Assembly: GCA_965246895.1 (NCBI GenBank) | Contig: OZ251993.1 | Span: forward strand, 838,897 to 902,896 | Direction: 5' to 3' | Length of the DNA stretch: 64,000 nucleotides | DNA from: Alphaproteobacteria bacterium | Lineage (GTDB): Bacteria; Pseudomonadota; Alphaproteobacteria; JAIXQD01 | Shown here: positions 1 to 64,000 of the stretch, one piece after another | How positions within the stretch are numbered: position 1 is the stretch's first letter | How the letters are laid out: every line of letters begins with the position of its first letter | The notes under the pieces: generated by a model | Database searches by the model: none | The model's input: only the letters and a program-made list of their open reading frames with translations | What the model was told of the DNA's origin: nothing | Made by a program: the position numbers and the translations under genes

Positions 1-1513
1 GTGACGACCGAAGCCTCGATCAGCGGACAGACCCAATAGACGCGCTCGCCCGCGTCAAGCTTGGGCTTGATGCGCTGGATCACTTCGTCAAGCCGCGCGA
101 TATCGACCAGCGCTGTAGTGATCGGCTTGCGGCCCGGCGGCTTTTCGTCAAGCTGGCTAACATCCATATCGCCGTAATAGGTTAGCGCTAAGCTGCGCGG
201 AATGGGCGTGGCCGTCATCACCAGCAGGTCGACGCCGTTACCCTTGTTGGTGAGTTCGACCCGCTGCGCGACGCCAAAGCGATGCTGCTCGTCGATCACG
301 ACGCCGCCGAGGCGGGCAAAATCTACCCCTGCCTGAAACAATGCATGCGTGCCAATCACGAGATCGACGGTGCCTTCAGATAAACCACGCAGCAGCGCCG
401 CACGCGCCTTGCCCTTGCTGCTGCCGGTATAAAGCGCTGTGCGCACGCCGGTTCCGGCCAGTAATTTTGAGAGCGACTGGTAATGCTGGGTGGCGAGAAT
501 TTCGGTGGGGGCCATGATGGCGGCTTGCTCGCGACCCTCAATGATCGAGAGCAGTGTGAGCAGCGCGACGATCGTCTTGCCGCTGCCAACATCGCCCTGC
601 AGCAGTCGTACCATGCGCGTGGGGGAGGCAAGATCAGCGTCGATTTCGGCAAGGGCGCGTATTTGAGCGTTGGTGAGGTTGTAAGGAAGATTCTTGAGTA
701 CAGCGGCACGTAATCGCCCATCGCCAGTACGCGCGACGCCACGGCGCACGCGAGCTTTCTGGCGCAACAGCGCAAGCGTCAGTTGGTTAGCGAGCAGTTC
801 ATCATAAGCTAATCGCTGGCGAGCGGGTGCAAGCTCGTTGATATCGCCTGGCGATTGTGGTTTGTGCAGCTGGTCAAGCGCGGCAGTGAATGTTGGCCAG
901 CCTTTTTGTTCAAGAAACTTGGCATCTTGCCATTCGGGCAGGCTGGAAATTGTAGGTCGCGCGGCGGCGATGGCCTTTCGCAAATCTTTCGAGGAGAGCC
1001 CTGCCGTCATCGGGTAAATGGGTTCAAGCATGTTCAGCTCGCCTGCACGCTTGGCAGGTACGATATAGTCGGCATGCAGCATTTGCTTTTGCCCATTGTA
1101 CATATCGATCTTGCCACTGATGGCCAGCTTCATGCCTGGCTTATATTGCTTCGAGACCCAATCACCCTTCACGTTAAAAAAGGCAAGCTGGATGCTGCCG
1201 CTATCATCAACGCAATGCACGCGGATCGGTAAGCCAAACCGTGGCGCAGGCTCAACCCGTTTGACCGTTACCAACAGCGTTTTAGTTTCGCCAGATAAGG
1301 CCAGTGCCATCGGAGTAATGCCACGGCGGTCAATCGTGTTGACGGGCAGATGGAACAATAGGTCGATGGCGGCATGTCTATTGTTATGGCCGACCAGCTT
1401 TTGCAGCAGTGCCTGCGTTTTCTCCCCGCCGACTTTATCGAGCGCACCCAGGTTCATCAGAGCCGGGTGAAACGGCTCTTTGGCTTGCTTGGGAAGGGTA
1501 GATAGCGCTGGCA
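1..1513 (-). CDS. recG: ATP-dependent DNA helicase RecG. The N-terminus is at 1513; the C-terminal part runs off the window start, so the gene is partial.
   Basis: Manual reverse translation from 1513 gives MPALSTLPKQAKEPFHPALMNLGALDKVGGEKTQALLQKL... (RecG-type N-terminus), followed by Walker A GDVGSGKT and DEQHRFG helicase motifs. It is not in the ORF track because it is open at the window edge. Confidence 0.8.
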
Positions 1514-1539
1514 TGAGACTATCTATATAAGCATGATCT

Positions 1540-1812
1540 ATGGCCATTAAACTAGAGAGCGAAGAGCGGGAACTATTGCTGAAGCGCCTACGACACCGTA
1601 GCCGCCAGCGCGGCTTTGCCGAGGCCGACGAGATATTTATTGGCTTTGCAGCCAATCATTTGAATGAACTGAGTGATCCTTTGCTGGCGCAATATGAAAC
1701 GCTGTTGGCGCTGCCAGATTGGGATACGTTCGGTTGGGTGAGCGGACAGAGTGAGCCAGAGGCCGCATTTGCTGAAATAGTGGCTGAGATCAAAAAAACA
1801 TTGCGCGTTTAA
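1540..1812 (+). CDS. sdhE: FAD assembly factor SdhE (succinate dehydrogenase flavinylation factor, DUF339 family)
   Basis: 90-aa protein with conserved RxxSRQRGxxExD...LLALPD pattern of SdhE. It sits in the conserved recG / sdhE-mfd arrangement. Confidence 0.75.
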   Translation: MAIKLESEERELLLKRLRHRSRQRGFAEADEIFIGFAANHLNELSDPLLAQYETLLALPDWDTFGWVSGQSEPEAAFAEIVAEIKKTLRV

Positions 1813-1844
1813 GGGCTGGTCGCTAAGCATCGACCCCTGTTCTG

Positions 1845-4800
1845 ATGGCCATTTTTAAGACGATCATTGCTGGTGATAAAATTGAACGGCAGGCGCTTTT
1901 TGGAGCGCCTCCGGGCCATGACGCGCGTGCGTTAGCAGAACTGGCGCGGCAAGCGGGTAGCAAGGCCATCATCGCTGTTTTGCAGGACGATTTGCAGGCT
2001 GCAAGCCTTTCAGCTTACTTGAGCTTCTTTGCGCCCGGTATCGCGCAGTTGGAATTTCCAGCTTGGGACTGCTTGCCTTATGATCGCAGCTCGCCAAGTG
2101 CCGATATATTGGCAACGCGTGCCGCGACCTTATCGGCTTTGATCGAACCTCGTACGCAACCACTAATCGTTATCACGACGATCAATGCACTGACGCAGAA
2201 GCTGCCACCGCGCGCGGTATTCGCGACTAAACAGCTAGAGTTAAAAGCGGGCGCGACGATTGAGCGTGCAGCTTTGCAGCAGTTCTTGGCTGCGAATGGT
2301 TATCGCCGTGTAACTACGGTACGGGAGCCAGGCGATTACGCGCTGCGTGGCGATATCGCCGATCTCTATCCGCCAGATCAAGAGCAGCCCATTCGCATCG
2401 ATTTCTTCGATACGACAATCGAAAGCCTTAAAACATACGATGCACTGACGCAGCTGACCACAGGCTCTCTGCCAAGCTTGCAGCTGGATCGCACGGCGGA
2501 GCTGGTACTGGATGAGACAGCTGTGGCGCGGTTCCGCAATGGTTATCGCGAATTGTTCGGCGCGCAGTTGAAGGATGATCCGCTATATAGTGCTGTCAGC
2601 GAGGGCCGCGCCTATGCGGGCGTCGAGCATTGGCTGCCGCAATTTTACGATACGCTGGATACACTGTTCCATTATTTGCCAGACGCACCGCTGTGGCTGG
2701 GCTGGCAAATCCGCGAAGCAGCGACCTCGCGCTGGGCGCAGGTGGAAGATTTCTACGAAGCCCGCGCTAGCCTGTTACAAGCTATGCGGAAAGATCGGGC
2801 GAGCGCCTATAAGCCGCTGCCGCCAGCACAATTGTATCTGTCGCCCGACATGCTGGAAGCCGCGTTAAAGAAGCGCAGCGTGCTCGAGGTATCACCCTTT
2901 GCGCCGCCGGAAGGCGGGGCAGCACTTGACGCGGGCGGTAAGCGCGGTCGCGATTTCGCGCCGGAACGACAAGCTGACGTGCATAGCGTTTATAAAGCGG
3001 CGCTGAAATATATTGAGGTCGAGCAAAAGGTTGGGCGGCGCACAGTGCTGGCCGCTTACAGCCGCGGGAGTGCTGATCGCCTGCGGCATGTACTGGTCGA
3101 TGCCGGAGCGGGCCACAGTATTAAAGATGTTGCCGATGGCAATGCCGTCGACAAGCTGGATAAAAAAGATATCGGTCTTGCCATCCTGCCGCTAGAGCAG
3201 GGTTTCACTAGCGCTGAACTGACGGTGCTGACAGAGCAGGATCTACTGGGCGACAGGCTGGCCCGGCCCAAGCAGAAGAAGCGGCGCAGCGACGAGTTTG
3301 TGATCGACCTTGGCGCTTTGGAGGTCGGCGATCTCGTCGTCCATAACGAGCATGGGGTGGGGCGATTTGACGGCCTTGTCACCTTGGAGATCGGCGGCGG
3401 CCAGCACGATTGCCTGCGGCTGCTGTATCATAATAACGACCGCCTATTCCTGCCGGTCGAAAACCTCGACCTACTCTCGCGCTATGGCGGGGGCAGTGTG
3501 GACGAGACGGGCGAAAGCACATCGCAGCTGGATCGCTTGGGCGGTGCTGGATGGCAGGCGCGGCGTGCGCGGGTCAAAAAGCGGCTGAAGGATATGGCTG
3601 ATGCGCTACTGAAGATCGCCGCGCAGCGTGAGCTGCAGCCTGCGCCCGTGGCCGAAGTGCAACCCGGCCCGTACGACGAATTCTGCGCGCGCTTCCCCTA
3701 TGCGGAAACAGAAGATCAGGCCCGCGCCATTAGCCAGAGTCTTGACGATTTGACCCGCGGGCGGCCGATGGATCGCCTGGTGTGCGGCGATGTCGGCTTC
3801 GGCAAGACGGAGGTCGCGCTGCGAGCGGCATTCGTCGCGGCCAGCGCCGGGCTGCAGGTTGCAGTCGTGGTGCCAACGACGCTGCTCGCACGGCAGCACG
3901 CGCGCGGGTTTGCGACGAGGTTCCGCGGCTTCCCATTCAAGATCGCGCAGCTGTCACGGTTCGTGAATGCGGCGGATAGCAAGGTGGTGAAAGAAGGCCT
4001 TTCGGACGGCAGCGTCGATATTGTCATTGGCACGCATGCGCTGCTGGCTAGCGCGATCAAATTTCAGCGGCTAGGGCTCGTGATCGTGGATGAGGAGCAG
4101 CACTTCGGCGTCAAGCAGAAAGAAAAGCTGAAGGCGCTGGCCAGTTCGCATCGCAAAGCTGACAACGAGGGCGTGCATGTGCTGACGCTATCCGCAACGC
4201 CAATCCCGCGCACCATGCAGCTGGCGCTGACGGGCGTGCGTGAGCTGTCGCTGATCGCGACGCCGCCGGTGGATCGCCTTGCCGTGCGCACGACCGTACT
4301 GCCGTTTGACCCGCTGATCATCCGCGAGGCGCTGATGCGCGAACATTGGCGCGGCGGGCAGAGCTTCTGCGTCGCCCCGCATATCGAGGATCTACCGAAA
4401 CTGGCCGAGCAATTACGCGAGTTGGTGCCGGAGCTGAAGATCATCACCGCGCACGGGCAGCTGCCGCCGGGGCAGCTTGATGAGATCATGGGACAGTTCG
4501 ACGACGGGCAATACGATCTGCTGCTGGCGACCAATATCATCGAGAGCGGCCTCGATATTCCGCGGGCCAATACGATCATCATCCATCGCGCCGATCGGTT
4601 TGGGCTGGCGCAACTGTACCAGCTGCGCGGTCGTGTGGGCCGGGCCAAGGCACGCGGTTATGCCTATCTGACTTACCCGAGCGCGCAACTGCTGACGCCA
4701 AGTGCCGAGGCGCGGCTGAAGGTGATGGAGACGCTGGATACGCTAGGCGCCGGCTTCCAGCTGGCCAGCCACGACCTCGATATTCGCGGGGCGGGGAATT

Positions 4801-5393
4801 TGCTCGGCGAAGAGCAATCGGGCCATATCCGAGAGGTCGGGATTGAGCTGTATCAGGAGATGCTGAAGGAAGCGGTCGAGGCAGCACGCCGCGGCGAGCT
4901 GGCCGATATCAGCATAGACGAAGGCTGGTCGCCGCAGATCAATCTGGCGATGCCGGTGATGCTACCGGAAAGTTATGTGCAAGATCTGTCACTGCGGCTC
5001 TCGCTCTATCGCAGGCTGGCGGATATCAAGGAGCGGAGCGAGGTCGACGCCTTTGCCGCCGAGCTGACGGATCGCTTCGGGCCGATGCCGCTTGAGGTTA
5101 CCAATCTGCTAGCGACGATGGATATCAAGCTGCTGTGCCGCGCCTGCTGCATCGAAAAACTGGATGCAGGCCCGAATGGCGGCGTGATCGCCTTCCGGCA
5201 CAATAAGTTCCCCGCACCGGATAACCTCATCGCTTATATCGGCCAGGGCAGCGGCACGCTGAAAATCCGGCCCGATATGAAGCTGGTGACGCAGAAGGTC
5301 TGGAACGATCCGCTGCGCCGCCTCGCCGGGGTGAAGGCGTTGCTGAGCGACTTGTGTGGGTTATTGCCGGAAAGTAAAAAACTGGCTGCCTGA
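1845..5393 (+). CDS. mfd: Transcription-repair coupling factor Mfd
   Basis: 1182 aa. It has UvrB-homology N-terminus, RNAP-interaction region, GFGKTEVA Walker A, DEEQHFGV, and C-terminal TRCF domain. Confidence 0.95.
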   Translation: MAIFKTIIAGDKIERQALFGAPPGHDARALAELARQAGSKAIIAVLQDDLQAASLSAYLSFFAPGIAQLEFPAWDCLPYDRSSPSADILATRAATLSALIEPRTQPLIVITTINALTQKLPPRAVFATKQLELKAGATIERAALQQFLAANGYRRVTTVREPGDYALRGDIADLYPPDQEQPIRIDFFDTTIESLKTYDALTQLTTGSLPSLQLDRTAELVLDETAVARFRNGYRELFGAQLKDDPLYSAVSEGRAYAGVEHWLPQFYDTLDTLFHYLPDAPLWLGWQIREAATSRWAQVEDFYEARASLLQAMRKDRASAYKPLPPAQLYLSPDMLEAALKKRSVLEVSPFAPPEGGAALDAGGKRGRDFAPERQADVHSVYKAALKYIEVEQKVGRRTVLAAYSRGSADRLRHVLVDAGAGHSIKDVADGNAVDKLDKKDIGLAILPLEQGFTSAELTVLTEQDLLGDRLARPKQKKRRSDEFVIDLGALEVGDLVVHNEHGVGRFDGLVTLEIGGGQHDCLRLLYHNNDRLFLPVENLDLLSRYGGGSVDETGESTSQLDRLGGAGWQARRARVKKRLKDMADALLKIAAQRELQPAPVAEVQPGPYDEFCARFPYAETEDQARAISQSLDDLTRGRPMDRLVCGDVGFGKTEVALRAAFVAASAGLQVAVVVPTTLLARQHARGFATRFRGFPFKIAQLSRFVNAADSKVVKEGLSDGSVDIVIGTHALLASAIKFQRLGLVIVDEEQHFGVKQKEKLKALASSHRKADNEGVHVLTLSATPIPRTMQLALTGVRELSLIATPPVDRLAVRTTVLPFDPLIIREALMREHWRGGQSFCVAPHIEDLPKLAEQLRELVPELKIITAHGQLPPGQLDEIMGQFDDGQYDLLLATNIIESGLDIPRANTIIIHRADRFGLAQLYQLRGRVGRAKARGYAYLTYPSAQLLTPSAEARLKVMETLDTLGAGFQLASHDLDIRGAGNLLGEEQSGHIREVGIELYQEMLKEAVEAARRGELADISIDEGWSPQINLAMPVMLPESYVQDLSLRLSLYRRLADIKERSEVDAFAAELTDRFGPMPLEVTNLLATMDIKLLCRACCIEKLDAGPNGGVIAFRHNKFPAPDNLIAYIGQGSGTLKIRPDMKLVTQKVWNDPLRRLAGVKALLSDLCGLLPESKKLAA

Positions 5394-5707
5394 CGGAACC
5401 GTTTCCCTGCCAATCGCGATGCGATTGTCTGCGGTCCCTTTGTTTCGCACTGCCTACGGCCGTGCGCGGACAAAGAGAGGGGTGGTTTCCGAATCTCTTA
5501 ATCGGATCAGAAGCTTACTGGCCCATTTCGTATATTGCAGTTTCGATATGATTTGGCCAAGTGGCTGGTCTTATGTAATTAGCTGCGGGCTTGCCTGCCG
5601 CTGGGGGAGACGGGGCGGGAGATGCCGCGCGGTCTCTGATGTCAACGAAATGAGTATAGCGGATACGGAGGATGGAAGCACAACACATTATGTTTTGAGA
5701 TGTTGCT

Positions 5708-6325
5708 TTAGTTTGGTATTCTTAGAGAATACTGAACTTCCCACACAATTTGTCGCATTGAAGCAAAATGTGGGCCCGGTGAAATGTAGCCGCTATCTAA
5801 AGCACAGTGAAATTCCCAACCAGCTCCATTAGCTTTGGCAATCGAAGCATAGGCTGTCTTGCTTAGGTCCTTATCAATGTGACTACCACCATCCTGATCC
5901 CGAAGGGACTTTATTAACTCGCCTCTAGTGAGCGTATTACGATTTTTATCTCTAAGAATTTTCTGATCCCACCAATCCTCGAATGATAACAATGCACAAA
6001 AGCTTTGCAACATGTTTCCTAATAGGGGTGCATAGGCAGACGTAGTTGAAGTCACCTTAATCGAGGCAAGCCCAATTTCGGTTGGCAATAAGTTTCTTTC
6101 ATTCCAAACGCGAGTAGAAACAAATCTTAAAGTATTTTTCTTTCTCAGGTGGCTTAACAACGATATAGAAGATTTACCGTCATAGATAAGGTTGCTTATG
6201 ATAGTCGCTAATCTTTTTGCTTCTGCCAGATCACCCCTATCATAGTTAACAGTTGAGGAATTCAAAAAGCGAAGCTGATCTTTGTACTGACCATTAAAAT
6301 CTTCTTCAGTATTTTGATAAGCCAT
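5708..6325 (-). CDS. Hypothetical protein. It is an AT-rich gene translationally coupled to the upstream Nudix gene, and has a possible HEPN-like Rx6H motif (RDQDGGSH).
   Basis: 205-aa ORF. Its start overlaps the Nudix stop (TAATG). Composition is markedly AT-richer than its neighbours. No recognised catalytic motifs beyond Rx6H. Confidence 0.5.
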   Translation of the reverse strand: MAYQNTEEDFNGQYKDQLRFLNSSTVNYDRGDLAEAKRLATIISNLIYDGKSSISLLSHLRKKNTLRFVSTRVWNERNLLPTEIGLASIKVTSTTSAYAPLLGNMLQSFCALLSFEDWWDQKILRDKNRNTLTRGELIKSLRDQDGGSHIDKDLSKTAYASIAKANGAGWEFHCALDSGYISPGPHFASMRQIVWEVQYSLRIPN

Positions 6326-6855
6326 TAACCCTCCAAAGCAATCTTCACGAACGGCGTGATCTCGTAATCCAGTAGCTTATCGACGGCGTACCAGTCGGCG
6401 CCGGCGGAGTCGATATCGTTCAGGATCGTGTGCGGCTCGCCGCGCACCGTGATCGGGAAGAGCGCGCCGGTGTGGCGCAACGTATAGTCCAACCCGTCCT
6501 TTGTGCTGGTGAAGGGATGCAGATAGGAGGCGGCGCGCGGGGTGCCGTGCGTCACAATCTCGCAGCCCGTTTCCTCCCGCACCTCACGGGCGAGGGTTTC
6601 TTCTAACGACTCGTGCAATTCGGGCGTGCCGCCCGGCAGGTCGAGCAGGCCCGTGAAGCAGCCAAGCGTCTTGCGGATCAGCAGGATATGGCGGTCGGCT
6701 CCTGTGCCCTTAATCGCGATGCCATAGACGCCAAAGTGGATGACGTAATTGATGCCCGCCATGACGGTTGGCTTTTGCAGGATGTCGTTCATGCGAGAAG
6801 GATAGCCGATTCCCTCTCCCGGTGGGAGAGGGACGTAGCGGCCAGCGCACTGCAT
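6325..6855 (-). CDS. Nudix hydrolase. The ORF-track start is at 6855; the true start is probably the internal Met near 6793 (MNDILQKP...).
   Basis: Nudix box GGTPELHESLEETLAREVREETG (G-x5-E-x7-REVxEExG). The 6855 start lies only 4 bp from the glnA stop. Confidence 0.8.
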   Translation of the reverse strand: MQCAGRYVPLPPGEGIGYPSRMNDILQKPTVMAGINYVIHFGVYGIAIKGTGADRHILLIRKTLGCFTGLLDLPGGTPELHESLEETLAREVREETGCEIVTHGTPRAASYLHPFTSTKDGLDYTLRHTGALFPITVRGEPHTILNDIDSAGADWYAVDKLLDYEITPFVKIALEG

Positions 6856-6859
6856 TTAA

Positions 6860-8284
6860 TCAGACGCTGTAATACATTCGGTATTCGATGGGGTGGGGCG
6901 AGGTATCATAGGCCTCGACCTCTTCCATCTTTAGGGCGATATAGGCGTCGATCATATCGTCGGTGAAGACGCCACCTTGGGTCAGGAAGGCGCGGTCGGC
7001 ATCAAGGCTGCTGAGCGCTTCGCGCAAAGACCCGCAGACGGTCGGCACCTTGGCCAGCTCGTCCTTCGGCAGTTCGTAAAGGTTGGCGTCCATCGCCGCG
7101 CCGGGGTGGATCTTGTTGCGGATGCCGTCGAGGCCCGCCATCAGCATCGCCGCATAGGCGAGATACGGATTGGCGGAGGGATCGGGGAAGCGCACCTCGA
7201 CCCGCTTGGCCTTCGGCCCAGTGCCATGCGGAATGCGGCAGGAGGCGGAGCGGTTGCGTGCGGAATAGGCGAGCAGCACCGGCGCCTCGTACCCCGGCAC
7301 TAGCCGCTTGTAGCTGTTGGTGGACGGGTTAGTGAGGGCGTTCAGCGCCTTCGCGTGCTTGATAATGCCGCCGATATAGAAGAGCGCGGTTTCCGATAGG
7401 CCCGCATATAGATCGCCCGCGAAGAGCGGTTGCCCCTTGTTCCAGATCGACTGGTGCACATGCATGCCGCTGCCGTTATCGCCGTAGACGGGCTTGGGCA
7501 TGAATGTGGCGGTTTTGCCGTAGAGATGCGCGACGTTATGGACGACGTACTTGTAAGTCTGCATATTGTCGGCGGTGTTCACCAGCGTTGCGAACTTGAT
7601 GCCGAGTTCGTGCTGCGAGGCGGCGACTTCGTGGTGGTGCTTTTCGACCGGCACGCCCATCTGTTCGAGCGTGGTGACCATTTCCGCCCGCAGGTCGGCG
7701 CCGCTGTCGACCGGCGCCACGGGGAAGTAGCCGCCCTTGGTGACCGGGCGATGGCCAAGGTTGCCATCGGCGATCTTCGTGCCGGAATTATACGGGCCTT
7801 CCTCGCTATCGATCTCGTAAAAGACAGTGTTGGGCTTGAGATCGAAGCGGACGGAATCGAAAATGAAAAATTCAGCCTCCGGCCCGAAGTAGGCGGTATC
7901 GCCGATCCCGCTTTGTTTTAAGAACGCTTCTGCATTTTTCGAAATACTGCGCGGGCAGCGCTCGTAGTTTTCGTTTGTCTTCGGATCGAGTACATCGCAA
8001 AGGACGTTGAGCGTTGGTTGCGCGGCGAACGGATCGAGCACGGCAGTCGCGGGATCGAGCTGCAAGATCATGTCGCTCTCGTTGATCGCCTTCCAGCCGG
8101 CGATGGAGGAGCCGTCAAACATGATGCCATCGGTGAAGGTGTCTTCTTCGATCGTTGAGATATGCTGGGCGGTGTGGTGCAGCTTGCCGCGCAGATCGGT
8201 AAAGCGAAGATCGACGTATTTGATGTCGTGCTCGCGGACGAGATCGAAAAAGCGGGCAATGGCGGCTGATGTTTCAGTGGGCAT
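6860..8284 (-). CDS. glnA: Glutamine synthetase type I
   Basis: 474 aa. GS signatures include ...[18 protein letters not shown]..., and the length is typical of GlnA. Confidence 0.95.
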
Positions 8285-8354
8285 GGAGGCTCCGATAGGG
8301 GCTGCGTGGCTGCGAAGCGCGATTATGAGGCTATTTTGCAGTGCAGCGTAAGCC

Positions 8355-8663
8355 TTGTTCTACAGGGAATTTCGTGGTGGACTTATCGTCCGGCGAGAAG
8401 GAATTGCGATGCTGACGTTTGAGTCTTTAATTAAAGCCATTCAATATGAATCTGTTACTGGGCAGGGCCGACATTATTTCGATGGTCGCCACGAGCGCCG
8501 CCGTCCGGTTGCCGCCGATTATGTTGCGTTACCAGACTATACGCCGGCTCGGATTTGGAACGATGAAACGAAGACTTTCGATACGCCGGCTACGCCAGAA
8601 CGTCCAAACGACGAGCCTTGCGCTGTCTGGGATGAAGCATTGCAGGACTATATCTTTCGCTAA
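8355..8663 (+). CDS. Hypothetical small protein (possible start at the internal Met near 8409)
   Basis: 102-aa ORF upstream of tRNA-His with no recognisable motifs. Confidence 0.3.
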
Positions 8664-8731
8664 ATGCTTGACGGGGCGGGGGGCTAGCCTTTACAAAAGC
8701 CCGTCCCGTTAGGGATGCTGGCAAAGGTTGT

Positions 8732-8808
8732 GGCGGTCGTAGCTCAGTTGGTAGAGCGCACGGTTGTGATCCGTGTTGTCGCGGGTTCAATCCCCGTCGA
8801 TCGCCCCA
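8732..8808 (+). tRNA. tRNA-His (anticodon GTG) with encoded CCA and the characteristic extra 5' G(-1)
   Basis: Sequence GGCGGTCGTAGCTCAGTTGGTAGAGCGCACGGTTGTGATCCGTG...GGTTCAATCCCCGTCGATCGCCCCA. Hand-folded cloverleaf has anticodon loop TTGTGAT and G-1 opposite discriminator C. Confidence 0.9.
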
Positions 8809-8832
8809 CTTTTGCATTTTGAAAGATTGCTG

Positions 8833-9150
8833 ATGGCTGAAGCTAACGACTTTGGTGAAATATTGAAAGCAGCATGGGGATTCAATTACACAGCCTCCGT
8901 TTCTGAAGTGCGGAAAGAATTGGTGTGGTCGGCAGGAAATGCCACGCCTCCTGTGGCCCAGATCGAAGCGTGGCTGATTGATCATAGCTTTGAGTTAACT
9001 GGCCAGTGTTTCCGCATGGGGCAGTCGGGATTATTGTTCAGGGAAAGCAAGGGCCACTGGAATAAACAGCCTTACACAGTATTTGTGCCTGAAACCGATG
9101 ACAGTTTTAATGAAGACGGCGTTATTTACATACAGGCCGCACTAGCATAA
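8833..9150 (+). CDS. Hypothetical protein (106 aa from MAEANDFGEIL...) lying between tRNA-His and tRNA-Leu
   Basis: The ORF-track ORF 8773..9150 overlaps the tRNA, so the internal Met at 8833 is taken as start. It is AT-richer than its surroundings, with no motifs recognised. Confidence 0.4.
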   Translation: MAEANDFGEILKAAWGFNYTASVSEVRKELVWSAGNATPPVAQIEAWLIDHSFELTGQCFRMGQSGLLFRESKGHWNKQPYTVFVPETDDSFNEDGVIYIQAALA

Positions 9151-9169
9151 AACATTCTGGCGATAAGCG

Positions 9170-9252
9170 GCGGCTATGGCGAAATTGGTAGACGCAGCAG
9201 ATTTAGGTTCTGCCGGGTGACCGTGGGGGTTCGAGTCCCTCTAGCCGCACCA
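9170..9252 (+). tRNA. tRNA-Leu (anticodon TAG) with long variable arm and encoded CCA
   Basis: Sequence GCGGCTATGGCGAAATTGGTAGACGCAGCAGATTTAGGTTCTGCCGGGTGACCGTGGGGGTTCGAGTCCCTCTAGCCGCACCA. Acceptor GCGGCTA pairs with TAGCCGC, and the anticodon loop is TTTAGGT. Confidence 0.85.
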
Positions 9253-9272
9253 TTTATTTTATAGGTTCTATT

Positions 9273-10697
9273 TTGATACGTAAAACAGTTGCGATTATCG
9301 GCGCCGGGCCGAGCGGCCTTGCCGCCGCCAAGGCGGCGCTGGAGCAAGGTCTGCAACCGACCGTATTCGAGGCGGCTAACAGAATAGGCGGCTTGTGGCG
9401 GATTGGCGGTTACACTTGGCGCGGGATGCGCACCAATATCTCGAAGTATAATTGTGCCTTCTCAGATTTCCCTTGGCCGGATACGCAAAACGATTTTCCG
9501 AAAGCGGGCGCGGTTGCGGGTTATTTGCAAGATTACGCCACACGATTCAATTTGGACGAGCACATTGAGACGAACAGCCGTGTGACGCAAGTACGACGGC
9601 AGGGCGACGCTTGGGCGGTCAGTATCAATGATAGCACGCCGCGTATATTCGATGGCGTCATTGCCGCCTCTGGCATTTTCGCACAGCCTAACATGCCAGC
9701 CGTCACAGAGATCGGTGCGTTGGTTGTTAAGCACAGCGCCTATTATTGTGGGTGGCACGATCCCCGACGTACTACCATCGTCGGTGGATTGATGAGCGGA
9801 GTCGAGATCGCCGCGCATGTGGCGCGAAAGGGCGGCGAAGTCGACTTTGTGACCGACCATCCAGTTTGGATCTTGCCGCGGGTCGCGCGCTTAGACGGCT
9901 ACCAGCAGGCGGTACCCCTTGATTTGGCGCTTAACCGCCGCGATCCTATGGCGCCGCCACCATCGAATGACCGGCGTGAGCGCTTCCGCAAGACAGCGGC
10001 ATTTTTCGAAAGCCAGTTCGGCAATCCGGGCAAGGTGCATAGCCAGCTGGGGGTCTGGCCTTATCACGAGCCGCCGCAGGTGGCGGTTTCGGACGATTTC
10101 CTGAAGCATGTAAAAACCGGCGCCATCCAAATCTATCGCGGCCGCTTAAAAAGGGTCGAGGATCGCGGCCTGCTGCTGACCGATGGCCGTTTCATTAAAA
10201 GCGATCGGACGATTGCCTGCACGGGCTATCGAACCGATCTTTCGTATCTGGGCGCGGCAGAACGTATGCAGATCGGCTATCGCGAAGCGGACAAGTTCTT
10301 GCCATTCGTGGCTGACAGTTCGGTGTTTCATCCGCAACTGCCGGGATTGTGTTTTGTAGGGCTATATCGCGGGCCTTACTTCGGCGTGATGGAATTGCAG
10401 GCGCGGTATGCGGCGATGCTGCTAGCGGGCACGCTGCCCTGGCCGCAATCGATGGCAGGGGTTACAGCGCAAGTAGCGCTGCGGGCTGAGCAGCCGCGTA
10501 CGCAATTTCCGCTAGCATACATGCCATCGGCAGATGCCCTGGCCACGCGGATCGGCTGCATGCCCAACCTAAACGACCCAGCGGTACGCACAGCACCGAT
10601 GACGCCCGCGCAGTTCCGCCTGCAGGGGCCGAATAGCAATCCCGAGAGCGCGCGGCGCGGCATGGCGCAAGCGGCGCAGCGGCTGGGAATAGCATGA
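9273..10697 (+). CDS. Flavin-containing monooxygenase-like FAD/NAD(P)-binding oxidoreductase
   Basis: N-terminal Rossmann GAGPSG and FMO-like architecture. It is 474 aa and starts 20 bp after tRNA-Leu. Confidence 0.75.
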   Translation: MIRKTVAIIGAGPSGLAAAKAALEQGLQPTVFEAANRIGGLWRIGGYTWRGMRTNISKYNCAFSDFPWPDTQNDFPKAGAVAGYLQDYATRFNLDEHIETNSRVTQVRRQGDAWAVSINDSTPRIFDGVIAASGIFAQPNMPAVTEIGALVVKHSAYYCGWHDPRRTTIVGGLMSGVEIAAHVARKGGEVDFVTDHPVWILPRVARLDGYQQAVPLDLALNRRDPMAPPPSNDRRERFRKTAAFFESQFGNPGKVHSQLGVWPYHEPPQVAVSDDFLKHVKTGAIQIYRGRLKRVEDRGLLLTDGRFIKSDRTIACTGYRTDLSYLGAAERMQIGYREADKFLPFVADSSVFHPQLPGLCFVGLYRGPYFGVMELQARYAAMLLAGTLPWPQSMAGVTAQVALRAEQPRTQFPLAYMPSADALATRIGCMPNLNDPAVRTAPMTPAQFRLQGPNSNPESARRGMAQAAQRLGIA

Positions 10698-11131
10698 CCT
10701 GGCAACCAAAACACATCCTAGAGCAACTAACAGGCCGCTGGACGCTGGAGCGCATTATCAATGATGGCTCCCGCTTTACGGGGCAGGCGGTATTTACGCC
10801 TGAGGATGATGGGCTCGGTTACCGCGAAGACGGTACCTTGCAGTTTGCGAACGGCCAACGCAGCAAAGCGTATCGCGAGTATCTTTATCGTGCCGTACTT
10901 AATGGCTTTACTGTCTGGTTCCCGGACTCACCACCGCGCTTGTTTCAGGCCGTGACGTTAAGCAAGCAAGGCGATGTTTGGTCTGGGCCAGCACAGCACG
11001 ATTGCCCGCCAGACACCTACGACAGCCGCTATGTCTTCGCGCCGGACGGCAGCTTTAGCATTTCGCACAGCGTGCAGGGGCCGCGGAAAGCCTACAGGAT
11101 GGTTGGCACCTATCAGCGTCTAACGCTGTAA
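10694..11131 (+). CDS. Hypothetical protein, translationally coupled to the monooxygenase (ATGA overlap)
   Basis: 145 aa with no catalytic motif recognised. A nitrobindin/lipocalin-like beta-barrel is possible (G-x-W motif near the N-terminus), but this is speculative. Confidence 0.5.
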   Translation: MTWQPKHILEQLTGRWTLERIINDGSRFTGQAVFTPEDDGLGYREDGTLQFANGQRSKAYREYLYRAVLNGFTVWFPDSPPRLFQAVTLSKQGDVWSGPAQHDCPPDTYDSRYVFAPDGSFSISHSVQGPRKAYRMVGTYQRLTL

Positions 11132-11208
11132 TTAGCCAATATCCTTGCGGTCTATCGACCTAACCGCTATGTTCCGCGCCTGAATTTCAACTAAACCCCG
11201 GATTTATC

Positions 11209-12534
11209 ATGCAAGTCACTCAGCTCAAGAACGACGGCCTCAGCTATCAATTCAAGGTTGTTCTGCCCGGCAGCGACGTTTCCAAGGCAGTCGAGACCAA
11301 GCTGGCCAGCGTTGCTAAGCAAGTCAAAATGCCCGGCTTCCGCCCCGGCAAGGTGCCGATGAATATTGTGCGCGATCGTTATGCGATCAGCGTGCGCGGC
11401 GAAGTGGTTGAGGATCTGGTTAACAAGTCAACCCAATCTGCCTTGAAAGACAAAGGCTTGCGCGCTGCCGTTCAACCGAAGATCGAGCTTGAAGGCGATA
11501 TTTTCAACGCCGAGTCGGATGTGGCCTACAATTTATCTGTTGAAGTGCTGCCGACGATCGAACCGGTGGATGTCAGCAGCCTGGCGCTGACGCGCGAAAC
11601 CGCCCCGGTCGACAATGAAGCGGTGGAAGCCCGGCTGAAGGCCTTTGCCGCGCAATTGCGCAGCACGGCACCAGCGCCGGAAGGCAAAGCTGCCGAAAAT
11701 GGCGACACGCTTGTGATCGATTTCGACGGCAGCGTCGACGGTCAGCGCCGAGACGGAATGCTGTCGGAAGGGTTTAATCTGGAGCTTGGCTCGAACAGCC
11801 TGATCCCCGGTTTTGAAGAGCAATTGGTTGGCATGAAGGCGGGCGAGACGCGCACGATCACCGTGACCTTCCCGGCGGATTACCACGCGGGCGAATTGGC
11901 GAATAAAGAGGCGCAATTCATCGTCAAGGCGAACGAGGTCAAGGTGCCAGCGCCGGCCACGTTGGATGACGAGTTTGCCAAGCGCATCGGCGCCAAGGAT
12001 ATGGCCGACCTGCGCGAGGGCGTCACGAAGAGCCTGGAGGCGGATTATGCCAGCGCCAGCCGCAACAAGCTGAAGCGGGCGCTGCTGGATCTGCTGGCCG
12101 ATAAATATAGCTTCGAAGTTCCGGCCAGCATGGTGGAAGCGGAATTCGCCGGCATCTGGAAGCAGGTCGAAGCGGACAAGGCTGCGGGCAATCTAGATGC
12201 GGACGATAAGGGCAAAAGCGACGAGACGCTGAAAACCGATTATCGCAAGATTGCTGAGCGGCGCGTGCGCTTGGGCCTGTTGCTGGCCGAGATCAGCACG
12301 CAGCAAAAGGTGCAGGTCACGAATCAGGAGCTGCAACAAGCAGTGCGCACGCAGGCGATGAGCTACCCAGGGCAGGAAGCGCAAATCGTCGAGTTTTATT
12401 CAAAGAATCCGCAGGCCGTGCAATCGCTGCAGGCGCAGGCATTTGAGGACAAGGTCGTTGATACAATTATCAGCAAGGCGAAGATGACGGATAAGACAGT
12501 TACAAAAGACGTGCTGATGACCGACGCAGGATAA
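11209..12534 (+). CDS. tig: Trigger factor
   Basis: 441 aa. The N-terminus MQVTQ...GFRPGKVP is the trigger factor ribosome-binding signature. It sits upstream of clpP-clpX-lon. Confidence 0.95.
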   Translation: MQVTQLKNDGLSYQFKVVLPGSDVSKAVETKLASVAKQVKMPGFRPGKVPMNIVRDRYAISVRGEVVEDLVNKSTQSALKDKGLRAAVQPKIELEGDIFNAESDVAYNLSVEVLPTIEPVDVSSLALTRETAPVDNEAVEARLKAFAAQLRSTAPAPEGKAAENGDTLVIDFDGSVDGQRRDGMLSEGFNLELGSNSLIPGFEEQLVGMKAGETRTITVTFPADYHAGELANKEAQFIVKANEVKVPAPATLDDEFAKRIGAKDMADLREGVTKSLEADYASASRNKLKRALLDLLADKYSFEVPASMVEAEFAGIWKQVEADKAAGNLDADDKGKSDETLKTDYRKIAERRVRLGLLLAEISTQQKVQVTNQELQQAVRTQAMSYPGQEAQIVEFYSKNPQAVQSLQAQAFEDKVVDTIISKAKMTDKTVTKDVLMTDAG

Positions 12535-12554
12535 CGACACAGTTTAATGAATAG

Positions 12555-12581
12555 AAAGGCGGGCTGCGGCCCGCCTTTTTC
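12555..12581 (+). terminator. Rho-independent terminator after tig
   Basis: Hairpin AAAGGCGGGC-TGCG-GCCCGCCTTT followed by a T-run. Confidence 0.7.
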
Positions 12582-12619
12582 ATGTTCACAGTAGGTGCGA
12601 AGCCGCCCACAATGGCTTT

Positions 12620-13411
12620 ATGAGTTCACAGATTTTTCAAAGCTTTTGGCACGGGGCGCCGCTATCGCCTTATGAATTGATGTGCGTGAAGTCATTCCTC
12701 GACCATGGGCACGCGTATCATCTTTATTCGTATAGCGAGTTGGCAGTGCCGGAAGGCTGCATCGTGATGGATGCAGCGGAAATCTTGCCGCGGGCGCAGG
12801 TGTTTGCCTATCAGAAAGGCGGTAGCTTTTCGGCTTTCTCGAACTGGTTTCGCTACAAGCTGCTGCATGCGCGCGGCAACTGGTGGGTCGATACGGATGT
12901 TGTTTGCCTGAGCGCCGAATGGCCGGGCGAGCCACGGCAGGTGGGATACGAAGATTTAAATGAGAAGATCAATGGCGCCGTCATCCGCGCACAGGTTGGC
13001 GACCAGATGATGGCGGAGGCGTTCCGAATAGCGGAATCCTACGGGCAGGATATAACCTGGGGCATGATCGGGCCCAAGCTGGTCACGCAGTTGATCGCAA
13101 CCAGGCAATACGATTACAAAGTGTGGGACGCATTCAAATTCTATCCCGTATTCCATGAGACCTTCACGCAGCTTTTGGATCCGAGTTTTGCGAAGCTAGA
13201 CGAGTTGCAGCAGCTGGGTGCGGTCGGTCTGCATCTGTGGAACGAGATGTTTCGGATCTACAAGATCGACAAGACCGTGGCGCCGCCAGCACAGTCACTG
13301 CTGTGGCAATGCTTTGAGCGGTACAACCTGCTGCATCTGTTTACTCAGCAATATAGTTACGACGCGGCCAAACAGCGATTGGTCGGCCCGCTGCCGATAA
13401 CTGGAACCTAG
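12620..13411 (+). CDS. Glycosyltransferase, GT32-like (DXD-containing sugar-binding region; alpha-galactosyl/mannosyl-transferase type)
   Basis: N-terminal FQSFWHG motif and WVDTDV (DXD). It lies immediately upstream of galE. Confidence 0.65.
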   Translation: MSSQIFQSFWHGAPLSPYELMCVKSFLDHGHAYHLYSYSELAVPEGCIVMDAAEILPRAQVFAYQKGGSFSAFSNWFRYKLLHARGNWWVDTDVVCLSAEWPGEPRQVGYEDLNEKINGAVIRAQVGDQMMAEAFRIAESYGQDITWGMIGPKLVTQLIATRQYDYKVWDAFKFYPVFHETFTQLLDPSFAKLDELQQLGAVGLHLWNEMFRIYKIDKTVAPPAQSLLWQCFERYNLLHLFTQQYSYDAAKQRLVGPLPITGT

Positions 13412-13436
13412 CCCTGAGGATTAGAGGATTAAAAGT

Positions 13437-14429
13437 ATGAGTGACCAGAAAACAGTGATCGTCTGCGGTGGTGCCGGCTATATCGGCAGCCATACCGCCA
13501 AGCAGTTGGCGGCCAGCGGCCGCAAGGTGGTCGTGGTCGACGATCTGTCGAACGGGCATGCCTGGGCCGTGCAATGGGGCGCGCTTGAGTGCGGCGATAT
13601 CGGTGACAAGGCGTTTATGGCCAGCGTTTTTGCCAAGCATAAGCCTGATGCCGTGCTGCATTTCGCCGCGCTGATCGATGTCGCAGACTCTGTTGCGAAC
13701 CCAGCCAAGTATTTCGAATGCAACCTTGTGAAGTCGCTGCGCCTGTTCGATGCAGTGGTGGAAGCGGGGATTAAGAAGATCGTCTTTTCCAGCACGGCAG
13801 CGGTTTACGGCTCCCCCGACGTCAGCGTGCCGATCACGGAGGATCAGCCTTGCGCGCCGATCAATCCGTATGGGGAAAGCAAGCTGGCAATGGAACATGG
13901 CCTCCGCAGCTATCCGCAATATCGAGCGGTAAAGCATGTCGTGCTGCGCTATTTCAATGCCGCAGGTGCTGACCCTGAAGGGCAAACGGGCGCGGCGCAT
14001 CATATTATCACACATCTGACGCCACGGGCGATCATGGCGGCAATGGGCGAGACGCCGCCGCTGAGCCTGTTCGGGGGCGATTACCCGACGCCTGATGGCA
14101 CCTGTGTGCGCGATTACATCCACGTGCAGGATCTAGCGAAGGCGCATGTGGCGGCGCTAGATTATCTTGATCGTGGCGGGGAGAGCGCAACCTTCAACCT
14201 CGGCACTGGCCGTGGCAGCAGCGTCAAAGAGATTTTGCAGACGGTAGAGGCGGTGACCGGCAAGCCAGTGCCGCACAAAATCGTGCCGCGGCGACCTGGT
14301 GATCCGGCTAATCTGGTGGCGTCAAACGAAAAAGCGAAAGTGACACTAGGCTGGGTACCTGAGCTGGGTCTGACGGAGATTGTCGCCACAGCGGCCCGGT
14401 GGATTGAGATTTTGAAAACGAAGCCATAG
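13437..14429 (+). CDS. galE: UDP-glucose 4-epimerase
   Basis: 330 aa with GGAGYIGSH Rossmann motif and short-chain dehydrogenase/epimerase architecture. Confidence 0.9.
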   Translation: MSDQKTVIVCGGAGYIGSHTAKQLAASGRKVVVVDDLSNGHAWAVQWGALECGDIGDKAFMASVFAKHKPDAVLHFAALIDVADSVANPAKYFECNLVKSLRLFDAVVEAGIKKIVFSSTAAVYGSPDVSVPITEDQPCAPINPYGESKLAMEHGLRSYPQYRAVKHVVLRYFNAAGADPEGQTGAAHHIITHLTPRAIMAAMGETPPLSLFGGDYPTPDGTCVRDYIHVQDLAKAHVAALDYLDRGGESATFNLGTGRGSSVKEILQTVEAVTGKPVPHKIVPRRPGDPANLVASNEKAKVTLGWVPELGLTEIVATAARWIEILKTKP

Positions 14430-14588
14430 CTGTAGCAGCTGATAGAAAATTCGTTTCGGCTGTCGGTTAGGTATTGTAACGCGTGTGCGCTGCATTAAAT
14501 AAGATCGGCATAGTCAGGTGGTGCAATTGACGCCTGCGCCATGATCTGCTGAATTAGAGGCAAGCTAAACAGGTTCCAACCGGAGAGC

Positions 14589-15275
14589 ATGATGATCGAT
14601 CCACGCAACTATTACCTTCCCAATCTTGGCATGGGCGATGGCAATTCCGAAAAGCGCGAATTGCTGGCCAGCCTTGTGCCGATGGTGATCGAGACCAGCA
14701 GCCGCGGCGAGCGTGCTTTTGATATTTATTCACGCTTGCTGCGCGAGCGCATTATTTTCCTGACGGGCGAGGTCGAAGACCACATGTCGTCACTCATCTG
14801 TGCACAGTTGTTGTATTTGGAGTCGGAAAATCCGGAAAAAGAAATCGCGATGTACGTTAATTCGCCAGGCGGCAGCGTGACGGCTGGCCTCGCGATGTAC
14901 GACACAATGCAATATATCAAATGCCCGGTTGCAACCGTGTGCGTTGGTATGGCGGCCTCGATGGGGTCGATCCTGCTGACGGGTGGCGAGGCTGGCAAGC
15001 GTTATGCCTTGCCAAATTCTGAAGTGATGATCCATCAGCCGCTAGGCGGGTTCCGCGGACAGTCAGCCGATATTCAGCTCCACGCCAAGAATATTCAGAA
15101 AATGCACGATCGTCTGGTCGGCATTTATGAAAAACATACTGGCAAGGATAAAGACACGATCGTAAAGGCGCTAGATCGCGACAACTTCATGTCGGCTGAC
15201 GAGGCGAAAGCCTGGGGCCTAATTGACGAAGTCGTGACGAAGAAGCCAGCGGGCGCTGATCCGGCTCAGAACTAA
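14589..15275 (+). CDS. clpP: ATP-dependent Clp protease proteolytic subunit
   Basis: Contains [23 protein letters not shown], active-site GMAASMG (Ser) and MIHQP (His). GGAGAG Shine-Dalgarno precedes the ATG. Confidence 0.95.
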
Positions 15276-15443
15276 GCCAGGGAAGGAATGCGCAAATGGC
15301 ACGCCGCTTGAATATACGACCAGTGGAAGCCAAATGAGTGTTTCGATGCAACCGATTGTGCAGCGTAACCAGTTGTTAAGACCTGGGCTGCTTAGCTTTA
15401 GTTATGGCTTAACAGCCAAAGATTTTTAGGGCGGAGACGCGTT

Positions 15444-16787
15444 ATGACGACGAAGGCAACCACCGGCGCAAGTAGCGGTTCAGGCGATAGCAAGAATACG
15501 CTGTATTGCTCGTTCTGCGGGAAAAGCCAGCACGAAGTGCGGAAGCTGATTGCCGGCCCGACCGTCTTCATCTGCGATGAATGCGTTGAGTTGTGCGTCG
15601 AGATCATCCGCGAGGAAAATAAGACGAACCTCGTCAAGTCCTCTGCTGGCGTGCCAAGCCCGCGCGATATTCAGGCTGTGCTAGATGAATATGTGATCGG
15701 GCAGGAACGTGCGAAGCGCGCGCTGTCGGTTGCCGTGCACAATCACTACAAACGCTTAGCGCATGCGCAAAAGGGTGGCGGCGAGATCGAGCTGCAAAAG
15801 TCCAACATTCTGATCGTCGGGCCAACTGGTACCGGGAAGACGCTGCTGGCGCAGACGCTGGCCCGCATCATCGACGTGCCGTTCACCATGGCCGACGCTA
15901 CAACCCTGACCGAAGCCGGTTACGTGGGCGAAGACGTCGAGAATATCGTCCTCAAGCTGCTGCAGGCTGCCGACTATAACGTTGAGCGGGCGCAACGTGG
16001 CATCGTTTATATCGACGAGATCGATAAGATCAGCCGCAAGAGCGACAACCCTTCGATCACGCGTGACGTCTCGGGCGAAGGCGTGCAGCAGGCGTTGCTG
16101 AAGATTATGGAAGGCACGGTTGCCAGCGTGCCGCCACAGGGTGGCCGCAAGCATCCGCAGCAGGAATTCCTGCAGGTCGACACAACGAACATTCTGTTCA
16201 TCTGCGGCGGCGCCTTCGCGGGCCTCGACAAGATCATCGCCCAGCGCGGGCGCGGCACCTCAATAGGTTTTGGCGCCGATGTGCGAAATGCCGAAATCCG
16301 CCGCGTCGGCGAGATGTTCGCGCAGGTCGAGCCGGACGATCTGTTGAAGTTCGGTTTGATCCCCGAATTCGTGGGTCGTCTGCCGGTCATTGCCTCGCTC
16401 GACGATCTCGACGAAGCGACACTGGTAAACATCCTGAGCGAGCCGAAAAACGCGCTCGTGAAGCAGTATCAGCGCCTGTTCGATATGGAAAACGTGAAGC
16501 TGGAATTCACCGACGAAGCCTTGCTGGAAATCGCCAAAAAGGCCTTGGAGCGGAAGACTGGCGCGCGGGGTCTGCGCTCGATCATGGAAGGCATCCTGCT
16601 CGACCCGATGTACGATATGCCGGGCCGCACGGATGTCGAAAAGGTCGTCATCACCGGCGAGGTCGTGAAGGATAAGCTGAAAAAGCCTGAATATGTAATG
16701 CTTGATCCGAAAAAGGTGGCCGAGGCCGAGAAGGCTAAGGCGAAAGAGGCCGAGGCGAAAACTAAGGCCGAAGCGGCAAGCGCTTAG
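15444..16787 (+). CDS. clpX: ATP-dependent Clp protease ATP-binding subunit ClpX, with a Lys/Ala/Glu-rich C-terminal tail
   Basis: Zinc-binding CSFCGK...CDEC, Walker A GPTGTGKT, and overall ClpX architecture. Confidence 0.95.
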
Positions 16788-16792
16788 ATTTA

Positions 16793-16826
16793 GAAACGGG
16801 GGCTGAGAGGCTCCCGTTTTTTTGTT
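16793..16826 (+). terminator. Rho-independent terminator after clpX
   Basis: AACGGG...CCCGTT stem followed by TTTTTTTG. Confidence 0.6.
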
Positions 16827-16866
16827 TTAGATACTTCAATATTACTACATGTCTGCAGTGACCGAC

Positions 16867-16895
16867 CTTGAAATGGTTAACAGCGCTGCCTAAAT
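16867..16895 (+). promoter_or_regulatory. Putative RpoH (sigma-32) heat-shock promoter for lon
   Basis: CTTGAAA-N-CCTAAAT approximates the CTTG-N17/18-CYTATNT alphaproteobacterial RpoH consensus. It lies about 110 bp upstream of the lon start. Confidence 0.4.
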
Positions 16896-17008
16896 CAGGC
16901 TGTGACAATTAACCTGTACGCCGCGAATCCGTGGCATACTCAGATAATCCTGATTCTATCCTGATGCCGCGGGCGCTCGATCAGAGCGACCAGCGGTGGA
17001 GACAATGA

Positions 17009-19468
17009 ATGACCAAAGAGACTCAAACAACTATACAGACCATTTCCGTTTATCCCGTGCTGCCATTGCGCGACATCGTGGTATTTCCGAATATGATCGT
17101 ACCGCTGTTCGTGGGGCGCGAGAAATCGATCAAAGCGCTGGAGCAACTGATCAACGAGGATGGCAGCATCAGCGACAAGCCGATCCTGCTGCTGACTCAA
17201 AAAAACGCACAGCAGGATGAGCCAACGGCCGAAGACTTGTACCGTTTTGGCGTCATCGGCGTCATGCATAATTTTCTGCGCTTGCCGGATGGCACGGTGA
17301 AAGTGCTGATCGAGGGCGAGCGCCGCGCCGAAGTCAGCGATTTCATGCATAACGATGCTTATTTCCAGGCCGCGGCTACTATCGTAGGTGAAGATGATGG
17401 CGATGCGACTGAAGAAGAGGGTCAAGAGCTGGATGCGCTGGTGCGCACGGTCATCTCGCAGTTCGATAATTACATTAAACTGAACAAGAAAATTCCGCCT
17501 GAAGTCATGGTTTCGCTGGGGCAGGAAAAAAGCCCCACCAAGCTCGCCGATACTGTGGCTAGCCATCTGACGCTGAAGATTAGTGATAAGCAAGAGCTGC
17601 TAGAGACGGTTAGCGTGGCTGCGCGGCTGGAAAAAGTATTCGGATTCATGGAAGGCGAAATCGGCGTGCTGCAGGTGGAGCGGCGCATACGTAGCCGCGT
17701 GAAGAAGCAGATGGAGAAAACCCAGCGCGAATATTATTTGAACGAGCAGATGAAAGCGATCCAACGCGAGCTTGGCGATGGCGAGGACGGTAAGAGCGAT
17801 ACCGACGAATATGCCGACAAGCTGCGGAAGACCAAGCTGACCAAGGAAGCGCGCGAAAAGGCCGAGGCCGAACTGAAGAAATTGCGCGGCATGGGGCCGA
17901 TGAGTGCCGAGGCTACCGTCGTGCGTAACTACCTGGACTGGGTGCTCTCCGTGCCATGGCAGAAGCGCACCAAGGTCAAGAAAGATATCAATCAGGCCGA
18001 GACGCTTTTGAACGAGCAGCATTACGGGCTGGAGAAGGTCAAAGAGCGCATCCTTGAATATCTGGCAGTGCAGACACGCAGCCAAAAGGTGAAGGGGCCA
18101 ATCCTGTGTCTTGTCGGGCCTCCCGGTGTTGGGAAGACCTCACTCGGCAAATCGATTGCGGAAGCCACTGGCCGCAACTTCGTGCGCATGTCGCTGGGCG
18201 GCGTGCGAGACGAGAGCGAAATTCGCGGCCATCGGCGCACTTATATCGGCTCAATGCCGGGTAAGGTCATCCAAGGGATGAAGAAGGCCAAAAGCTCGAA
18301 CCCGTTGTTCCTGCTGGATGAGGTCGACAAGCTGGGCAATGACTGGCGTGGTGATCCGTCGTCAGCATTGCTGGAGGTGCTAGACCCAGAACAGAACAGC
18401 ACCTTCAACGATCATTATCTGGAGGTCGATTATGACCTTTCGGACGTGATGTTTGTTTGCACGGCCAATAGCTTGAAGATGCCGCAGCCGCTGCTTGATC
18501 GGATGGAAATCATCCGCGTGTCGGGTTACACCGAGGATGAGAAGGTACAGATCGCGCGCCGCCACCTGCTGCAAAAGCAGATCGAAGCGAATGGTTTGAA
18601 AAAAGGCGAATTCTCTATCTCTGATGAAGGCCTGCGCGATCTGGTAAGGCATTATACGCGCGAAGCGGGCGTACGCAGCCTTGAGCGCGAGCTGGCGAGC
18701 CTGTGCCGGAAAGCGGTAAAAGAGATTGTCTCTGCCAAAGGTAAAAAAGAGAAAGTGGCAATCACACCACGGAATCTTGCCAAATATGCAGGCGTGCCGC
18801 GCTTCAAGTATGGCGCGAGCGAGTTGGAAGATATGGTCGGCATGACGACCGGCTTAGCCTGGACGGAGGTTGGCGGCGAATTACTGACGATCGAAGCCGT
18901 GATGCTGCCGGGCAAGGGCCGCATTCAAACAACGGGCAAGTTGGGCGATGTTATGAAAGAATCCGTGCAGGCCGCAGAAAGCCTGGTGCGGGCGCGGGCG
19001 GTATCATTCGGGATCAAGCCTACATTGTTCGAGAAGCGCGACATCCATGTGCATGTGCCGGAAGGCGCGACGCCGAAGGACGGGCCATCGGCAGGGGTCG
19101 CTATGGTGACATCTATCGTTTCTGTGCTGACGGGCATTGCCGTGCGCGGCAATATTGCCATGACGGGCGAGATCACGCTGCGTGGCCGCGTGCTGCCAAT
19201 TGGAGGCCTTAAGGAAAAGCTGTTGGCGGCGCTGCATGGCGGCATTACGAAAGTTCTGATCCCGCAGGACAACGTGAAAGATCTGGCCGAGATACCGGAC
19301 AATGTGAAAAAGGGATTGGAGATTGTGCCGGTCTCTACCGTCGAGCAGGTCTTGCAGCATGCATTGGTGCGCGAGTTGACGCCCATCGAATGGAGCGAGG
19401 TTGAAGATGCGGTGATTGCCGCTAAGAGTGAAAGCGCAAGCGTTGGCGAAGAAACGATTCGGCACTAA
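17009..19468 (+). CDS. lon: ATP-dependent Lon protease
   Basis: 819 aa with LON N-domain, Walker A GPPGVGKTS, and protease domain PKDGPSAG (catalytic Ser). Confidence 0.95.
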   Translation: MTKETQTTIQTISVYPVLPLRDIVVFPNMIVPLFVGREKSIKALEQLINEDGSISDKPILLLTQKNAQQDEPTAEDLYRFGVIGVMHNFLRLPDGTVKVLIEGERRAEVSDFMHNDAYFQAAATIVGEDDGDATEEEGQELDALVRTVISQFDNYIKLNKKIPPEVMVSLGQEKSPTKLADTVASHLTLKISDKQELLETVSVAARLEKVFGFMEGEIGVLQVERRIRSRVKKQMEKTQREYYLNEQMKAIQRELGDGEDGKSDTDEYADKLRKTKLTKEAREKAEAELKKLRGMGPMSAEATVVRNYLDWVLSVPWQKRTKVKKDINQAETLLNEQHYGLEKVKERILEYLAVQTRSQKVKGPILCLVGPPGVGKTSLGKSIAEATGRNFVRMSLGGVRDESEIRGHRRTYIGSMPGKVIQGMKKAKSSNPLFLLDEVDKLGNDWRGDPSSALLEVLDPEQNSTFNDHYLEVDYDLSDVMFVCTANSLKMPQPLLDRMEIIRVSGYTEDEKVQIARRHLLQKQIEANGLKKGEFSISDEGLRDLVRHYTREAGVRSLERELASLCRKAVKEIVSAKGKKEKVAITPRNLAKYAGVPRFKYGASELEDMVGMTTGLAWTEVGGELLTIEAVMLPGKGRIQTTGKLGDVMKESVQAAESLVRARAVSFGIKPTLFEKRDIHVHVPEGATPKDGPSAGVAMVTSIVSVLTGIAVRGNIAMTGEITLRGRVLPIGGLKEKLLAALHGGITKVLIPQDNVKDLAEIPDNVKKGLEIVPVSTVEQVLQHALVRELTPIEWSEVEDAVIAAKSESASVGEETIRH

Positions 19469-19528
19469 CAGGAAGAATCACTAAGTAAACAAAGGCGTTG
19501 CAGGAAAACATGTGCAAAGGCAAGTGAA

Positions 19529-19556
19529 AAAACGGCGGTTTTCTGCCGTTTTTTTA
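19529..19556 (+). terminator. Rho-independent terminator after lon
   Basis: AACGGC-GGTTTTCT-GCCGTT followed by TTTTT. Confidence 0.7.
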
Positions 19557-19731
19557 TGTCTTTTCTGGGAATAACTGCAAAAACCCTAGTTGACGCTTGG
19601 AAAAATACGGCGTTACAGTTTGCGTGTTGCAGGTTATCCACGCAGCATCGCATGGCCGGAAGGCAGAGGGCGCTGCCGGTAAACTCGATAGAGGCCACTA
19701 AGTTATTAACAACCCAAGAGGGGATTAGCTC

Positions 19732-20004
19732 ATGAACAAGATGGAACTGGTAGCGGCTGTTGCCGACATCTCCAAGCTCTCGAAGACTGATGCAATGCGC
19801 GCTGTCGATGCAGTAATCGCCACAGTCATCAAGTCGATCAAAAAGAAGGAAGAAGTCCGCATTGTCGGGTTTGGCACCTTCAGCCAGAAGGAACGCAAGG
19901 CTGGGATCGGTCGCAACCCACGCACGGGCGAAGAAATCAAAATTGCGAAGAAAAAGCGCGCTGTATTCAAGGCCGGCAAGCAATTCAGCGACTCGATCAA
20001 CTAA
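19732..20004 (+). CDS. hupB: DNA-binding protein HU-beta
   Basis: 90 aa with MNKMELV...GFGTF...RNPRTGEEI HU/IHF signature. Conserved position after lon. Confidence 0.9.
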   Translation: MNKMELVAAVADISKLSKTDAMRAVDAVIATVIKSIKKKEEVRIVGFGTFSQKERKAGIGRNPRTGEEIKIAKKKRAVFKAGKQFSDSIN

Positions 20005-20031
20005 TAGCTGTTGCTTAAACGCTATTATCAG

Positions 20032-20062
20032 ACCCGGTGGCTGCGGCTGCCGGGTTTTTTGT
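20032..20062 (+). terminator. Rho-independent terminator after hupB
   Basis: ACCCGG...CCGGGT stem followed by TTTTTT. Confidence 0.65.
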
Positions 20063-20119
20063 TGGCGAATACACGCGCGATGGCTATAAAAACCGAAACA
20101 AAGCGTAATTATCATAAGG

Positions 20120-20884
20120 ATGCCAATGTTTGAAAAATTATTCAGCAAAGGCAGGTTTCTGGCAGGGACCTCTTTTTCAAAAATATATTTCGTAAAAACG
20201 GCTGATGGTCGTTACCGCCGTTTTTTTCATCGTAAATCGCAGGCCGACAGGGGCGTAATCAGGCAGATTTTTGTAAAAAAAGATTATTCACTTCGCAAAA
20301 TGGCGCGACGCGACGATCTGCTTAAAATCTATAAAGCTATTATAGAGAGTAAACGAACGCCCTTAATTATAGACGCTGGCTCAAATATCGGCGCCAGCGT
20401 TGTGTGGTTCGCCGATCAGTTCGAAGGTAGTCATATTGTTGCCTTTGAGCCTAGTGCAGAAAACGTAAAGTTATTAAAACGAAATACAGCCGATCTAGAT
20501 GTTGATATTCATGCAGCGGCATTGGGATCAACAGATGGTTTTGTCAGCCTTATTGATCCGGGCATGGGCGAATGGGGTTATCAAACGCAAGATAATAGCA
20601 AGGGCGAGTGCAAGCGGGAGTCGTTGTCGCGGCTTATCAAAGAAAAGATGGCTGAACAGTATGTGCCGTTTTTGATCAAAATCGACATCGAGGGCGGAGA
20701 AAGCGATTTGTTTGAAGCGCAGACAGAGTGGGTGGATCTGTTTCCTCTGCTGATCATCGAGCTACACGATTGGATGCTGCCCCGGCAGAAGACGTCCTAT
20801 ACTTTTCTAAAGCGTATCAGCCAATCGAACCGCGACTTCGTCTATAGCGGAGAAAATATATTCTCAGTAAAAAATGATGATTAA
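20120..20884 (+). CDS. FkbM-family SAM-dependent methyltransferase. The probable true start is the third codon Met at 20126.
   Basis: FkbM-like motifs IDAGSNIGAS, AFEPS, and IKIDIEGGE. The gene is AT-rich, and its stop abuts the 3' end of tRNA-Val. Confidence 0.7.
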   Translation: MPMFEKLFSKGRFLAGTSFSKIYFVKTADGRYRRFFHRKSQADRGVIRQIFVKKDYSLRKMARRDDLLKIYKAIIESKRTPLIIDAGSNIGASVVWFADQFEGSHIVAFEPSAENVKLLKRNTADLDVDIHAAALGSTDGFVSLIDPGMGEWGYQTQDNSKGECKRESLSRLIKEKMAEQYVPFLIKIDIEGGESDLFEAQTEWVDLFPLLIIELHDWMLPRQKTSYTFLKRISQSNRDFVYSGENIFSVKNDD

Positions 20885-20885
20885 A

Positions 20886-20960
20886 TGGTGGGCGGTGAGG
20901 GATTCGAACCCCCGACCAACTCGGTGTAAACGAGTTGCGCTACCGCTGCGCTAACCGCCC
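20886..20960 (-). tRNA. tRNA-Val (anticodon TAC) with encoded CCA
   Basis: Reverse complement reads GGGCGGTTAGCGCAGCGGTAGCGCAACTCGTTTACACCGAGTTGGTCGGGGGTTCGAATCCCTCACCGCCCACCA. Anticodon loop is TTTACAC. Confidence 0.9.
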
Positions 20961-21009
20961 ATACCTTGTCTATAATCTATGGATAGACCTATGGCAATCC
21001 CGATCCTAA

Positions 21010-21915
21010 TTAAGCCAGTTCACTATTTTTTGCTTGTTCCAATTGTCGCTGCCGCATGCGGAAGCGGGCTTTGGTCGCTTGATCGGTGTCTGCGTGACAA
21101 GCAGAACAGGAAACGCCAGGCTCGTAATGCTGGCTTTTTCGTGCTTCAGCATCAAGCGGGCGACCGCAGCTAAAGCAAGTACCGTAATCGCCTGGTGTAA
21201 GACCGTGGCCAACTGCAACGCGGCGGTCAAACACATAGCAGTCGCCTTGCCAACGGCTTTGCGTGGCTGGCACCGTTTCGAGATATTTGAGGATGCCGCC
21301 CTTGAGATGATAGACGGTTTCAAACCCCTCGGCGCGCATGAATGCGGAGGCTTTCTCGCACCGAATGCCGCCGGTACAAAACATGGCAACCTTTTTGTGC
21401 TTAGCTGGGTCAAGCGTGCCACGTACATAATCGGCAAAGCCCGTGAATTTATCGATGACTGGATTCAAAGCGCCCTGAAAAGTACCAACATCGACTTCAT
21501 AATCGTTGCGTATATCGAGCAGCACAACGTCTGGGTCAGCTAGCAGCGCATTCCAGTCTTGAGCCTCGATGTAAGTGCCGGCGAGGGTAGAAGGGTTGGC
21601 ATGTGGCTGACCGAAAGTGATGATTTCCCGCTTTAGGCGCAGCTTGAGCCGGTTAAAAGGTTTTGTCGGTGCCTCAGAAAATTTCACGTCTTCGCGCGGC
21701 AGGCCACAATGCGTTGCTAGCAGATCAAGCATAGCGTCGATAGCGCCGGGCGATCCGGCCAACGTGCCGTTAATGCCCTCTGAGGCAATCAGCAAACTGC
21801 CACACAGCTTCAATGCTTCGAACTGCGGCTTCAACGCAGCCTTTAGCTTAGCGGGGTCAGCAATCGGCGTGAAGCGATACAGTGCGGCAACGCGATAAGG
21901 TGAGAGTTCAGACAT
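21010..21915 (-). CDS. trhO: Rhodanese-domain tRNA uridine(34) hydroxylase TrhO (YceA/UPF0176 family)
   Basis: 301 aa with rhodanese active-site loop CTGGIRCEKA and a C-terminal Cys-rich segment. Confidence 0.75.
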   Translation of the reverse strand: MSELSPYRVAALYRFTPIADPAKLKAALKPQFEALKLCGSLLIASEGINGTLAGSPGAIDAMLDLLATHCGLPREDVKFSEAPTKPFNRLKLRLKREIITFGQPHANPSTLAGTYIEAQDWNALLADPDVVLLDIRNDYEVDVGTFQGALNPVIDKFTGFADYVRGTLDPAKHKKVAMFCTGGIRCEKASAFMRAEGFETVYHLKGGILKYLETVPATQSRWQGDCYVFDRRVAVGHGLTPGDYGTCFSCGRPLDAEARKSQHYEPGVSCSACHADTDQATKARFRMRQRQLEQAKNSELA

Positions 21916-22015
21916 GGGCGTAGTTTAGGGGAATGCGATTTTACTTTCCAGACAATACAGATGTAGGCAGGAAAACAGGCCTTCATAAAGCGCCGGGCGG
22001 CAAGCTGGTGAGATT

Positions 22016-23683
22016 ATGGAGATTGATCCACCACTTCCGTCCGACTTTAACCCTGAAAAGGTGGCGCGGTTCCGTGCGCTTTTTTTCGAAGAATCCGCTG
22101 AATTACTGCAGGAGGCTGAGCTATGCCTGCAGAATAGCGAGATTACGGGCGATGACGAGACGGTAGGCACGCTATTCCGTAGCATCCATTCGATCAAAAG
22201 CGGGGCGGCTGCTTTAGGCATGCACAGGGTTGTTGCCTATGCACATGTGTTTGAAGCGACTTTGGAAGAATTACGGCGTGGCAGCTATGCGCTCGATAAC
22301 CTGCGCCGGCATCTGTTCTTGCGCGGTTATGACATGATGGCAACTTTATTGGGCGCTGAATCTGCCAAACAAAGTTTGCCCGAAAATCTTGAAGCCGAGC
22401 TGACCAAAGCATTTGAGGTGTTAAGCGGGGCCGCCTCAGCCGTGCGATCGGATATGGCGCAGCGGGCACCGAACCATATGATAATGCCGCCTGTACAAAG
22501 CCAAACTCCGGTAATTCGGATCGAGATTGCGAAGATCGACCGCTTAGTCAATCTTGCGAGTGAGCTGACGATTCTTGAAGGCATGTTGCGGCAGCGAGCA
22601 GAAACTGTGCTGGCAACGGTTGGCAAAGTCGCTAGTGAAAATAATGGTTTGTTACACGGGCTTGACCAATTAGCGTTGCAACTCCGTGATTTACATGATG
22701 CTGCGATGGGCGCACGAGCACAGCCACTTGATAATGTATTTCAGCGGTTGCCTAGACTGGTACGAGAATTAGCCGAAAGCCTTGATAAGCGCGTGACACT
22801 AACCGTTTCCGGCGGGGAGGTTGAGGTCGATAAAACAATAATCGAGCAATTGATGGAGCCACTAACCCATATTCTACGGAATGCCATAGATCATGGAATT
22901 GAAACAGTGGGGCTCAGACAAAACGCAGGAAAGCCAACGGCAGGAACTATAAATTTACACGCACGCTGCATAGATAATCGGCTGCTGATTACCATTGTTG
23001 ACGATGGAAAAGGCTTAGATATGGCTGCGCTTCGCACTAAAGCTGCAGCGCTGGAATATCATGCAGAGACTGAAGCGGAACTGGCTGATCTAATCTTCCG
23101 ACCCGGGCTTTCAACCGCCGATACTGTTTCGGAAATTTCCGGCCGTGGGGTGGGTTTAGATGCTGTACGGCATAACCTGACCGGACTGGGCGGCAGCATT
23201 ACGGTAAGTTCAACCGTTGGGCAAGGAACGTGCTTTCATATTTCGTTACCGCTAACGCTAGCTGTGATGGATGGCATGGTCATCAGCATTGGCGGCGAGC
23301 TTTACGTATTGCCGCTAACAGATGTGCAGGAAGCATTGCGTGTTTCTCCCGCCGCGTTAATCAAGCGGGGAGAATTACCGCCGTTATTGCGTCACCATGA
23401 CCGTTATATCCCGTTGGTAGACGCCAGTATTTTACTTGATTGCGGTAAGTCTCCCCCAATAGCCAATGATCTGTTGATTGCCATAATCGGCACCGGTATC
23501 GCCAGTGCCGCACTTTGCATTGATCATATAGTGGGGCAACAGCAAATTGTTGTTCGCCCCGTGACGATGAGTGATGCGGAAACGCGCATCAGCGCGACGA
23601 TTTTAGGCGATGGGCGCGTGGCGTTAATCTTAACTGTAGCGCAGGTCATGGCAGCCCTACAGAAGCCGCGGATCGCAGCATGA
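22016..23683 (+). CDS. cheA: Chemotaxis histidine kinase CheA (short form; P1-P3-P4-P5, no P2 domain evident)
   Basis: HPt site ...SIHSIKSGAAALG, and HATPase boxes DDGKGLD and GRGVGLDAV. The C-terminus is CheW-like. Confidence 0.85.
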   Translation: MEIDPPLPSDFNPEKVARFRALFFEESAELLQEAELCLQNSEITGDDETVGTLFRSIHSIKSGAAALGMHRVVAYAHVFEATLEELRRGSYALDNLRRHLFLRGYDMMATLLGAESAKQSLPENLEAELTKAFEVLSGAASAVRSDMAQRAPNHMIMPPVQSQTPVIRIEIAKIDRLVNLASELTILEGMLRQRAETVLATVGKVASENNGLLHGLDQLALQLRDLHDAAMGARAQPLDNVFQRLPRLVRELAESLDKRVTLTVSGGEVEVDKTIIEQLMEPLTHILRNAIDHGIETVGLRQNAGKPTAGTINLHARCIDNRLLITIVDDGKGLDMAALRTKAAALEYHAETEAELADLIFRPGLSTADTVSEISGRGVGLDAVRHNLTGLGGSITVSSTVGQGTCFHISLPLTLAVMDGMVISIGGELYVLPLTDVQEALRVSPAALIKRGELPPLLRHHDRYIPLVDASILLDCGKSPPIANDLLIAIIGTGIASAALCIDHIVGQQQIVVRPVTMSDAETRISATILGDGRVALILTVAQVMAALQKPRIAA

Positions 23684-24180
23684 CAGACTCGGCCATGTGT
23701 CAGTTGCTGCTCATCGCTAATGATGCTGAATTATACGGGATCGAAGTGCCCCGGGTGCAAGAAATTCGTGCCTACCAATCCTTAACCCGGCTACCGCATG
23801 CGCCCGAGTATGTCCTTGGGGTTTTAAACGTTAGTGGCCAAATCTTGCCAGTCATCGATTTGCGATACCGACTCTGGGGTAGGCCCACTGTTGTTAGTGC
23901 CTGGCATGTAATCATTCTCGTTAAAAGCAGTGACATGCAGTGTGGAATTCTTGTCGATAATGCTAACGAAATTGTTGCTTTTATTAAGGCTGATATCGAA
24001 CCCATGCCGCTGCAAGCAAACAACGGTTGTTTGGCAGGGATCGTATATTTTGATGGATTAAATGGCGGCACTGCCGAGCCGCGGCCAATAGCGGTTCTAG
24101 ATATCGAAGCGATTGCCCATTTTAATTTGGGGTCGCCTGGCTTTGCGCCAGTCGAGCAAAAGGAGATAAGCTATGTTTAA
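23680..24180 (+). CDS. cheW: Chemotaxis coupling protein CheW
   Basis: 166 aa. CheW-domain consensus (LxFxLxxExYGIxVxxVxEI). Overlaps the cheA stop by 4 nt. Confidence 0.85.
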   Translation: MTDSAMCQLLLIANDAELYGIEVPRVQEIRAYQSLTRLPHAPEYVLGVLNVSGQILPVIDLRYRLWGRPTVVSAWHVIILVKSSDMQCGILVDNANEIVAFIKADIEPMPLQANNGCLAGIVYFDGLNGGTAEPRPIAVLDIEAIAHFNLGSPGFAPVEQKEISYV

Positions 24181-26500
24181 GCCCATCGAAATGTTGAAGG
24201 GCGGGCTCAAAATAGGCGCACGTCTGCGCCTTTATTTTGGCGGGTTCGTATTGGTTATTTTTTGTACGAATTTGTACATTTTCTTGACAGCACAAAACGT
24301 GGGTGCACTCGCGGGGTCGCTAACCGCTTATCGGATGGCTTCAATCGATAGCATCGGGGATTTGCGCAGTGCTAGCAGCATTATGCATAATCAATTGCTG
24401 GCATACCGCCTAGACCGGCAAGTATCGCGCGTTGAAACTTATCAGAAAGCAAAGGCGGCTGTGATCGAAAGCAGCGGGCAGCTTGACCGACTTAGCGCCT
24501 ACTGGAAACTTGATCAACAAGCTATCTGGTCAGACGCAAGCGCCGATGTGAAAGGCTTACTAAACGCAGGGCAGCGCTTGTTCGACGCAACGAGTAGTTT
24601 AGATGATGATCAATGGAAGCGGCAGTACAATGAAGATTTCTTGCCCCATCTATTCCAGCTAATTAATAAGATCGCCGGCGAGAAGCGGGAAATTATAAAC
24701 GAAGATGGTATTAGCGGATTTTTACAAAAAGATGTCCATGACGAAGCATTCGCAATCCATTCTGATATCGAAGACTTGCGGCAGGTCATCGCCGGGCTGC
24801 TAATTTTTAGCGTGTTATACGCATTAGGTGCCGCCACAAAGATTGGTCGTTCATTTGTACAGCCTTTGCGGCGAATGCAACAAGCCATGGTGGAAATTGC
24901 GCATGGCGATAGCGACGTGCAAATAACTGATCAAGGTCGCACAGACGAATTGGGAGATATGGCGCGTGCGTTAAGCGCAATCAGGGACGTTGGCATAGAA
25001 TCAGAGCGCATGCGACGCGCGCTCGATAGCTGTAGCGCGACGATCATGGTTGTCGATTTAAACAACAAAATAACATTCATAAATCAGGCCATGCTCTCGC
25101 TAATCGATAAGCATACTGACGAATTGTGGTGCGGTCGATTGGCTCAACGCCCTACTGAACTGTTGGGTCAACCTATCGACTCACTCTGTACTGAAATAAT
25201 GATGCAGCTTCGCATTCATGCCGGAGCGACAACCCTGCAGCGTGTGCGTTGCCAAACTGGGCTGCGCCTATTCGACTGCGTTTTGGCGCCGACTGTTGAT
25301 CGTAATAACAATCGCGTTTCAACTGTGATTGAATGGATTGACGTCACCTATCAATTGCAGGCCGAGCATGAGATTGCAGCGATCGTTACCGCAGCGGCGC
25401 AAGGCGATCTTTCGGCCCGATTAACGCTCGAGCAGAGGGAAGGCCTGATGTTGACCCTGGGTATAGGCATCAATCGATTACTGTCAATTGCCGCAACATT
25501 CATCGATGAATTGGGAGGTTTCTTTGCCGCTGTTGCCGCTGGTGATTTAACGGCACGCGTGACGGGCACTTATGAAGGGCGATTTGGGCGACTATCTGAT
25601 GATGCGAACAGATCTGCAGCACAGCTAGATAGCGTCATCGGGCGGATTATTGCAACGGCGCAGCAGGTCGCAGCCGCAAGCCGCGAGATTGCTGCGGGTT
25701 CGGGAGATTTATCGCACCGAACAGAGCAGCAAGCAGCCAGCTTAGAAGAAGCCGCAGCTTCTATGGAAGAGATGGCAGCAACCGTTCGACACAACTCGGA
25801 TAATGCGCAGTTGGCAAATACGATTGCCCAAAAAACGCGGCAAGCAGCAGAGCGCGGCAGCTTAGTTGCCGTGGAAGCCGTAACAGCGATGGAACAAATT
25901 GAAATTTCGGCGCGGCAAATTATAGATATCATCAGCGTCATGGATGAAATCACTTTTCAAACCAATCTGCTGGCGCTAAATGCAGCAGTGGAAGCGGCGC
26001 GGGCAGGCGAAGTAGGACGTGGATTTGCCGTTGTGGCAACCGAAGTGCGGGCGCTATCGCTACGGTCGGCGGCGGCGGCCAAAGATATCAAGAGTTTGAT
26101 TAGGGAAAGTCATGCTCAGATTAGTACTGGTGTTGAATCCGTCAATCGCGCGGGCGCAGTTTTAAGCGAGATTGTCGCCTTAAGCACGGAAGTTGCAGGT
26201 TTGATTGCAGAAATTGCCTCAGCCAGCGGCGAGCAGGCAACCGGCCTTGATCTAATTAATCACTCAGTCGCGCGAATAGATGACATGACACAAGGTAATT
26301 CAGCATTAGTTGAAGAAAGCGCGACGTCTGCACAAGCGCTTGATGAACAATCTGTGCAAATGCTGGAGATGACAGGATTTTTCCATTTTAGCGATGTCGC
26401 CCAACCTTCGCCTACAAAACCGCGTTTGATGCCGGTTCCAAAGCCTGTTGAAGCCGTTGCCGATTATGCAAGTTTGACAGATGATCACTGGACGTTCTGA
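24173..26500 (+). CDS. Methyl-accepting chemotaxis protein with periplasmic helical sensor, HAMP and PAS domains
   Basis: 775 aa with two transmembrane segments and a PAS-like block. Signalling domain has ...EQQAASLEEAAASMEEMAATV... and LLALNAAVEAARAGEVGRGFAVVATEVRALS. Confidence 0.9.
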   Translation: MFKPIEMLKGGLKIGARLRLYFGGFVLVIFCTNLYIFLTAQNVGALAGSLTAYRMASIDSIGDLRSASSIMHNQLLAYRLDRQVSRVETYQKAKAAVIESSGQLDRLSAYWKLDQQAIWSDASADVKGLLNAGQRLFDATSSLDDDQWKRQYNEDFLPHLFQLINKIAGEKREIINEDGISGFLQKDVHDEAFAIHSDIEDLRQVIAGLLIFSVLYALGAATKIGRSFVQPLRRMQQAMVEIAHGDSDVQITDQGRTDELGDMARALSAIRDVGIESERMRRALDSCSATIMVVDLNNKITFINQAMLSLIDKHTDELWCGRLAQRPTELLGQPIDSLCTEIMMQLRIHAGATTLQRVRCQTGLRLFDCVLAPTVDRNNNRVSTVIEWIDVTYQLQAEHEIAAIVTAAAQGDLSARLTLEQREGLMLTLGIGINRLLSIAATFIDELGGFFAAVAAGDLTARVTGTYEGRFGRLSDDANRSAAQLDSVIGRIIATAQQVAAASREIAAGSGDLSHRTEQQAASLEEAAASMEEMAATVRHNSDNAQLANTIAQKTRQAAERGSLVAVEAVTAMEQIEISARQIIDIISVMDEITFQTNLLALNAAVEAARAGEVGRGFAVVATEVRALSLRSAAAAKDIKSLIRESHAQISTGVESVNRAGAVLSEIVALSTEVAGLIAEIASASGEQATGLDLINHSVARIDDMTQGNSALVEESATSAQALDEQSVQMLEMTGFFHFSDVAQPSPTKPRLMPVPKPVEAVADYASLTDDHWTF

Positions 26501-27308
26501 GCGCATAAAGCGGGAGTTTAGTTTTACCCAATCTGATTTTTTAGCGTTGAGTGCCATTGCCACGGCAATCACCGGCATCCATCTGCCAACTTTTAAAAGC
26601 GACATGATTTATGGCCGGCTGGCGCACCGATTGCGCGCTTTGCATTTGCCGAATTTCACAGTCTATCGCGATTACATCGCGCAGCCGGAAAATGCTGGCG
26701 AGTTGGTTGAATTGGTGAATGCCTTGACGACGCCTGTATCGCATTTTTGGCGAGAGCCACACCATTTTGAGCACTTGGCTGCCGTGACATTGCCTTGGAT
26801 TGTTGCTGAAGGGCGGCAACCGCGGCTGTGGTCGGCCGGGTGCGCTGCCGGACAGGAAGCCTATATGCTGGCCATGGTTTTAGAACGTGCCAATCTAGCA
26901 GGGCGCATTCTTGCAACCGACGTCAATACTAACGCGTTGAGGATTGCCAAGGCGGGACAATACGATGCCCAAGAGCTAGCACGGCTGCCCCTCAGCTGGC
27001 GTAAGGAGCATTGGCAGCAGAGCGGTAGGCCAGGACGTTGGCAAGCAAACCCAGCCTTACAGGAAAAAATATCATTCAGGCCGCTTAACCTGCAAGCTGC
27101 CTGGCCGCTGCAGCAGCGGTTTGACGCTATTTTCTGCCGTAATGTAATGATCTATTTCGACACACCTACAAAACAGCAGTTGCTGAAGCGGTTCGCCGCA
27201 CTGCTTAATCCCGGAGGTTGGCTCTATATTGGGCATGCCGAAAATATCTTGCCGCTTAATACTTGTTTCAAATCAGTAGGGCGCACAATTTATCGGCTCG
27301 ATAATTAA
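26481..27308 (+). CDS. cheR: Chemotaxis protein methyltransferase CheR
   Basis: WSAGCAAGQEAYMLAMVL SAM-binding motif, with CheR N-terminal helical domain. Confidence 0.85.
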   Translation: MITGRSERIKREFSFTQSDFLALSAIATAITGIHLPTFKSDMIYGRLAHRLRALHLPNFTVYRDYIAQPENAGELVELVNALTTPVSHFWREPHHFEHLAAVTLPWIVAEGRQPRLWSAGCAAGQEAYMLAMVLERANLAGRILATDVNTNALRIAKAGQYDAQELARLPLSWRKEHWQQSGRPGRWQANPALQEKISFRPLNLQAAWPLQQRFDAIFCRNVMIYFDTPTKQQLLKRFAALLNPGGWLYIGHAENILPLNTCFKSVGRTIYRLDN

Positions 27309-27352
27309 ATGCGATAGTTGATTTATATGGCTTTTTAAGCTCAAATCGGGGC

Positions 27353-28474
27353 ATGGAAGCCCAACGTCATAGACAGCAATCGGATGACCGCGTCCACGCG
27401 AGCGCCAAGCAAGCGTGGGAGCGTCTGCAGGAATTGAAGCTGGCGGCGACGCCGGAAAATTATGTACTATTTTTCGCTTATTATAACGGGCATGAAAAGG
27501 CGCTGATTAACGGAATTGATGCGGTTTTAGCCAATCCACAAAATAATACTGAGCTAAAATTAGAAAATGCGCTGTTGGATGTTTATGACCGCTTTGTAAA
27601 TACCGCGACTCAGCAGGCTTTTCTGAGTACTGCGACGAGCCAGTTCGACGATGAAATGAAGCAGATCATGGGTGTAATTGAAGCTGCCCGTAAGGGCGCA
27701 GATGATTACAGCACCGCCCTTGATACCTTTAACGAGAAACTAGAGCCTGAAATTTCGGTTGAGCAAATCCGCTATATGGTGACGCAAATGGCGCTAGAGA
27801 CGCGCACTGTTGCCGAACAGAATGAAAAGCTGCATGAACAACTGCATAGCTCAAGCAGTCAAATCAATAGTTTGAGAGAAAATCTTGAGGAAATACGCAA
27901 GGAATCGCTGCGCGATCCTTTAACAGGTATTGGCAATCGCAAAGCATTCGTGGCCGATTTATTGCGCATCACAACAGAGACGATGGAGCATGGCGATGTG
28001 CTATCGCTGCTCATGATTGATGTCGACCATTTTAAGAAGTTTAACGACCTGCATGGGCATCTTGTTGGTGATCAGGTGTTAAAGCTGGTTGCGCATACGC
28101 TGCGGGAAAATATCAAGGGTCGGGATACGGCTACGCGCTGGGGCGGGGAAGAATTCGCGATCTTGTTACCGCAAACCAAGCTGGATGATGCGGTGCGTGT
28201 GGGCGATCACCTGCGGAAGCTGGTGGCTTCTAAAAAGATCATTCGCAAACCGCAAAACGAGGATTTGGGCGCGATCACGCTATCAATGGGTGCCACGCAA
28301 TATGTTTACGGCGAGGATACAGCTTTGATGGTCGAACGTGCCGATCAGGCGCTTTATCGTGCTAAACAAGAGGGGCGCAATCGAGTTGTCGCTGCGACGC
28401 AGCCTATGGCGGCACCAGGCACATCTCACCCAGAACCGACACCGGAAGTCGCTTCGATTACAATCGCCGACTAA
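27353..28474 (+). CDS. GGDEF-domain diguanylate cyclase with N-terminal coiled-coil region (no REC domain)
   Basis: Active-site RWGGEEF and DHFKKFNDLHGH. The N-terminal ~200 aa are helical/coiled-coil with no D-D-K receiver pattern. Confidence 0.85.
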   Translation: MEAQRHRQQSDDRVHASAKQAWERLQELKLAATPENYVLFFAYYNGHEKALINGIDAVLANPQNNTELKLENALLDVYDRFVNTATQQAFLSTATSQFDDEMKQIMGVIEAARKGADDYSTALDTFNEKLEPEISVEQIRYMVTQMALETRTVAEQNEKLHEQLHSSSSQINSLRENLEEIRKESLRDPLTGIGNRKAFVADLLRITTETMEHGDVLSLLMIDVDHFKKFNDLHGHLVGDQVLKLVAHTLRENIKGRDTATRWGGEEFAILLPQTKLDDAVRVGDHLRKLVASKKIIRKPQNEDLGAITLSMGATQYVYGEDTALMVERADQALYRAKQEGRNRVVAATQPMAAPGTSHPEPTPEVASITIAD

Positions 28475-28513
28475 GTCATTCTTGGTGCTTTTTGCTGCCT
28501 TTTATAGTCCGCT

Positions 28514-30874
28514 ATGCTAGAACAGGGCATGAACGCGCCAGAACAGCATATCGTGACTCAAATATCTGAAAACGAGCCAAATTCCATTATCGATGCGCCG
28601 ACAAATTTTCCGCCGGCCTTACAGATGATGTTTGACAGCCTGAACAATCCGCAACGGCAGGCGGTGCTGGCGTTGGATGGGCCAGTGCTGATGCTGGCCG
28701 GGGCGGGTACCGGCAAAACCAAAGCCCTAACGGCGCGGCTGGCGCATATTCTGCTGGGGCATCATGCACATACGCAGGAAGTGTTGGCCGTTACATTCAC
28801 CAATAAAGCTGCCAAGGAGATGCGGCACCGCGTCGAGCAGATTTTAGGCCGCTCGACGGCGGGCATGTGGCTCGGCACCTTCCACTCGATCTCGGTGCGT
28901 ATCCTGCGGCGCTATGCCGAGCGGGTGGGGTTGAAGCCGAGCTTCACCATTCTTGATACGGATGACCAGCTGCGCCTGATCAAGCAACTGGTTGAAGCCA
29001 TGAACCTTGACGAGAAGCGAAACCCGCCACGGATGTTGGCGGCGATCATCGACGGCTACAAAAATAAAGGTTGGCGGCCCGACCAGGTGCCGGCGCATGA
29101 AGCGGGCGCGATCGCCGACGGCAAGATGCTGGAGATTTACCGGCAGTATCAGGCGCGTCTTATCACGCTGAATGCTTGTGATTTTGGCGATCTGCTGTTG
29201 CATGTGCTGACGATTTTGCAGCAGCACGAGGATGCACGGGAAGCTTTGCAGCGGCAGTTCAAATATATCCTGGTCGACGAATATCAGGATACTAACGTTT
29301 CACAATATCTGTGGCTGCGGCTGCTGGCGCAACAGCATAAAAATATCTGCTGCGTTGGTGATGACGACCAGTCGATCTTCAGTTGGCGCGGCGCAGAGGT
29401 CGGCAATATCCTTCGGTTTGAAAAAGATTTCCCTGGCGCGGTTGTGATCCGGTTAGAGCAGAACTACCGCTCGACCGGGCATATTTTGGGCGCGGCTGGG
29501 GGCGTGATCGCGCAGAATAAGAACCGCCTTGGCAAAACGTTATGGACGGCGGCTGAAATGGGCGAGCAGGTACGCGTGCGCTCACTCTGGGGCGGGGAAG
29601 ACGAGGCGCGTTGGGTTGCGGAAGAAATCGAGACGCTGCAACGCCGCAAGGTTGATCTGTCAGACGTAGCGATTTTGGTGCGTGCCGGGTTCCAAACGCG
29701 CGAGTTTGAAGAACGCTTTATCAGCCTCGGCATTCCCTATCGCGTGCTGGCCGGTGCACGATTCTATGAACGGCAGGAAATCCGCGACGCGTTGGCCTAT
29801 TTCCGCATCATCATGGTGCGCGAAGACGATCTGGCCTTCGAGCGCATCATCAATGTGCCAAAGCGCGGAATCGGCGCGACGAGCCTGCAGAAGCTGCAAC
29901 AGTTGGCACGGGCGCGGCAACAGCCATTGCTGCAGATTGCCGAAGATGTTGTGCAAAGCGATGAGTTTACGGCCCGCACCCGTACGCCTCTGCGGGAGCT
30001 GACAGGTGCGCTCGCGCGCTGGCGGGCTGCTTTGGAAACTGAGAGTCATGTTGAACTGGCGCGACGTGTGCTGGATGAGAGCGGCTATACCGGCATGTGG
30101 CAGGCTGATGGTTCGCCCGAAGCACAGGGGCGGCTGGAAAACCTGAAAGAACTCGTCAGCGCTATGGCTGAGTTCGAGAGCATGGAAGGCTTTCTGGAGC
30201 ACGTCAGCCTGGTGATGGAGCAGGCGGAGGATGAGACAGTGGCCAAGGTCACGCTGATGACGCTGCATGCTTCCAAAGGCTTAGAGTTCGAACATGTGTT
30301 TCTGCCTGGCTGGGAAGAAGAAATTTTCCCGAGCCGCCGCACGTTGGAAGAAAGTGGTGCGAGCGGGTTGGAGGAAGAACGGCGGTTAGCGTACGTAGGA
30401 CTGACGCGTGCACGCGTTGCGGCCTATGTCAGCTATGTGTCGAGCCGCCGGGTTTACGGCAATACGGTCTATTCAATGCCATCGCGGTTCGTTAAAGAAA
30501 TGCCGCCAGAGCACGTGCAGGAGGAGATGGACCCCGGTCTTTACAGCCAACCGATGCAAAGCGGCCAGTTCGGCGGTGCCTCGCCTTATCTGGGGCCGGG
30601 CGGCACGATCAACCGCACGAACCGTTGGGGACGGGAAAAATACAGTACTGAGGATAAGCCAGCCGCGAAGCTGCTGGAAGGCGTTGCACGGGAGCTGGTG
30701 GTAGAGACCGAGGAGGGCCGCACGATCTATACGCCTGGCGCCCGTGTGTTTCATGATAAGTTCGGCTATGGCACGGTGGCGAGCGCCCGCGGCGATCTGC
30801 TGGATGTGAAATTCGATCATAGCGGCGTGAAGAAAATTATTGCCAGTTTTGTGAAGCCGCATGAGCAGGGGTGA
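28514..30874 (+). CDS. uvrD: UvrD/Rep-family ATP-dependent DNA helicase (DNA helicase II)
   Basis: 786 aa with Walker A AGAGTGKT and UvrD-family motifs throughout. Confidence 0.85.
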   Translation: MLEQGMNAPEQHIVTQISENEPNSIIDAPTNFPPALQMMFDSLNNPQRQAVLALDGPVLMLAGAGTGKTKALTARLAHILLGHHAHTQEVLAVTFTNKAAKEMRHRVEQILGRSTAGMWLGTFHSISVRILRRYAERVGLKPSFTILDTDDQLRLIKQLVEAMNLDEKRNPPRMLAAIIDGYKNKGWRPDQVPAHEAGAIADGKMLEIYRQYQARLITLNACDFGDLLLHVLTILQQHEDAREALQRQFKYILVDEYQDTNVSQYLWLRLLAQQHKNICCVGDDDQSIFSWRGAEVGNILRFEKDFPGAVVIRLEQNYRSTGHILGAAGGVIAQNKNRLGKTLWTAAEMGEQVRVRSLWGGEDEARWVAEEIETLQRRKVDLSDVAILVRAGFQTREFEERFISLGIPYRVLAGARFYERQEIRDALAYFRIIMVREDDLAFERIINVPKRGIGATSLQKLQQLARARQQPLLQIAEDVVQSDEFTARTRTPLRELTGALARWRAALETESHVELARRVLDESGYTGMWQADGSPEAQGRLENLKELVSAMAEFESMEGFLEHVSLVMEQAEDETVAKVTLMTLHASKGLEFEHVFLPGWEEEIFPSRRTLEESGASGLEEERRLAYVGLTRARVAAYVSYVSSRRVYGNTVYSMPSRFVKEMPPEHVQEEMDPGLYSQPMQSGQFGGASPYLGPGGTINRTNRWGREKYSTEDKPAAKLLEGVARELVVETEEGRTIYTPGARVFHDKFGYGTVASARGDLLDVKFDHSGVKKIIASFVKPHEQG

Positions 30875-31601
30875 GCTAGAGGCGGCATTGCCACACAGTT
30901 ACGTGCTGCAACATATGGTCGAGACAGACAGCACCATGAATGACGCGCAGCGGTGGCTGGAAGCGGGACATACGCCGCGAGCATTATTCATTGCCGATAC
31001 ACAGACAGATGCGCGTGGTCGGCGCGGGCGGAATTGGTTTGCGCCGATCGGTAATCTTTATGCAAGCCTATTGATACCGGCCCCACAGCCGGCACAGGCA
31101 GCAGGGCGGTTTGGCTTTATCATTAGCCTTGCCATTCATCAGGCGATCGCTGATTTAGGATTAGGTCAGACGGTTACATTAAAATGGCCAAACGACGTGC
31201 TAATTGACGGGGCAAAGGTTTCTGGTGTGTTGCTGGAACGGGTAGATAGTATATCGGGCGCGGGGCTGATCATCGGTTTTGGCGTTAATATTATTGCCTC
31301 GCCAGTTGATACGCCTTATCGGGCAACAAACCTGGCCGCGGCTGGTGTTACGATAACGGCAATGTCATTGACAGCAAAAATCATGGAAGCTTTCTGGCGG
31401 TATGAGGCCTTGCCGTTAGAGATATTGATTGCGACCTGGCGGGAGCGCGCACAGGGCATTGCTGCGCCAATCACCGTTAATCTGCCAAACGGAAGCATCG
31501 ACGGCATTTTCCGTGATCTTGCTGCAGACGGCGCGCTGCAGCTTGAATTGGCGGATGGGAGCACGCGGTTAATTTATAATGGCGATGTGTTTTTCCGATG
31601 A
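30861..31601 (+). CDS. birA: Biotin--[acetyl-CoA-carboxylase] ligase (group I BirA, no HTH domain)
   Basis: GRRGRNWFAPIGNLY biotin-binding loop and KWPNDVL motif. Confidence 0.8.
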   Translation: MSRGELEAALPHSYVLQHMVETDSTMNDAQRWLEAGHTPRALFIADTQTDARGRRGRNWFAPIGNLYASLLIPAPQPAQAAGRFGFIISLAIHQAIADLGLGQTVTLKWPNDVLIDGAKVSGVLLERVDSISGAGLIIGFGVNIIASPVDTPYRATNLAAAGVTITAMSLTAKIMEAFWRYEALPLEILIATWRERAQGIAAPITVNLPNGSIDGIFRDLAADGALQLELADGSTRLIYNGDVFFR

Positions 31602-32406
31602 CTAAGCTTTGGCGGGTGCAATGCACCGTGAATAACAGCGATAGTGCGACTATCGAAGATGCGCTGTTTCCATTATCAGTCGCGATGGAAGAATCGCCAG
31701 GACGCGACGGCCAAACGCATCTAACATTTTTGGTGCAGTCAAAACCGCAGACAGAGTTGTTGGAAAATCTGCCAGCATCAATAAATATAACCGAGATTAA
31801 GGACCAAGATTGGCTGGCGCAGACTGCGCGCGGCGCCACCCAAGCTGGATCTTTTACCCTGCTGCCCTTAGGCGAAACCGTGCAGGATGCTGCCAATACA
31901 ATCCTGATTGATGGGCGCTACGCATTCGGCGATGGACATCACCCAACGACAATCGGATGTATTGAAGCGATGGAGCGACTGAAAGCCGCAAGAATCTCGC
32001 CAGAACGGATTGCCGATATTGGCTGCGGTACTGGTATTTTGGCATTAGCTGCGGCCAAGCTGTGGCCAGAGGCTGAGGTGATTGCGAGCGACTGCGAAGC
32101 CGCTGCGGTGGCTGCTACACAAGCGGCAGCAAGCGCTAATCAACTAGATTTGCAGGTATTTGAAGCAAGCGGGTTTGAAGCGCGTAATGTCATTTATGAT
32201 CTAATCGTCATGAATTTGCTATTGGGGCCGCTGTTAGCGCTAGCAGCGGAGGCAGCGGCATATCTAACACGCGGCGGCTGTTGTATTCTGTCTGGTATCC
32301 TACCGGAACAAACAGAAGCTGTGGCTGCGGCTTACGCAGCGCAGGGACTTGGCGAATTGCCGCGATCGCAGCATGATGGCTGGATGACTTTAATGTTCAA
32401 AAGACT

Positions 32407-32410
<4 letters not shown>
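31598..32410 (+). CDS. prmA: Ribosomal protein L11 methyltransferase
   Basis: FGDGHHPTT and DIGCGTGILA motifs. Confidence 0.8.
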
Positions 32411-37965
<5,555 letters not shown>

Positions 37966-37973
37966 CTGGCGTA

Positions 37974-38771
37974 TTAGAAGATTTTACTGAGGAAGCCGCT
38001 TGAGGCTTTCTTGGGTGCAAGACCACGCGCGGTAAGCAGGCGATAGCTATCTTCGTACCAGCTGCTGCCCGGATAATTGTAGCCAAGTACAGCGCCCGCA
38101 GCCTGGGCTTCCTCGAATAATCCGAGCGCTAAATAGCATTCAACAAGACGATGCAAGGCTTCCGGCACCTGGCTTGTCGTCTGATAATTCTCGACAACGT
38201 TGCGGAAGCGGTTAACGGCTGCGCCATAAAGCTCGCGCTTCTGGTAATAGCGGCCGATCTCCATATCCTTGCCGGCTAAGTGATCGTGAGCAAGGTCGAG
38301 CTTCAGCTTGGCGTCACGCGCGTAAGGCGTGCCGGGAAAACGCGTGACGACATCCTGTAGCTGACCAAGCGCGGCTTCGGTGAAGCTTTGGTCGCGCTGC
38401 ACATCGCGGATCTGCTCATAGTTGCAAAGCGCCTTGAGGTAATAAGCGTAAGCTACATTCTCGTTACCCGGATGCAGCTGGATAAAACGATCAAGGGTCG
38501 AGATCGACTCCTCATACTTCTCGTCCATATAATAGGCGTAGGCGGAATTCAGCTGCGCGCGCGTAGCCCATTCGGAATAGGGATGCTGACGATCGACCTC
38601 GTCAAAATCTTTGGCGGCTTTTTCGTACTTGCCTTGGAACGAAGCATTGAGCGCCTGGTTATAAAGCGTGCCAACGGGCTGCTCGACATATTTTTCTTCC
38701 TTATCGTCGCCAGCGCAGGCAGCGAGTAGGAGTAAGGCGGTAATGGCAAGGGCAGAAAGACGCGAAATCAT
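37974..38771 (-). CDS. bamD: Outer membrane protein assembly factor BamD (TPR lipoprotein)
   Basis: Lipoprotein signal with lipobox LLLAAC, TPR repeats, and conserved position downstream of lpxC. Confidence 0.8.
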   Translation of the reverse strand: MISRLSALAITALLLLAACAGDDKEEKYVEQPVGTLYNQALNASFQGKYEKAAKDFDEVDRQHPYSEWATRAQLNSAYAYYMDEKYEESISTLDRFIQLHPGNENVAYAYYLKALCNYEQIRDVQRDQSFTEAALGQLQDVVTRFPGTPYARDAKLKLDLAHDHLAGKDMEIGRYYQKRELYGAAVNRFRNVVENYQTTSQVPEALHRLVECYLALGLFEEAQAAGAVLGYNYPGSSWYEDSYRLLTARGLAPKKASSGFLSKIF

Positions 38772-38824
38772 GGCCGGAGTTTAGGCGGAGAGGGCCGCCG
38801 GGCCAAGCAGATTCAGAGCCGAAT

Positions 38825-39901
38825 TTAAGCGGTCTGGCGCAGTAATTCAGGCTGAGCGGTAGAAGCCGGAGCGCCGCAATCGACCCAGCGATAATTGGCA
38901 GTATCGGCAAAGACCGCATGCAAGAGCTTGTTATTCAGGGCATGGCCGGTGGCCACGCCTTCAAAGCGGCCGAGGATCGCACCGCCGCAAAGCGACAGGT
39001 CACCGATCGCATCCAGCAGCTTGTGGCGGGCAAATTCAGTATCGAAGCGGAGACCACCGAGGTTAGCTACAACCGTATCCCAAACCAGGACGTTATTATC
39101 GAGGCTGCCGCCTTTGCCTAAACCGTTCGACCAGACAGCATCAAGCTCGGCAAATAGCGTGAAGGAGCGGGCAGCGGCAATCTCGCGCTTATAAGCGGTA
39201 GGGGTCAGGCGCAGCTCTGCCGATTGGTTGCCAATCAGCGCATTGGTGCGGGTGTAATCGAGCGTAACTTTATAATCGCTAGTAGCCGCAGGCATGAAAC
39301 GCGCGGATTTGCCAGCTTCGGTAATTTCGACCGGCCGCAGGATTTCTAAAACGCGGCGCGGCGCTGATTGCGGCATAATACCCATATGCTCGATCGCAGC
39401 AACGATTGGCGCGGCACTACCATCCATTGCTGGCACTTCCGGGCCATCAATCTCAATCGTGCAATTATCAATGCCGAGGCCAGCAAGAGCGGAGGTAACA
39501 TGCTCGACCGTTGAGACGCGCGCGCCGAAGCTGTTGCCGATAACAGTGCAAAGGCGGGTGTCGACTACATGATCCCAACGCGCAGAAATGGTGTTCTCGC
39601 CGTCTTTCAGATCAGTGCGGATAAACGTGATGCCGCTGTTCGCTGGCGCTGGCAGCAGACGCATGGTGACGGTCGCGCCGCTATGTAGGCCGATATCTGT
39701 CAGCGTCACAGGCTGGACGAGGGTCTGCTGGTAAGGGGGGCAAATAGCCGAATCGAATTTCATATCAACAAGATAGGGCCTGGTATTGGTTGCACCAAAA
39801 CAAGCATTGTGACGCTTTGTTTCAAGGCTAACCAATTGATTTTTATGACTATCCTGTGGGCAGGCCTTCTTCTTCGCCAGGCACAGAAACGTCGTAGGCA
39901 T
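38825..39901 (-). CDS. lpxC: UDP-3-O-acyl-N-acetylglucosamine deacetylase. The ORF-track start at 39901 is probably over-extended; the likely true start is Met-47 (MKFDSAI...) near 39763.
   Basis: LpxC motifs (HSGATVTMRLLPAP..., catalytic His/Asp blocks). The extended N-terminus would overlap the upstream CMD-family gene. Confidence 0.9.
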   Translation of the reverse strand: MPTTFLCLAKKKACPQDSHKNQLVSLETKRHNACFGATNTRPYLVDMKFDSAICPPYQQTLVQPVTLTDIGLHSGATVTMRLLPAPANSGITFIRTDLKDGENTISARWDHVVDTRLCTVIGNSFGARVSTVEHVTSALAGLGIDNCTIEIDGPEVPAMDGSAAPIVAAIEHMGIMPQSAPRRVLEILRPVEITEAGKSARFMPAATSDYKVTLDYTRTNALIGNQSAELRLTPTAYKREIAAARSFTLFAELDAVWSNGLGKGGSLDNNVLVWDTVVANLGGLRFDTEFARHKLLDAIGDLSLCGGAILGRFEGVATGHALNNKLLHAVFADTANYRWVDCGAPASTAQPELLRQTA

Positions 39902-40433
39902 TGAGCGTCACTGAGACGAGGCAATAGCAACCGACGAGATAAGCAAGCTCTGCCGTGCCAGCTTCACCAAAGTGCTTGAGCGCCAATTGATAGGCGGCTT
40001 CCGGCAGTTGCCCGCCACGGCTGAGTGCATAGGCGACATCATAGGCGATGCCTTCTTCTGCAGACAGATCAGCGGGGCGCTGGCCGGTGGTGATGGTCGC
40101 GATCTTTTCGGGCGAGAGGCCGAGGTTTTGAGCGACATGCTCATGCGCATACATTTCATAGCGGGAGCGGAACTGCGCGCCAACGACGAGGATCGCGATC
40201 TCGCGCACCGGTTTTGGCAGCTTTGAATTGACGCCGATGGCGACAATAAAATCCCACACAGGCTTGCCGAATTGCGGGAACTGCAGCATGGCGTTGAACG
40301 GGCCGACCAATGCGCCATCGGCACGCTTCGATACAAAACCTTTCAGACGCGCGGAGATGCCCTCGTTCATTTCATCGTAAAATGGCTTTTGCTCAGGCGT
40401 CAGAGCGGCAGCGGGAATTGGGGGTAGGCGCAT
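39849..40433 (-). CDS. Carboxymuconolactone decarboxylase (CMD/AhpD-like) family protein
   Basis: 194 aa, helical CMD-family pattern. Unusually located between ftsZ and lpxC. Confidence 0.65.
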   Translation of the reverse strand: MRLPPIPAAALTPEQKPFYDEMNEGISARLKGFVSKRADGALVGPFNAMLQFPQFGKPVWDFIVAIGVNSKLPKPVREIAILVVGAQFRSRYEMYAHEHVAQNLGLSPEKIATITTGQRPADLSAEEGIAYDVAYALSRGGQLPEAAYQLALKHFGEAGTAELAYLVGCYCLVSVTLNAYDVSVPGEEEGLPTG

Positions 40434-40450
40434 TGTGAACTCCGATTAAT

Positions 40451-40486
40451 GGAAAAGCCCGGCGGTGAAGCCGGGCTTTTGATTTT
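40451..40486 (-). terminator. Rho-independent (bidirectional-type) terminator immediately after ftsZ
   Basis: AAAAGCCCGGC-ggtgaa-GCCGGGCTTTT, with T-runs on both strands. Confidence 0.65.
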
Positions 40487-40503
40487 GCACTAAGTTTTAC
40501 AGC

Positions 40504-42186
40504 TTAATTCGATTGGCGGCGAAGGAAGGCTGGGATTTCCAGCTCGTCTTCTGTTTGCTGCGGTGCCGATTGGCTAGTTTGCGGCTGTTGATAGCTGCTG
40601 CCTTGCTGCGGTTGTTGCATGGATGGTTGTTGATAGCTGCTTTGGGGCTGGCTGTTGGTATGATTGGGCGTGCCTTGTAGACCGAGGCTGCTCTTCGCAC
40701 GTTCGATCAGCGATGGCTGGCGGCGCACACGTTCTTCAAAGTTCATGTGATTGTTTTGCGACGACTGCTGTGTGCCTTGCGATTGTTGTGATTGATCCGG
40801 TGCATAGCTGGACGAGGTAGGAATGCTGTTATTGTTAGGCATCGCGACTGGCGCAAAGCCGTTATCCGACATAGTTGGCTGCGCGTAGCTTTGCGTGGCA
40901 GCGGATGGCGTTAGCCCAGCTTCGCTTGGCAGTGGCAAATCTTGTGAAACATCGCTGTTCCAATTGCTATCAGACGTGCTGCTAGTCGGTTGCTGATTAC
41001 TTTGCGGCGTCAGCTGCGTATAGCCGGAGGCGGTCCCGCCGCTTGTGTTCTGGCCATGCGTGGAATTGTTTGCCGTCGGCGCCGGTGTCATTTGCGCCTG
41101 ATAGGTCGCGCTTGGCGTGTAGTTGGTAGGGCTGGTTGGGCGGTTCTGCACAACGCTGAATGGCGCGCCGACTGCGCCGAAGTTTGCCGTTGCTGCGGAG
41201 GCCGTTCGCGGCAAAGTGGCAGTGGCCGCTTCGATGCCCGTGGCGACGACAGACACGCGAATCGAGCCTTCGATTTCAGGATTGAACGTTGAGCCGAAGA
41301 TGATGTTGGCATCTGGATCGACTTCCTCGCGAATGCGGTTAGCAGCCTGATCCACTTCATAAAGCGTCATATCCATGCCGCCAGTAATATTAATCAGCAC
41401 GCCGCGTGCACCCTTCATCGAAACATCGTCGAGCAGTGGATTACGAATTGCGGCTTCGGCAGCGTCAAGGGCGCGGGTCGCGCCAGAGGCTTCACCGGTA
41501 CCCATCATCGCCTTGCCCATTTCGGCCATGACGCTACGGATATCGTTGAAGTCGAGATTGATCATACCAGGCATGGTGATGAGGTCGGTCACGCCGCGTA
41601 CGCCCGAATGCAACACGTCATCGGCCATGGTAAAGGCTTGCGCAAATGTCGTCTTCTCGTTCGCGAGGCGGAAGAGGTTGTTGTTCGGAATGACGATCAG
41701 CGTGTCGACATATTGCTGTAGTTCCTGGATGCCGCTTTCGGCTAGGCGCATGCGGTGCGCCCCTTCGAAGCCGAATGGCTTAGTGACGACACCGACCGTG
41801 AGGATGCCGAGTTCGCGTGCCGTGCGCGCCACGACTGGCGCTGCGCCGGTACCGGTGCCGCCGCCCATGCCGGCAGCGATAAAGACCATGTTGCAGCCGG
41901 AAAGCGCTTGCGTGATTTCATCAATCTGCTCTTCCGCGGCAGCGCGACCCATATCGGGGCGGGCGCCTGCACCTAGGCCCTTGGTGAGGCTGGCACCGAG
42001 TTGGATGCGATTTTGCGACAGGCTGTTCGAAAGCGCCTGCGCGTCTGTATTGAGAACGAGGAAATCGACACCCGAAAGATCATTGCGGATCATGTTAGTG
42101 ACAGCATTGCCACCCGCGCCACCAACGCCGCAGATCAGAATGCGGGGGCTAAGGGTTTGCTCTTGCGGGATCGAAAGATTGATCAT
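40504..42186 (-). CDS. ftsZ: Cell division protein FtsZ with long Q/S/T/P-rich C-terminal linker
   Basis: Tubulin signature [11 protein letters not shown]. 560 aa with extended low-complexity linker and a conserved C-terminal peptide. Preceded by GGAG Shine-Dalgarno. Confidence 0.95.
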
Positions 42187-42315
42187 CGGGAATAAGCTCC
42201 TAAAAGGGTGGCGTCGGCTAACAAAAATCGAATCAGGGGCGTCAAAAGTCTTTACGCTCTGTTAACACCATTGGTACGCAGGATTCGAAGCATGTGCAAC
42301 ATAAATGGCACAAAT

Positions 42316-43881
42316 TTAGCTCGGTTGTGTGCCTGCCTGGCGGCTTGACGAAAGAGACTGTGGATAACTGGGGCATGGCGAAGGTTGCCATCGCTCGATC
42401 ACACGGCAATCGGCCACTTTCTTTTGAAAAGTTGCCGACATTCTCTGGATCTTATTGCGTACGCCTTCAGCAATGCCCTCATGATCATCGTGACTGAGGC
42501 GATACACGATCACGGCTAAAGCTTTATCGAATTTCGGATGAAACGAATCGAATGATTTTACGCGCGTTGCAACTTCGTTTCTGACGCCTTCCGAAGGATC
42601 TCTAGATAACAGATCAAGCGTTTCGATCATGTCTGTCACTCGTATTTGATCAGCTTGTTTATGGAGAGCCTGCATGCCTGATAAAGCATAGTCGGGTACA
42701 ACCATGCGAACCTTAGTTTCAGGATGAAAACTGAGCTGAACGACAGCGTCGAGTGCCTGTGCGTATTTGTCAGCATGCATGTGATCGAAGAAGCGATTGC
42801 CGAGCATCATTAATCCGTCGAGACGCCGGCTGGGATCAGGATGTGTAAGGAGTGTTTTCGCGTAGGCATATAGACGTTCATTTTGAGCTTGGGTGAGCGG
42901 CGGCACAGCAAGTTGGCCATCTTGACGCGGGCCCTCAACGGGAAGTAACGGCATGATTGAACGCGTTTCACAATCATCGATGGCGGCATCGATCAGCTTC
43001 GGATAAAATTCATCAAAATTCAGCCGGTCTTTAAGCGATGATATTTCAATCGAAGTATCGTCGTTGCTGTCAGCAATAACGAAACCTTCGTCGCCGAAAT
43101 GCATCTGGAACTTTTCCTGCGTTCTCGGCAATAACAATACGAACAGGCTGCCGGTTTTGTTGTAATCGTCAAACGCAGATCGGCTATCAGTGTCGGCTGT
43201 GCACCATTGCGTTTGGCGACCGTAAAAACGTGCAGCTGCAATTCGGTTGATGCGCAGAAGTCGATAATCTTCATTTTTACCAATGATAACAGCCGCCGGG
43301 TCTTTGCCAGCCAATAAAGCTATTTCTTCCGGATTGCCGGCTATGAACGACGTATCAACGACTTTTGGCTTGAACATGTTACGGAACGCAGTCGGAAAAT
43401 CCGCTTCCTCGCAGTAGGAATTAAAACGCGGTGAATTGTGGATTCGTTGTTTGTACGGCTGTAAGCCTTTGAAAATTTCAGCAGGTTTCAGGGCAATTAG
43501 CTGTCCGGTGTAAGATCCAAGTGGAGCATATAGATCGAATGGAATATAAGCGCTGTGCAGCGCGTCCACAGCGGCAAGATAAAGCGAAATTTTATCTGTA
43601 TCTTCGTAGAATAATCGATGGCGTTCGGCGGGCGATGATTGTTTTACCAAAGTGCAAAGATAGGGAATGAATTTACCAGCTGGCGTTAAATCGATTTGCA
43701 AAATCATTTCAATCGAACGTTGTACATCGAGTTCACTGTCATAAGCTCTGTAATCGCCGATAAAAGGATTTTCACGTATAAAATCGCCTGCATCGCTCAA
43801 CAAGAAGGTTAGTTGGCGCTGTTTGGCCTGTCGCATTGGTGGCAAATTATAGGGATTTTCATCCATGCCCGGTTCTATCAC
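42316..43881 (-). CDS. Hypothetical 521-aa protein inserted between ftsA and ftsZ. It is AT-rich, the C-terminal third has HEAT/PBS-like repeat character, and the ORF-track start is a GTG.
   Basis: Long uninterrupted ORF, AT-richer than flanking dcw genes, with no recognised catalytic motifs. C-terminal repeats resemble DPSxxVRxxAxxxL HEAT-like units. Confidence 0.55.
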   Translation of the reverse strand: MIEPGMDENPYNLPPMRQAKQRQLTFLLSDAGDFIRENPFIGDYRAYDSELDVQRSIEMILQIDLTPAGKFIPYLCTLVKQSSPAERHRLFYEDTDKISLYLAAVDALHSAYIPFDLYAPLGSYTGQLIALKPAEIFKGLQPYKQRIHNSPRFNSYCEEADFPTAFRNMFKPKVVDTSFIAGNPEEIALLAGKDPAAVIIGKNEDYRLLRINRIAAARFYGRQTQWCTADTDSRSAFDDYNKTGSLFVLLLPRTQEKFQMHFGDEGFVIADSNDDTSIEISSLKDRLNFDEFYPKLIDAAIDDCETRSIMPLLPVEGPRQDGQLAVPPLTQAQNERLYAYAKTLLTHPDPSRRLDGLMMLGNRFFDHMHADKYAQALDAVVQLSFHPETKVRMVVPDYALSGMQALHKQADQIRVTDMIETLDLLSRDPSEGVRNEVATRVKSFDSFHPKFDKALAVIVYRLSHDDHEGIAEGVRNKIQRMSATFQKKVADCRVIERWQPSPCPSYPQSLSSSRQAGTQPS

Positions 43882-43923
43882 GCTGCCGTGAAAGTAATTC
43901 GCGAAAAATATTAACGTACAGCC

Positions 43924-45285
43924 TTAAACGTGCTGCTTGATCCAGTGTTTCAGGCGGGTGGTTAGTGAGGCACCGCTGCCGCCTTTATCTGCGAACATAG
44001 GCTGGCGGGTAAAACCGACGAGGCCCAAGGCTGTCGCGAAGGCGGGAAGGTTCGAGAATTCTTCCATCCCCGGTAGCGGACGCGGCGCGCCATAGCGGAC
44101 AGGGCGGCCGAGGATTTGCTGCGCTAATTCGCGCACACCGGGAAGCTGGCTGGCGCCACCCGTCAATACAAAGCGTTCGGCCGCATTCCCCGCCAGAAAT
44201 GGCGGGCGCGGGGCGGCAGCAATTTTCTGGGCCAGCAGCTCGAACGTTTCTTCGATACGCGGACGAATGATGCGGGCGAGAAAGGCTTTTGGAATTTGTT
44301 GGCCATTGCGCGCCTTCGGCTGGTAAATCCCTTGCCCTTGCGCGTTATCGTCGTCATCAAAGCCATGGTCGAAGCGCTTACTAGTACCGCCATCTTCACC
44401 CAGTTGCGGCACAGTGATAAGGTCATGCTCGTCAAGATGACTGGCCATGGCCTGGCCATGCAGGCACTTGAGCCGTTCGGCATGGCCCAGCGGCGTGCCA
44501 AGCCCGCGAGCAAGGTCGCTCGTCACATGCCCGCCGCCAAGGTTGACGCGATCAGCAAAGATAAAGCGGCCACCTTCGAACATGGCAAAGCCAGTCATGC
44601 CGGCGCCCATATCGATGACAGTCGCGCCTAAGTCCATTTCGTCTGGCGTCAGCACGCCAAGGCCACTGGCATAAGATGATAGCACCAATGCACGGGCTTC
44701 GATCTGGCAGTCGGTCAGCACACCCAACAAGGTTTTTACGGGACCAGTGGCTGCGGCGATCAGGTGTGTGGTGATGGCTAACTTATCGCCAACCAAACCA
44801 CGAGGATCGGTAATTGAATGATCGTTATCGAGCGCATAACCGATTGGCAGCGCATGCGCGAGAATTTGGGATGGGTCGGGCAGAGCGCGACGCGCTTCGA
44901 TCAGTGCGCGTTGTAGGTCGGAATCCGTGACAGCGCGACCTGCAAGCTGCGTTTCGGCGGTGATGTGATAGCTGCTGGGCTGGCCTGCAGAGAGATTGAC
45001 CAGCAGACGCTCGACCGGCATGCCAGCCATATGTTCGGTGCCTTGAATAGCCTGACGGATGACGCGGCAGACGGCATCGATATCGACAATATTGCCGCCC
45101 TTGATACCCGCGCTTGCATGATACGCATAGCCGCGCAGTTGCAGTTCGCCATCCATGGTGGGGGCGGCCAAGAGACAGGCGATTTTATCCGACCCAATAT
45201 CGAGCACGGCCAGCGGCGACTTGCGCGGGTCAATCGCCTTTAGCTGTGTTTTTAGATGGTGGGTTGGCATACGCTTGGTGGCCAT
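43924..45285 (-). CDS. ftsA: Cell division protein FtsA
   Basis: 453 aa, actin-like ATPase (LDIGSDKIA...). Conserved position upstream of ftsZ. Confidence 0.9.
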   Translation of the reverse strand: MATKRMPTHHLKTQLKAIDPRKSPLAVLDIGSDKIACLLAAPTMDGELQLRGYAYHASAGIKGGNIVDIDAVCRVIRQAIQGTEHMAGMPVERLLVNLSAGQPSSYHITAETQLAGRAVTDSDLQRALIEARRALPDPSQILAHALPIGYALDNDHSITDPRGLVGDKLAITTHLIAAATGPVKTLLGVLTDCQIEARALVLSSYASGLGVLTPDEMDLGATVIDMGAGMTGFAMFEGGRFIFADRVNLGGGHVTSDLARGLGTPLGHAERLKCLHGQAMASHLDEHDLITVPQLGEDGGTSKRFDHGFDDDDNAQGQGIYQPKARNGQQIPKAFLARIIRPRIEETFELLAQKIAAAPRPPFLAGNAAERFVLTGGASQLPGVRELAQQILGRPVRYGAPRPLPGMEEFSNLPAFATALGLVGFTRQPMFADKGGSGASLTTRLKHWIKQHV

Positions 45286-46232
45286 TAGTCATCAGCCTTT
45301 GCATGGCCAACGGCTTTGGGCGTACTTTTGGCAGCTGGTTTGGCAGATTTCGAACTCACGCCAGTAGCGTCGGCTGAGGCGGCGCTTTCGTCAAGTTTGC
45401 CGTCGGCAGCCGTTTCATCAAGTGTAATGCGGTCGGGTAGGCGCGCATCAACGACGTGCACGCCGCGATTGGCAAGATCACTCGTGCGCCACAGATCGGT
45501 CAGCCGCTGCAGAGCAACGGCTGGGGCCAATTCAGGCAAGCGGAAGGTAATGATCTGTCCGTCCTTGCCGGCCAAACGCAGATCCCAGCGGCGGTCGCTA
45601 ATGCGAATGGCAGCGCGCAGCTGTGTGGCAAAAGGCGTAGCAGAAATTTCTGTTAGAATCTCAGCGGCATGGGTATTGGCATTTTCTCCTACTACGAGCG
45701 GTAAGTTTGGAAAGCGCGCTAAAAGATCAGCGCTTTCTGAAAGGATAACGCCTTTGCGATCAATCAACATCATTTGCTTATTATACTGCCAGCGGGCATA
45801 AGGCGTGCGTTCCGTAATATCAACATAAAGAATATTTGGCAGGTGACGCTCGATCCGCGCGCGCTCAACCCAAGGGATTGCTAATAGCTGGTGATGCGCA
45901 TCTTCAAGATTAACTTTCAAGATTGGATCGCCACGTTGCACGTTCAGAGCATTGCTGATTTCTTCCGGCGGCACTTCATGACGACCGGTGATGAAAATCT
46001 CCTCGACCTTCAAGCCAAGCGCGAGTGAAATATCATAGAAATTGCGGCGGCTGCTATCGAGCGCTGCACTGACGATGCCACTGGATAAAATGAGGGCCAG
46101 CAAGGCAATGCCTCCTAGTGCCAAGATCGCCGGTGCCGGTCGTCGATACCAAGCAGGCGATGGCGGTCGCACAGCCACGCGCAGAGTCGGCTTGCGGCGG
46201 CGGTTCGTTGAAGTGGCTTTACGGGCTGGCAT
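45285..46232 (-). CDS. ftsQ: Cell division protein FtsQ
   Basis: 315 aa with basic N-terminus, single TM segment, and POTRA/FtsQ domain. Lies upstream of ftsA. Confidence 0.8.
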   Translation of the reverse strand: MPARKATSTNRRRKPTLRVAVRPPSPAWYRRPAPAILALGGIALLALILSSGIVSAALDSSRRNFYDISLALGLKVEEIFITGRHEVPPEEISNALNVQRGDPILKVNLEDAHHQLLAIPWVERARIERHLPNILYVDITERTPYARWQYNKQMMLIDRKGVILSESADLLARFPNLPLVVGENANTHAAEILTEISATPFATQLRAAIRISDRRWDLRLAGKDGQIITFRLPELAPAVALQRLTDLWRTSDLANRGVHVVDARLPDRITLDETAADGKLDESAASADATGVSSKSAKPAAKSTPKAVGHAKADD

Positions 46233-46327
46233 AACCGAGGAAGATTAATGGTGGTTGCTCTAATCGCCAAGGGGTGGTTAACAGGCTAAACGCTTATAAA
46301 TAAAGCTGTGTCAGGGTCGCCACGGCC

Positions 46328-47137
46328 TCAAAAAGGCAGAGTCCGCAAGTCTTCGTACTGTGTTGGGTGGCAAAGTAGATAGCGCCCGCGGATCAGCCAG
46401 TTTTCGTCGAAGCACGATAGATCAAGGCTTTCCAGCGCCCCGCCATCATCGATATTGCGGAATGTCAGACCCAATAGCGGTGCCAGCGGCAGGATCGCTG
46501 CTACATCCCAAAGCTTCGTATTGTTTAGGAAGGAAGCAGCACTGCGACCCAGCAAGGTATAGGCAGCAAACAATGCCGCTGCATAGAAATCGCACAAGGC
46601 TGCGCGACCGAACGTATAATTATCGTTCCAAGGCGCTAGCACAATCGATTGGCGATGCAGGGGCTTTACTGGCAATTGTGCAAGCTCCGTCGGCATTGTA
46701 TCGCGCTTCTGTAGATAGGCAGCAGTGCCATCTGTGTAAAGTAATTCACCCAAAGCAGGCAGATTAATCGCGCTGATGGCAGGCTTGCCGTCAATAAATA
46801 GGCTAAGCAAGATTCCCCAAAGCGGCATGCCGACTGAGTATGGCGTGGTGCCATCGATAGGATCCAGCACCCACACGTATTTTGTCTTTTCAATTGTTTC
46901 ACGCACCTGGCTAAGTGGAGCGATAAATTCCTCGTCAATCAAAAAGTGATCGCTAGCATTAGGCAGGGCCGCTAGCCGTTCGGCAAACATGCGGCTGATA
47001 GCGAGATCAGTTTCTGTGACAATCGAATAATCGTCTTTGAAAGATTGTGTAATCTTATCCTGCGCTGCGAGCGCATAGGCGCCTGCTTCGCGGATGAACG
47101 CGATCATGAGGGTAACGCATGGTTCAGGAATTCGCAT
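46328..47137 (-). CDS. Inositol monophosphatase-family phosphatase (SuhB/CysQ/HisN-like)
   Basis: WVLDPIDGT metal-binding motif. Occupies the slot where murB-ddl normally sit. Confidence 0.7.
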   Translation of the reverse strand: MRIPEPCVTLMIAFIREAGAYALAAQDKITQSFKDDYSIVTETDLAISRMFAERLAALPNASDHFLIDEEFIAPLSQVRETIEKTKYVWVLDPIDGTTPYSVGMPLWGILLSLFIDGKPAISAINLPALGELLYTDGTAAYLQKRDTMPTELAQLPVKPLHRQSIVLAPWNDNYTFGRAALCDFYAAALFAAYTLLGRSAASFLNNTKLWDVAAILPLAPLLGLTFRNIDDGGALESLDLSCFDENWLIRGRYLLCHPTQYEDLRTLPF

Positions 47138-47141
47138 ACTA

Positions 47142-48569
47142 TTAGCTGGCTTTCATTACGAGTCCGGCCAACTGGCCGGGCAGGGTCGCAGCCCACTTTG
47201 TAATATCGCCTGCACCGAGACAGATAACAAGATCGCCCGGTTGCGTGAGGCTAGCAACGAGAGCGGGTAGAGTCGCAGGACTTTCCAGCAAATGCACATC
47301 GCGGTGACCGCGGGCAATAATGCCTTCGGCAAGATTTTGTTTATCAATACCTGCGATCGGCTGTTCACCCGCCGCATATACATCGGCGACAATCACCGTA
47401 TCGGCATCGTTGAAGCAAGTGCAAAACGACTCGAACAGATTTTCAAGGCGCGAATAGCGATGCGGCTGCACGAGGGCGATGACGCGCCCATGACTTGGCT
47501 CGACAGCAGCGCGAGCGGCTTTCAGAACCGCGGCGATCTCGACCGGGTGATGACCATAATCGTCGACAATTGTGACGCCGTTTGTGATGCCGGTGACGGT
47601 GAAACGACGCTTAACGCCAGCAAATTTTGCCAAGCCTTGACGAATGACATCTTCTGAAATCTGGAGCATGTGCGCGACGGCAACGGCGGCCAGTGCGTTC
47701 TGTACGTTGTGATGCCCGAACATGGGCAGAAACAGATTGTTCCATTCCAAGGTATTACCAGTTTCGTAATCGGTGACAGCGATATCGAAACTGCATCCAC
47801 CAGGCTGACTCGTGATGTTAATACCGCGGATATCGGCTTGCGGCGAAAATCCGTAAGTAACAATACGCTTGTCAATCACCTGTGCGGCTAAATTTTGTAC
47901 CTCAGTATGATCGGCGCAGAGAACGGCAAAACCATAGAATGGAATACCTTCGACGAAGCGATGATAAGCTTCGCGTACGCGGTCGAACGTACCGTAATGC
48001 TCCATATGCTCGGGATCGATATTGGTGACGATGGCAACCGTGGCGGGCAGCTTATTGAAGCTGCCATCGCTCTCGTCGCTCTCCACGACAATCCAATCAC
48101 CCTGGCCAAGCCGGGCATTAGTGCCGTAAGCGTTGATGACACCGCCATTGACGACGGTAGGATCGAGCTCTGCGGCTTCGAGCAAACAGGCAACCATCGA
48201 GGTTGTTGTCGTTTTGCCATGTGTGCCGGCAACCGCCACTGACCATTTAAGCCGCATCAGTTCAGCGAGCATCTCGGCCCGGCGAACAATGGGGAGGCGG
48301 GCTGCACGCGCGGCGACAAGCTCTGGATTGTCGGGCTTGATCGCTGAAGAAATGATGACAAGATCGGCATCCGTCACATTTTTAGCGGCTTGGCCGATGG
48401 TCACGGGGATGCCGAGTGCGCGTAGGCGGGCGACGTTATAATTATCGATAACGTCTGAGCCTTGTATTTTATAACCGAGGTTATGCAAAATCTCGGCAAT
48501 CCCACTCATACCGATACCGCCAATGCCGACAAAGTGTAGCTGTCCGATTGTGGGTGATAAATGGCGCAT
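47142..48569 (-). CDS. murC: UDP-N-acetylmuramate--L-alanine ligase
   Basis: [14 protein letters not shown]-loop and Mur ligase architecture. Confidence 0.9.
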
Positions 48570-48575
48570 ACAGTC

Positions 48576-49667
48576 TTATAGAGTTTGCTCAACCAAATCA
48601 GCAAGCCTAATGGCTGCATGCGGCTGGCCGAGGGCATGCGCGGCGGCGGCGGCGGCGCTTAGCCGTTCCGGATTTTGTAGTAGCTGGTTAAGACGCTGGG
48701 CAAGGCTATCTGGCGTCAACCATTCCTGCGGCACGTACCAGCCAGTGCCGGCTTTTTCGAAAGCTTCGGCATTGCGGCGTTGCTCGTCCATGGAGCCGCC
48801 TTTGGGGATCGGCACGAAAATCGCCGGACGGCCAACCACTAACAATTCCGCGGCCGTACTGGCACCCGCGCGGCAGATAACGAGCTGCGTTTTCGCTAGG
48901 CGTTCGGCCATATCGGTGAAGAAGGGCGCAACCGAGGCTGTGATGCCAGCGGCTTCAAGGCGGGCTGTTATCGCTTCCGCGTCTGCACCGTTATATTGCA
49001 GCGAGAGGCGGATACGGCGGCGTAACTGGTCAGGTAACAACAGCAGGGCGGGTGGCACGACTTCGCCGAAGATGCTGGCGCTTTGGCTGCCGCCGACAAC
49101 GAGAATGCGGATTGGATCAGTTGCATTCGGCGCCATGTACGGCTGCATGCGACTGGCGATAATAGCCGAGCGGACGGGATTGCCGGTCTCGATCACCTTG
49201 TCGTGCGGCAGCGATTCCGCGCCCGATATCATGCGGAAGGAAATCGCTAGTTTGCTGGCGATGGGCAACAGCTTGCTGTTAGCCAGGCTGACCTTAGTTG
49301 CTTGTTCATGAATAATAAGCGGGCGGCGAAGGCTCCAGCATCCAAGTGCAGGTGCGAATGATGGATAACCACCAAAGGCAACAAGGCAAACGGCGCGGCG
49401 ACGCTGCATATGGCGGCGCGCCTGCCAAGCGGCTTTGAGGATGATCTTTACTGTTTCAAGCTTCCCTTTTAGACCGGGTAAAACAGGCGTAGCGGGCAGC
49501 GTGACCAATTCGACGTCATGCAGCTTGCCAGCATATTTTTCGCCGCGATTATCAGTATAGATCACGACGCGATGTCCGCGAGATGTGAGTTCACGCGCCA
49601 ATGCTTCGGCTGGGAAAAAATGGCCGCCGGAACCGCCAGCTGCCAGCGCGATTGTTTGCGTTTTCAT
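48576..49667 (-). CDS. murG: Undecaprenyl-PP-MurNAc-pentapeptide-UDPGlcNAc GlcNAc transferase
   Basis: GGSGGHFFPAEAL N-terminal motif, GT28 family. Confidence 0.9.
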   Translation of the reverse strand: MKTQTIALAAGGSGGHFFPAEALARELTSRGHRVVIYTDNRGEKYAGKLHDVELVTLPATPVLPGLKGKLETVKIILKAAWQARRHMQRRRAVCLVAFGGYPSFAPALGCWSLRRPLIIHEQATKVSLANSKLLPIASKLAISFRMISGAESLPHDKVIETGNPVRSAIIASRMQPYMAPNATDPIRILVVGGSQSASIFGEVVPPALLLLPDQLRRRIRLSLQYNGADAEAITARLEAAGITASVAPFFTDMAERLAKTQLVICRAGASTAAELLVVGRPAIFVPIPKGGSMDEQRRNAEAFEKAGTGWYVPQEWLTPDSLAQRLNQLLQNPERLSAAAAAAHALGQPHAAIRLADLVEQTL

Positions 49668-50854
49668 CGGCTGCTGACAGTCGTCACAGGCCGGGTGGTG
49701 CTGCGCCGCGTAAGTGCCAAAACGAAGCCCATGCCGAGTGCGAGCGCAATAAGAGAGGAGCCGCCGTATGAGACAAAGGGCAGGGTCATGCCTTTAGTGG
49801 GGATCAAGTGTAAGGAGGACGCCATATTGATGGCTGCCTGCAGGCCGAACTGCGCCATCAGGCCTGAGACTGCGAGCAGCACGAACAGATCGCGCTGCTG
49901 AGCTGCACGCCAAAATCCGCGCAGCACGACAACGAGAAACAGGCCAAGCAGCACGCTTGACCAAACGAGGCCTAATTCTTCACCAGACACAGAGAAGATG
50001 AAGTCGGCATGCGCATCAGGCAATGCACGCTTAACAATACCTTGGCCTGGGCCGGTACCGAGCCAGCCGCCGTTGTTGAAAGCATCGAGCGAGCGGTCGA
50101 TTTGATAGGTATCGCCCGCGGCAGGATTCATAAACCGGTCGATCCGGCTGGAGACATGCGGAAATACCAAGTATGCGCCGCCGAGTCCCACTACGCCTAA
50201 TATGCCAAGGCCTGCGACAATTATAAGAGGGATACCTGCAAGAAACAGCTGGCAGAACCAGATGGCAGTGACAACAATGGTCATGCCCAGATCAGGTTGC
50301 AGCAGGAGTACCGCGACGCAAATAAAATAGAGGCCGGTCGAGATTAACTTGCCAGGAAATTTTGCCTCGTCATAAGCCTTGGCAAAGAGCCAAGCAGAGA
50401 CGACAGCGAATACCGGCTTCAAAAACTCAGATGGTTGTATATTGAGGCCAGGCAAATGGATCCAGCGCGCTGCGCCTTTGATCTGCGAGCCAGCGATAAG
50501 AGTTGCAAAGGTGAGGGCTAGAAAAACTGGTAAAAGCGCCAATGCGCAAAGCCGCACCTGCCGCGGCGATAGCCAAGAGACGATGTAGATGATCCCAAGG
50601 CTAGGAATTAGCAGCGCGATATGATGATAAACGAAATAAAAACGATCAAGACCAATACGGGTTGCAACCGCCGGACTTGCGGCAAAAATTAGTAGAATGC
50701 CGAACAGTAGGATCGCAATCAGCGCACCAAGAATAACGCGATCCACCCCCTGCCACCAATCGGCAAAGCTACCAATCGGATTGCGTGTGTTGCGACTCTG
50801 CACACCAGCTGGCAAGGCACCCGGTAAAAACCCACGAAGATTATCGCTGCGCAT
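49664..50854 (-). CDS. ftsW: Peptidoglycan glycosyltransferase FtsW (SEDS family)
   Basis: 396 aa polytopic membrane protein with SEDS family pattern. Lies between murD and murG. Confidence 0.9.
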   Translation of the reverse strand: MRSDNLRGFLPGALPAGVQSRNTRNPIGSFADWWQGVDRVILGALIAILLFGILLIFAASPAVATRIGLDRFYFVYHHIALLIPSLGIIYIVSWLSPRQVRLCALALLPVFLALTFATLIAGSQIKGAARWIHLPGLNIQPSEFLKPVFAVVSAWLFAKAYDEAKFPGKLISTGLYFICVAVLLLQPDLGMTIVVTAIWFCQLFLAGIPLIIVAGLGILGVVGLGGAYLVFPHVSSRIDRFMNPAAGDTYQIDRSLDAFNNGGWLGTGPGQGIVKRALPDAHADFIFSVSGEELGLVWSSVLLGLFLVVVLRGFWRAAQQRDLFVLLAVSGLMAQFGLQAAINMASSLHLIPTKGMTLPFVSYGGSSLIALALGMGFVLALTRRSTTRPVTTVSSR

Positions 50855-52212
50855 CAGCCTGCGGCTCCAACCTCAAGCGCGCGGACGGCGTTGCGGAACA
50901 ATTCGCCCCGCTTTTCAAAATTCGGGAATTGATCGAAGCTGCTACAAGCGGGGGAGAGCAGCACCACTGCGTGATCAAGGTCTTCTTCCTTTGCCATGAC
51001 GGCCGCATGCTTGACGGCGCGATCAAGGGTTTCGTCGATCGTATATGTAACGCCCTGCTTATCGAGCCAGGTGGCCATATCATTGGCTGCCTCACCAATC
51101 AAAAACGCATGGCGGACAGGTTTCAGATAACCATCAAGCGCGCTGTAATCACTGGTTTTGGCGCGGCCGCCGGCAATCCAATAAATTGGATCGTAACAGA
51201 CGAGGGCTTTTTGCACGGCGCCGATGTTTGTTGCCTTGCTGTCGTTAATAAAGCGGATGTCATCAATTGTATCGACCAATTCCTGCCTGTGCGATAGGCC
51301 AGGGAAACTGCGAATGGCTGCGATAATGGCTTCGCTTTGTAAGCCACTCGCGTGACAGGCGGCATAAGCGGCGGCGATGTTCTGTGCGTTATGAGCGCCA
51401 GGCAGCGTTATAATATTGTCGATTTGCGCAACGTTTTTGCCTTCGACATAGAGCATGCCATCACTAACCGAAATCCCAGCATCGAATTTCTGCATGGCAC
51501 TAATTGAAATAACTGTGCCTGGCAGGGTTCCTGCAAGCTTTGAACTGGCGGCATCATCGATGCCGATGATAGATGTTTTCGCGCCTTCAAAAATACGCCC
51601 TTTGGCTGCGATATAGCCGTCTATGCCGTTATGGCGATCAAGATGATCGGGCGTAATGTTGAGTAATACGGCTACGTCGAAATTGAAGGATGGGAGTAAG
51701 TCTAGTTGATAACTAGACAGCTCCAACACATAAGTGCCATCGCTATTCATCGGCGGTAGCGTTAAAGCAGCCTGCCCAAGATTGCCGCCAACCGCATTTT
51801 TTTTGCCGCATTGGTTGAGAATATGCGCGACCAATGCTGTTGTCGTCGATTTGCCGTTGGTGCCTGTGATGGCAATCGTTTTGGCGTTCGGCTGGGCCTG
51901 GAGCAGCAATTCGATATCGCTTGCAATCGGAATGCCGGCGTCTTTAAATCGCGCAACGATAGGGTGTGGCTTTGGATATTGCGTCGCGATTCCCGGTGAG
52001 AGCACCAGTGTATCGATACCTTTAAGATCGGCAGTTGCAAGATCTGCCAAAGTCAGCCCGGCAGTTACAGCTTCCTCGCGAACGGATTCTTGTTCATCCC
52101 AAGCTATTACTTTGGCACCGGCGGCGATTAGCGCCTGGCTTACAGAAATACCGGTTATCCCTAAAGCGAAAACTGCATATGTTTTATTGCGGACGAAGGG
52201 TAAATCTAGCAT
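50854..52212 (-). CDS. murD: UDP-N-acetylmuramoylalanine--D-glutamate ligase
   Basis: GTNGKSTT P-loop and Mur ligase architecture. Confidence 0.9.
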   Translation of the reverse strand: MLDLPFVRNKTYAVFALGITGISVSQALIAAGAKVIAWDEQESVREEAVTAGLTLADLATADLKGIDTLVLSPGIATQYPKPHPIVARFKDAGIPIASDIELLLQAQPNAKTIAITGTNGKSTTTALVAHILNQCGKKNAVGGNLGQAALTLPPMNSDGTYVLELSSYQLDLLPSFNFDVAVLLNITPDHLDRHNGIDGYIAAKGRIFEGAKTSIIGIDDAASSKLAGTLPGTVISISAMQKFDAGISVSDGMLYVEGKNVAQIDNIITLPGAHNAQNIAAAYAACHASGLQSEAIIAAIRSFPGLSHRQELVDTIDDIRFINDSKATNIGAVQKALVCYDPIYWIAGGRAKTSDYSALDGYLKPVRHAFLIGEAANDMATWLDKQGVTYTIDETLDRAVKHAAVMAKEEDLDHAVVLLSPACSSFDQFPNFEKRGELFRNAVRALEVGAAG

Positions 52213-52218
52213 GAGCGA

Positions 52219-53310
52219 CTACCTTAGTTTGAGGGTAGATAAGCCTACCAAGGCAAGGATGAAAGCGATAATCCAAAAACGGATCACAACTGTTGATTCC
52301 GACCAGCCTAATTTTTCAAAGTGATGATGCAAAGGCGCCATGCGGAACAGCCGTTTGCCTTTGGTGGCCTTAAAATAACCGACCTGCAAAATGACTGAAA
52401 CGGTTTCTGCAACAAACAGGCCGCCAATAATGAAAAGGACTAATTCGTGCTTAACAGCAACTGCAATGGCTCCAATCGCGCCACCTAACGCAAGCGAGCC
52501 AGTATCACCCATAAAGACTTCCGCTGGAGGTGCATTATGCCAAAGAAAGCCAAGGCAAGCGCCGACTAAAGCGCCACAGAAAATCGTCAGTTCGCCCGTG
52601 CCGGGTACATGGTTGATGCCAAGATAATTAGCGAAGACGACGTTTCCTGCAAGATATGCAATGACACCGAAGCTGCCTGCCGCTAAAGCAATCGGCACAG
52701 TTGCCAGACCATCAAGACCGTCGGTGATATTGACGGCATTCGCAGCCCCAGAAATGACAAGCGCTGCAAAAGGAATGAAAAAAAATCCTAGCGGCAATAG
52801 CACATTATTCAGGAACGGAATGGCCAAGCTGTTTGGTTCTGGATAGGTGGAATGCGTGATTATGAAGTAAACGGCGATGGCAGAAATAATGAGCTCCCCG
52901 CCAAGCCGCACGCGTCCGGAGACACCTTTGTTATTCACCTTGCGGGTCAACTTCATATAATCATCGGCAAAGCCGATGACGCCGAAACCGAGCGTTACGG
53001 CCAATACCGTCCAAACATAAAGATTTGTGAGATCGGCCCACAGCAGTGTTGAGATTGTGACGGAGATCAGCATCATCAAGCCGCCCATGGTAGGCGTACC
53101 TTTTTTCTTCCCGTGCGAATCTGCTAAATATTCAAGGATCGGCTGGCCCTCGGCTTGCTTCGATTTAAGCCAGCGGATGATAGGCGGGGCGATCACAAAA
53201 CAGATCACCATGGCGGTTAGCGTTGCGGCACCGGCCCGGAAGGTCAGGTACCGGAACAGATTGAAAAAGATAAACTGATCGGCATAGGGTGCCAGCAGAT
53301 TATAAAGCAT
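52219..53310 (-). CDS. mraY: Phospho-N-acetylmuramoyl-pentapeptide transferase
   Basis: 363 aa polytopic membrane protein with MraY conserved blocks ([13 protein letters not shown]). Confidence 0.95.
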
Positions 53311-53348
53311 GCCACATCATACCTAGCTAAAATGCGCTGGCTAGGGGC

Positions 53349-54962
53349 CTAGGCGGCAGTTTCCAAGCACCATCTAGCCACGTCGGCGTCGTCGAATGGC
53401 ACGGTTTCAGTGCCAATGATTTGCCCTTGTTCATGGCCTTTGCCAGCGATTACCAGCAAATCGTCTGTTTGCAGTTCAGAGATAGCGCTTTGAATGGCGC
53501 GGGCGCGATCGGCAATTTCAATAGAACCAGGTGCTGCGGCCATAATCATCGACCGGATAATAATCGGCACTTCTGTACGCGGATTATCGTCGGTCACGAT
53601 GACGCGATCGGCAAGACGGCTAGCGATCTCACCCATTAGAGGCCGCTTGCCGGGATCGCGATCACCGCCGCAGCCGAAAACTACAATAAGCCGGCCCTTT
53701 GTGTGCGGTCGCAAAGCTTTCAAGACAGTTTCGAGCCCATCTGGCGTATGGGCATAATCGATATACACAGGTGCACCGCTAGCGGCTGAACCAATACGCT
53801 CCAACCGCCCGCGGACGGGCGATAGTCGCGATAGATTTTCGAGTGTATGCCCTGTGCCGCCGCCGGTAGCGATAACGAGCGCTGCGGCGCAAAGGGCGTT
53901 CAAAGCTTGAAATGTGCCGATCAAGGGTAGTGACACATCAAAGCTTGCGCCATCGGCTTCGACTGTAAGGCGCTGGCCGTCAGGTAGTTTCTCGCTTGCA
54001 ACCAGATGCAACGTTTCGCCATTTTCCCCATAGCTGACGACGTGCAGACCGGCCGCTTCAGCGGCCGCCTTCAGGGCTGAATAAGCGGGGTCGTCGGCAT
54101 TCAACACTGCAGATGCACCACGCGGCAGTAATTCAGAAAACAGCCGGGTCTTGGCAGCCTGGTATGCGTCTGCTGTCGGATGATAATCCAGATGATCGCG
54201 GGTGAGATTGGTGAAGGCCGCAGCCTGCAATTTCACGCCGTCTAGCCGGAACTGGTCAAGAGCATGGCTGGAAGCTTCCAGCGCCAGATGCGTGACGTTA
54301 TTTTCAGCCAGCATAGCAAGATCGCGATGCAGGCTGACGGTATCGGGCGTAGTTAGCATGCTGGTCTGGGTCAAGTTCGGCGCCATCAATCCCAGTGTGC
54401 CGAGGCTGGCCGCTTTATGGACAGTCATCGCCCATAATTCGCGTGTGAATTGCGCGACCGACGTTTTGCCGTTCGTCCCCGTGATAGCAATAATCGTGCG
54501 CGGTTGCCGTTCATAGAATTTGGCGCAGATTTCTGCAAAGCGACGGCGCGGATCAGGATCAGTGACAAGCGCGACGTGCGCGCTGTCTGTATTCGTGGTC
54601 AACTCGGTGCCAAGCGGCGCTAAAATAGCGCTGGCACCAGCAGCGATGGCAGCAGCAATATATTGGCGGCCATCAGTTTTGTTGCCGGGTAAGGCTGCGA
54701 AGAGATTGCCGGGAGCGACAAGGCCGGAATGAAGCGCGACGCCAGTAATTACAGGGTCGAGATGCGTTTGCGCGCGGGCACTAACGGCGCAGCTGGGTGG
54801 CAGCAGCTGGAAGAGATGGCATTGCGGCTTCATCAGTATTGCCATCCATAACGCTATTAAGCGAATAGGCAATAGGCTGTGCGAATGGTTGTGCTGGAGC
54901 CTCGCGATTGAACGGCTGTGGTGCTGGCTGCTGAGGCGCGACTGGATCATCCTCAGCCTCAA
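53349..54962 (-). CDS. murE: UDP-MurNAc-L-Ala-D-Glu--2,6-diaminopimelate ligase. The ORF-track start at 54962 is probably over-extended; the likely true start is Met-44 (MKPQ...) at 54833.
   Basis: TGTNGKTS P-loop. The Met-44 start (54833) is preceded by GGATGG. The ORF-track start would overlap ftsI by 180 nt. Confidence 0.9.
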   Translation of the reverse strand: MRLRMIQSRLSSQHHSRSIARLQHNHSHSLLPIRLIALWMAILMKPQCHLFQLLPPSCAVSARAQTHLDPVITGVALHSGLVAPGNLFAALPGNKTDGRQYIAAAIAAGASAILAPLGTELTTNTDSAHVALVTDPDPRRRFAEICAKFYERQPRTIIAITGTNGKTSVAQFTRELWAMTVHKAASLGTLGLMAPNLTQTSMLTTPDTVSLHRDLAMLAENNVTHLALEASSHALDQFRLDGVKLQAAAFTNLTRDHLDYHPTADAYQAAKTRLFSELLPRGASAVLNADDPAYSALKAAAEAAGLHVVSYGENGETLHLVASEKLPDGQRLTVEADGASFDVSLPLIGTFQALNALCAAALVIATGGGTGHTLENLSRLSPVRGRLERIGSAASGAPVYIDYAHTPDGLETVLKALRPHTKGRLIVVFGCGGDRDPGKRPLMGEIASRLADRVIVTDDNPRTEVPIIIRSMIMAAAPGSIEIADRARAIQSAISELQTDDLLVIAGKGHEQGQIIGTETVPFDDADVARWCLETAA

Positions 54963-56775
54963 CCGGGGCGATCACCTGCTGCGGGTCTTCGTTATCGATC
55001 TCGACCTGAGGTGCATTCGGCGCGGTAGCTTTTACTTCTTGCGTCTGGAATTTACTGTCGGGGAGAATGCCCGCCTTATCGCCGGGCGCGAAGACAGGCG
55101 CGATGCCAAGGATCGGTGCAATCTGGCTGACAATCTTGCCGACCGCTGGCGCGGCGACCCAGCCCCCGGTTGCATAACCGTAGGATTTCGCATTCGGATG
55201 CGGCTCGTCGACCATCACGAAGACGATGTATTTTGGATTTGAGATTGGAAAGGCGCCAACAAAGGATGATAATCGTCCACCACCTTTATAGCCATGACCA
55301 TTGATCTTATCAGCAGTTCCGGTTTTACCGCCAACCTCATAGCCGGGTGCATCTGCGCTTTTCGCTGTGCCGCCTGTTACAACAAGCCGCATCAGCCCGC
55401 GCATTAAGATTGACGTTTGTTCAGAAATCACGCGTTCGCCAACGATCGGCTGGTTGGCTGGACGTTTTAGCAAGGTTGGCTGGATTAACTCACCGCCATT
55501 GACGATAGCGCTAACGCCGCGCACCAAATGCAGCGGGCTGACGGCCATACCATGACCAAAGGCGATCGTCATACTGTTCACGTCACGCCAGGGGCGCGGC
55601 ACCATAGGATCGCCACGCTCCGGCACTTCGAGCTTAGCCTGTTTAGTAAAGCCTAGCTTCGTTAGGAACGCTTGCTGCCATTCGGTGCCAACCCGCTCGA
55701 ACATATGAACGGAGCCGATGTTCGACGATTCCTCCATAATCTCGGAGACATTGTAGTTGTGCTTGGCCGGGTGGAAGTCAGTGATCGTAAAACGGCCAAC
55801 GCGGATATTGTGTGTCGTGTCGAATACGTCATTCATCTTTACCTGGCCACTATCGAGCGCCATGGCTGTATTGAAGATCTTAAAGGTCGAGCCCATCTCG
55901 TAAACGCCGAGCGTATCGCGATTGAATTTCGCATCGTCGGAGGCAAGGCCCGGTTCATGCGGATCAAAATCAGGCAAGGAGACCATGGCCATGACTTCGC
56001 CGGTTTTCGCGTCCATCACCATGCCGGCACCGCCAACGGCTGTAAAACTATCGATCGCGCTTTGTACCTCGCGTTTAACGATATATTGCAGACGGGCATC
56101 AACCGAAAGCTTAAGCGGCGTGCTGTCGGTGCGCAGCCGCGCATCCATAGTCTTTTCAAGACCGGCGAGGCCTTCTTGGTCGACGCCTAAGAAGCCGAGC
56201 GCATGCGCAAACAGCGCACCATGCGGATAAACGCGGCGGAATTCATTCTGGAATTCAATGCCGGGGAGGCCAAGCGTATTTGCAGCCGCATACTGTTGTG
56301 GTGTCAGGTGGCGCTTGATCCAGGTGAAGCGCTTATTACTTTTGAGGTCGCTGATAAGATGCGCCCGATCAAGATCGGGAAATAGTTCAATCAGTTTATC
56401 AGCAGTTTTATCAGGCTCAATGACGCGAATGGCATCGGCATAGAGCGAGACGGTGGGGAGCGAAGTTGCTAGCGTCTGGCCATTGCGGTCGACGATATCA
56501 GCACGGGCGGTGCTTAAAGCAGCGTCAGCGGCGGCAAGTTTCGGCTCGCCATCTATGCCGCGAATTACAGTTGCGTCGACGAGCTTGCCGAAAATGACGA
56601 GGAAGCAAAGTACAAACCCGCACATCACCCAAAGGATACGACAGCGGGCGACGGTGACAGCACCGCGAACCTTGCAAGCACTAGGGGCATCGAAGTGCCA
56701 GCCAGCACCGCTGAAAAATGTCGGCTTTTCTTTAGGCCGGTCTACAGTCAGGGAAGGGTTGGGATGGTCATTCAC
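54781..56775 (-). CDS. ftsI: Peptidoglycan D,D-transpeptidase FtsI (PBP3) with Pro/Gln-rich C-terminal tail
   Basis: Transpeptidase SxxK motif GSTFKIF, with PBP dimer and transpeptidase domains. Confidence 0.9.
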   Translation of the reverse strand: MNDHPNPSLTVDRPKEKPTFFSGAGWHFDAPSACKVRGAVTVARCRILWVMCGFVLCFLVIFGKLVDATVIRGIDGEPKLAAADAALSTARADIVDRNGQTLATSLPTVSLYADAIRVIEPDKTADKLIELFPDLDRAHLISDLKSNKRFTWIKRHLTPQQYAAANTLGLPGIEFQNEFRRVYPHGALFAHALGFLGVDQEGLAGLEKTMDARLRTDSTPLKLSVDARLQYIVKREVQSAIDSFTAVGGAGMVMDAKTGEVMAMVSLPDFDPHEPGLASDDAKFNRDTLGVYEMGSTFKIFNTAMALDSGQVKMNDVFDTTHNIRVGRFTITDFHPAKHNYNVSEIMEESSNIGSVHMFERVGTEWQQAFLTKLGFTKQAKLEVPERGDPMVPRPWRDVNSMTIAFGHGMAVSPLHLVRGVSAIVNGGELIQPTLLKRPANQPIVGERVISEQTSILMRGLMRLVVTGGTAKSADAPGYEVGGKTGTADKINGHGYKGGGRLSSFVGAFPISNPKYIVFVMVDEPHPNAKSYGYATGGWVAAPAVGKIVSQIAPILGIAPVFAPGDKAGILPDSKFQTQEVKATAPNAPQVEIDNEDPQQVIAPVEAEDDPVAPQQPAPQPFNREAPAQPFAQPIAYSLNSVMDGNTDEAAMPSLPAAATQLRR

Positions 56776-56827
56776 ACAAAAGGCTTAGCGGGACATGGTT
56801 AGCAATTTGTTACCGCTCATAAATCCG

Positions 56828-57364
56828 TCAGCGCGCTTGAAACGAGGCCAGCAGTAACTTCACACTGTTTGGCGTGGTCGGTTGTGAAGAAGGAGCTAGC
56901 TTTTGAGATACTGTCGATAGCATTGGCGAAGCACTGCGGCTGGCTGTTACGATTGGCTTAATCACAGGTGCCGGAGTGGAGGCTACAATCGGTTCCGGCA
57001 TTGGAGCAATCAGCGGCGGCTTGGAAATGGTCGCAGCCGCAATCGCAGCCGTTGGCGCATCCACCGAAGGATCAACACGCTGTGCTACGACCCGGTTCAT
57101 GTCATGCAGAGCGGCGACGCGTTGCGTTTTAGTAGCCTCAAGATGAAGATACTTAGAGGCAAGGGCTTCGATCCGGCTCGGCTCTGTAAGGTAAGTCCAT
57201 TCAGCGCCTAGCACCTGGATATTTTCCTGCTCGGATACAATCTGACGATCGGTGCTGGCGATCTTGGCGCGCACTTCATCAACGGCATAACTCGTCTGAT
57301 ACAGCGCAGCCCCGGCACAAGCAGCAAGAAGGTAAACAGCGAAGGTCAGACGTGCACTTATCAT
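56828..57364 (-). CDS. ftsL: Cell division protein FtsL (alphaproteobacterial long form)
   Basis: Single N-terminal TM, coiled coil, and Pro/Ala-rich tail. Lies between rsmH and ftsI. Confidence 0.6.
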   Translation of the reverse strand: MISARLTFAVYLLAACAGAALYQTSYAVDEVRAKIASTDRQIVSEQENIQVLGAEWTYLTEPSRIEALASKYLHLEATKTQRVAALHDMNRVVAQRVDPSVDAPTAAIAAATISKPPLIAPMPEPIVASTPAPVIKPIVTASRSASPMLSTVSQKLAPSSQPTTPNSVKLLLASFQAR

Positions 57365-57367
57365 TTT

Positions 57368-58405
57368 TTATCCTGCCTGGTTGGTTAGATTGTTGGTAGC
57401 GAGCGCGGCAAGTCCAGAAGACAAGCCAGTTATGGGGGCCGCGGCCCGTTCCGCTGCCCGAAGGCGTGCTGAACGAGACCGCGGGTTCGCTCGGCACTCT
57501 TCGGGGGAAGGGGGCATGGCCGAGCGGGTTAACACCTTAAAACTGGGCCGGGCGTCATTCGCTGTCCCAGGCAGAGACGGCAGATGGCGCGACGGCAACA
57601 CGCTGTGCGCAGACCGCGCACGCATGAAGTTTTTAACGATTCGGTCTTCGAGGGAATGGAAAGAAACGACGACCAATCGCCCCTCGGGATTTAAAATATC
57701 TTCGGCTGCTTCTAGCGCGCGTTCGAGTTCGCCCAGCTCATCATTCACATGCAGACGCAGCGCTTGAAAAGTGCGCGTGGCGGGATCTATCCCATCTTTC
57801 GAGCGGGGCACGACTTTGCGAATAATCTCAGCCAGTTGAAGGGTCGTTTCGATAGGCGCAATCTGTCGAGCTTCGACAATGGCAGCAGCGACGCGGCGGG
57901 AGCGCTTCTCTTCGCCGAGTTCATAGATGATGTTTGCGAGCGCGTCAGCGGCCATGGAATTCACAATCTGAGCTGCGCTTTGGCCGGTATTGTTATCCAT
58001 CCGCATATCGAGCGGGCCGTCTTCGCGGAAGCTGAAGCCGCGGGCGGCATCGTCTAATTGCGGCGAGGAGACGCCAAGATCGAGCACCACACCATCGACC
58101 GCAGTGACGCCAATGCCAGCCAACAGATGCTTCATATCGCCGAAATTACCGGGGATCAGCGTGAAGCGGTCGCCATAGATGGCGGTGAATTTCAAGGCAC
58201 GTTGCGCGGCAGCAGGGTCGCGATCAATCGCGATCACGTTGGTGTTGGCGGCTTGCAGCATTTTCTCTGTATACCCGCCGAGACCAAAGGTGCCGTCGAC
58301 ATAGGTGCCGCCATCTTTCAGCGCTAGCAGTTGGAGAGCCTCGTCGCGCATGACAGGGAAATGGCTGAATGTTTCATCGGCTGGAGGCAGCATGTCGTCG
58401 CTCAT
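57368..58405 (-). CDS. rsmH: 16S rRNA (cytosine1402-N4)-methyltransferase RsmH (MraW). The ORF-track start at 58522 is over-extended; the start is taken as Met-40 (MSDDML...), which makes the mraZ stop overlap as ATGA.
   Basis: VDGTFGLGGYTEKML SAM motif. Confidence 0.9.
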   Translation of the reverse strand: MSDDMLPPADETFSHFPVMRDEALQLLALKDGGTYVDGTFGLGGYTEKMLQAANTNVIAIDRDPAAAQRALKFTAIYGDRFTLIPGNFGDMKHLLAGIGVTAVDGVVLDLGVSSPQLDDAARGFSFREDGPLDMRMDNNTGQSAAQIVNSMAADALANIIYELGEEKRSRRVAAAIVEARQIAPIETTLQLAEIIRKVVPRSKDGIDPATRTFQALRLHVNDELGELERALEAAEDILNPEGRLVVVSFHSLEDRIVKNFMRARSAHSVLPSRHLPSLPGTANDARPSFKVLTRSAMPPSPEECRANPRSRSARLRAAERAAAPITGLSSGLAALATNNLTNQAG

Positions 58406-58902
58406 TGCGCACCCCCATGCAGACGACGGGCATCGGCGATTATTTTGGACAATGAGATATCTTGTGCCTGCGCAGCCTTGCGCTGCTTTGCCATGTAGGT
58501 TTCGAGCTTTTCTGGCTGCCAAAGCTGGAACGTATTGCGACGACCAAAGAAAGCCACGGTCTCGGTAATGTCGACACCGCTAAACAAGGCTTCGGGAATG
58601 GTCACCCGGCCTTCAGGATCGAACGGCAAATGTTGAGAGCCACCAAAGATCGTGGTTTCGATTAGCTCATAAGTTTCAGGGGGTAGGTTCAAATTATCGA
58701 GCGAGGCGGAGAGCAATTCGAGATGCTGGGTCGAGCAGGCTTCAAGCGCGTCATGATGCAAAGCGCGATAGATGACAATGCCACCGCTACCGCCTTCTTG
58801 CTGATTTAGCGCGTTGCGGAAAGACGCAGGAACGCTGACGCGGCCCTTGCGGTCGATCTTGTTAAAATGGGTGGATAAGAATTGATCCACTACGCCCCCC
58901 AA
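58402..58902 (-). CDS. mraZ: Transcriptional regulator MraZ
   Basis: 166 aa with two MraZ/SpoVT-AbrB repeats (DRKGRVSVP..., GRVTIP...). First gene of the dcw cluster. Confidence 0.9.
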   Translation of the reverse strand: MGGVVDQFLSTHFNKIDRKGRVSVPASFRNALNQQEGGSGGIVIYRALHHDALEACSTQHLELLSASLDNLNLPPETYELIETTIFGGSQHLPFDPEGRVTIPEALFSGVDITETVAFFGRRNTFQLWQPEKLETYMAKQRKAAQAQDISLSKIIADARRLHGGAQ

Positions 58903-58966
58903 CCAAGTATTCGACCAATCCGGTTCCCCAACCGGCTCTCAGGAGTTCCATCATGCTGTGATGGAT

Positions 58967-59011
58967 TGGTCTCACTTGGGATATTATGGGTATACATGGT
59001 TTTTAATGGGA
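58967..59011. promoter_or_regulatory. Putative MraZ operator: five TGGNN repeats phased at exactly 10 bp (TGGTC, TGGGA, TGGGT, TGGTT, TGGGA) 65-110 bp upstream of mraZ
   Basis: Direct reading of the sequence. It matches the known MraZ TGGGN direct-repeat binding architecture. Confidence 0.6.
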
Positions 59012-59063
59012 TGTCGACCGAAATCGACTGTCGGAACGCAATTTTATCAATAATTACCGATAC

Positions 59064-59097
59064 TTATCCACATTTGTGTTAACAATTGGTGGATAAC
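59064..59097. promoter_or_regulatory. Inverted pair of DnaA-box-like octamers (TTATCCACA ... TGGTGGATAA) centred on GTTAAC, in the mraZ upstream region
   Basis: Perfect TTATCCAC octamer in both orientations about 16 bp apart. A third CTTATCCAC lies at about 58870 on the other strand. Confidence 0.35.
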
Positions 59098-59346
59098 ATT
59101 AGAAGAGCTGTATGTGGCTTTTCGACATAGATTTAACGTAATCTGTTCGCTCAATGTTCTTGCTCAGCCTGTTAATATTTCGGCTTCAAACTCATTTACC
59201 ATGTTTGTCGACGAGGGCCGCGAAAGGGCCTTAATGCTGTCGCGAATAAATCACATCGCAAGTAAATCCTGCACACTTGTATTGGTGAAATCAGGCTACA
59301 TTAGGAGCAGACGATGACGCGCACGCGCAACTGGAGGAACTGGATT

Positions 59347-60030
59347 ATGAAAGCTTCGATTAAGACGGCTTTTGCTGCTGGGCTGATGGTGATGACAGGC
59401 CAAGCCGCACATGCGCAAAGCTTCGGTTCTGTGACGCGCGGGGCGGAGCAGCCAAGCCCAGAGCAACAGCAACGCCAACAACAGCAGCGCCAAGATCGCC
59501 GGAGTGGTTGGTTTACGACCGATGGGAATAGTCGTGCAGGCCAGCGTTTTGATAATAATGTTGATCAAAACTCACGTAACTGGAGCCAGCCCCGTCAAAG
59601 TCCAAATAGTTATGACCAGTATCAGAATTTCGATCCCAATGAAGTTTATCTACCAACGCAGGTTTCACCGCGACCAGTAAGCTGCCAAGTCAATACCTAT
59701 GGCGTTCGCAATCCAGGATACATGGCGGCTGTTACTGTTGCAGATGCAAATTCTTGCCGCCCAATCGTGATCAGTAGCGGCGCGCGTGACTTTATCCAAA
59801 TCAATGATTATGGCTATCAAGGTCGCGGCGTACATCAATATCAAATCAGCCTGCGTGGCGGCCAAGTAACCGCCGTAACACTCGATGGTCGCGTGCAACT
59901 GCCGCCGCAGTTCGGCGAAGCGCTATTAGATCGTCCGCTTGGTGGGGTGCAACTTGCTCGTACCTCAATGGATGGGCCACAGACGCCACAAGTGAAGTCA
60001 ATTCGCCAATGGATTGGCTTGGGATATTAA
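59347..60030 (+). CDS. Secreted hypothetical protein with Gln/Arg-rich low-complexity segment. The ORF-track start at 59314 is over-extended; the start is taken at MKASIK...
   Basis: Signal peptide MKASIKTAFAAGLMVMTGQAAHA, a QQQRQQQQRQ tract, and no catalytic motifs. Confidence 0.5.
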   Translation: MKASIKTAFAAGLMVMTGQAAHAQSFGSVTRGAEQPSPEQQQRQQQQRQDRRSGWFTTDGNSRAGQRFDNNVDQNSRNWSQPRQSPNSYDQYQNFDPNEVYLPTQVSPRPVSCQVNTYGVRNPGYMAAVTVADANSCRPIVISSGARDFIQINDYGYQGRGVHQYQISLRGGQVTAVTLDGRVQLPPQFGEALLDRPLGGVQLARTSMDGPQTPQVKSIRQWIGLGY

Positions 60031-60032
60031 TT

Positions 60033-60425
60033 GTCAGATGGCCTGTAAGCCGGGTTTTGTACGACACAACATTTAACTGCTGCGTGCGATGGCCATTCAT
60101 CTGGGAATGACGTTACCGCCATCCTCAAGCAATCGACCCGCGAAACTTGCCGGGATCAGCATTTTACGCCTACCGAAGCAGACGGTTCCGCCTATTTGAT
60201 TTTGCTCCGCGTGGGGTTTTCCATGCCAGCCTGTTACCAGAGCCGCGGTGCGCTCTTACCGCACCTTTTCACCCTTACCGCCTGACCGCAGCCAAGCGGC
60301 GGTTCATTCTCTGTGGCACTTTCCGTCGGCTCGCGCCGCCCAGGCGTTACCTGGCACCCTGATCCCGTGGAGCCCGGACTTTCCTCTCGCCCCGAAAGAC
60401 GAGCGGCCATCCGGCCATCTGACAA
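60033..60425 (-). ncRNA. rnpB: RNase P RNA (bacterial type A)
   Basis: Reverse complement contains GGAAAGTCCGGGCTCCACGG, AGGGTGAAAAGGTGCGGTAAGAGCGCACC and ACAAAACCCGGCTTAC. A terminal P1 helix is formed by GTCAGATGGCC / GGCCATCTGAC. Confidence 0.85.
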
Positions 60426-60461
60426 GTTCCTCTATATAGAGTTCAGTTTGGAAGTAAAAGC

Positions 60462-61253
60462 CTAGTAACGCTGGAAGGGCGCTGTAGCAGGCGTGCGGGC
60501 CGAGGTCGCGGGCACTTTATAGATAGCGGGCGCGGGAGCAGGGATGCCATGGGCATACTGGTTTACTACCTGTTGAATGGTGCCCTCGCAAGCCGCCGAC
60601 AAGCGCTGGTATTCGGCAGGATTATCATGCGCCTGCTGACGATAACCGCGCTCCTTGTTCATCTCGCCCGCCGCGATTTCCAGCTGGTCATTGATAAAAT
60701 TCTGCATGCGGCTGCGGGCTTCTTCCGGATCATTAGCCCGCACCATGCCCAGCTTGCGGATCGCGGCCTCGGCAAATTGCTGGAGGATGGGCTGATATTC
60801 CGCCAGAAGCTTGCGGTCGATCGCCAGATGGCCTTCTTCATGAGCTAACACCTCGGCATGGCCACAAGTGTTGCGGGGCAATTCGCGGGCAACATAGATT
60901 GAGTTATGCTGAAACCCGACATCGATCCGCGCCTCAGCCGGGCGGGCGCAAACCCGGCCATCGGTGCCGACGACCATATTCGTCTGCAGCATGATGCTGA
61001 AATTGAGTTCGCCAATCGCAAAGCCGACGGGCTGATCTTTATGAAATACGGCGGAGGCTTGGGCGGCGACAATATCCTTCAAGCGGGGCAAAGGCTGTTC
61101 AAAATTATAAGCAGGAGCTTCAAAAAAGCTGGTGATCTTGACAACTGGATCCGGCAAGGGCGGGCATTCGCTCACGTTACCTAGTGTTTGCGCAACAGCA
61201 GGCAAAGTCAGGCTCGCGAGCATAAAGGCAAGAAATAGGTAATGAATTCGCAA
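60462..61253 (-). CDS. Secreted putative Zn-metallopeptidase-like protein (HExxH: HEEGH; DUF922-like)
   Basis: N-terminal signal peptide and LAHEEGHLAI motif. Confidence 0.55.
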   Translation of the reverse strand: MRIHYLFLAFMLASLTLPAVAQTLGNVSECPPLPDPVVKITSFFEAPAYNFEQPLPRLKDIVAAQASAVFHKDQPVGFAIGELNFSIMLQTNMVVGTDGRVCARPAEARIDVGFQHNSIYVARELPRNTCGHAEVLAHEEGHLAIDRKLLAEYQPILQQFAEAAIRKLGMVRANDPEEARSRMQNFINDQLEIAAGEMNKERGYRQQAHDNPAEYQRLSAACEGTIQQVVNQYAHGIPAPAPAIYKVPATSARTPATAPFQRY

Positions 61254-61339
61254 ATCTGAGCCTTCGATCTGATGCTAAATACAGCTGACCATTCTTTGTA
61301 ACATATGAAAGTAATTATTGTATTGGCGAATAGACAGAT

Positions 61340-62761
61340 TTGAATCAAACTTTATCAATGAGCGAACCCCTCGACCTATCTGAGCCATTGCCAAGCCGTA
61401 GGGGGGTGTTGGGTTTGCTAGGCAGCATTGTTGTAGCAGGAGCAGCTGGAGCCTCGAGTTCCAAGCTCGCAATTCTTGTTCCGCAAGGGCGTGTTACGCA
61501 GCTTATACCTGACAAGGTTTTACGACCGAAGAAAACAAAACCGAAGCCTTTTTCTCATAATCCGCCGCGTCAAATCGCCATCGATCTAACGCATCAGGTA
61601 CGACCTGGCCAGCGCTTGCGATTATTTTATGCAAAATCTGGAGACAGGCATTTAGATCTAAATGATTATCATGCATTGGAACAAGAATGCGTTATTCCCG
61701 CTTCGATGCACAAGCAATGGACGGCCTTAACGATCGTTGACTGCTCAACAGGCCGCATCAACGAATATAGCGACTATGAGATGATGCATTTGGGCGCGGC
61801 CGATATGTCACCGGCAACAAGACCAATCATGTCACTTGATGATATTGTGACCATTGATGAAACCTCATCACGTTTAAATTGTGCTCGGCATGCGATCGCG
61901 GGTGCACAATGGGTAATGCGTGATTTGCTGCGTGTTGGACTAGACAAATCTGATAATGGGTTGATGCATGCAGCGGCATGTTATTGTGGGCAAAAGCTGA
62001 TCGAACATGGCTTGGCCGAAGATGATGGTTTGCCAGGCGCGGCGCATCGCGCTTTTATCGGTTACGGCAACCGGCATGCACAAAAGAGCTATGGCCTATC
62101 CCCGCAGTTCCACTCGATCAACGCTCACGGCTTGCCAGGTTATGAAACACTAATCGATTTCACAGCATTTCGTGCATGGGCAAAGATTGAGGGAATTGCG
62201 GCTGAGCCCTTCGAGTTTGGAGGCAATGATCGACATTTTCGCGTCAAAAAGATTCGGCAAACCAATCCTTCTGCAAGCCTGCCAATTGAAAGTGGTATCT
62301 GCCCCACGCCTAATGCTCATAACATATGGGGATTGTTTGATGATGCTCGGATCAAACAACATTGGCTGACGCGCCATCCTGATCTGTACGCTGAACTGAT
62401 GCCAACCTATTCTGATAAGATTGCTGCTGCAGGGTTAGACAGCCGATTAACAGCAGTGCATGGTAAATCAGGCTTCTGCAACGCCTCTGGTGGTAACTTC
62501 GGTTTTACTTGCCGCAACGGCGACACCATTCTTTATGGGCTGGCCACAGGACAATGGCCCGTTGGGCATAGAGTGCCTGCAGCAGTGAAACCAGTGAATG
62601 CGTTCTATAATCCAGGACTTGCTGACCAGCCGGATACAACGCCAGCCGTCAAAGCAAAGCCAAAACCTGGCAAACCTGCCTCAGCTCCACAGCGGCCTGC
62701 CTCACACGGCCAGCATCATGTTGTTGCGAGCAGAGCTGCGCATCATCTGACAGCCCATTAA
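61340..62761 (+). CDS. Tat-exported hypothetical protein with Lys/Pro-rich C-terminal tail; probable operon with the downstream amidase
   Basis: Twin-arginine signal SRRGVLGLLG...AGA. 473 aa. 32 bp upstream of the amidase gene on the same strand. Confidence 0.55.
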   Translation: MNQTLSMSEPLDLSEPLPSRRGVLGLLGSIVVAGAAGASSSKLAILVPQGRVTQLIPDKVLRPKKTKPKPFSHNPPRQIAIDLTHQVRPGQRLRLFYAKSGDRHLDLNDYHALEQECVIPASMHKQWTALTIVDCSTGRINEYSDYEMMHLGAADMSPATRPIMSLDDIVTIDETSSRLNCARHAIAGAQWVMRDLLRVGLDKSDNGLMHAAACYCGQKLIEHGLAEDDGLPGAAHRAFIGYGNRHAQKSYGLSPQFHSINAHGLPGYETLIDFTAFRAWAKIEGIAAEPFEFGGNDRHFRVKKIRQTNPSASLPIESGICPTPNAHNIWGLFDDARIKQHWLTRHPDLYAELMPTYSDKIAAAGLDSRLTAVHGKSGFCNASGGNFGFTCRNGDTILYGLATGQWPVGHRVPAAVKPVNAFYNPGLADQPDTTPAVKAKPKPGKPASAPQRPASHGQHHVVASRAAHHLTAH

Positions 62762-62792
62762 ATCCCGCTCGAAATAAACCGCGGGCAGGGGT

Positions 62793-63698
62793 ATGCTGCC
62801 ATACATGACCGATTCCCCGTTCGAGTTATTTCCTGCCGACAGTCTGTTGACGCGCCGCAATATTTTGAAAGCGCTTGGGCTTTCCACGCTGGCGATTACC
62901 TTGCCGCTGGGCATGACCGGCACCGCTTTTGCCGATAGCTTGCCCAATCTGTTGCCGGTTTCTGCAACAGCCGGGCATAACCCTAAGGCTACCAAAGGTG
63001 CGGCCAGTAACGGCTCGCGCTTGCTGATGATCGACCCTGGCCATGGCGGTCGGGATCCAGGTGCGATTGGCAAGTCCGGCACTTACGAAAAAGATGTGGT
63101 GCTGGATATCAGCCGGCAGCTCGCCGATGCCTTGAGCCGTATTTCCGGCGTACAGGCAAAGCTAACGCGCGATACCGACCATTTCATCCCACTAGAAGAG
63201 CGCGTGTCTATCGCGCAGGGGGCGAAGTGCGATTTCTTCCTCTCAATCCATGCCGATAGCGCGCCGACACAAAATGCGCGCGGGCTGTCTGCCTATACGT
63301 TGTCGCGTGATGCTTCGGATAATTTTGCCAAAGCCTTGGAGAAGAAGGAAAACCTGGCCGATCTTGTCGGCGGGCTGCAGGTCAAGAATGATGATCCCGA
63401 GGTCACTGATATCCTGATGGAGCTAGCGGCTCGTCACACCAAGACGGCGGCGCTGAAAGCCAAGCAAGAGGTCGTTAAAGGCCTCAACGGCGATTGGAAG
63501 CTGCTGGAAAACCCCATGCGAAGTGCGAACTTTGCCGTGCTGCGCGCGCCTGATCTGCCGTCGATGCTGATCGAGACAGGGTTTCTCTCAAATGCGCAGG
63601 ACGAGCAGATTCTGCAGAGCCGCGCCAATCGCCAGAAAATCGCCAAACTGTTAGCCGGTGAATTTGGTAAAATCCTTAATGCCGCGCCGTTTGTCTAA
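62793..63698 (+). CDS. amiC: N-acetylmuramoyl-L-alanine amidase (Amidase_3, AmiC-like), Tat-exported
   Basis: Twin-arginine signal TRRNILKAL. Amidase_3 catalytic-domain motifs MIDPGHGGRDPGA, LSIHADS, and the downstream Glu. Confidence 0.85.
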   Translation: MLPYMTDSPFELFPADSLLTRRNILKALGLSTLAITLPLGMTGTAFADSLPNLLPVSATAGHNPKATKGAASNGSRLLMIDPGHGGRDPGAIGKSGTYEKDVVLDISRQLADALSRISGVQAKLTRDTDHFIPLEERVSIAQGAKCDFFLSIHADSAPTQNARGLSAYTLSRDASDNFAKALEKKENLADLVGGLQVKNDDPEVTDILMELAARHTKTAALKAKQEVVKGLNGDWKLLENPMRSANFAVLRAPDLPSMLIETGFLSNAQDEQILQSRANRQKIAKLLAGEFGKILNAAPFV

Positions 63699-63775
63699 AG
63701 AAATCCGGCTGTGTAACGTATTGGCGCTTTATTATAACTAGGATAGCTGTCACACTGTGTTTCGGGGGAACATCA

Positions 63776-64000
63776 ATGACACAGGCATCAGTCGCAGTAC
63801 CGGCTTTTAAAACATTGCAAGGCACCGCCATTGGCGCTGCGGGCGGATTCATGGTCGGCGGGCCATTGGGCGCGCTGATTGGCACAGCTTTTGGCGCCGT
63901 GGCAGGGGCTGCCGCTGATTTCAGCCAGAGCCGCACGCGCAAGGCGCTCGCCGCAATGGAAGCGGCCTATGCAGATATCAGTTTCGTTGAGGCCAAGCCG
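63776..64000 (+). CDS. Glycine-zipper membrane protein (partial; runs off the window end)
   Basis: GGGGGAA Shine-Dalgarno then ATG. Translation is MTQASVAVPAFKTLQGTAIGAAGGFMVGGPLGALIGTAFGAVAGAA... (GxxxG repeats), open to the window edge. Confidence 0.35.
   Translation, partial: MTQASVAVPAFKTLQGTAIGAAGGFMVGGPLGALIGTAFGAVAGAAADFSQSRTRKALAAMEAAYADISFVEAKP

Follow-up and report, generated by a model that had tools for sequence, protein, structure and literature searches.

Gene content and organisation of the locus

Within the window, that is, the whole 64 kb stretch of DNA that was analysed, an ORF scan recovered five ORFs at exactly the coordinates given in a preliminary description of this DNA (22016-28474), all on the plus strand. 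The first four are cheA (22016..23683; 555 aa), cheW (23680..24180; 166 aa; Pfam CheW, 1.8e-27), the receptor gene mcp (24173..26500; 775 aa) and cheR (26481..27308; 275 aa; Pfam CheR_N and CheR, 5.5e-51). Stop/start overlaps of 4 nt (at the cheA stop codon), 8 nt and 20 nt link them, as expected of the four coupled genes previously described. In the 20-nt overlap the cheR start codon lies within the codons of the receptor tail, and an mcp/cheR overlap of the same kind is present in locus L087. A 44-nt spacer (27309..27352) then precedes the diguanylate cyclase gene (27353..28474; 373 aa; Pfam GGDEF, 6.7e-42).

To the right lies uvrD (28514..30874, plus strand; Pfam), the conserved neighbour of the cyclase gene on this side in relatives. 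To the left, Pfam and NCBIfam identified genes for HU (19732-20004, plus strand), an FkbM-family methyltransferase (20120-20884, plus strand; GC 0.44) and TrhO/rhodanese (21010-21915, minus strand), which make up the left part of an interval that varies among relatives. In a weak consensus scan, the spacer had no sigma70-like site on the plus strand and nothing resembling a terminator in either direction; the one promoter-like match nearby is on the minus strand, within the 3′ end of cheR. With no terminator predicted there, co-transcription of cheR and the cyclase gene is possible. The che cassette and the cyclase gene are probably at most co-transcribed, and read-through across these 44 bp is most likely the limit of any link between them.

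The che proteins

Pfam assigns Hpt, H-kinase_dim, HATPase_c and CheW domains to CheA (NCBIfam CheA, 2.5e-99), corresponding to P1 (HPt), P3, P4 and P5. P2 is absent, and the ~25 residues between the end of P1 and P3 leave no space for it. P5 ends at residue 547 of 555, and neither Pfam nor a receiver HMM places a receiver after it. Motifs read from the translation include the phospho-accepting histidine, H58 (codon 22187-22189), and intact N (22868-22897), G1 (23000-23014) and G2 (23141-23155) boxes in P4. The nearest CheA homologues outside the species are alphaproteobacterial chemotaxis kinases of 650-770 aa, just 44-46% identical, over P3-P5. Genomic context was looked up for one distant homologue only, the second-ranked P0125 (45% identity), which sits in a complete mcp-STAS-cheY-cheA-cheW-cheR-cheB-cheD cluster; this supports derivation of the che cassette from complete clusters.

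Hydropathy indicates two transmembrane segments in the receptor (residues ~20-42 and ~204-224), enclosing a helical periplasmic domain of ~160 aa. The second is followed by HAMP, PAS, di-HAMP and signalling domains (Pfam HAMP, PAS, HAMP_2 and MCPsignal), a Pro-rich linker and a C-terminal DHWTF tail (26483-26497). Residues 450-737 align without gaps to residues 228-515 of Tsr, and by this alignment the signalling domain is of the same 36-heptad (36H) length class. The methylation motifs EQQAASLEE (25724-25750) and LVEESA (26306-26323) are likewise conserved with Tsr. Aer2 is the best NCBIfam match (3.7e-114, under the equivalog cut-off), and the PaAer2 structure 3VOL matches across the PAS and di-HAMP domains (3.3e-25); judged on these matches, the PAS domain, flanked by HAMP domains, is homologous to that of Aer2.

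For the PAS-heme domains of Aer2, an E-eta histidine is described as a defining feature (PMC10107281). In the orthologue alignment, Cys339 (25187-25189) occupies this heme-ligand position, while the I-beta tryptophan, Trp388 (25334-25336), is conserved. The cysteine is kept in all four orthologues (window, L001, L087 and L004), and more distant homologues have histidine. There is thus a lineage of Aer2-like receptors in which a conserved cysteine stands in place of the heme-ligand histidine. A Cys-ligated heme or a redox-active cysteine in the Aer2-like PAS domain, rather than a His-ligated heme, may be the sensing element of this receptor.

The tail reads DDWTF in L087, so that in both tails the two aromatic residues are closer by one position than in xWxxF, the C-terminal pentapeptide by which Aer2-type receptors tether CheR and CheB; distant homologues end in DWKEF, EWEEF or DWQEF. 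The GWEEF tail of McpB is reported to bind CheR2 (PMC6739360), and the DHWTF tail would probably tether CheR. In L004 the receptor has no aromatic tail and no cheR lies between mcp and the cyclase gene, a joint absence that we count in favour of such a tether. As an observation in its own right, L004 is one relative in which receptor tail and cheR were apparently lost together.

The lack of P2 raises the question of whether this CheA acts alone. In Rhodobacter sphaeroides, CheA3 and CheA4 work only in combination with another CheA. By analogy, the receptor, CheW and CheR could be an extra input to a main chemotaxis array, with the short, P2-less CheA as a subsidiary kinase that needs a second CheA. 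The 36H receptor, the presence of alphaproteobacterial proteins (e.g., from Skermanella) among the best-matching distant MCPs and the affinity of CheA to alphaproteobacterial chemotaxis kinases are all consistent with this arrangement. However, we think it unlikely, as the kinase has all of P1, P3, P4 and P5, from which autophosphorylation is predicted to need no partner.

Substitution rates were compared with L001, a near-identical relative (91% nucleotide identity to the window). The dN/dS values of cheA (0.10), cheW (0.16), mcp (0.055), cheR (0.088) and the cyclase gene (0.037) show that all five are under purifying selection, and those of the che genes are comparable to the values of the housekeeping neighbours TrhO (0.115), PepP (0.109) and BirA (0.141). 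The order cheA-cheW-mcp-cheR is repeated in L087, whose MCP is 68% identical. Together with the intact H58 and catalytic motifs, these observations indicate that the che genes are maintained. This makes it very unlikely that the cassette represents the decaying remains of a formerly complete Che2-like cluster that has ceased to signal after losing cheY, cheD, cheB and P2. Such decay would explain why the first three are missing from the 64 kb and P2 from CheA, why cheR has also gone from its position in L004 and why the Aer2 heme ligand is replaced, and the low identity of CheA to its closest homologues outside the species suggests fast evolution. Nevertheless, the four ORFs are intact with overlapping junctions, the methylation motifs are retained, and even the replacement cysteine is conserved.

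Search for receivers

A tblastn search of the window with E. coli CheY found nothing. When all stop-to-stop ORFs of 50 aa or more from a six-frame translation of the 64 kb were searched with a receiver HMM, the best E-value was 1.3; as a control, the same HMM detected a hybrid kinase in L002, outside its training set, at 2.8e-26. CheY, CheB, CheD and CheX/STAS of a complete alphaproteobacterial cluster (L086) found nothing in the 64 kb by phmmer, whereas CheA, CheW and CheR of that cluster served as controls and scored 1e-109, 4e-23 and 2e-59, respectively. Within 64 kb there is thus no receiver, CheB, CheD or CheX homologue, and we infer that the genome encodes CheY and CheB at other loci. 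A precedent is given by F7 chemosensory systems in which the original cheY is gone and a cheY/cheZ pair at another site serves instead (PMC7184735).

The inventory in the preliminary description is therefore upheld: a CheA with HPt, dimerisation, HATPase and CheW domains but no P2, a PAS/HAMP receptor with a periplasmic helical sensor and a REC-less GGEEF cyclase 44 bp downstream, at a locus that has no CheY, CheB or other receiver, here extended to 64 kb.

The cyclase and its family

The GGDEF domain of the cyclase (residues 186-344) covers positions 2-161 of the 161 in the Pfam profile. Its GGEEF motif (residues 264-268; 28142-28156), in which G264, G265, E266, E267 and F268 are all invariant in the family alignment A1, is by sequence the GG(D/E)EF active site of an active diguanylate cyclase. 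At the inhibitory site, five residues ahead of this motif, the protein reads KGRD (28115-28126; K255, D258) instead of RxxD; K255 is invariant across the family, which marks KGRD as a family-wide variant.

Residues 1-182 (27353-27898) form an all-helical N-terminal domain and a coiled-coil stalk, and residues 1-185 have no Pfam domain match. The AlphaFold2 model of the N-terminus is entirely helical without strands (mean pLDDT 78.5; >90 for residues ~10-80) and so rules out a cryptic receiver fold. A small helical domain of its own occupies the first ~120 residues; it carries a conserved PTPxNY motif, and its fold has no match in the PDB. Invariant positions in alignment A1 include P34 and L123 but no Asp or His of the N-terminal domain, leaving no candidate phosphoryl acceptor there.

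Homology to more than 100 proteins is full-length and collinear, N-terminal domain included (38-56% identity over 86-97% of length). Approximately 1,976 representatives of 50%-identity clusters match the N-terminal profile at E ≤ 1e-10, and among the best 150 of these nearly all are ~350 aa long with the domain at the N-terminus. From these comparisons, the cyclase is a member of a large family of ~350-residue proteins, mostly alphaproteobacterial, with one architecture whatever the neighbouring genes. The conserved N-terminal domain of this large family is itself without a Pfam model or structural match. DgcB of Caulobacter (CC1850), a possible orthologue, is described as free of control by cell-cycle phosphorylation and as antagonised by PdeA (PMC3764195).

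The best NCBIfam match of the cyclase is SiaD, with a score of 169 bits against a cut-off of 290, confined to the stalk end and the GGDEF domain; the cyclase was accordingly rejected as a SiaD equivalog. SiaD and other stalk-GGDEF cyclases have a similar layout, with a helical N-terminal stalk leading into an active GGDEF domain. They differ from the present protein in its PTPxNY domain, and the window has no gene for a SiaC-like partner.

Conservation of the locus in relatives

Linkage of the cyclase gene to uvrD was found in L002, L004, L005, in the more distant loci L006, L007 and L011, and on the P0004 contig. The che genes do not share this conservation. L005 reads Lon-HU-cyclase-UvrD-PrmA-PepP-LigA-RecN, with the cyclase gene directly after HU; L002 reads Lon-HU-REC-hybrid HK (minus strand)-cyclase; and on the P0004 contig a partner-switching set (REC-PP2C, RsbW-like kinase and STAS) adjoins the orthologous cyclase gene, followed by UvrD-PrmA-PepP-LigA-RecN. 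None of the three has che genes, and the interval between HU and the cyclase gene is, in relatives, either empty or occupied by other signalling genes. Among 27 related loci with a match to the N-terminal domain of the cyclase, two have che genes beside it, namely L001 and L004, the closest other relative of the window; 24 have neither a che nor a receiver gene in their flanks (up to 10 kb, and much shorter at contig ends). Across these relatives, the cyclase gene does not co-occur with che genes. Because the syntenic cyclase occurs without che genes, the pairing in the window looks like neighbourhood rather than a new circuit.

The preliminary description had read the cyclase as the terminal output of a Che operon with non-canonical coupling. 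This reading is not sustained, given the che-less syntenic orthologues, the single architecture of the large cyclase family and its lack of an invariant Asp or His. Among the observations that had been named as speaking against it, the lack of any relation between the cyclase and the che genes largely holds at the evolutionary level, as the synteny without che shows, but independent transcription does not find the same support, the gap having no terminator-like site.

We regard as unlikely the proposal that the REC-less cyclase is under the control of the Che core beside it, with either the N-terminal domain docking on the receptor/CheW/CheA array or a stand-alone CheY~P from another locus binding the cyclase in trans, in a split version of WspR/PleD logic. 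Several observations do favour it. The genes lie on one strand with gaps of 44 nt in the window and 27 nt in L004, two diverged lineages (UvrD identity 80%), and the gap has no predicted terminator; these features count against a mere-neighbour reading. Relatives carry another phosphorelay module, a single-domain REC and a hybrid kinase, beside the same cyclase, and CheY3 of Shewanella oneidensis is reported to interact with REC-less cyclases (PMC7666153). However, one vertically inherited insertion explains why cassette and cyclase gene are neighbours in the window, L001 and L004, and the cyclase with its N-terminal domain is conserved without che or receiver neighbours in the great majority of available flanks. 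Identity of that domain to the window version (43% in L004, 39% in L005 and 36% in L002) tracks phylogenetic distance (UvrD 80%, 77% and 68%), not association with che. The missing conserved Asp or His in the domain and the missing receiver in the 64 kb also argue against such control.

A broader variant takes in the signalling genes of differing kinds that fill the slot upstream of the cyclase gene in three relatives, which could make the cyclase a common output of interchangeable sensory modules. The interval between HU and the cyclase gene would then be a docking slot for a Che core, a hybrid kinase with REC or a partner-switching set, and the receiver-less array would control c-di-GMP through the REC-less cyclase, by direct contact with the helical N-terminal domain or through an orphan CheY in trans. 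We give this variant little credence. If it were correct, the locus would connect a Che array to c-di-GMP in a new way that needs no receiver domain.

Comparison with known chemosensory systems

The four che genes resemble the core of an Aer2/Che2-type cluster. The P. aeruginosa cluster has the order cheY2-cheA2-cheW2-aer2-cheR2-cheD-cheB2, of which the cheA-cheW-receptor-cheR order of the window is the middle part. The Aer2/McpB Che2 (F7-class) clusters of P. aeruginosa and Vibrio share with the window the 36H receptor class, a PAS domain between HAMP domains that keeps the I-beta tryptophan of PaAer2, and an aromatic C-terminal tail after a flexible linker with cheR immediately downstream. 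They differ in several respects. The cheY, cheD and cheB genes of a complete Aer2/F7 cluster are found neither in the window cluster nor elsewhere in the 64 kb, and the window CheA, unlike theirs, has no P2. PaAer2 is soluble, whereas the window receptor is membrane-anchored with a periplasmic domain; the E-eta residue is Cys in place of His, and the tail is of the W-x-F form (DHWTF) in place of xWxxF. Moreover, the Aer2/Che2 hosts are gammaproteobacteria, while the host here is a relative of Alphaproteobacteria.

Closer in their CheA are the alphaproteobacterial mcp-cheX(STAS)-cheY-cheA-cheW-cheR-cheB-cheD clusters such as L086, which contain the nearest CheA homologues outside the species and also homologous CheW and CheR. 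The CheA similarity is nonetheless limited to P3-P5, these clusters have the cheY, cheB, cheD and cheX that the window does not, and the window, unlike them, has its receptor gene flanked by cheW and cheR.

Among the F7 systems of beta- and gammaproteobacteria, those at evolutionary stages 3 to 5 have cheY outside the cluster or newly joined to it, and they offer a precedent for an Aer2-type receptor giving way to a transmembrane receptor that has a periplasmic domain (PMC7184735). The window is predicted to resemble these stages in that the CheY used by its Che core would have been inherited separately from the cluster. In those systems cheB and cheR have stayed together and the flagellar motor is the target, whereas the window cluster has cheR and no cheB.

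In the Wsp (ACF) pathway of Pseudomonas (WspA-F and WspR), the cyclase WspR combines REC with GGDEF, the kinase WspE combines CheA with REC, and a CheB (WspF), a CheR (WspC) and two CheW-like proteins are present. What the window has in common with it is a diguanylate cyclase gene that adjoins a set of Che-like genes and shares their strand, and a Wsp-like pathway had been suggested on such grounds. The likeness fails on several defining features: the window cyclase has no receiver according to Pfam, the receiver HMM and the all-helical model, nor has CheA; CheR is accompanied by one CheW and no CheB in the 64 kb; and the cyclase is, against the Wsp expectation, a resident syntenic gene that does not co-occur with che genes.

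Proposed function of the locus

We consider it probable that the che core and the cyclase are adjacent by descent and do not form one operon with a dedicated output, the core working with regulators encoded elsewhere. The cyclase gene would already have been next to uvrD when the che cassette entered the variable interval between HU and the cyclase gene. The membrane-anchored, Aer2-like 36H receptor would assemble with CheW and the P2-less CheA into a minimal functional chemosensory core, in which CheR, probably tethered by the DHWTF tail, would methylate the receptor. CheA is predicted to autophosphorylate on H58 and to act as phosphoryl donor for at least one CheY-type regulator from another part of the genome and probably for a CheB as well; the loss of P2 fits direct transfer from P1. 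The module may thereby feed a shared pool of regulators, such as that of a flagellar chemotaxis pathway. The resident cyclase, as a member of a widespread family, would be regulated through its own N-terminal helical domain. A CheR without a nearby CheB or CheD is unusual for an adapting system, and this counts against our preferred explanation. If that explanation is nonetheless correct, the locus holds an ordinary satellite chemosensory core that borrows its regulators, next to an unrelated cyclase, and it is a caution against treating gene adjacency as a pathway.

Organisation of the locus

The five open reading frames (ORFs) lie exactly at the coordinates assigned to them in the preliminary description. 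Four form the che cassette, encoding CheA (22016-23683), CheW (23680-24180), the receptor, an MCP (24173-26500), and CheR (26481-27308), and the fifth encodes a GGDEF protein of 373 residues, the cyclase (27353-28474). Neighbouring che genes overlap (by 4, 8 and 20 nt), and 44 nt separate the last of them from the cyclase gene. Pfam recognised Hpt, H-kinase_dim, HATPase_c and CheW-like domains in CheA, HAMP, PAS, HAMP_2 and MCPsignal in the receptor, and a GGDEF domain in the cyclase, as well as CheW and CheR themselves; residues 1-185 of the cyclase matched no Pfam family. The rest of the window carries core chromosomal genes (mfd, glnA, tig, clpP, clpX, lon, hupB, uvrD, birA, prmA, pepP, ligA, recN, bamD, lpxC, ftsZ and mraW). 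Several sizeable ORFs have no Pfam match at E<=1e-8 (42316-43881, 59314-60030, 60462-61253 and 61340-62761); one of them, of 521 aa, sits between ftsZ and the cell-wall and division block, the expected place of ftsA.

The absence of a P2 domain from CheA, noted from the sequence at the outset together with its HPt, dimerisation, HATPase and CheW-like domains, is confirmed by Pfam and by domain spacing. With the HPt bundle finishing at about residue 140 and the dimerisation domain starting at 166, the stretch between them leaves no space for P2. The phospho-accepting histidine is intact (H58, in HSIKS), as are the N, G1 and G2 boxes. In comparison with L001, a contig from the same lineage, dN/dS was 0.10 (cheA), 0.16 (cheW), 0.055 (mcp), 0.088 (cheR) and 0.037 (cyclase gene), values inside the range of neighbouring housekeeping genes. 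Pseudogene decay was ruled out on these ratios and, as the intact motifs also contradict it, decay is a very improbable account of the cassette. On L001 itself, which is labelled 2x, cheA, the cyclase gene, uvrD, birA, prmA and pepP are each split into two ORFs; because dN/dS stays low, these splits are probably low-coverage assembly indels and not real pseudogenes.

Genomic context of the cyclase

The decisive result of this analysis is the context of the cyclase gene in related genomes. The locus L005 (UvrD 77% identical to that of the window) reads Lon-HU-cyclase-UvrD-(small ORF)-PrmA-PepP-LigA-RecN-BamD, with HU followed directly by the cyclase. In L002 (UvrD 68%), the order is Lon-HU-REC-hybrid kinase (on the opposite strand)-cyclase, then two Pfam-less genes and UvrD-PrmA-PepP-LigA. 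The P0004 contig carries, upstream of the cyclase, a single-domain REC and then, on the opposite strand, REC-PP2C, an RsbW-like kinase, a STAS protein and a large hybrid kinase, with no HU gene seen upstream; from the cyclase on it continues with a small opposite-strand ORF, UvrD, a small ORF and PrmA-PepP-LigA-RecN. Three further loci (L006, L007 and L011; UvrD 58-64%) still have the cyclase beside or near uvrD. Thus, the cyclase occupies the same place in relatives that have no che genes there, and we regard it as an old resident beside uvrD.

As to conservation of the five-gene order among relatives, which had been proposed as a check, the linkage of the cyclase to uvrD is kept without che genes in L005, L002 and the P0004 contig. 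Among the matches listed, just two of the 27 related loci with a hit to the N-terminal domain of the cyclase have che genes beside it, namely L001, a low-coverage contig whose DNA is 91% identical to the window, and L004, the next-nearest relative (UvrD 80%). Approximately 25 more distant family loci, used for context, came from an alignment scan whose matches fell on the generic GGDEF core and which captured neither the source species nor its nearest relatives.

Within this clade, the stretch from HU to the cyclase is a slot of variable content. In the window (20005-27352) it is occupied by an FkbM-type methyltransferase gene, trhO and the che cassette, in L005 (2204-2486) it is empty, and in L002 (7618-9936) it contains REC and a hybrid kinase; signalling modules of different kinds are thus repeatedly placed upstream of this one cyclase. 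The FkbM methyltransferase gene (20120-20884; GC 0.44 and GC3 0.46, against a regional GC of ~0.55) had no homologue in the portions of L002, L004 and L005 compared, and may be a recent acquisition. Base composition was dropped as a sign of horizontal transfer for the che genes, since their GC3 (0.49-0.54) is not distinctive and is close to that of BirA, PrmA, PepP and RecN (0.48-0.54), with only highly expressed genes (Lon, HU and UvrD) reaching 0.67.

The cyclase protein family

The cyclase, including its N-terminus, aligns at 38-56% identity over 86-97% of its length with more than 100 proteins. The named homologues are mostly from Alphaproteobacteria, with several labelled 'Bdellovibrionales bacterium', the order in which NCBI places Micavibrio; these labels hint that the host is itself a Micavibrio-like alphaproteobacterium. 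At E<=1e-10, a profile of the N-terminal region matched 1,976 cluster representatives (50% identity clustering), and nearly all of the best 150 of these are ~350 residues long with the domain N-terminal. On the strength of both searches, the cyclase is an ordinary member of a large, one-architecture family. Family members share an N-terminal L-x-P-T-P-x-N-Y motif, a long helix leading into the GGDEF domain, and an invariant GGEEF. KGRD (28115-28126), whose lysine is invariant family-wide, stands in place of the RxxD inhibitory site of PleD; product inhibition may differ from that of PleD and WspR.

No aspartate or histidine is invariant in the first 185 residues of the family alignment. The AlphaFold2 model of residues 1-182 is all helical, with pLDDT >90 at residues 10-80, and had no significant fold match in the PDB. 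A cryptic receiver in the N-terminus was ruled out, since an HMM scan detected none, the model is all helical and no PDB fold matched it; together with Pfam and the alignment, these results substantiate the original account of a REC-less cyclase with an intact GGEEF. This N-terminal helical domain (27353-27898, PTPxNY) represents a large and uncharacterised domain for sensing or regulation.

Receivers and the proposed flow of signal

The preliminary description reported no CheY, CheB or other receiver at the locus, and this holds across all 64 kb. E. coli CheY as a tblastn query had no match in the window. An HMM built from five receivers, run with no speed filters against every stop-to-stop ORF of 50 aa or longer in the six frames (621 in all), gave a best E-value of only 1.3 in the window; the same HMM found the hybrid-kinase receiver of L002, which was outside its training set, at 2.8e-26. 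Likewise, CheY, CheB, CheD and CheX/STAS from L086, a complete alphaproteobacterial che cluster, found nothing in the 64-kb window, and CheA, CheW and CheR from the same cluster, used as controls, retrieved their window counterparts at 1e-109, 4e-23 and 2e-59, respectively.

We favour, with moderate confidence, a che core that uses receivers encoded elsewhere, alongside a resident cyclase run by its own N-terminal domain. The receptor, CheW and CheA would form the signalling core, with CheR methylating the receptor, and the phosphoryl group of CheA~P would pass to a receiver encoded outside the window. The simplest acceptors would be a CheY and a CheB belonging to a further che cluster of this genome. 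In E. coli CheA mutants, phosphotransfer in vivo can proceed without P2. It is quite unlikely that the window CheA is a subsidiary kinase working with a second CheA. For che cores drawing on a CheY from elsewhere, the evolution of F7 systems offers a precedent (PMC7184735).

The cyclase would be governed by a signal acting through its own N-terminal domain. A functional link from Che to the cyclase, direct or through a CheY in trans, would be in keeping with their same-strand proximity in two lineages, with the signalling genes that recur upstream of the cyclase in relatives, and with the reported binding of cyclases by Shewanella CheY3 (PMC7666153); however, the cyclase is conserved family-wide without che or receiver neighbours, and a single inherited insertion accounts for the adjacency, making such a link unlikely. 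In the 44-nt gap between cheR and the cyclase gene, no terminator-like site and, on the + strand, no sigma70-like site was predicted, which is weak evidence given that site counts were no higher than expected from shuffled sequence and that the consensus may be ill-suited to this organism. Read-through transcription across the gap is possible and would couple expression, not signalling.

Relationship to known chemosensory systems

The observations first made at this locus, five ORFs and no receiver, stand, but their interpretation is only partly supported. In particular, a Wsp-like pathway does not describe it: there is no REC-GGDEF protein, CheA-REC hybrid or CheB, only a single CheW is present, and the cyclase does not co-occur with che genes across relatives. 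The cassette is closest to the middle part of Aer2/Che2 (F7-type) clusters, from which it differs in having no cheY, cheD, cheB, P2 domain or heme histidine and in a receptor that has gained a membrane anchor.

Outside the species, nothing close to CheA was found: the next matches are 44-46% identical over P3-P5 only and 650-770 residues long. The one distant homologue whose context was examined, P0125, lies within an mcp-STAS-cheY-cheA-cheW-cheR-cheB-cheD cluster. Given these distant, longer homologues and the complete cluster around P0125, the cassette appears to descend from a complete cluster by reduction and fast evolution. The 3.1-kb contig L087 preserves the window order from the end of cheA (63% identical) through cheW (53%) and mcp (68%) to the start of cheR.

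The receptor

The signalling domain of the receptor aligns without gaps to Tsr residues 228-515, which places it in the 36-heptad class, and retains the Tsr methylation motifs (EQQAASLEE and LVEESA). Its best NCBIfam match is Aer2, and the PAS and di-HAMP segment matched the structure of P. aeruginosa Aer2 (PaAer2; 3VOL) at 3e-25. Two transmembrane segments and a ~160-residue periplasmic domain set it apart from PaAer2. Metagenome contigs searched with a clade-specific alignment of this sensor gave HAMP-level matches only and no orthologues. Heme coordination by an E-eta histidine has been described as a defining feature of Aer2 PAS domains (PMC10107281). Cys339 (25187-25189) aligns with this ligand, His234, and is a cysteine in all four clade orthologues (window, L087, L004 and L001), whereas more distant Aer2-like homologues keep the histidine; the I-beta tryptophan (25334-25336) is conserved. 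Because the heme ligand is replaced, we describe the receptor as Aer2-like and not as a demonstrated Aer2. Judging from these residues, its PAS domain could have a Cys-ligated heme, a redox-sensing cysteine or no heme.

The receptor ends in a Pro-rich linker followed by DHWTF (DDWTF in L087); in distant homologues the C-terminus is a canonical xWxxF pentapeptide. The GWEEF tail of McpB/Aer2 is reported to bind CheR2 (PMC6739360) and, by analogy, DHWTF is plausibly a tether for CheR. The cheR start codon sits inside the codons of this tail (26481-26500), an overlap also present in L087 (~3030-3050). The L004 contig starts at the mcp start, where the preceding ORF overlaps mcp; its MCP orthologue (46% identical) abuts the cyclase gene across a 27-nt gap with no cheR between, and has no aromatic tail (2300-2356), which suggests that tether tail and methyltransferase were lost together.

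Follow-up and report, generated by a model that had tools for sequence, protein, structure and literature searches.

A gene between ftsA and ftsZ in an alphaproteobacterial clade encodes a predicted member of a large, mostly viral protein family

To our knowledge, the adjacency of ftsA and ftsZ has been treated as nearly universal. In the 64-kb stretch of alphaproteobacterial DNA analysed here (the window), a further gene, referred to as gene X, lies between the two. What does this gene encode, how did it come to occupy the junction, and does its position point to a role in cell division?

An AT-rich gene at the ftsA–ftsZ junction

Gene X extends over positions 42316..43881 of the minus strand, on which all features given below are also located. 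It is flanked by ftsA (43924..45285) and by ftsZ (40504..42186), which encodes a 560-aa protein with a long Q/S/P-rich linker. The ORF call confirmed the initial annotation in that an intact reading frame separates the two division genes. The length of 521 aa given there corresponds to a GTG start at 43881, whereas the ATG at 43866, yielding 516 aa, is the likelier start, because the 516-aa product is identical to the database protein P0001 and the spacing agrees with that of the related locus L001, both to ftsA (57 nt in the window vs 55 nt in L001) and to a conserved upstream motif. The GTG was also considered as the better start, as the 'MIE' beginning is shared with P0131, but the ATG fits better with the nucleotide alignment and with the spacing to the motif.

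Gene X is compositionally foreign. Its GC content is 0.471 and its GC3 is 0.448, compared to means of 0.548 (sd 0.035) and 0.589 (sd 0.082) for the remaining 35 large ORFs in the window (z = -2.2 and -1.7, respectively). The overall GC content of the window is 55%, and with 0.589 for ftsA and 0.575 for ftsZ, the earlier remark that the gene is AT-richer than the flanking dcw genes was correct. The same bias was observed in all X homologs (0.448-0.479, vs 0.57-0.64 for the flanking genes). An Rfam search of the junction indicated no RNA element.

The encoded protein and its viral relatives

The protein had been described as devoid of recognisable motifs. This is true of the domain libraries, as the full-length X matched no Pfam family at E ≤ 1 and had no match in NCBIfam; PDB sequences likewise gave none in sequence and profile searches. 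Nevertheless, a strongly conserved family motif is present. An exhaustive phmmer search with X retrieved 937 clusters at E ≤ 1e-3, 30 of them at E ≤ 1e-10 (best non-self match 3e-34), all confined to residues ~190-300, which rules out an orphan gene. Neither Pfam nor NCBIfam has a model for this family of at least 937 clusters (at 50% identity), which corresponds to PHROGs 17056 and 28193. The direct match of X to phrog_28193 is weak (E 0.005), and typical family members link X to phrog_17056/phrog_28193 at 1e-7 to 6e-19. A word-indexed protein search returned only X itself and, with the domain profile, only 7 short proteins. The X-subfamily alignment had no match among the GTDB species representatives or in a scan of JGI metagenomes.

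The conserved module spans residues ~60-300 and is formed by a helical region followed by a small α/β domain. The N-terminal helical part (43312..43734, residues ~50-190) bears the pattern DPT..Y..WL...ED..K in alignments A2 and A3, and the AF2 model has a pLDDT of ~80-90 over residues 10-110. The α/β domain, which we call WCTA (42982..43299, residues ~195-300), is the part common to the at least 937 clusters and the one with structural matches in BFVD; it was predicted with pLDDT >90 when the family alignment was supplied, compared to a pLDDT of 36 for X from the single sequence. Its core motif GRQTQWCTA (43195..43221, residues 221-229) contains the invariant G221, W226, C227 and T228. In X, the family motif takes the form G..T.WCTA...Y...G.L...Q.HF...D. 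Across the family alignment, G221, W226-C227-T228, Y240 and Q259 are invariant, while H261 and D274 are kept in at least 90% of sequences; X has all of G221, T224, W226, C227, T228, A229, F237, Y240, G244, L246, Q259, H261, F262 and D274 (alignments A1 and A2). The conserved Cys-containing domain is possibly a thiol-dependent modifying enzyme.

The module is followed by a lineage-specific region (42391..42894, residues ~330-497), all-helical in the AF2 model, which may form a HEAT-like repeat, and by a low-confidence S/P/Q-rich tail (42319..42390, residues 498-521, pLDDT <50), whose codons run through conserved ftsZ regulatory DNA. The initial assignment of the C-terminal third to HEAT/PBS-lyase repeats was not borne out: no Pfam family, HEAT models included, matched at E ≤ 1, and a firm HEAT-repeat assignment was rejected for lack of profile support. 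Sequence searches detected no homolog of this region, and its resemblance to α-solenoids in the structure comparison was not significant. Other family members couple the conserved module to ankyrin, WG or DUF4116 repeats, and some of the viral structural matches in BFVD are annotated as ankyrin- or LRR-repeat proteins.

A Foldseek search of the X model against BFVD gave 20 matches at E ≤ 1e-3, all with probability 1.0. The best was the PA5oct structural protein A0A4Y5JTQ7 (E 6.9e-8), and the others belonged to phage CcrBL9, uncultured tailed phages and Marseillevirus-like viruses. The domain of X therefore shares its predicted fold with viral family members. With the family consensus, tblastn identified 14 jumbo-phage records; with the X domain itself, it identified no phage and no plasmid. 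The gp205 protein of the Pseudomonas jumbo phage PA5oct was found in virions by mass spectrometry; the PA5oct paper does not discuss it. Phage SCTP-2 encodes seven family copies. At least 89 family loci were confirmed in IMG/VR, and two typical members are located on 136-148-kb contigs dense in small genes without a Pfam match. The family was not found among 72,556 plasmids. The mean GC content of the family-carrying viral loci is 0.32. The viral bias may be inflated, as the searched libraries were virus-enriched and the IMG/VR sub-alignment represented an AT-rich subfamily. Judged by sequence and modelled fold, X can be placed, as an intact gene on a bacterial chromosome, in a large, unnamed and mostly viral family.

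The ftsA–ftsZ gap and the history of gene X

The 129 bp of non-coding DNA preceding ftsZ include a GGAG ribosome-binding site (42197..42200), in agreement with the ~130 bp and the GGAG initially annotated. A 7-locus alignment revealed a promoter-like block at 42250..42304, composed of TTATGTTGCAC, a CGAATC (GANTC site, 42282-42287) and GTTAACAGAGCGTAAAG. Further upstream, codons 505-508 of X contain a perfect DnaA box, TTATCCACA (42359..42367), one of only 2 in the 64-kb window; the four closest loci preserve the box, and in the three distant loci it is degenerate. The DnaA-box / TTG...CGAATC...GTTAA..GTAAAG arrangement was present upstream of ftsZ in 7/7 loci reaching this gene, whatever cargo lies upstream, and its layout is Caulobacter-like. 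As had been suspected, ftsZ is very probably driven by its own promoter throughout the clade, as far as the conserved sequence and the analogy indicate. Since ftsZ appears to have its own promoter, the ftsA–ftsZ gap can tolerate extra genes.

Eight related junctions were recovered. Each has extra genes, and not ftsZ, after ftsA; seven of them reach ftsZ, and the cargo varies among those seven. Homologs of X, L001_601 (E 4e-22) and L003_502 (E 4e-19), lie at the corresponding place in the same orientation. The nested lineage L004 has no X, and more distant relatives carry unrelated cargo in the gap. The ftsA-X-ftsZ order, for which a synteny check had been suggested, is thus shared by two relatives, but it is not fixed in the clade. 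The initial view of an insertion stands as regards the foreign composition and fails as regards a strain-specific origin; it had been added that the same gene with normal codon usage across the family would speak for a conserved lineage feature, and we found the position to be shared while the AT bias persists in every homolog. Another homolog of similar divergence, P0150, resides at a non-division locus, where it adjoins a peptidoglycan lytic transglycosylase gene.

The ftsA–X spacer contains a conserved motif, GCGAATTACTTTCA (43889..43902), found once per X-carrying locus and always upstream of X. Its 12-nt form GAATTA[CG]TTTCA was confined to sites upstream of X, in the window, in L001 (and its twin contig L002) and in L003, compared to a chance expectation of ~0.008 in ~130 kb. 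As this motif and the ftsA–X spacing are common to the window and L001, we consider one ancestral gain of X the better account. The gap contains no integrase or recombinase gene, the flanking repeats at X are short and at chance level, and the nearest tRNA is >21 kb away; on these grounds, a recent mobile-element insertion was rejected.

Between the window and L001, sequence identity is 75% for FtsA, 74% for MurC, 66% for FtsZ and 51% for FtsQ. For X, it is 28% and limited to the N-terminal half, as the C-terminal halves are unalignable. FtsQ, which changes most quickly among the division genes of the cluster, evolves far more slowly than X, whose C-terminus is not conserved even between lineages in which FtsA is 87% identical. 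Scaling from the L001–L003 comparison predicts ~29-36% identity for a vertically inherited X, so that the observed value lies at the bottom edge. The window protein (X521) is 28% identical to X601/X502, the homologs from L001 and L003, and 30% identical to P0150 (range 27-30%). By these distances, X521 is as far from the homologs at the same junction as from the one elsewhere, and two independent gains are possible.

The equidistance would also suit an X that is inert or nearly neutral, gained separately in each lineage from AT-rich phages and tolerated in a harmless slot. The persistent AT bias, matched by AT-rich viral relatives, the variety of cargo accepted by the slot and the loss of the gene in one lineage are consistent with such a history. 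We nevertheless regard it as quite unlikely: the 516-521 aa reading frame is intact and keeps every family invariant after long divergence, the shared motif and spacing argue for a single acquisition, the 28% identity is near the vertical-descent prediction from locus-wide rate ratios, and mobility genes, flanking repeats and a tRNA target are missing.

Proposed explanation and the question of a division role

We favour, with a probability of about 0.6, the interpretation that X is a bacterial copy from a mostly viral family, located in a permissive ftsA–ftsZ slot and acting as a fast-evolving accessory protein. The conserved promoter region of ftsZ would make the gap a permissive slot that gathers varied cargo, and X would most likely have entered it in the ancestor of the subclade of the window genome, from an AT-rich viral gene pool. 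It would then have been inherited with its short upstream motif, outpaced its neighbours in evolution, exchanged its C-terminus and been lost in one lineage. The product would be a cytoplasmic two-part protein, in which the variable C-terminal repeats pick a partner and the conserved Cys domain, possibly a thiol-dependent modifying enzyme, acts on it. Such a two-part pattern would be typical of virus-host or other fast-changing interactions and not of core divisome parts. Transcription of X probably depends on read-through from ftsQA, on an element within the 57-nt spacer or on the two together, with ftsZ expressed independently. Because most of the family is viral and the C-terminus has been replaced between lineages, a virus-derived, fast-changing accessory protein is favoured.

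It should also be noted that, over a long divergence, X has stayed next to ftsA in the same orientation, with no terminator separating the two, which could reflect a division-linked role.

The initial annotation had gone further and proposed X as an FtsZ/FtsA partner. That proposal took the position of the gene as its only basis, and it finds no backing in a family that is mainly viral or in a C-terminus that is replaced between lineages. In its fuller form, X would be a domesticated, lineage-specific division regulator, co-transcribed with ftsQA, whose C-terminus binds FtsZ, FtsA or a neighbouring divisome or envelope protein and whose Cys domain modifies the target. Its location directly after ftsA on the same strand in three lineages, with spacer motif and spacing conserved, would fit this role, as would the search of the ftsA–X interval, which found no terminator-like site, the intact reading frame retaining all family invariants, and the lytic transglycosylase gene beside P0150. 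Phage-derived proteins that target FtsZ are also a known theme, lambda Kil and T7 Gp0.4 among them. Nevertheless, we consider a regulator unlikely, though less so than inert carriage. A nested lineage dispenses with X, more distant relatives fill the same gap with unrelated genes, and P0150 lies outside any division locus. Moreover, the supposed binding region varies even where FtsA is 87% identical, and the protein evolves far faster than FtsQ. Pfam, NCBIfam and PDB sequences offered no match of X to known FtsZ/FtsA regulator families, with ZapA-D, ZipA, SepF, FzlA, MipZ and KidO-type homology considered.

A variant combining viral origin and division would have a jumbo-phage/giant-virus-type protein captured by an ancestor in this little-sampled clade and wired into the ftsQA unit. 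It would now be a lineage-specific divisome modifier, its conserved Cys/His domain acting on a target (FtsZ, FtsA or an envelope partner) selected by the fast-changing helical C-terminus. We hold this to be less probable than either the regulator or the inert carriage.

The ftsA–ftsZ adjacency is not universal: none of the related junctions recovered from this clade retains it. The gap appears to act as a cargo slot, and the DnaA-box / GANTC promoter block before ftsZ would account for its tolerance. The analysis also defines a large unnamed family of at least 937 clusters, characterised by an invariant Trp-Cys motif together with conserved Gln-x-His and Asp residues, and represented by at least one protein in jumbo-phage virions; a long-resident bacterial copy could offer a tractable route to studying it. 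If X were to act on the divisome, it would plainly exemplify a viral gene domesticated for cell division; the present evidence does not support this. The modification of the divisome would then be the first function for a family of >900 clusters found in virions of very large viruses. The idea of a division regulator can now be put to a straightforward test.

Comparison with known systems

In Caulobacter crescentus, the ftsZ promoter has DnaA and CtrA sites, and a CGACTC CcrM methylation motif is located between -35 and -10 (PMC3708114). The region described here resembles it as a stand-alone regulatory region upstream of ftsZ, in which a DnaA box is combined with a CGANTC motif shortly after a TTG element. 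The motif is CGACTC in Caulobacter and CGAATC here, and in the window the DnaA box is part of the 3'-terminal X coding sequence. A full CtrA box (TTAA-N7-TTAA) was not found upstream of ftsZ in the 7-locus alignment.

A second comparison concerns PcfJ, known from the Enterococcus plasmid pCF10 and Herelleviridae phages, and tied, like the X family, to mobile elements or phages. The predicted order of elements is the same and in register (strand-P, helix, G-x5-(W/H)C, aromatic-bearing helix, G, three strands), the invariant Gly and Cys are common to both, and the proteins are of comparable total size (~450 aa). In contrast, the PcfJ signature is EG...HC...T.E...Q..G..N, compared to YG...WCTA...Q.HF...D in the X family, the domain is C-terminal in PcfJ and in the first half of the protein in X, and the PHROGs differ. 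An hhalign comparison of 71 family sequences with 8 PcfJ sequences gave a score of 23.6 (P 0.0027, at a weak probability of 11%), against 11.5 +/- 2.0 for 40 column shuffles (maximum 16.2) and 10.6 for the reversed control. The Pfam PcfJ model (PF14284) weakly matched 3 of 32 family domain segments (best E 0.0076), and one three-module member exceeded the whole-protein cut-off on its summed score only (27.4 bits vs 25). X itself reached neither the gathering threshold nor E ≤ 1, and was rejected as a PcfJ member, since only Gly and Cys of the signature are common (W stands in place of H, and Q.H in place of T.E). The family may be distantly related to PcfJ.

By analogy with PcfJ-domain genes located among anti-defence genes on conjugative plasmids, X might be part of an anti-phage defence or counter-defence system. 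The above-control profile similarity, the member over the Pfam cut-off and a BFVD protein annotated as 'PcfJ-like' (E 0.069, probability 0.90), a term for which the literature search gave one passing mention, are consistent with this, as are the AcrIIA9-family gene adjoining pcfJ on pCF10 and the fast evolution and variable C-terminus of X. However, PADLOC matched neither X nor its homologs nor the adjacent cargo genes, X is a single gene amid housekeeping ones, without partner genes, and the PcfJ link is statistically weak and involves other PHROGs. This is the least probable of the readings considered.

The closest likeness is to the PA5oct gp205-like proteins of jumbo phages and giant viruses, with which X has significant sequence and structural matches. 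The module and its invariants are placed at an equal distance from the N-terminus, the overall size is similar (~400-600 aa per module), and a variable C-terminus, often rich in repeats, comes after the module. X differs as a divergent outlier within the family, as its weak PHROG match and the phage-free tblastn result illustrate, and its C-terminal helical region has no counterpart elsewhere. Typical gp205-like proteins come from AT-rich viral genomes, and virions contain at least one of them, whereas X is chromosomal and resides within the bacterial division and cell-wall (dcw) cluster.

The ftsA-ftsZ junction in the window and its relatives

As the initial annotation proposed, ftsA (43924..45285) and ftsZ (40504..42186) are separated in the window by an intact ORF (X, 42316..43881; all three on the minus strand), which encodes 521 aa from a GTG start. 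The ATG at 43866 (516 aa) is probably the better start because it reproduces the database protein P0001, leaves an ftsA-X spacer of 57 nt (55 nt in L001, the locus of an FtsA relative), and lies as far from a conserved upstream motif as the L001 start does. The surrounding genes are arranged as is usual in alphaproteobacteria: rsmH, a 178-aa ORF, ftsI, murE, mraY, murD, ftsW, murG, murC, an inositol-monophosphatase-like gene, ftsQ, ftsA, X, ftsZ, a CMD-like gene, lpxC, bamD, recN and ligA. The inositol-monophosphatase-family gene (46328-47137, minus strand) is conserved in L001 (7316-8134), where murB follows it (murC-IMPase-murB-ftsQ); murB is missing from this position in the window, whose dcw cluster also lacks ddl and a second Mur ligase (murF). 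The longest lpxC ORF (38825-39901) shares 53 nt (39849-39901) with the 3' end of the CMD-like gene that precedes it (39849-40433), and lpxC translation probably starts at an ATG further inside. FtsZ itself has 560 aa; the very long Q/S/P/T-rich linker (~230 residues) that joins its GTPase core to the C-terminal peptide accounts for the pronounced skew of GC and AT at 40400-41200.

FtsA relatives fell into three tiers, at ~75% (five metagenome proteins; 74-76% by BLASTP, 76-80% in the FtsA alignment behind the neighbour-joining tree), ~55% (n = 5) and ~43% (generic alphaproteobacteria). In every recovered junction other genes came next after ftsA, never ftsZ directly. In L001 and its twin contig L002, ftsA is followed by a 601-aa gene (+), a 286-aa gene (-) and ftsZ; in L003 by genes of 161 aa (-), 502 aa (+) and 90 aa (+) and ftsZ; in L004 by a 290-aa gene (-) and ftsZ, without an X homolog; and in L028 by a 153-aa gene (-), homologous to the 161-aa gene of L003, after which the contig ends. 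Within the 55% tier, L008 and L017 carry small unknown genes. The L006 gap (7959-14378; GCA_050248995.1, JBFWRI010000031) holds a 6.5-kb cluster of ACP, FkbH-like, MaoC/short-chain dehydrogenase and MBOAT acyltransferase genes and a 497-aa unknown gene, which looks like a surface-polymer acylation module within the dcw cluster.

The 601-aa and 502-aa products (X601 and X502) are homologous to X within the N-terminal module alone (28% identity, E = 4e-22 and 4e-19). Their mutual identity of 54% is likewise limited to the N-terminal ~280 residues, and the C-terminal halves of all three could not be aligned. P0150, another homolog with 30% identity to X, is encoded at a different locus, with an SLT lytic transglycosylase gene on one side and rplL on the other. 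A second family of small genes, unrelated to X, on the opposite strand and without a Pfam match, occupies the same gap (L001 13162-14022, L003 4916-5401, L028 2127-2588, all minus strand); the L003 and L028 members are 45% identical, and the L001 286-aa gene matches that of L003 weakly (E = 2e-4).

Composition and history of X

The AT-richness of X, first judged by eye, was confirmed on the ORF: GC is 0.471 and GC3 0.448, versus means of 0.548 (sd 0.035) and 0.589 (sd 0.082) for the 35 other large window ORFs (z ≈ -2.2 and -1.7), which ranks X second of 36 in AT-richness. The most AT-rich large ORF, an FkbM-family methyltransferase gene (20120-20884, plus strand; GC 0.441), directly abuts tRNA-Val (20886-20960, minus strand) and could have been acquired as a small islet. 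Every X homolog measured is shifted towards AT relative to its own flanks (X601 0.448 versus 0.609 in ftsA and 0.612 in ftsZ; X502 0.479 versus 0.641 and 0.614; P0150 0.476 versus ~0.57-0.58), and low GC is therefore a durable trait of the gene, not a sign of recent arrival. Viral legacy, weak selection and a protein rich in amino acids with AT-rich codons are candidate causes, alone or in combination. We found no integrase, flanking repeats or tRNA marking an insertion at the junction, and on these grounds rejected a recent insertion by a mobile element. An Rfam scan of the ftsA-X-ftsZ junction returned no element.

The motif GAATTA[CG]TTTCA occurs once per X-carrying locus (window 43889-43900, L001 with its twin L002, and L003), always upstream of X and on its strand, with no other copy in ~130 kb, where ~0.008 would be expected by chance. 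The window (43889-43902, minus strand) and L001 (11312-11325) have the identical 14-mer GCGAATTACTTTCA; with the L003 copy (5501-5512), the motif is kept in three X lineages and could be a promoter, operator or RNA element. Identity between the window and L001 is 75% for FtsA, 74% for MurC, 69% for FtsW, 66% for FtsZ, 61% for MurG, 51% for FtsQ and 28% for X; between L001 and L003 it is 87% for FtsA, 67% for FtsQ and 54% for X. Scaling the L001-L003 divergence of X by the FtsA/FtsQ distance ratios predicts ~29-36% for the window-L001 pair; the observed 28% lies at the bottom edge of this range and is therefore roughly consistent with vertical descent at a constantly high rate. In the FtsA neighbour-joining tree, the window branches first in its subclade and the X-less L004 is nested between X carriers. 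Two separate gains of X are a possible alternative, but the unique upstream motif, the rate-scaled identity and the nesting of L004 make one ancestral gain followed by one loss the simplest history.

The region upstream of ftsZ

Before ftsZ lie 129 nt of non-coding DNA with a GGAG at 42197-42200, in agreement with the initial annotation, which also predicted an independent ftsZ promoter. When the 260 nt before ftsZ were aligned for the window, L001, L003, L004, L006, L008 and L017, a block emerged that is conserved in all seven loci, irrespective of the gene in front. Its first element is DnaA-box-like, perfect (TTATCCACA) in the window (42359-42367, minus strand, within the last 17 codons of X) and in L001, L003 and L004, the ~75% loci that extend to ftsZ; the three loci of the ~55% tier have a degenerate version. 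The second, downstream of it, reads TGTTG...CGAATC...GTTAA..A..GTAAAG (window 42294-42304, 42282-42287 and 42250-42266, respectively, minus strand). The window contains two perfect DnaA boxes in its 64 kb, the other at 59064-59072 (+). The 90-aa ORF before ftsZ in L003 (7173-7445), which ends in ...TYPQP-stop, reads the DnaA box as TAT-CCA-CAG, in the frame that X also uses (...SYPQS..., window 42350-42370); part of the C-terminus of an ancestral X may survive there, or the agreement may be chance.

The ftsZ promoter of Caulobacter carries DnaA and CtrA sites and, between -35 and -10, a conserved CGACTC (GANTC) required for activation by the CcrM methyltransferase (PMC3708114). The layout in the window clade is analogous, with CGAATC (also GANTC) in place of CGACTC. 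From its conservation, we infer that the block is a putative ftsZ promoter. The predicted promoter is thus backed by conservation in 7/7 loci and by the Caulobacter-like layout, but not by a simple sigma-70 scan, which found none in the ftsZ upstream region; the same scan saw no terminator-like site between ftsA, X and ftsZ. The gap would be permissive because this putative autonomous block precedes ftsZ.

The protein family of X and its possible role

X matched nothing in Pfam, NCBIfam or PDB sequences, and a word-indexed search of 5.8 billion clusters returned only X itself, encoded on a 1,644,468-bp contig. Exhaustive phmmer against 1.84 billion representatives gave 937 proteins at E ≤ 1e-3 (30 at E ≤ 1e-10; best non-self match 3e-34), which rules out an orphan gene. 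All matches lie on X residues ~190-300, and none of these proteins has a homolog of the C-terminal third (residues ~340-521); in other members, ankyrin, WG or DUF4116 repeats adjoin the module. Proteins of 800-2,500 aa are tandem arrays with a period of ~450-550 aa, and many (P0122, P0123, P0128, P0170 and others) comprise 2-5 whole modules, up to 2,525 aa. An alignment of 67 single-module members has an N-terminal helical region (DPT..Y..WL...Y..G....ED..K) and a core (A..YGrgTqWCTA...F..Y...GpLYi....KYQfHF....D). X carries every invariant (G221, W226, C227, T228, Y240, Q259) and near-invariant residue (T224, A229, F237, G244, L246, H261, F262, D274). The earlier statement that X lacks a recognisable motif thus holds for Pfam and NCBIfam, but not for the family, with its strongly conserved WCTA core.

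With the family alignment, AF2 gave residues 180-310 a pLDDT >90 and the N-terminal helices one of ~80-90. The C-terminus was modelled as eight consecutive helices, a shape that makes the suggested HEAT-like fold plausible; no Pfam repeat profile matched it, and its best PDB structure matches (PP2A-A, AP2, importin-alpha) were all non-significant. The tail (residues 498-521, pLDDT <50) is read-through of regulatory DNA. No signal peptide or membrane segment was evident by eye.

Foldseek of the model against BFVD gave 20 matches at E ≤ 1e-3, led by a protein of phage PA5oct (6.9e-8); the others include proteins of CcrBL9, Marseillevirus-like viruses and uncultured tailed phages, some of which have ankyrin or LRR annotations. 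Typical members match PHROGs 17056 and 28193, both function-unknown. By tblastn, a family-typical sequence hit 14 jumbo-phage records (PA5oct-like Pseudomonas phages, Caulobacter phage CcrBL9, and Salicola phage SCTP-2 with seven separate copies) and none of 72,556 plasmids. According to its annotation, PA5oct gp205 (482 aa, with the domain at residues ~139-225) is a structural protein that was detected by ESI-MS/MS. In IMG/VR, two narrow patterns confirmed at least 89 loci, many of them on 50-320-kb contigs and, among the matches listed, one on a giant-virus MAG. Two typical members on long contigs are surrounded by dense small genes without Pfam matches. Viral loci average GC 0.32 in a sample biased to an AT-rich subfamily; the carrier CcrBL9 is GC-rich. 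The family is thus mainly viral, with at least one member in a virion.

Within this uncharacterised, mostly viral family, X is a divergent member with long residence in a chromosome. It appears to occupy a clade-wide cargo slot between ftsA and ftsZ, the latter with putative autonomous regulation, and is a real and moderately interesting feature. The module combines an invariant Cys with conserved His and Asp. We propose that X would be a two-part cytoplasmic protein, in which the C-terminal helical repeats may choose a partner and the Cys domain may act on it; such a design would suit interactions that change quickly, between virus and host or otherwise, more than a core part of the divisome. 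A role as a division regulator, the other suggestion of the initial annotation, draws on the position of X, which is stable in the dcw cluster. Against it, L004 has lost the gene, sister lineages hold unrelated cargo in the same gap, P0150 lies at a non-division locus and the C-terminus is not conserved. X evolves fast, and its C-terminus is variable and replaceable.

Among known proteins, PcfJ was the sole recurring Pfam family, with weak matches from 3/32 X-family domain segments; one three-module member exceeded the Pfam cut-off on summed score (27.4 versus 25 bits). A BFVD protein annotated 'PcfJ-like' also matched the X model (E = 0.069, probability 0.90). In hhalign, the X-family domain (71 sequences) against PcfJ (8 sequences: pCF10 PcfJ and seven phage homologs) scored 23.6 (P = 0.0027, probability 11%), versus 11.5 ± 2.0 (maximum 16.2) for 40 column shuffles and 10.6 for the reversed control. 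In the extended alignment all elements stay in register, and the WC of the X family falls on the HC of PcfJ. X itself has no Pfam PcfJ match, only Gly and Cys of the PcfJ signature are common to both, and PcfJ maps to other PHROGs, so we rejected membership of X in the PcfJ family. In pCF10, pcfJ adjoins an AcrIIA9-family gene. Judged from these profile and model comparisons, the X family may well be a distant relative of PcfJ.

What the first reader, a model, noticed from the sequence alone, without database searches (positions are those of the whole stretch)
46233..54962. Rearranged dcw cluster: no murF between murE and mraY, IMPase-family gene where murB-ddl normally sit, CMD-family gene between ftsZ and lpxC
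Reading the minus strand gives mraZ-rsmH-ftsL-ftsI-murE-mraY-murD-ftsW-murG-murC-[IMPase-like]-ftsQ-ftsA-[unknown]-ftsZ-[CMD-like]-lpxC. There are only 38 bp between the murE stop (53349) and the mraY start (53310), so murF is not in its canonical slot. murB and ddl are likewise absent between murC and ftsQ; an inositol-monophosphatase-family gene (WVLDPIDGT) is there instead. A carboxymuconolactone-decarboxylase-family gene with its own terminator separates ftsZ from lpxC. Together with the unknown gene between ftsA and ftsZ, that makes three non-canonical genes inside one of the most conserved bacterial gene clusters. The essential genes murF, murB and ddl must sit elsewhere.
Basis: partly seen in the sequence, partly recalled or inferred. 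Interest (0 to 1): 0.55.

Follow-up and report, generated by a model that had tools for sequence, protein, structure and literature searches.

The report
Lineage-specific rearranged cell-division gene cluster
An uncultured small-genome alphaproteobacterium has a real but fairly ordinary variant of the cell-wall and cell-division (dcw) gene cluster: three wall-precursor genes (murF, murB, ddl) are missing from it and two unrelated genes sit inside it, a layout its few known close relatives largely share.

Summary
On the minus strand the order is mraZ-rsmH-ftsL-ftsI-murE-mraY-murD-ftsW-murG-murC-[IMPase-family]-ftsQ-ftsA-[521-aa unknown]-ftsZ-[CMD-like]-lpxC-bamD-recN-ligA. murE and mraY are 38 bp apart. 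No murF, murB or ddl, nor any remnant of them, occurs in the 64 kb.

This is a trait of a small clade, not of this genome alone.
- The closest relative (L094) has murC-IMPase-ftsQ.
- L083 has murE-mraY with no murF, then murC-IMPase-murB-ftsQ-ftsA-[homologous unknown]-ftsZ.
- L087 has murC-[two small reverse ORFs]-ftsQ.
- Outgroup alphaproteobacteria (L088, L090, L091, L092) keep the canonical murE-murF-mraY and murC-murB-ddl-ftsQ.

The IMPase-family protein keeps all its metal-binding motifs, abuts murC and evolves quickly. It matches no characterised subfamily. The unknown gene has low GC, evolves very quickly and carries a domain shared with phage families of unknown function. The CMD-like gene scores below Pfam's threshold. 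It lies after a strong terminator hairpin that follows ftsZ, so it is outside the cluster.

Whether murF, murB and ddl lie elsewhere could not be tested. Intact FtsI transpeptidase motifs argue that they do. I rate this a new variant of a known cluster, of low-to-moderate interest.

The parts
58402..58902 (-). mraZ (ORF limits; the true start may be internal)
   Evidence: PF02381 MraZ, E 3e-15
57368..58522 (-). rsmH/mraW (the ORF overlaps mraZ by 121 nt; the true start is probably later)
   Evidence: PF01795, E 6e-105; gaps
56828..57364 (-). ftsL
   Evidence: NF049847 FtsL_COG5462, 73.9 bits against a cutoff of 50
54781..56775 (-). ftsI (class B PBP) with intact STFK296, SSN350 and KTGT484 motifs
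   Evidence: PF00905 and PF03717; motifs
53349..54962 (-). murE (meso-DAP type)
   Evidence: NF001124 equivalog, 617 bits against 476
53311..53348 (-). 38-bp murE-mraY spacer where murF canonically sits
   Evidence: ORF coordinates; no MurF-like sequence by tblastn; L083 has the same junction with a 1-nt overlap
52219..53310 (-). mraY
   Evidence: PF00953 and MraY_sig1
50854..52212 (-). murD
   Evidence: TIGR01087, 381 bits against 212
49664..50854 (-). ftsW
   Evidence: PF01098, E 1e-68
48576..49667 (-). murG
   Evidence: PF03033 and PF04101
47142..48569 (-). murC
   Evidence: TIGR01082, 539 bits against 335
46328..47137 (-). IMPase-superfamily phosphatase gene in the murB-ddl slot (the database copy P0001 starts 10 codons later, at 47107)
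   Evidence: PF00459, 71.8 bits. Below the cutoff for HisN, CysQ and SuhB. DEE68-70, DPIDGT92-97 and WD210-211 are invariant in the subfamily. The start lies 4 nt after the murC stop. Orthologues sit at the same place in L094 and L083
45285..46232 (-). ftsQ
   Evidence: PF08478 and PF03799
43924..45285 (-). ftsA
   Evidence: PF14450 and PF02491
42316..43881 (-). 521-aa gene of unknown function between ftsA and ftsZ. It has a conserved core at about residues 195-300 (GRQTQWCTA...QMHF) and a helical C-terminal half
   Evidence: No Pfam or NCBIfam hit. GC 47% against about 55%. A homologue occupies the same slot in L083 (28% identity, E 1e-21). 937 representatives match through the core domain. 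51 of the 60 aligned sequences hit phrog_17056
40504..42186 (-). ftsZ (560 aa, long C-terminal linker)
   Evidence: PF00091 and PF12327
40454..40479 (-). Terminator-like hairpin (GCCCGGC...GCCGGGC then UUUU) directly after ftsZ
   Evidence: Sequence; -20.9 kcal/mol, z -4.2
39849..40433 (-). 194-aa CMD/AhpD-like gene (tentative), outside the dcw unit
   Evidence: PF02627, 20.5 bits, below the 23-bit threshold. PDB 2pfx E 0.14, with the CxxC cysteines replaced
38825..39901 (-). lpxC (the domain starts at ORF residue 58; the likely start is the Met at 39763)
   Evidence: PF03331, E 1e-92; sequence

Best explanation
[quoted passage not shown] The layout is typical of a small, deep-branching clade of uncultured alphaproteobacteria; the identical proteins sit on a 1.64-Mb contig. 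Shown: in the ancestor of the clade murF and ddl left the cluster, while murB left it in some members only. An IMPase-family phosphatase gene took the murC-ftsQ slot, and a fast-evolving gene carrying a phage-type domain was inserted between ftsA and ftsZ. From rsmH to ftsA the genes are co-directional, with gaps of -182 to +95 nt. Inferred: they are still read as one polycistronic unit with internal promoters, ending at the hairpin after ftsZ. The IMPase gene is then co-expressed with murC and ftsQ as a passenger and not as a peptidoglycan enzyme. Also inferred: murF, murB and ddl are encoded elsewhere in the genome, and wall synthesis follows the standard pentapeptide pathway. The CMD-like gene is a separate downstream gene in a slot that varies among alphaproteobacteria.
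For: The clade is supported by the MurC tree and identities: window, L083 and L087 share 74-80%, all others 63-70%, and L094's flanking fragments are 83-86% identical. Shared derived features are these: L083 has murE-mraY adjacent, murC-IMPase-murB-ftsQ and ftsA-[homologous unknown]-ftsZ; L094 has murC-IMPase-ftsQ; L087 has murC-[2 small ORFs]-ftsQ. Outgroups L088, L090, L091 and L092 are canonical. No remnants of the missing genes occur in the window. The IMPase active-site motifs are invariant and dN is far below dS. The gene overlaps murC and murB in L083. Its more distant orthologues (40-45% identity) sit in unrelated contexts, and 80 loci with other IMPase relatives show no dcw linkage; both fit a relocated housekeeping gene. 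FtsI keeps its SxxK, SxN and KTG motifs. MurE is a standard equivalog. [quoted passage not shown] The terminator hairpin after ftsZ is.
Against: The rest of the genome could not be searched, so murF, murB and ddl lying elsewhere is inference only. Co-transcription is inferred from spacing alone, and the promoter and terminator scans were at chance level. The IMPase gene is retained next to murC in three divergent genomes, which could also reflect a functional link. Only four clade members are known, and three of them are short contigs.
Confidence: 0.75

Rival explanations
1. murF, ddl and, in this genome, murB have been lost altogether from a reduced 1.64-Mb genome. The organism would then build or acquire its wall precursors in a non-standard way, for example by scavenging D-Ala-D-Ala or muropeptides from a host or prey, or by using non-homologous enzymes.
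For: None of the three genes occurs in the 64 kb, and no remnants remain. The genome is small (1,644,468-bp contig). All four clade members lack ddl in the cluster, and both members whose murE-mraY junction is visible (window and L083) lack murF there.
Against: The 64-kb window is about 4% of the genome. MurC, MurD, MurE, MraY, MurG and FtsW are intact, and FtsI has intact DD-transpeptidase motifs that imply D-Ala-D-Ala-ended donors. L083 still has murB. Ddl and MurF are reported in all peptidoglycan-containing organisms surveyed, including reduced intracellular ones (PMC5814848). murB and ddl outside the cluster is common (PMC8871954).
Confidence: 0.06
2. The IMPase-family phosphatase was recruited into the cluster because it acts in envelope or division physiology, for example by dephosphorylating a sugar-phosphate or nucleotide intermediate linked to precursor supply. 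It would then not be a neutral passenger.
For: It is retained directly after murC in three genomes whose MurC proteins are 74-83% identical. It overlaps murC and murB in L083. Its catalytic motifs are invariant. It does not meet the equivalog cutoffs for HisN, CysQ or SuhB, so its substrate is open.
Against: L087, a clade member, lacks it at this position. Orthologues at 40-45% identity lie in unrelated contexts. None of 80 loci with IMPase relatives shows a dcw association. From general knowledge of the pathway, no step of lipid II synthesis needs an IMPase-type phosphatase. Its non-synonymous divergence is 3-4 times that of its neighbours. No paper among the best-ranked hits of a search for IMPase together with dcw, murC and ftsQ mentioned inositol monophosphatase.
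Confidence: 0.12
3. The 521-aa gene between ftsA and ftsZ is a lineage-specific division factor that modulates FtsA or FtsZ. It would not be a mobile-element-derived passenger.
For: A homologue occupies the same slot in L083. The gene is co-directional, 42 nt after ftsA and 129 nt before ftsZ.
Against: GC is 47% against about 55%. It diverges very fast: 27-28% identity, against 75-77% for the neighbouring ftsA. Its only conserved domain is shared with phage families of unknown function and with giant multi-copy proteins. In L083 a further reverse-strand gene lies in the same interval, so the slot simply tolerates insertions.
Confidence: 0.1
4. The layout is an assembly or binning artefact.
For: None was found.
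Against: The same junctions occur in independent assemblies from different samples (L083/L084, L086/L087, L094). Gene spacing is tight and there is no composition break at the junctions.
Confidence: 0.01

Closest known systems
Canonical alphaproteobacterial dcw cluster, as in metagenomic relatives L088 and L090 (mraW-ftsL-ftsI-murE-murF-mraY-murD-ftsW-murG-murC-murB-ddl-ftsQ-ftsA-ftsZ ... lpxC-bamD-recN)
   Same: The window has the same 13 genes in the same order and orientation, the same downstream lpxC-bamD-recN(-ligA) block, and tight spacing.
   Different: murF, murB and ddl are absent from the cluster. An IMPase-family gene sits between murC and ftsQ, and an unknown gene with a phage-type domain sits between ftsA and ftsZ.
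Escherichia coli dcw cluster and other bacterial clusters in which murB, ddl or murC lie outside (PMC8871954)
   Same: This is precedent that precursor genes, above all murB and ddl, can be encoded away from the cluster without any change to the pathway.
   Different: E. coli keeps murF between murE and mraY, and keeps ddlB before ftsQ. Here the normally very stable murE-murF-mraY run is broken, and unrelated genes are inserted.
IMPase-superfamily histidinol-phosphate phosphatases (HisN; PDB 5eq7 and 5yht)
   Same: These are the best sequence matches among solved structures (E 2e-9 and 4e-9). The DPIDGT and WD metal-binding motifs are shared.
   Different: The TIGR02067 HisN score is 73.6 bits against a cutoff of 275, and it covers only the N-terminal half. 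The C-terminal half is divergent. The protein belongs to a separate subfamily with members annotated as Omnitrophota and Alphaproteobacteria and tblastn relatives in Omnitrophota, Planctomycetota and Lentisphaeria genomes.
Phage protein families phrog_17056 and phrog_28193 (function unknown), with a faint PcfJ-like (PF14284) signal
   Same: The core domain of the 521-aa protein has homologues with E values down to 1e-34, and 51 of the 60 aligned sequences fall in these phage families.
   Different: The window protein itself does not reach the family thresholds. It has its own N-terminal region and a helical C-terminal half, and it sits in a chromosomal dcw cluster.
Carboxymuconolactone decarboxylase / AhpD-like family (PF02627)
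   Same: It is similar in size and mostly helical in the model, with a weak match to the family core.
   Different: It scores below Pfam's gathering score, and the cysteines of the AhpD-type CxxC motif are replaced.

Membership tests
[quoted passage not shown] | Co-directional block that begins mraZ-rsmH-ftsL-ftsI and ends ftsQ-ftsA-ftsZ, with mur, mraY and ftsW genes in between | tested here: met
[quoted passage not shown] | murF between murE and mraY (canonical Gram-negative form) | tested here: not met
   The spacer is 38 bp, and tblastn finds only paralogue hits
[quoted passage not shown] | murB-ddl between murC and ftsQ (canonical alphaproteobacterial form, as in L088, L091 and L092) | tested here: not met
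   An IMPase-family gene is there instead; no remnants; canonical outgroups
[quoted passage not shown] | Co-transcription as one or a few long polycistronic mRNAs | not testable with these tools
   Only spacing (-182 to +95 nt from rsmH to ftsA) and a terminator hairpin after ftsZ are available
Inositol monophosphatase superfamily (PF00459) | Score above Pfam's gathering threshold | tested here: met
   71.8 bits against 27
Inositol monophosphatase superfamily (PF00459) | Metal-binding motifs: acidic E/D, DPxDGT and WDxAA | tested here: met
   DEE68-70, DPIDGT92-97 and WD210-211, invariant in 9 subfamily members
HisN histidinol-phosphatase (TIGR02067), CysQ (TIGR01331), IMPase/SuhB (NF008027) | Score above the NCBIfam equivalog cutoff | tested here: not met
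   73.6 against 275.15, 45.2 against 228.8, and 20.5 against 332
Inositol monophosphatase superfamily (PF00459) | Mg-dependent phosphomonoesterase activity and a defined substrate | not testable with these tools
   Needs an enzyme assay
Carboxymuconolactone decarboxylase / AhpD-like (PF02627) | Score above Pfam's gathering threshold | tested here: not met
   20.5 bits against 23, E 4.6e-4; no NCBIfam hit
Carboxymuconolactone decarboxylase / AhpD-like (PF02627) | CxxC(x)3H active-site motif of the AhpD-type members | tested here: not met
   In the alignment to 2pfx the query has RYEMYAHEH where the chain has CFYCLVAHG
Carboxymuconolactone decarboxylase / AhpD-like (PF02627) | All-helical AhpD-like fold | tested here: inconclusive
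   The single-sequence AlphaFold model is all-helical but has mean pLDDT 51.6; no fold search was run
phrog_17056 / phrog_28193 domain family (PcfJ-like?) | Direct profile hit by the window protein | tested here: not met
   No families in Pfam or PHROGs
phrog_17056 / phrog_28193 domain family (PcfJ-like?) | Significant sequence homology to family members through the conserved core (invariant G221, W226, C227, Q259) | tested here: met
   phmmer finds 937 hits at E<1e-3 and 30 at E<1e-10. 51 of the 60 aligned sequences hit phrog_17056. PcfJ appears in only 1 of 60

The most novel reading that the evidence does not exclude
The clade has truly dispensed with MurF and Ddl (and MurB in this genome). 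It would make or acquire peptidoglycan precursors by an unconventional route, with the cluster-embedded IMPase-family enzyme and/or the phage-domain protein as new players in envelope synthesis or division.
Probability: 0.05. Interest if true: 0.8.

Novelty: new variant of a known kind. Interest (0 to 1): 0.2.

Why it matters
The dcw cluster is among the most stable gene arrangements in bacteria, and the murE-murF-mraY run is rarely broken in Gram-negative rods. This finding documents a small alphaproteobacterial clade in which that run is broken and unrelated genes are tolerated inside the cluster. It shows that the gene-order constraint can relax in reduced genomes, and it gives a natural test of ideas that link gene order to Mur-enzyme complex assembly (PMC10214165). 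It also flags two uncharacterised genes, an IMPase-subfamily phosphatase and a phage-domain protein, that are probably co-expressed with division genes. If murF and ddl prove to be absent from the whole genome, the case would become important. As it stands it is a descriptive synteny variant.

Tried and rejected
1. The genome-contig scan with the IMPase protein was swamped by the universal WVLDPIDG motif. It did show that no GTDB representative has a relative above about 32% identity overall, and none of the 80 loci it returned has dcw genes nearby.
2. Exact look-ups of window proteins and of the identical database proteins P0001 and P0242 found no indexed contig. The rest of the 1.64-Mb genome therefore could not be read, and murF, murB and ddl could not be sought there.
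3. The word-based homologue search for the 521-aa protein found only itself. The exhaustive representative search was needed.
4. Single-sequence AlphaFold models of the 521-aa and CMD-like proteins were too poor to use (pLDDT 35.7 and 51.6), so no fold searches were run.
5. A profile search of the domain family against PDB sequences found nothing.
6. Viral-contig scans with alignments of the unknown protein failed because no conserved stretch was long enough.
7. The JGI metagenome scan with an FtsQ alignment returned only canonical outgroups.
8. The consensus promoter and terminator scan was at chance level and missed the ftsZ hairpin.
9. I considered and rejected three ideas. A fused MurE-MurF or MurC-Ddl is excluded by lengths of 537 and 475 aa and by scores far below the cutoffs of the bifunctional models. 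A divergent MurF hidden in the 473-aa ORF with no Pfam hit at 61340-62761 is excluded by the lack of any tblastn hit. An assembly artefact is excluded by independent contigs that share the junctions.
Full report
**Observation.** The window's minus strand carries a continuous co-directional block. Pfam and NCBIfam identify its genes as follows:
- mraZ (58402-58902)
- rsmH (57368-58522)
- ftsL (56828-57364)
- ftsI (54781-56775)
- murE (53349-54962; equivalog NF001124, 617 bits against 476)
- mraY (52219-53310)
- murD (50854-52212)
- ftsW (49664-50854)
- murG (48576-49667)
- murC (47142-48569)
- an inositol-monophosphatase-superfamily gene (46328-47137; PF00459, 71.8 bits)
- ftsQ (45285-46232)
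- ftsA (43924-45285)
- a 521-aa gene with no family hit (42316-43881)
- ftsZ (40504-42186)
- a 194-aa gene with a sub-threshold CMD match (39849-40433)
- lpxC, bamD, recN and ligA

The murE-mraY spacer is 38 bp. All gaps from rsmH to ftsA lie between -182 and +95 nt. Pfam scans of the other large ORFs of the window found no murF, murB or ddl. tblastn with MurF, MurB and Ddl taken from relatives hit only the paralogues murE and murC, so no pseudogene remnants are present.

**Three corrections.** First, the CMD assignment is weak: PF02627 scores 20.5 bits, below the 23-bit gathering score. The best PDB match is 2pfx at E 0.14, and the cysteines of the AhpD-type CxxC motif are replaced. Second, the convincing terminator-like hairpin (40454-40479; GCCCGGC/GCCGGGC followed by UUUU; -20.9 kcal/mol, z -4.2) lies between the ftsZ stop and the start of the CMD-like gene. 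It ends the dcw unit and does not belong to the CMD-like gene. The structure downstream of that gene is not significant (z -1.5). Third, the murE ORF start is probably later than 54962, because the family match begins at residue 57.

**Which organism.** The identical IMPase, MurC and unknown proteins are on record from one NCBI/ENA contig of 1,644,468 bp. This points to a small genome. MurC is only 64-69% identical to a very large number of alphaproteobacterial proteins, from MAGs labelled Rhodospirillales, Azospirillaceae and Magnetospirillum. The downstream lpxC-bamD-recN order matches the alphaproteobacterial outgroup L088. The organism is a deep-branching, uncultured alphaproteobacterium. 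I could not name it more precisely.

In a MurC tree the window groups with L083 and L087 (74-80% identity). All other sequences fall outside at 63-70%.
- L094, a 1.5-kb contig from another sample, is closer still. Its MurC C-terminus is 83% and its FtsQ N-terminus 86% identical to the window's. Its order is murC-IMPase-ftsQ, exactly as in the window.
- L083/L084 show ftsI-murE-mraY with no murF, then murD-ftsW-murG-murC-IMPase-murB-ftsQ-ftsA-[601-aa homologue of the unknown gene]-[286-aa reverse gene]-ftsZ.
- L086/L087 show murG-murC-[two small reverse ORFs]-ftsQ, without murB, ddl or the IMPase gene.
- Outgroup alphaproteobacteria L088/L089 and L090, together with L091 and L092 from the JGI metagenome scan, have the canonical murE-murF-mraY and murC-murB-ddl-ftsQ.

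Loss of murF and ddl from the cluster is therefore ancestral to this small clade. murB left later in some members. The murC-ftsQ interval is a hot spot for rearrangement. The layout is a lineage trait and not an assembly artefact.

**The IMPase-family gene.** It keeps the superfamily's metal-binding signature: DEE68-70, DPIDGT92-97 and WD210-211. These residues are invariant across nine members of its subfamily. It does not reach the equivalog cutoffs for HisN (73.6 against 275), CysQ or IMPase/SuhB. Its nearest solved relatives are histidinol-phosphate phosphatases at E about 1e-9, matching over part of the protein only. It starts 4 nt after the murC stop. In L083 it overlaps both murC and murB, so co-expression with them is likely. 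It evolves 3-4 times faster at non-synonymous sites than the flanking gene segments (dN 0.38 against 0.08-0.11). dN is still far below the saturated dS, so the gene is functional but weakly constrained. Orthologues at 40-45% identity sit in unrelated neighbourhoods. None of the 80 loci with IMPase relatives in GTDB representatives shows a dcw association. One clade member lacks the gene at this site. The most economical reading is that a housekeeping phosphatase of unknown substrate moved into the gap left by murB-ddl. A dedicated envelope role remains possible but lacks support.

**The 521-aa gene.** Its GC content is 47%, against about 55% for its neighbours. Its homologue at the same position in L083 is only 27-28% identical, while the adjacent ftsA is 75-77% identical. 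An exhaustive search found 937 representative proteins at E<1e-3. Nearly all of the best 150 listed match mainly through one core domain at about residues 195-300. G221, W226, C227 and Q259 are invariant, and H261 and D275 nearly so. The domain often occurs in several copies in proteins of 1000-2500 aa. Of the 60 aligned sequences, 51 match phage family phrog_17056 and 50 match phrog_28193, both of unknown function. PcfJ-like (PF14284) appears only faintly. No solved structure is related by profile, and the single-sequence model is unusable. The gene is best described as a fast-evolving passenger, probably derived from a mobile element, in a slot that tolerates insertions; L083 has a second, reverse-oriented gene there. 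A division-related role cannot be excluded.

**Where are murF, murB and ddl?** This could not be tested. The one genome-collection scan was saturated by the universal IMPase motif, and the source genome is not in the position index. Indirect evidence favours their presence elsewhere. MurC, MurD, MurE, MraY, MurG and FtsW are standard. FtsI keeps the STFK, SSN and KTGT motifs of a DD-transpeptidase, which acts on D-Ala-D-Ala-terminated donors. L083 still has murB. [quoted passage not shown]

**Comparison and verdict.** This is a bona fide dcw cluster: 13 canonical genes in canonical order. It is a derived, clade-specific variant. The unusual points are the broken murE-murF-mraY run, which is normally very stable and has been linked to Mur-ligase complex assembly (PMC10214165), and the two unrelated genes embedded in the operon. 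No paper among the best-ranked hits of a search for IMPase together with dcw, murC and ftsQ mentioned inositol monophosphatase. The CMD-like gene lies outside the unit, in a slot that also varies in a canonical relative: L088 carries a histidine-kinase gene there. I rate this a new variant of a known kind, with low-to-moderate interest (0.2). The one reading that would make it important is genome-wide absence of murF and ddl. I put that at about 5%, and a search of the complete genome would settle it.

Noticed in passing
window 42316-43881 (-): The core domain of the 521-aa protein (consensus YYGRGTQWCTA..D...FD.YN..G.L.VL....EKYQ.HF) defines a large uncharacterised family of more than 900 representatives. 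Some are giant proteins with several copies, and phage families phrog_17056 and phrog_28193 belong to it. Cys227 is invariant and His261 and Asp275 nearly so, which could form a catalytic triad. No solved structure is related by sequence profile.
   Followed up: partly
window 46328-47137 (-) and L094 393-1196: The IMPase-family gene diverges much faster than its immediate neighbours in the same genome pair: 56% amino-acid identity against 83-86%, and dN 0.38 against about 0.1. Its metal-binding motifs nevertheless stay invariant.
   Followed up: yes
window 43924-45285 (-): FtsA is 74-77% identical within the clade but only about 37% identical to outgroup alphaproteobacteria, and FtsQ about 33%. 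MurC, MraY and the FtsZ core stay at 63-72%. The clade's FtsA and FtsQ are therefore unusually divergent.
   Followed up: no
window 40454-40479 (-): A strong terminator-type hairpin sits directly after ftsZ. The consensus terminator scan missed it because its U-run has only four bases.
   Followed up: yes
window about 20000-28500 (+): A chemotaxis and signalling block (cheA, cheW, an MCP gene, cheR and a GGDEF gene), together with a methyltransferase gene and a UPF0176/rhodanese gene, has GC of about 0.50 against about 0.55-0.60 elsewhere. It may be a horizontally acquired or compositionally distinct segment.
   Followed up: no
window 60030-60422 (-): A bacterial class A RNase P RNA (308 bits) lies just upstream of the dcw cluster. 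Three tRNA genes are at 8733-8805, 9170-9249 and 20889-20960.
   Followed up: no
window 59314-60030 (+), 60462-61253 (-), 61340-62761 (+): Three sizeable ORFs (238, 263 and 473 aa) between mraZ and an AmiC-type amidase gene (62793-63698) have no Pfam hit at E<=1e-5. The 473-aa ORF is not a hidden MurF, because tblastn gives no hit.
   Followed up: partly
L083 14781-15641 (-) and L087 1946-2655 (-): Relatives carry other clade-specific genes with no convincing Pfam match inside the cluster, on the opposite strand. L083 has a 286-aa gene between the unknown gene and ftsZ. L087 has two genes of 119 and 116 aa between murC and ftsQ. None has a counterpart in the window.
   Followed up: partly
L081 10001-10834, L082 2157-2990: Two independent contigs that carry a 45%-identical IMPase orthologue, here next to rluB-like and rsmD-like genes, both end about 170 bp after it. 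This suggests a repeat or an assembly-breaking feature downstream.
   Followed up: no
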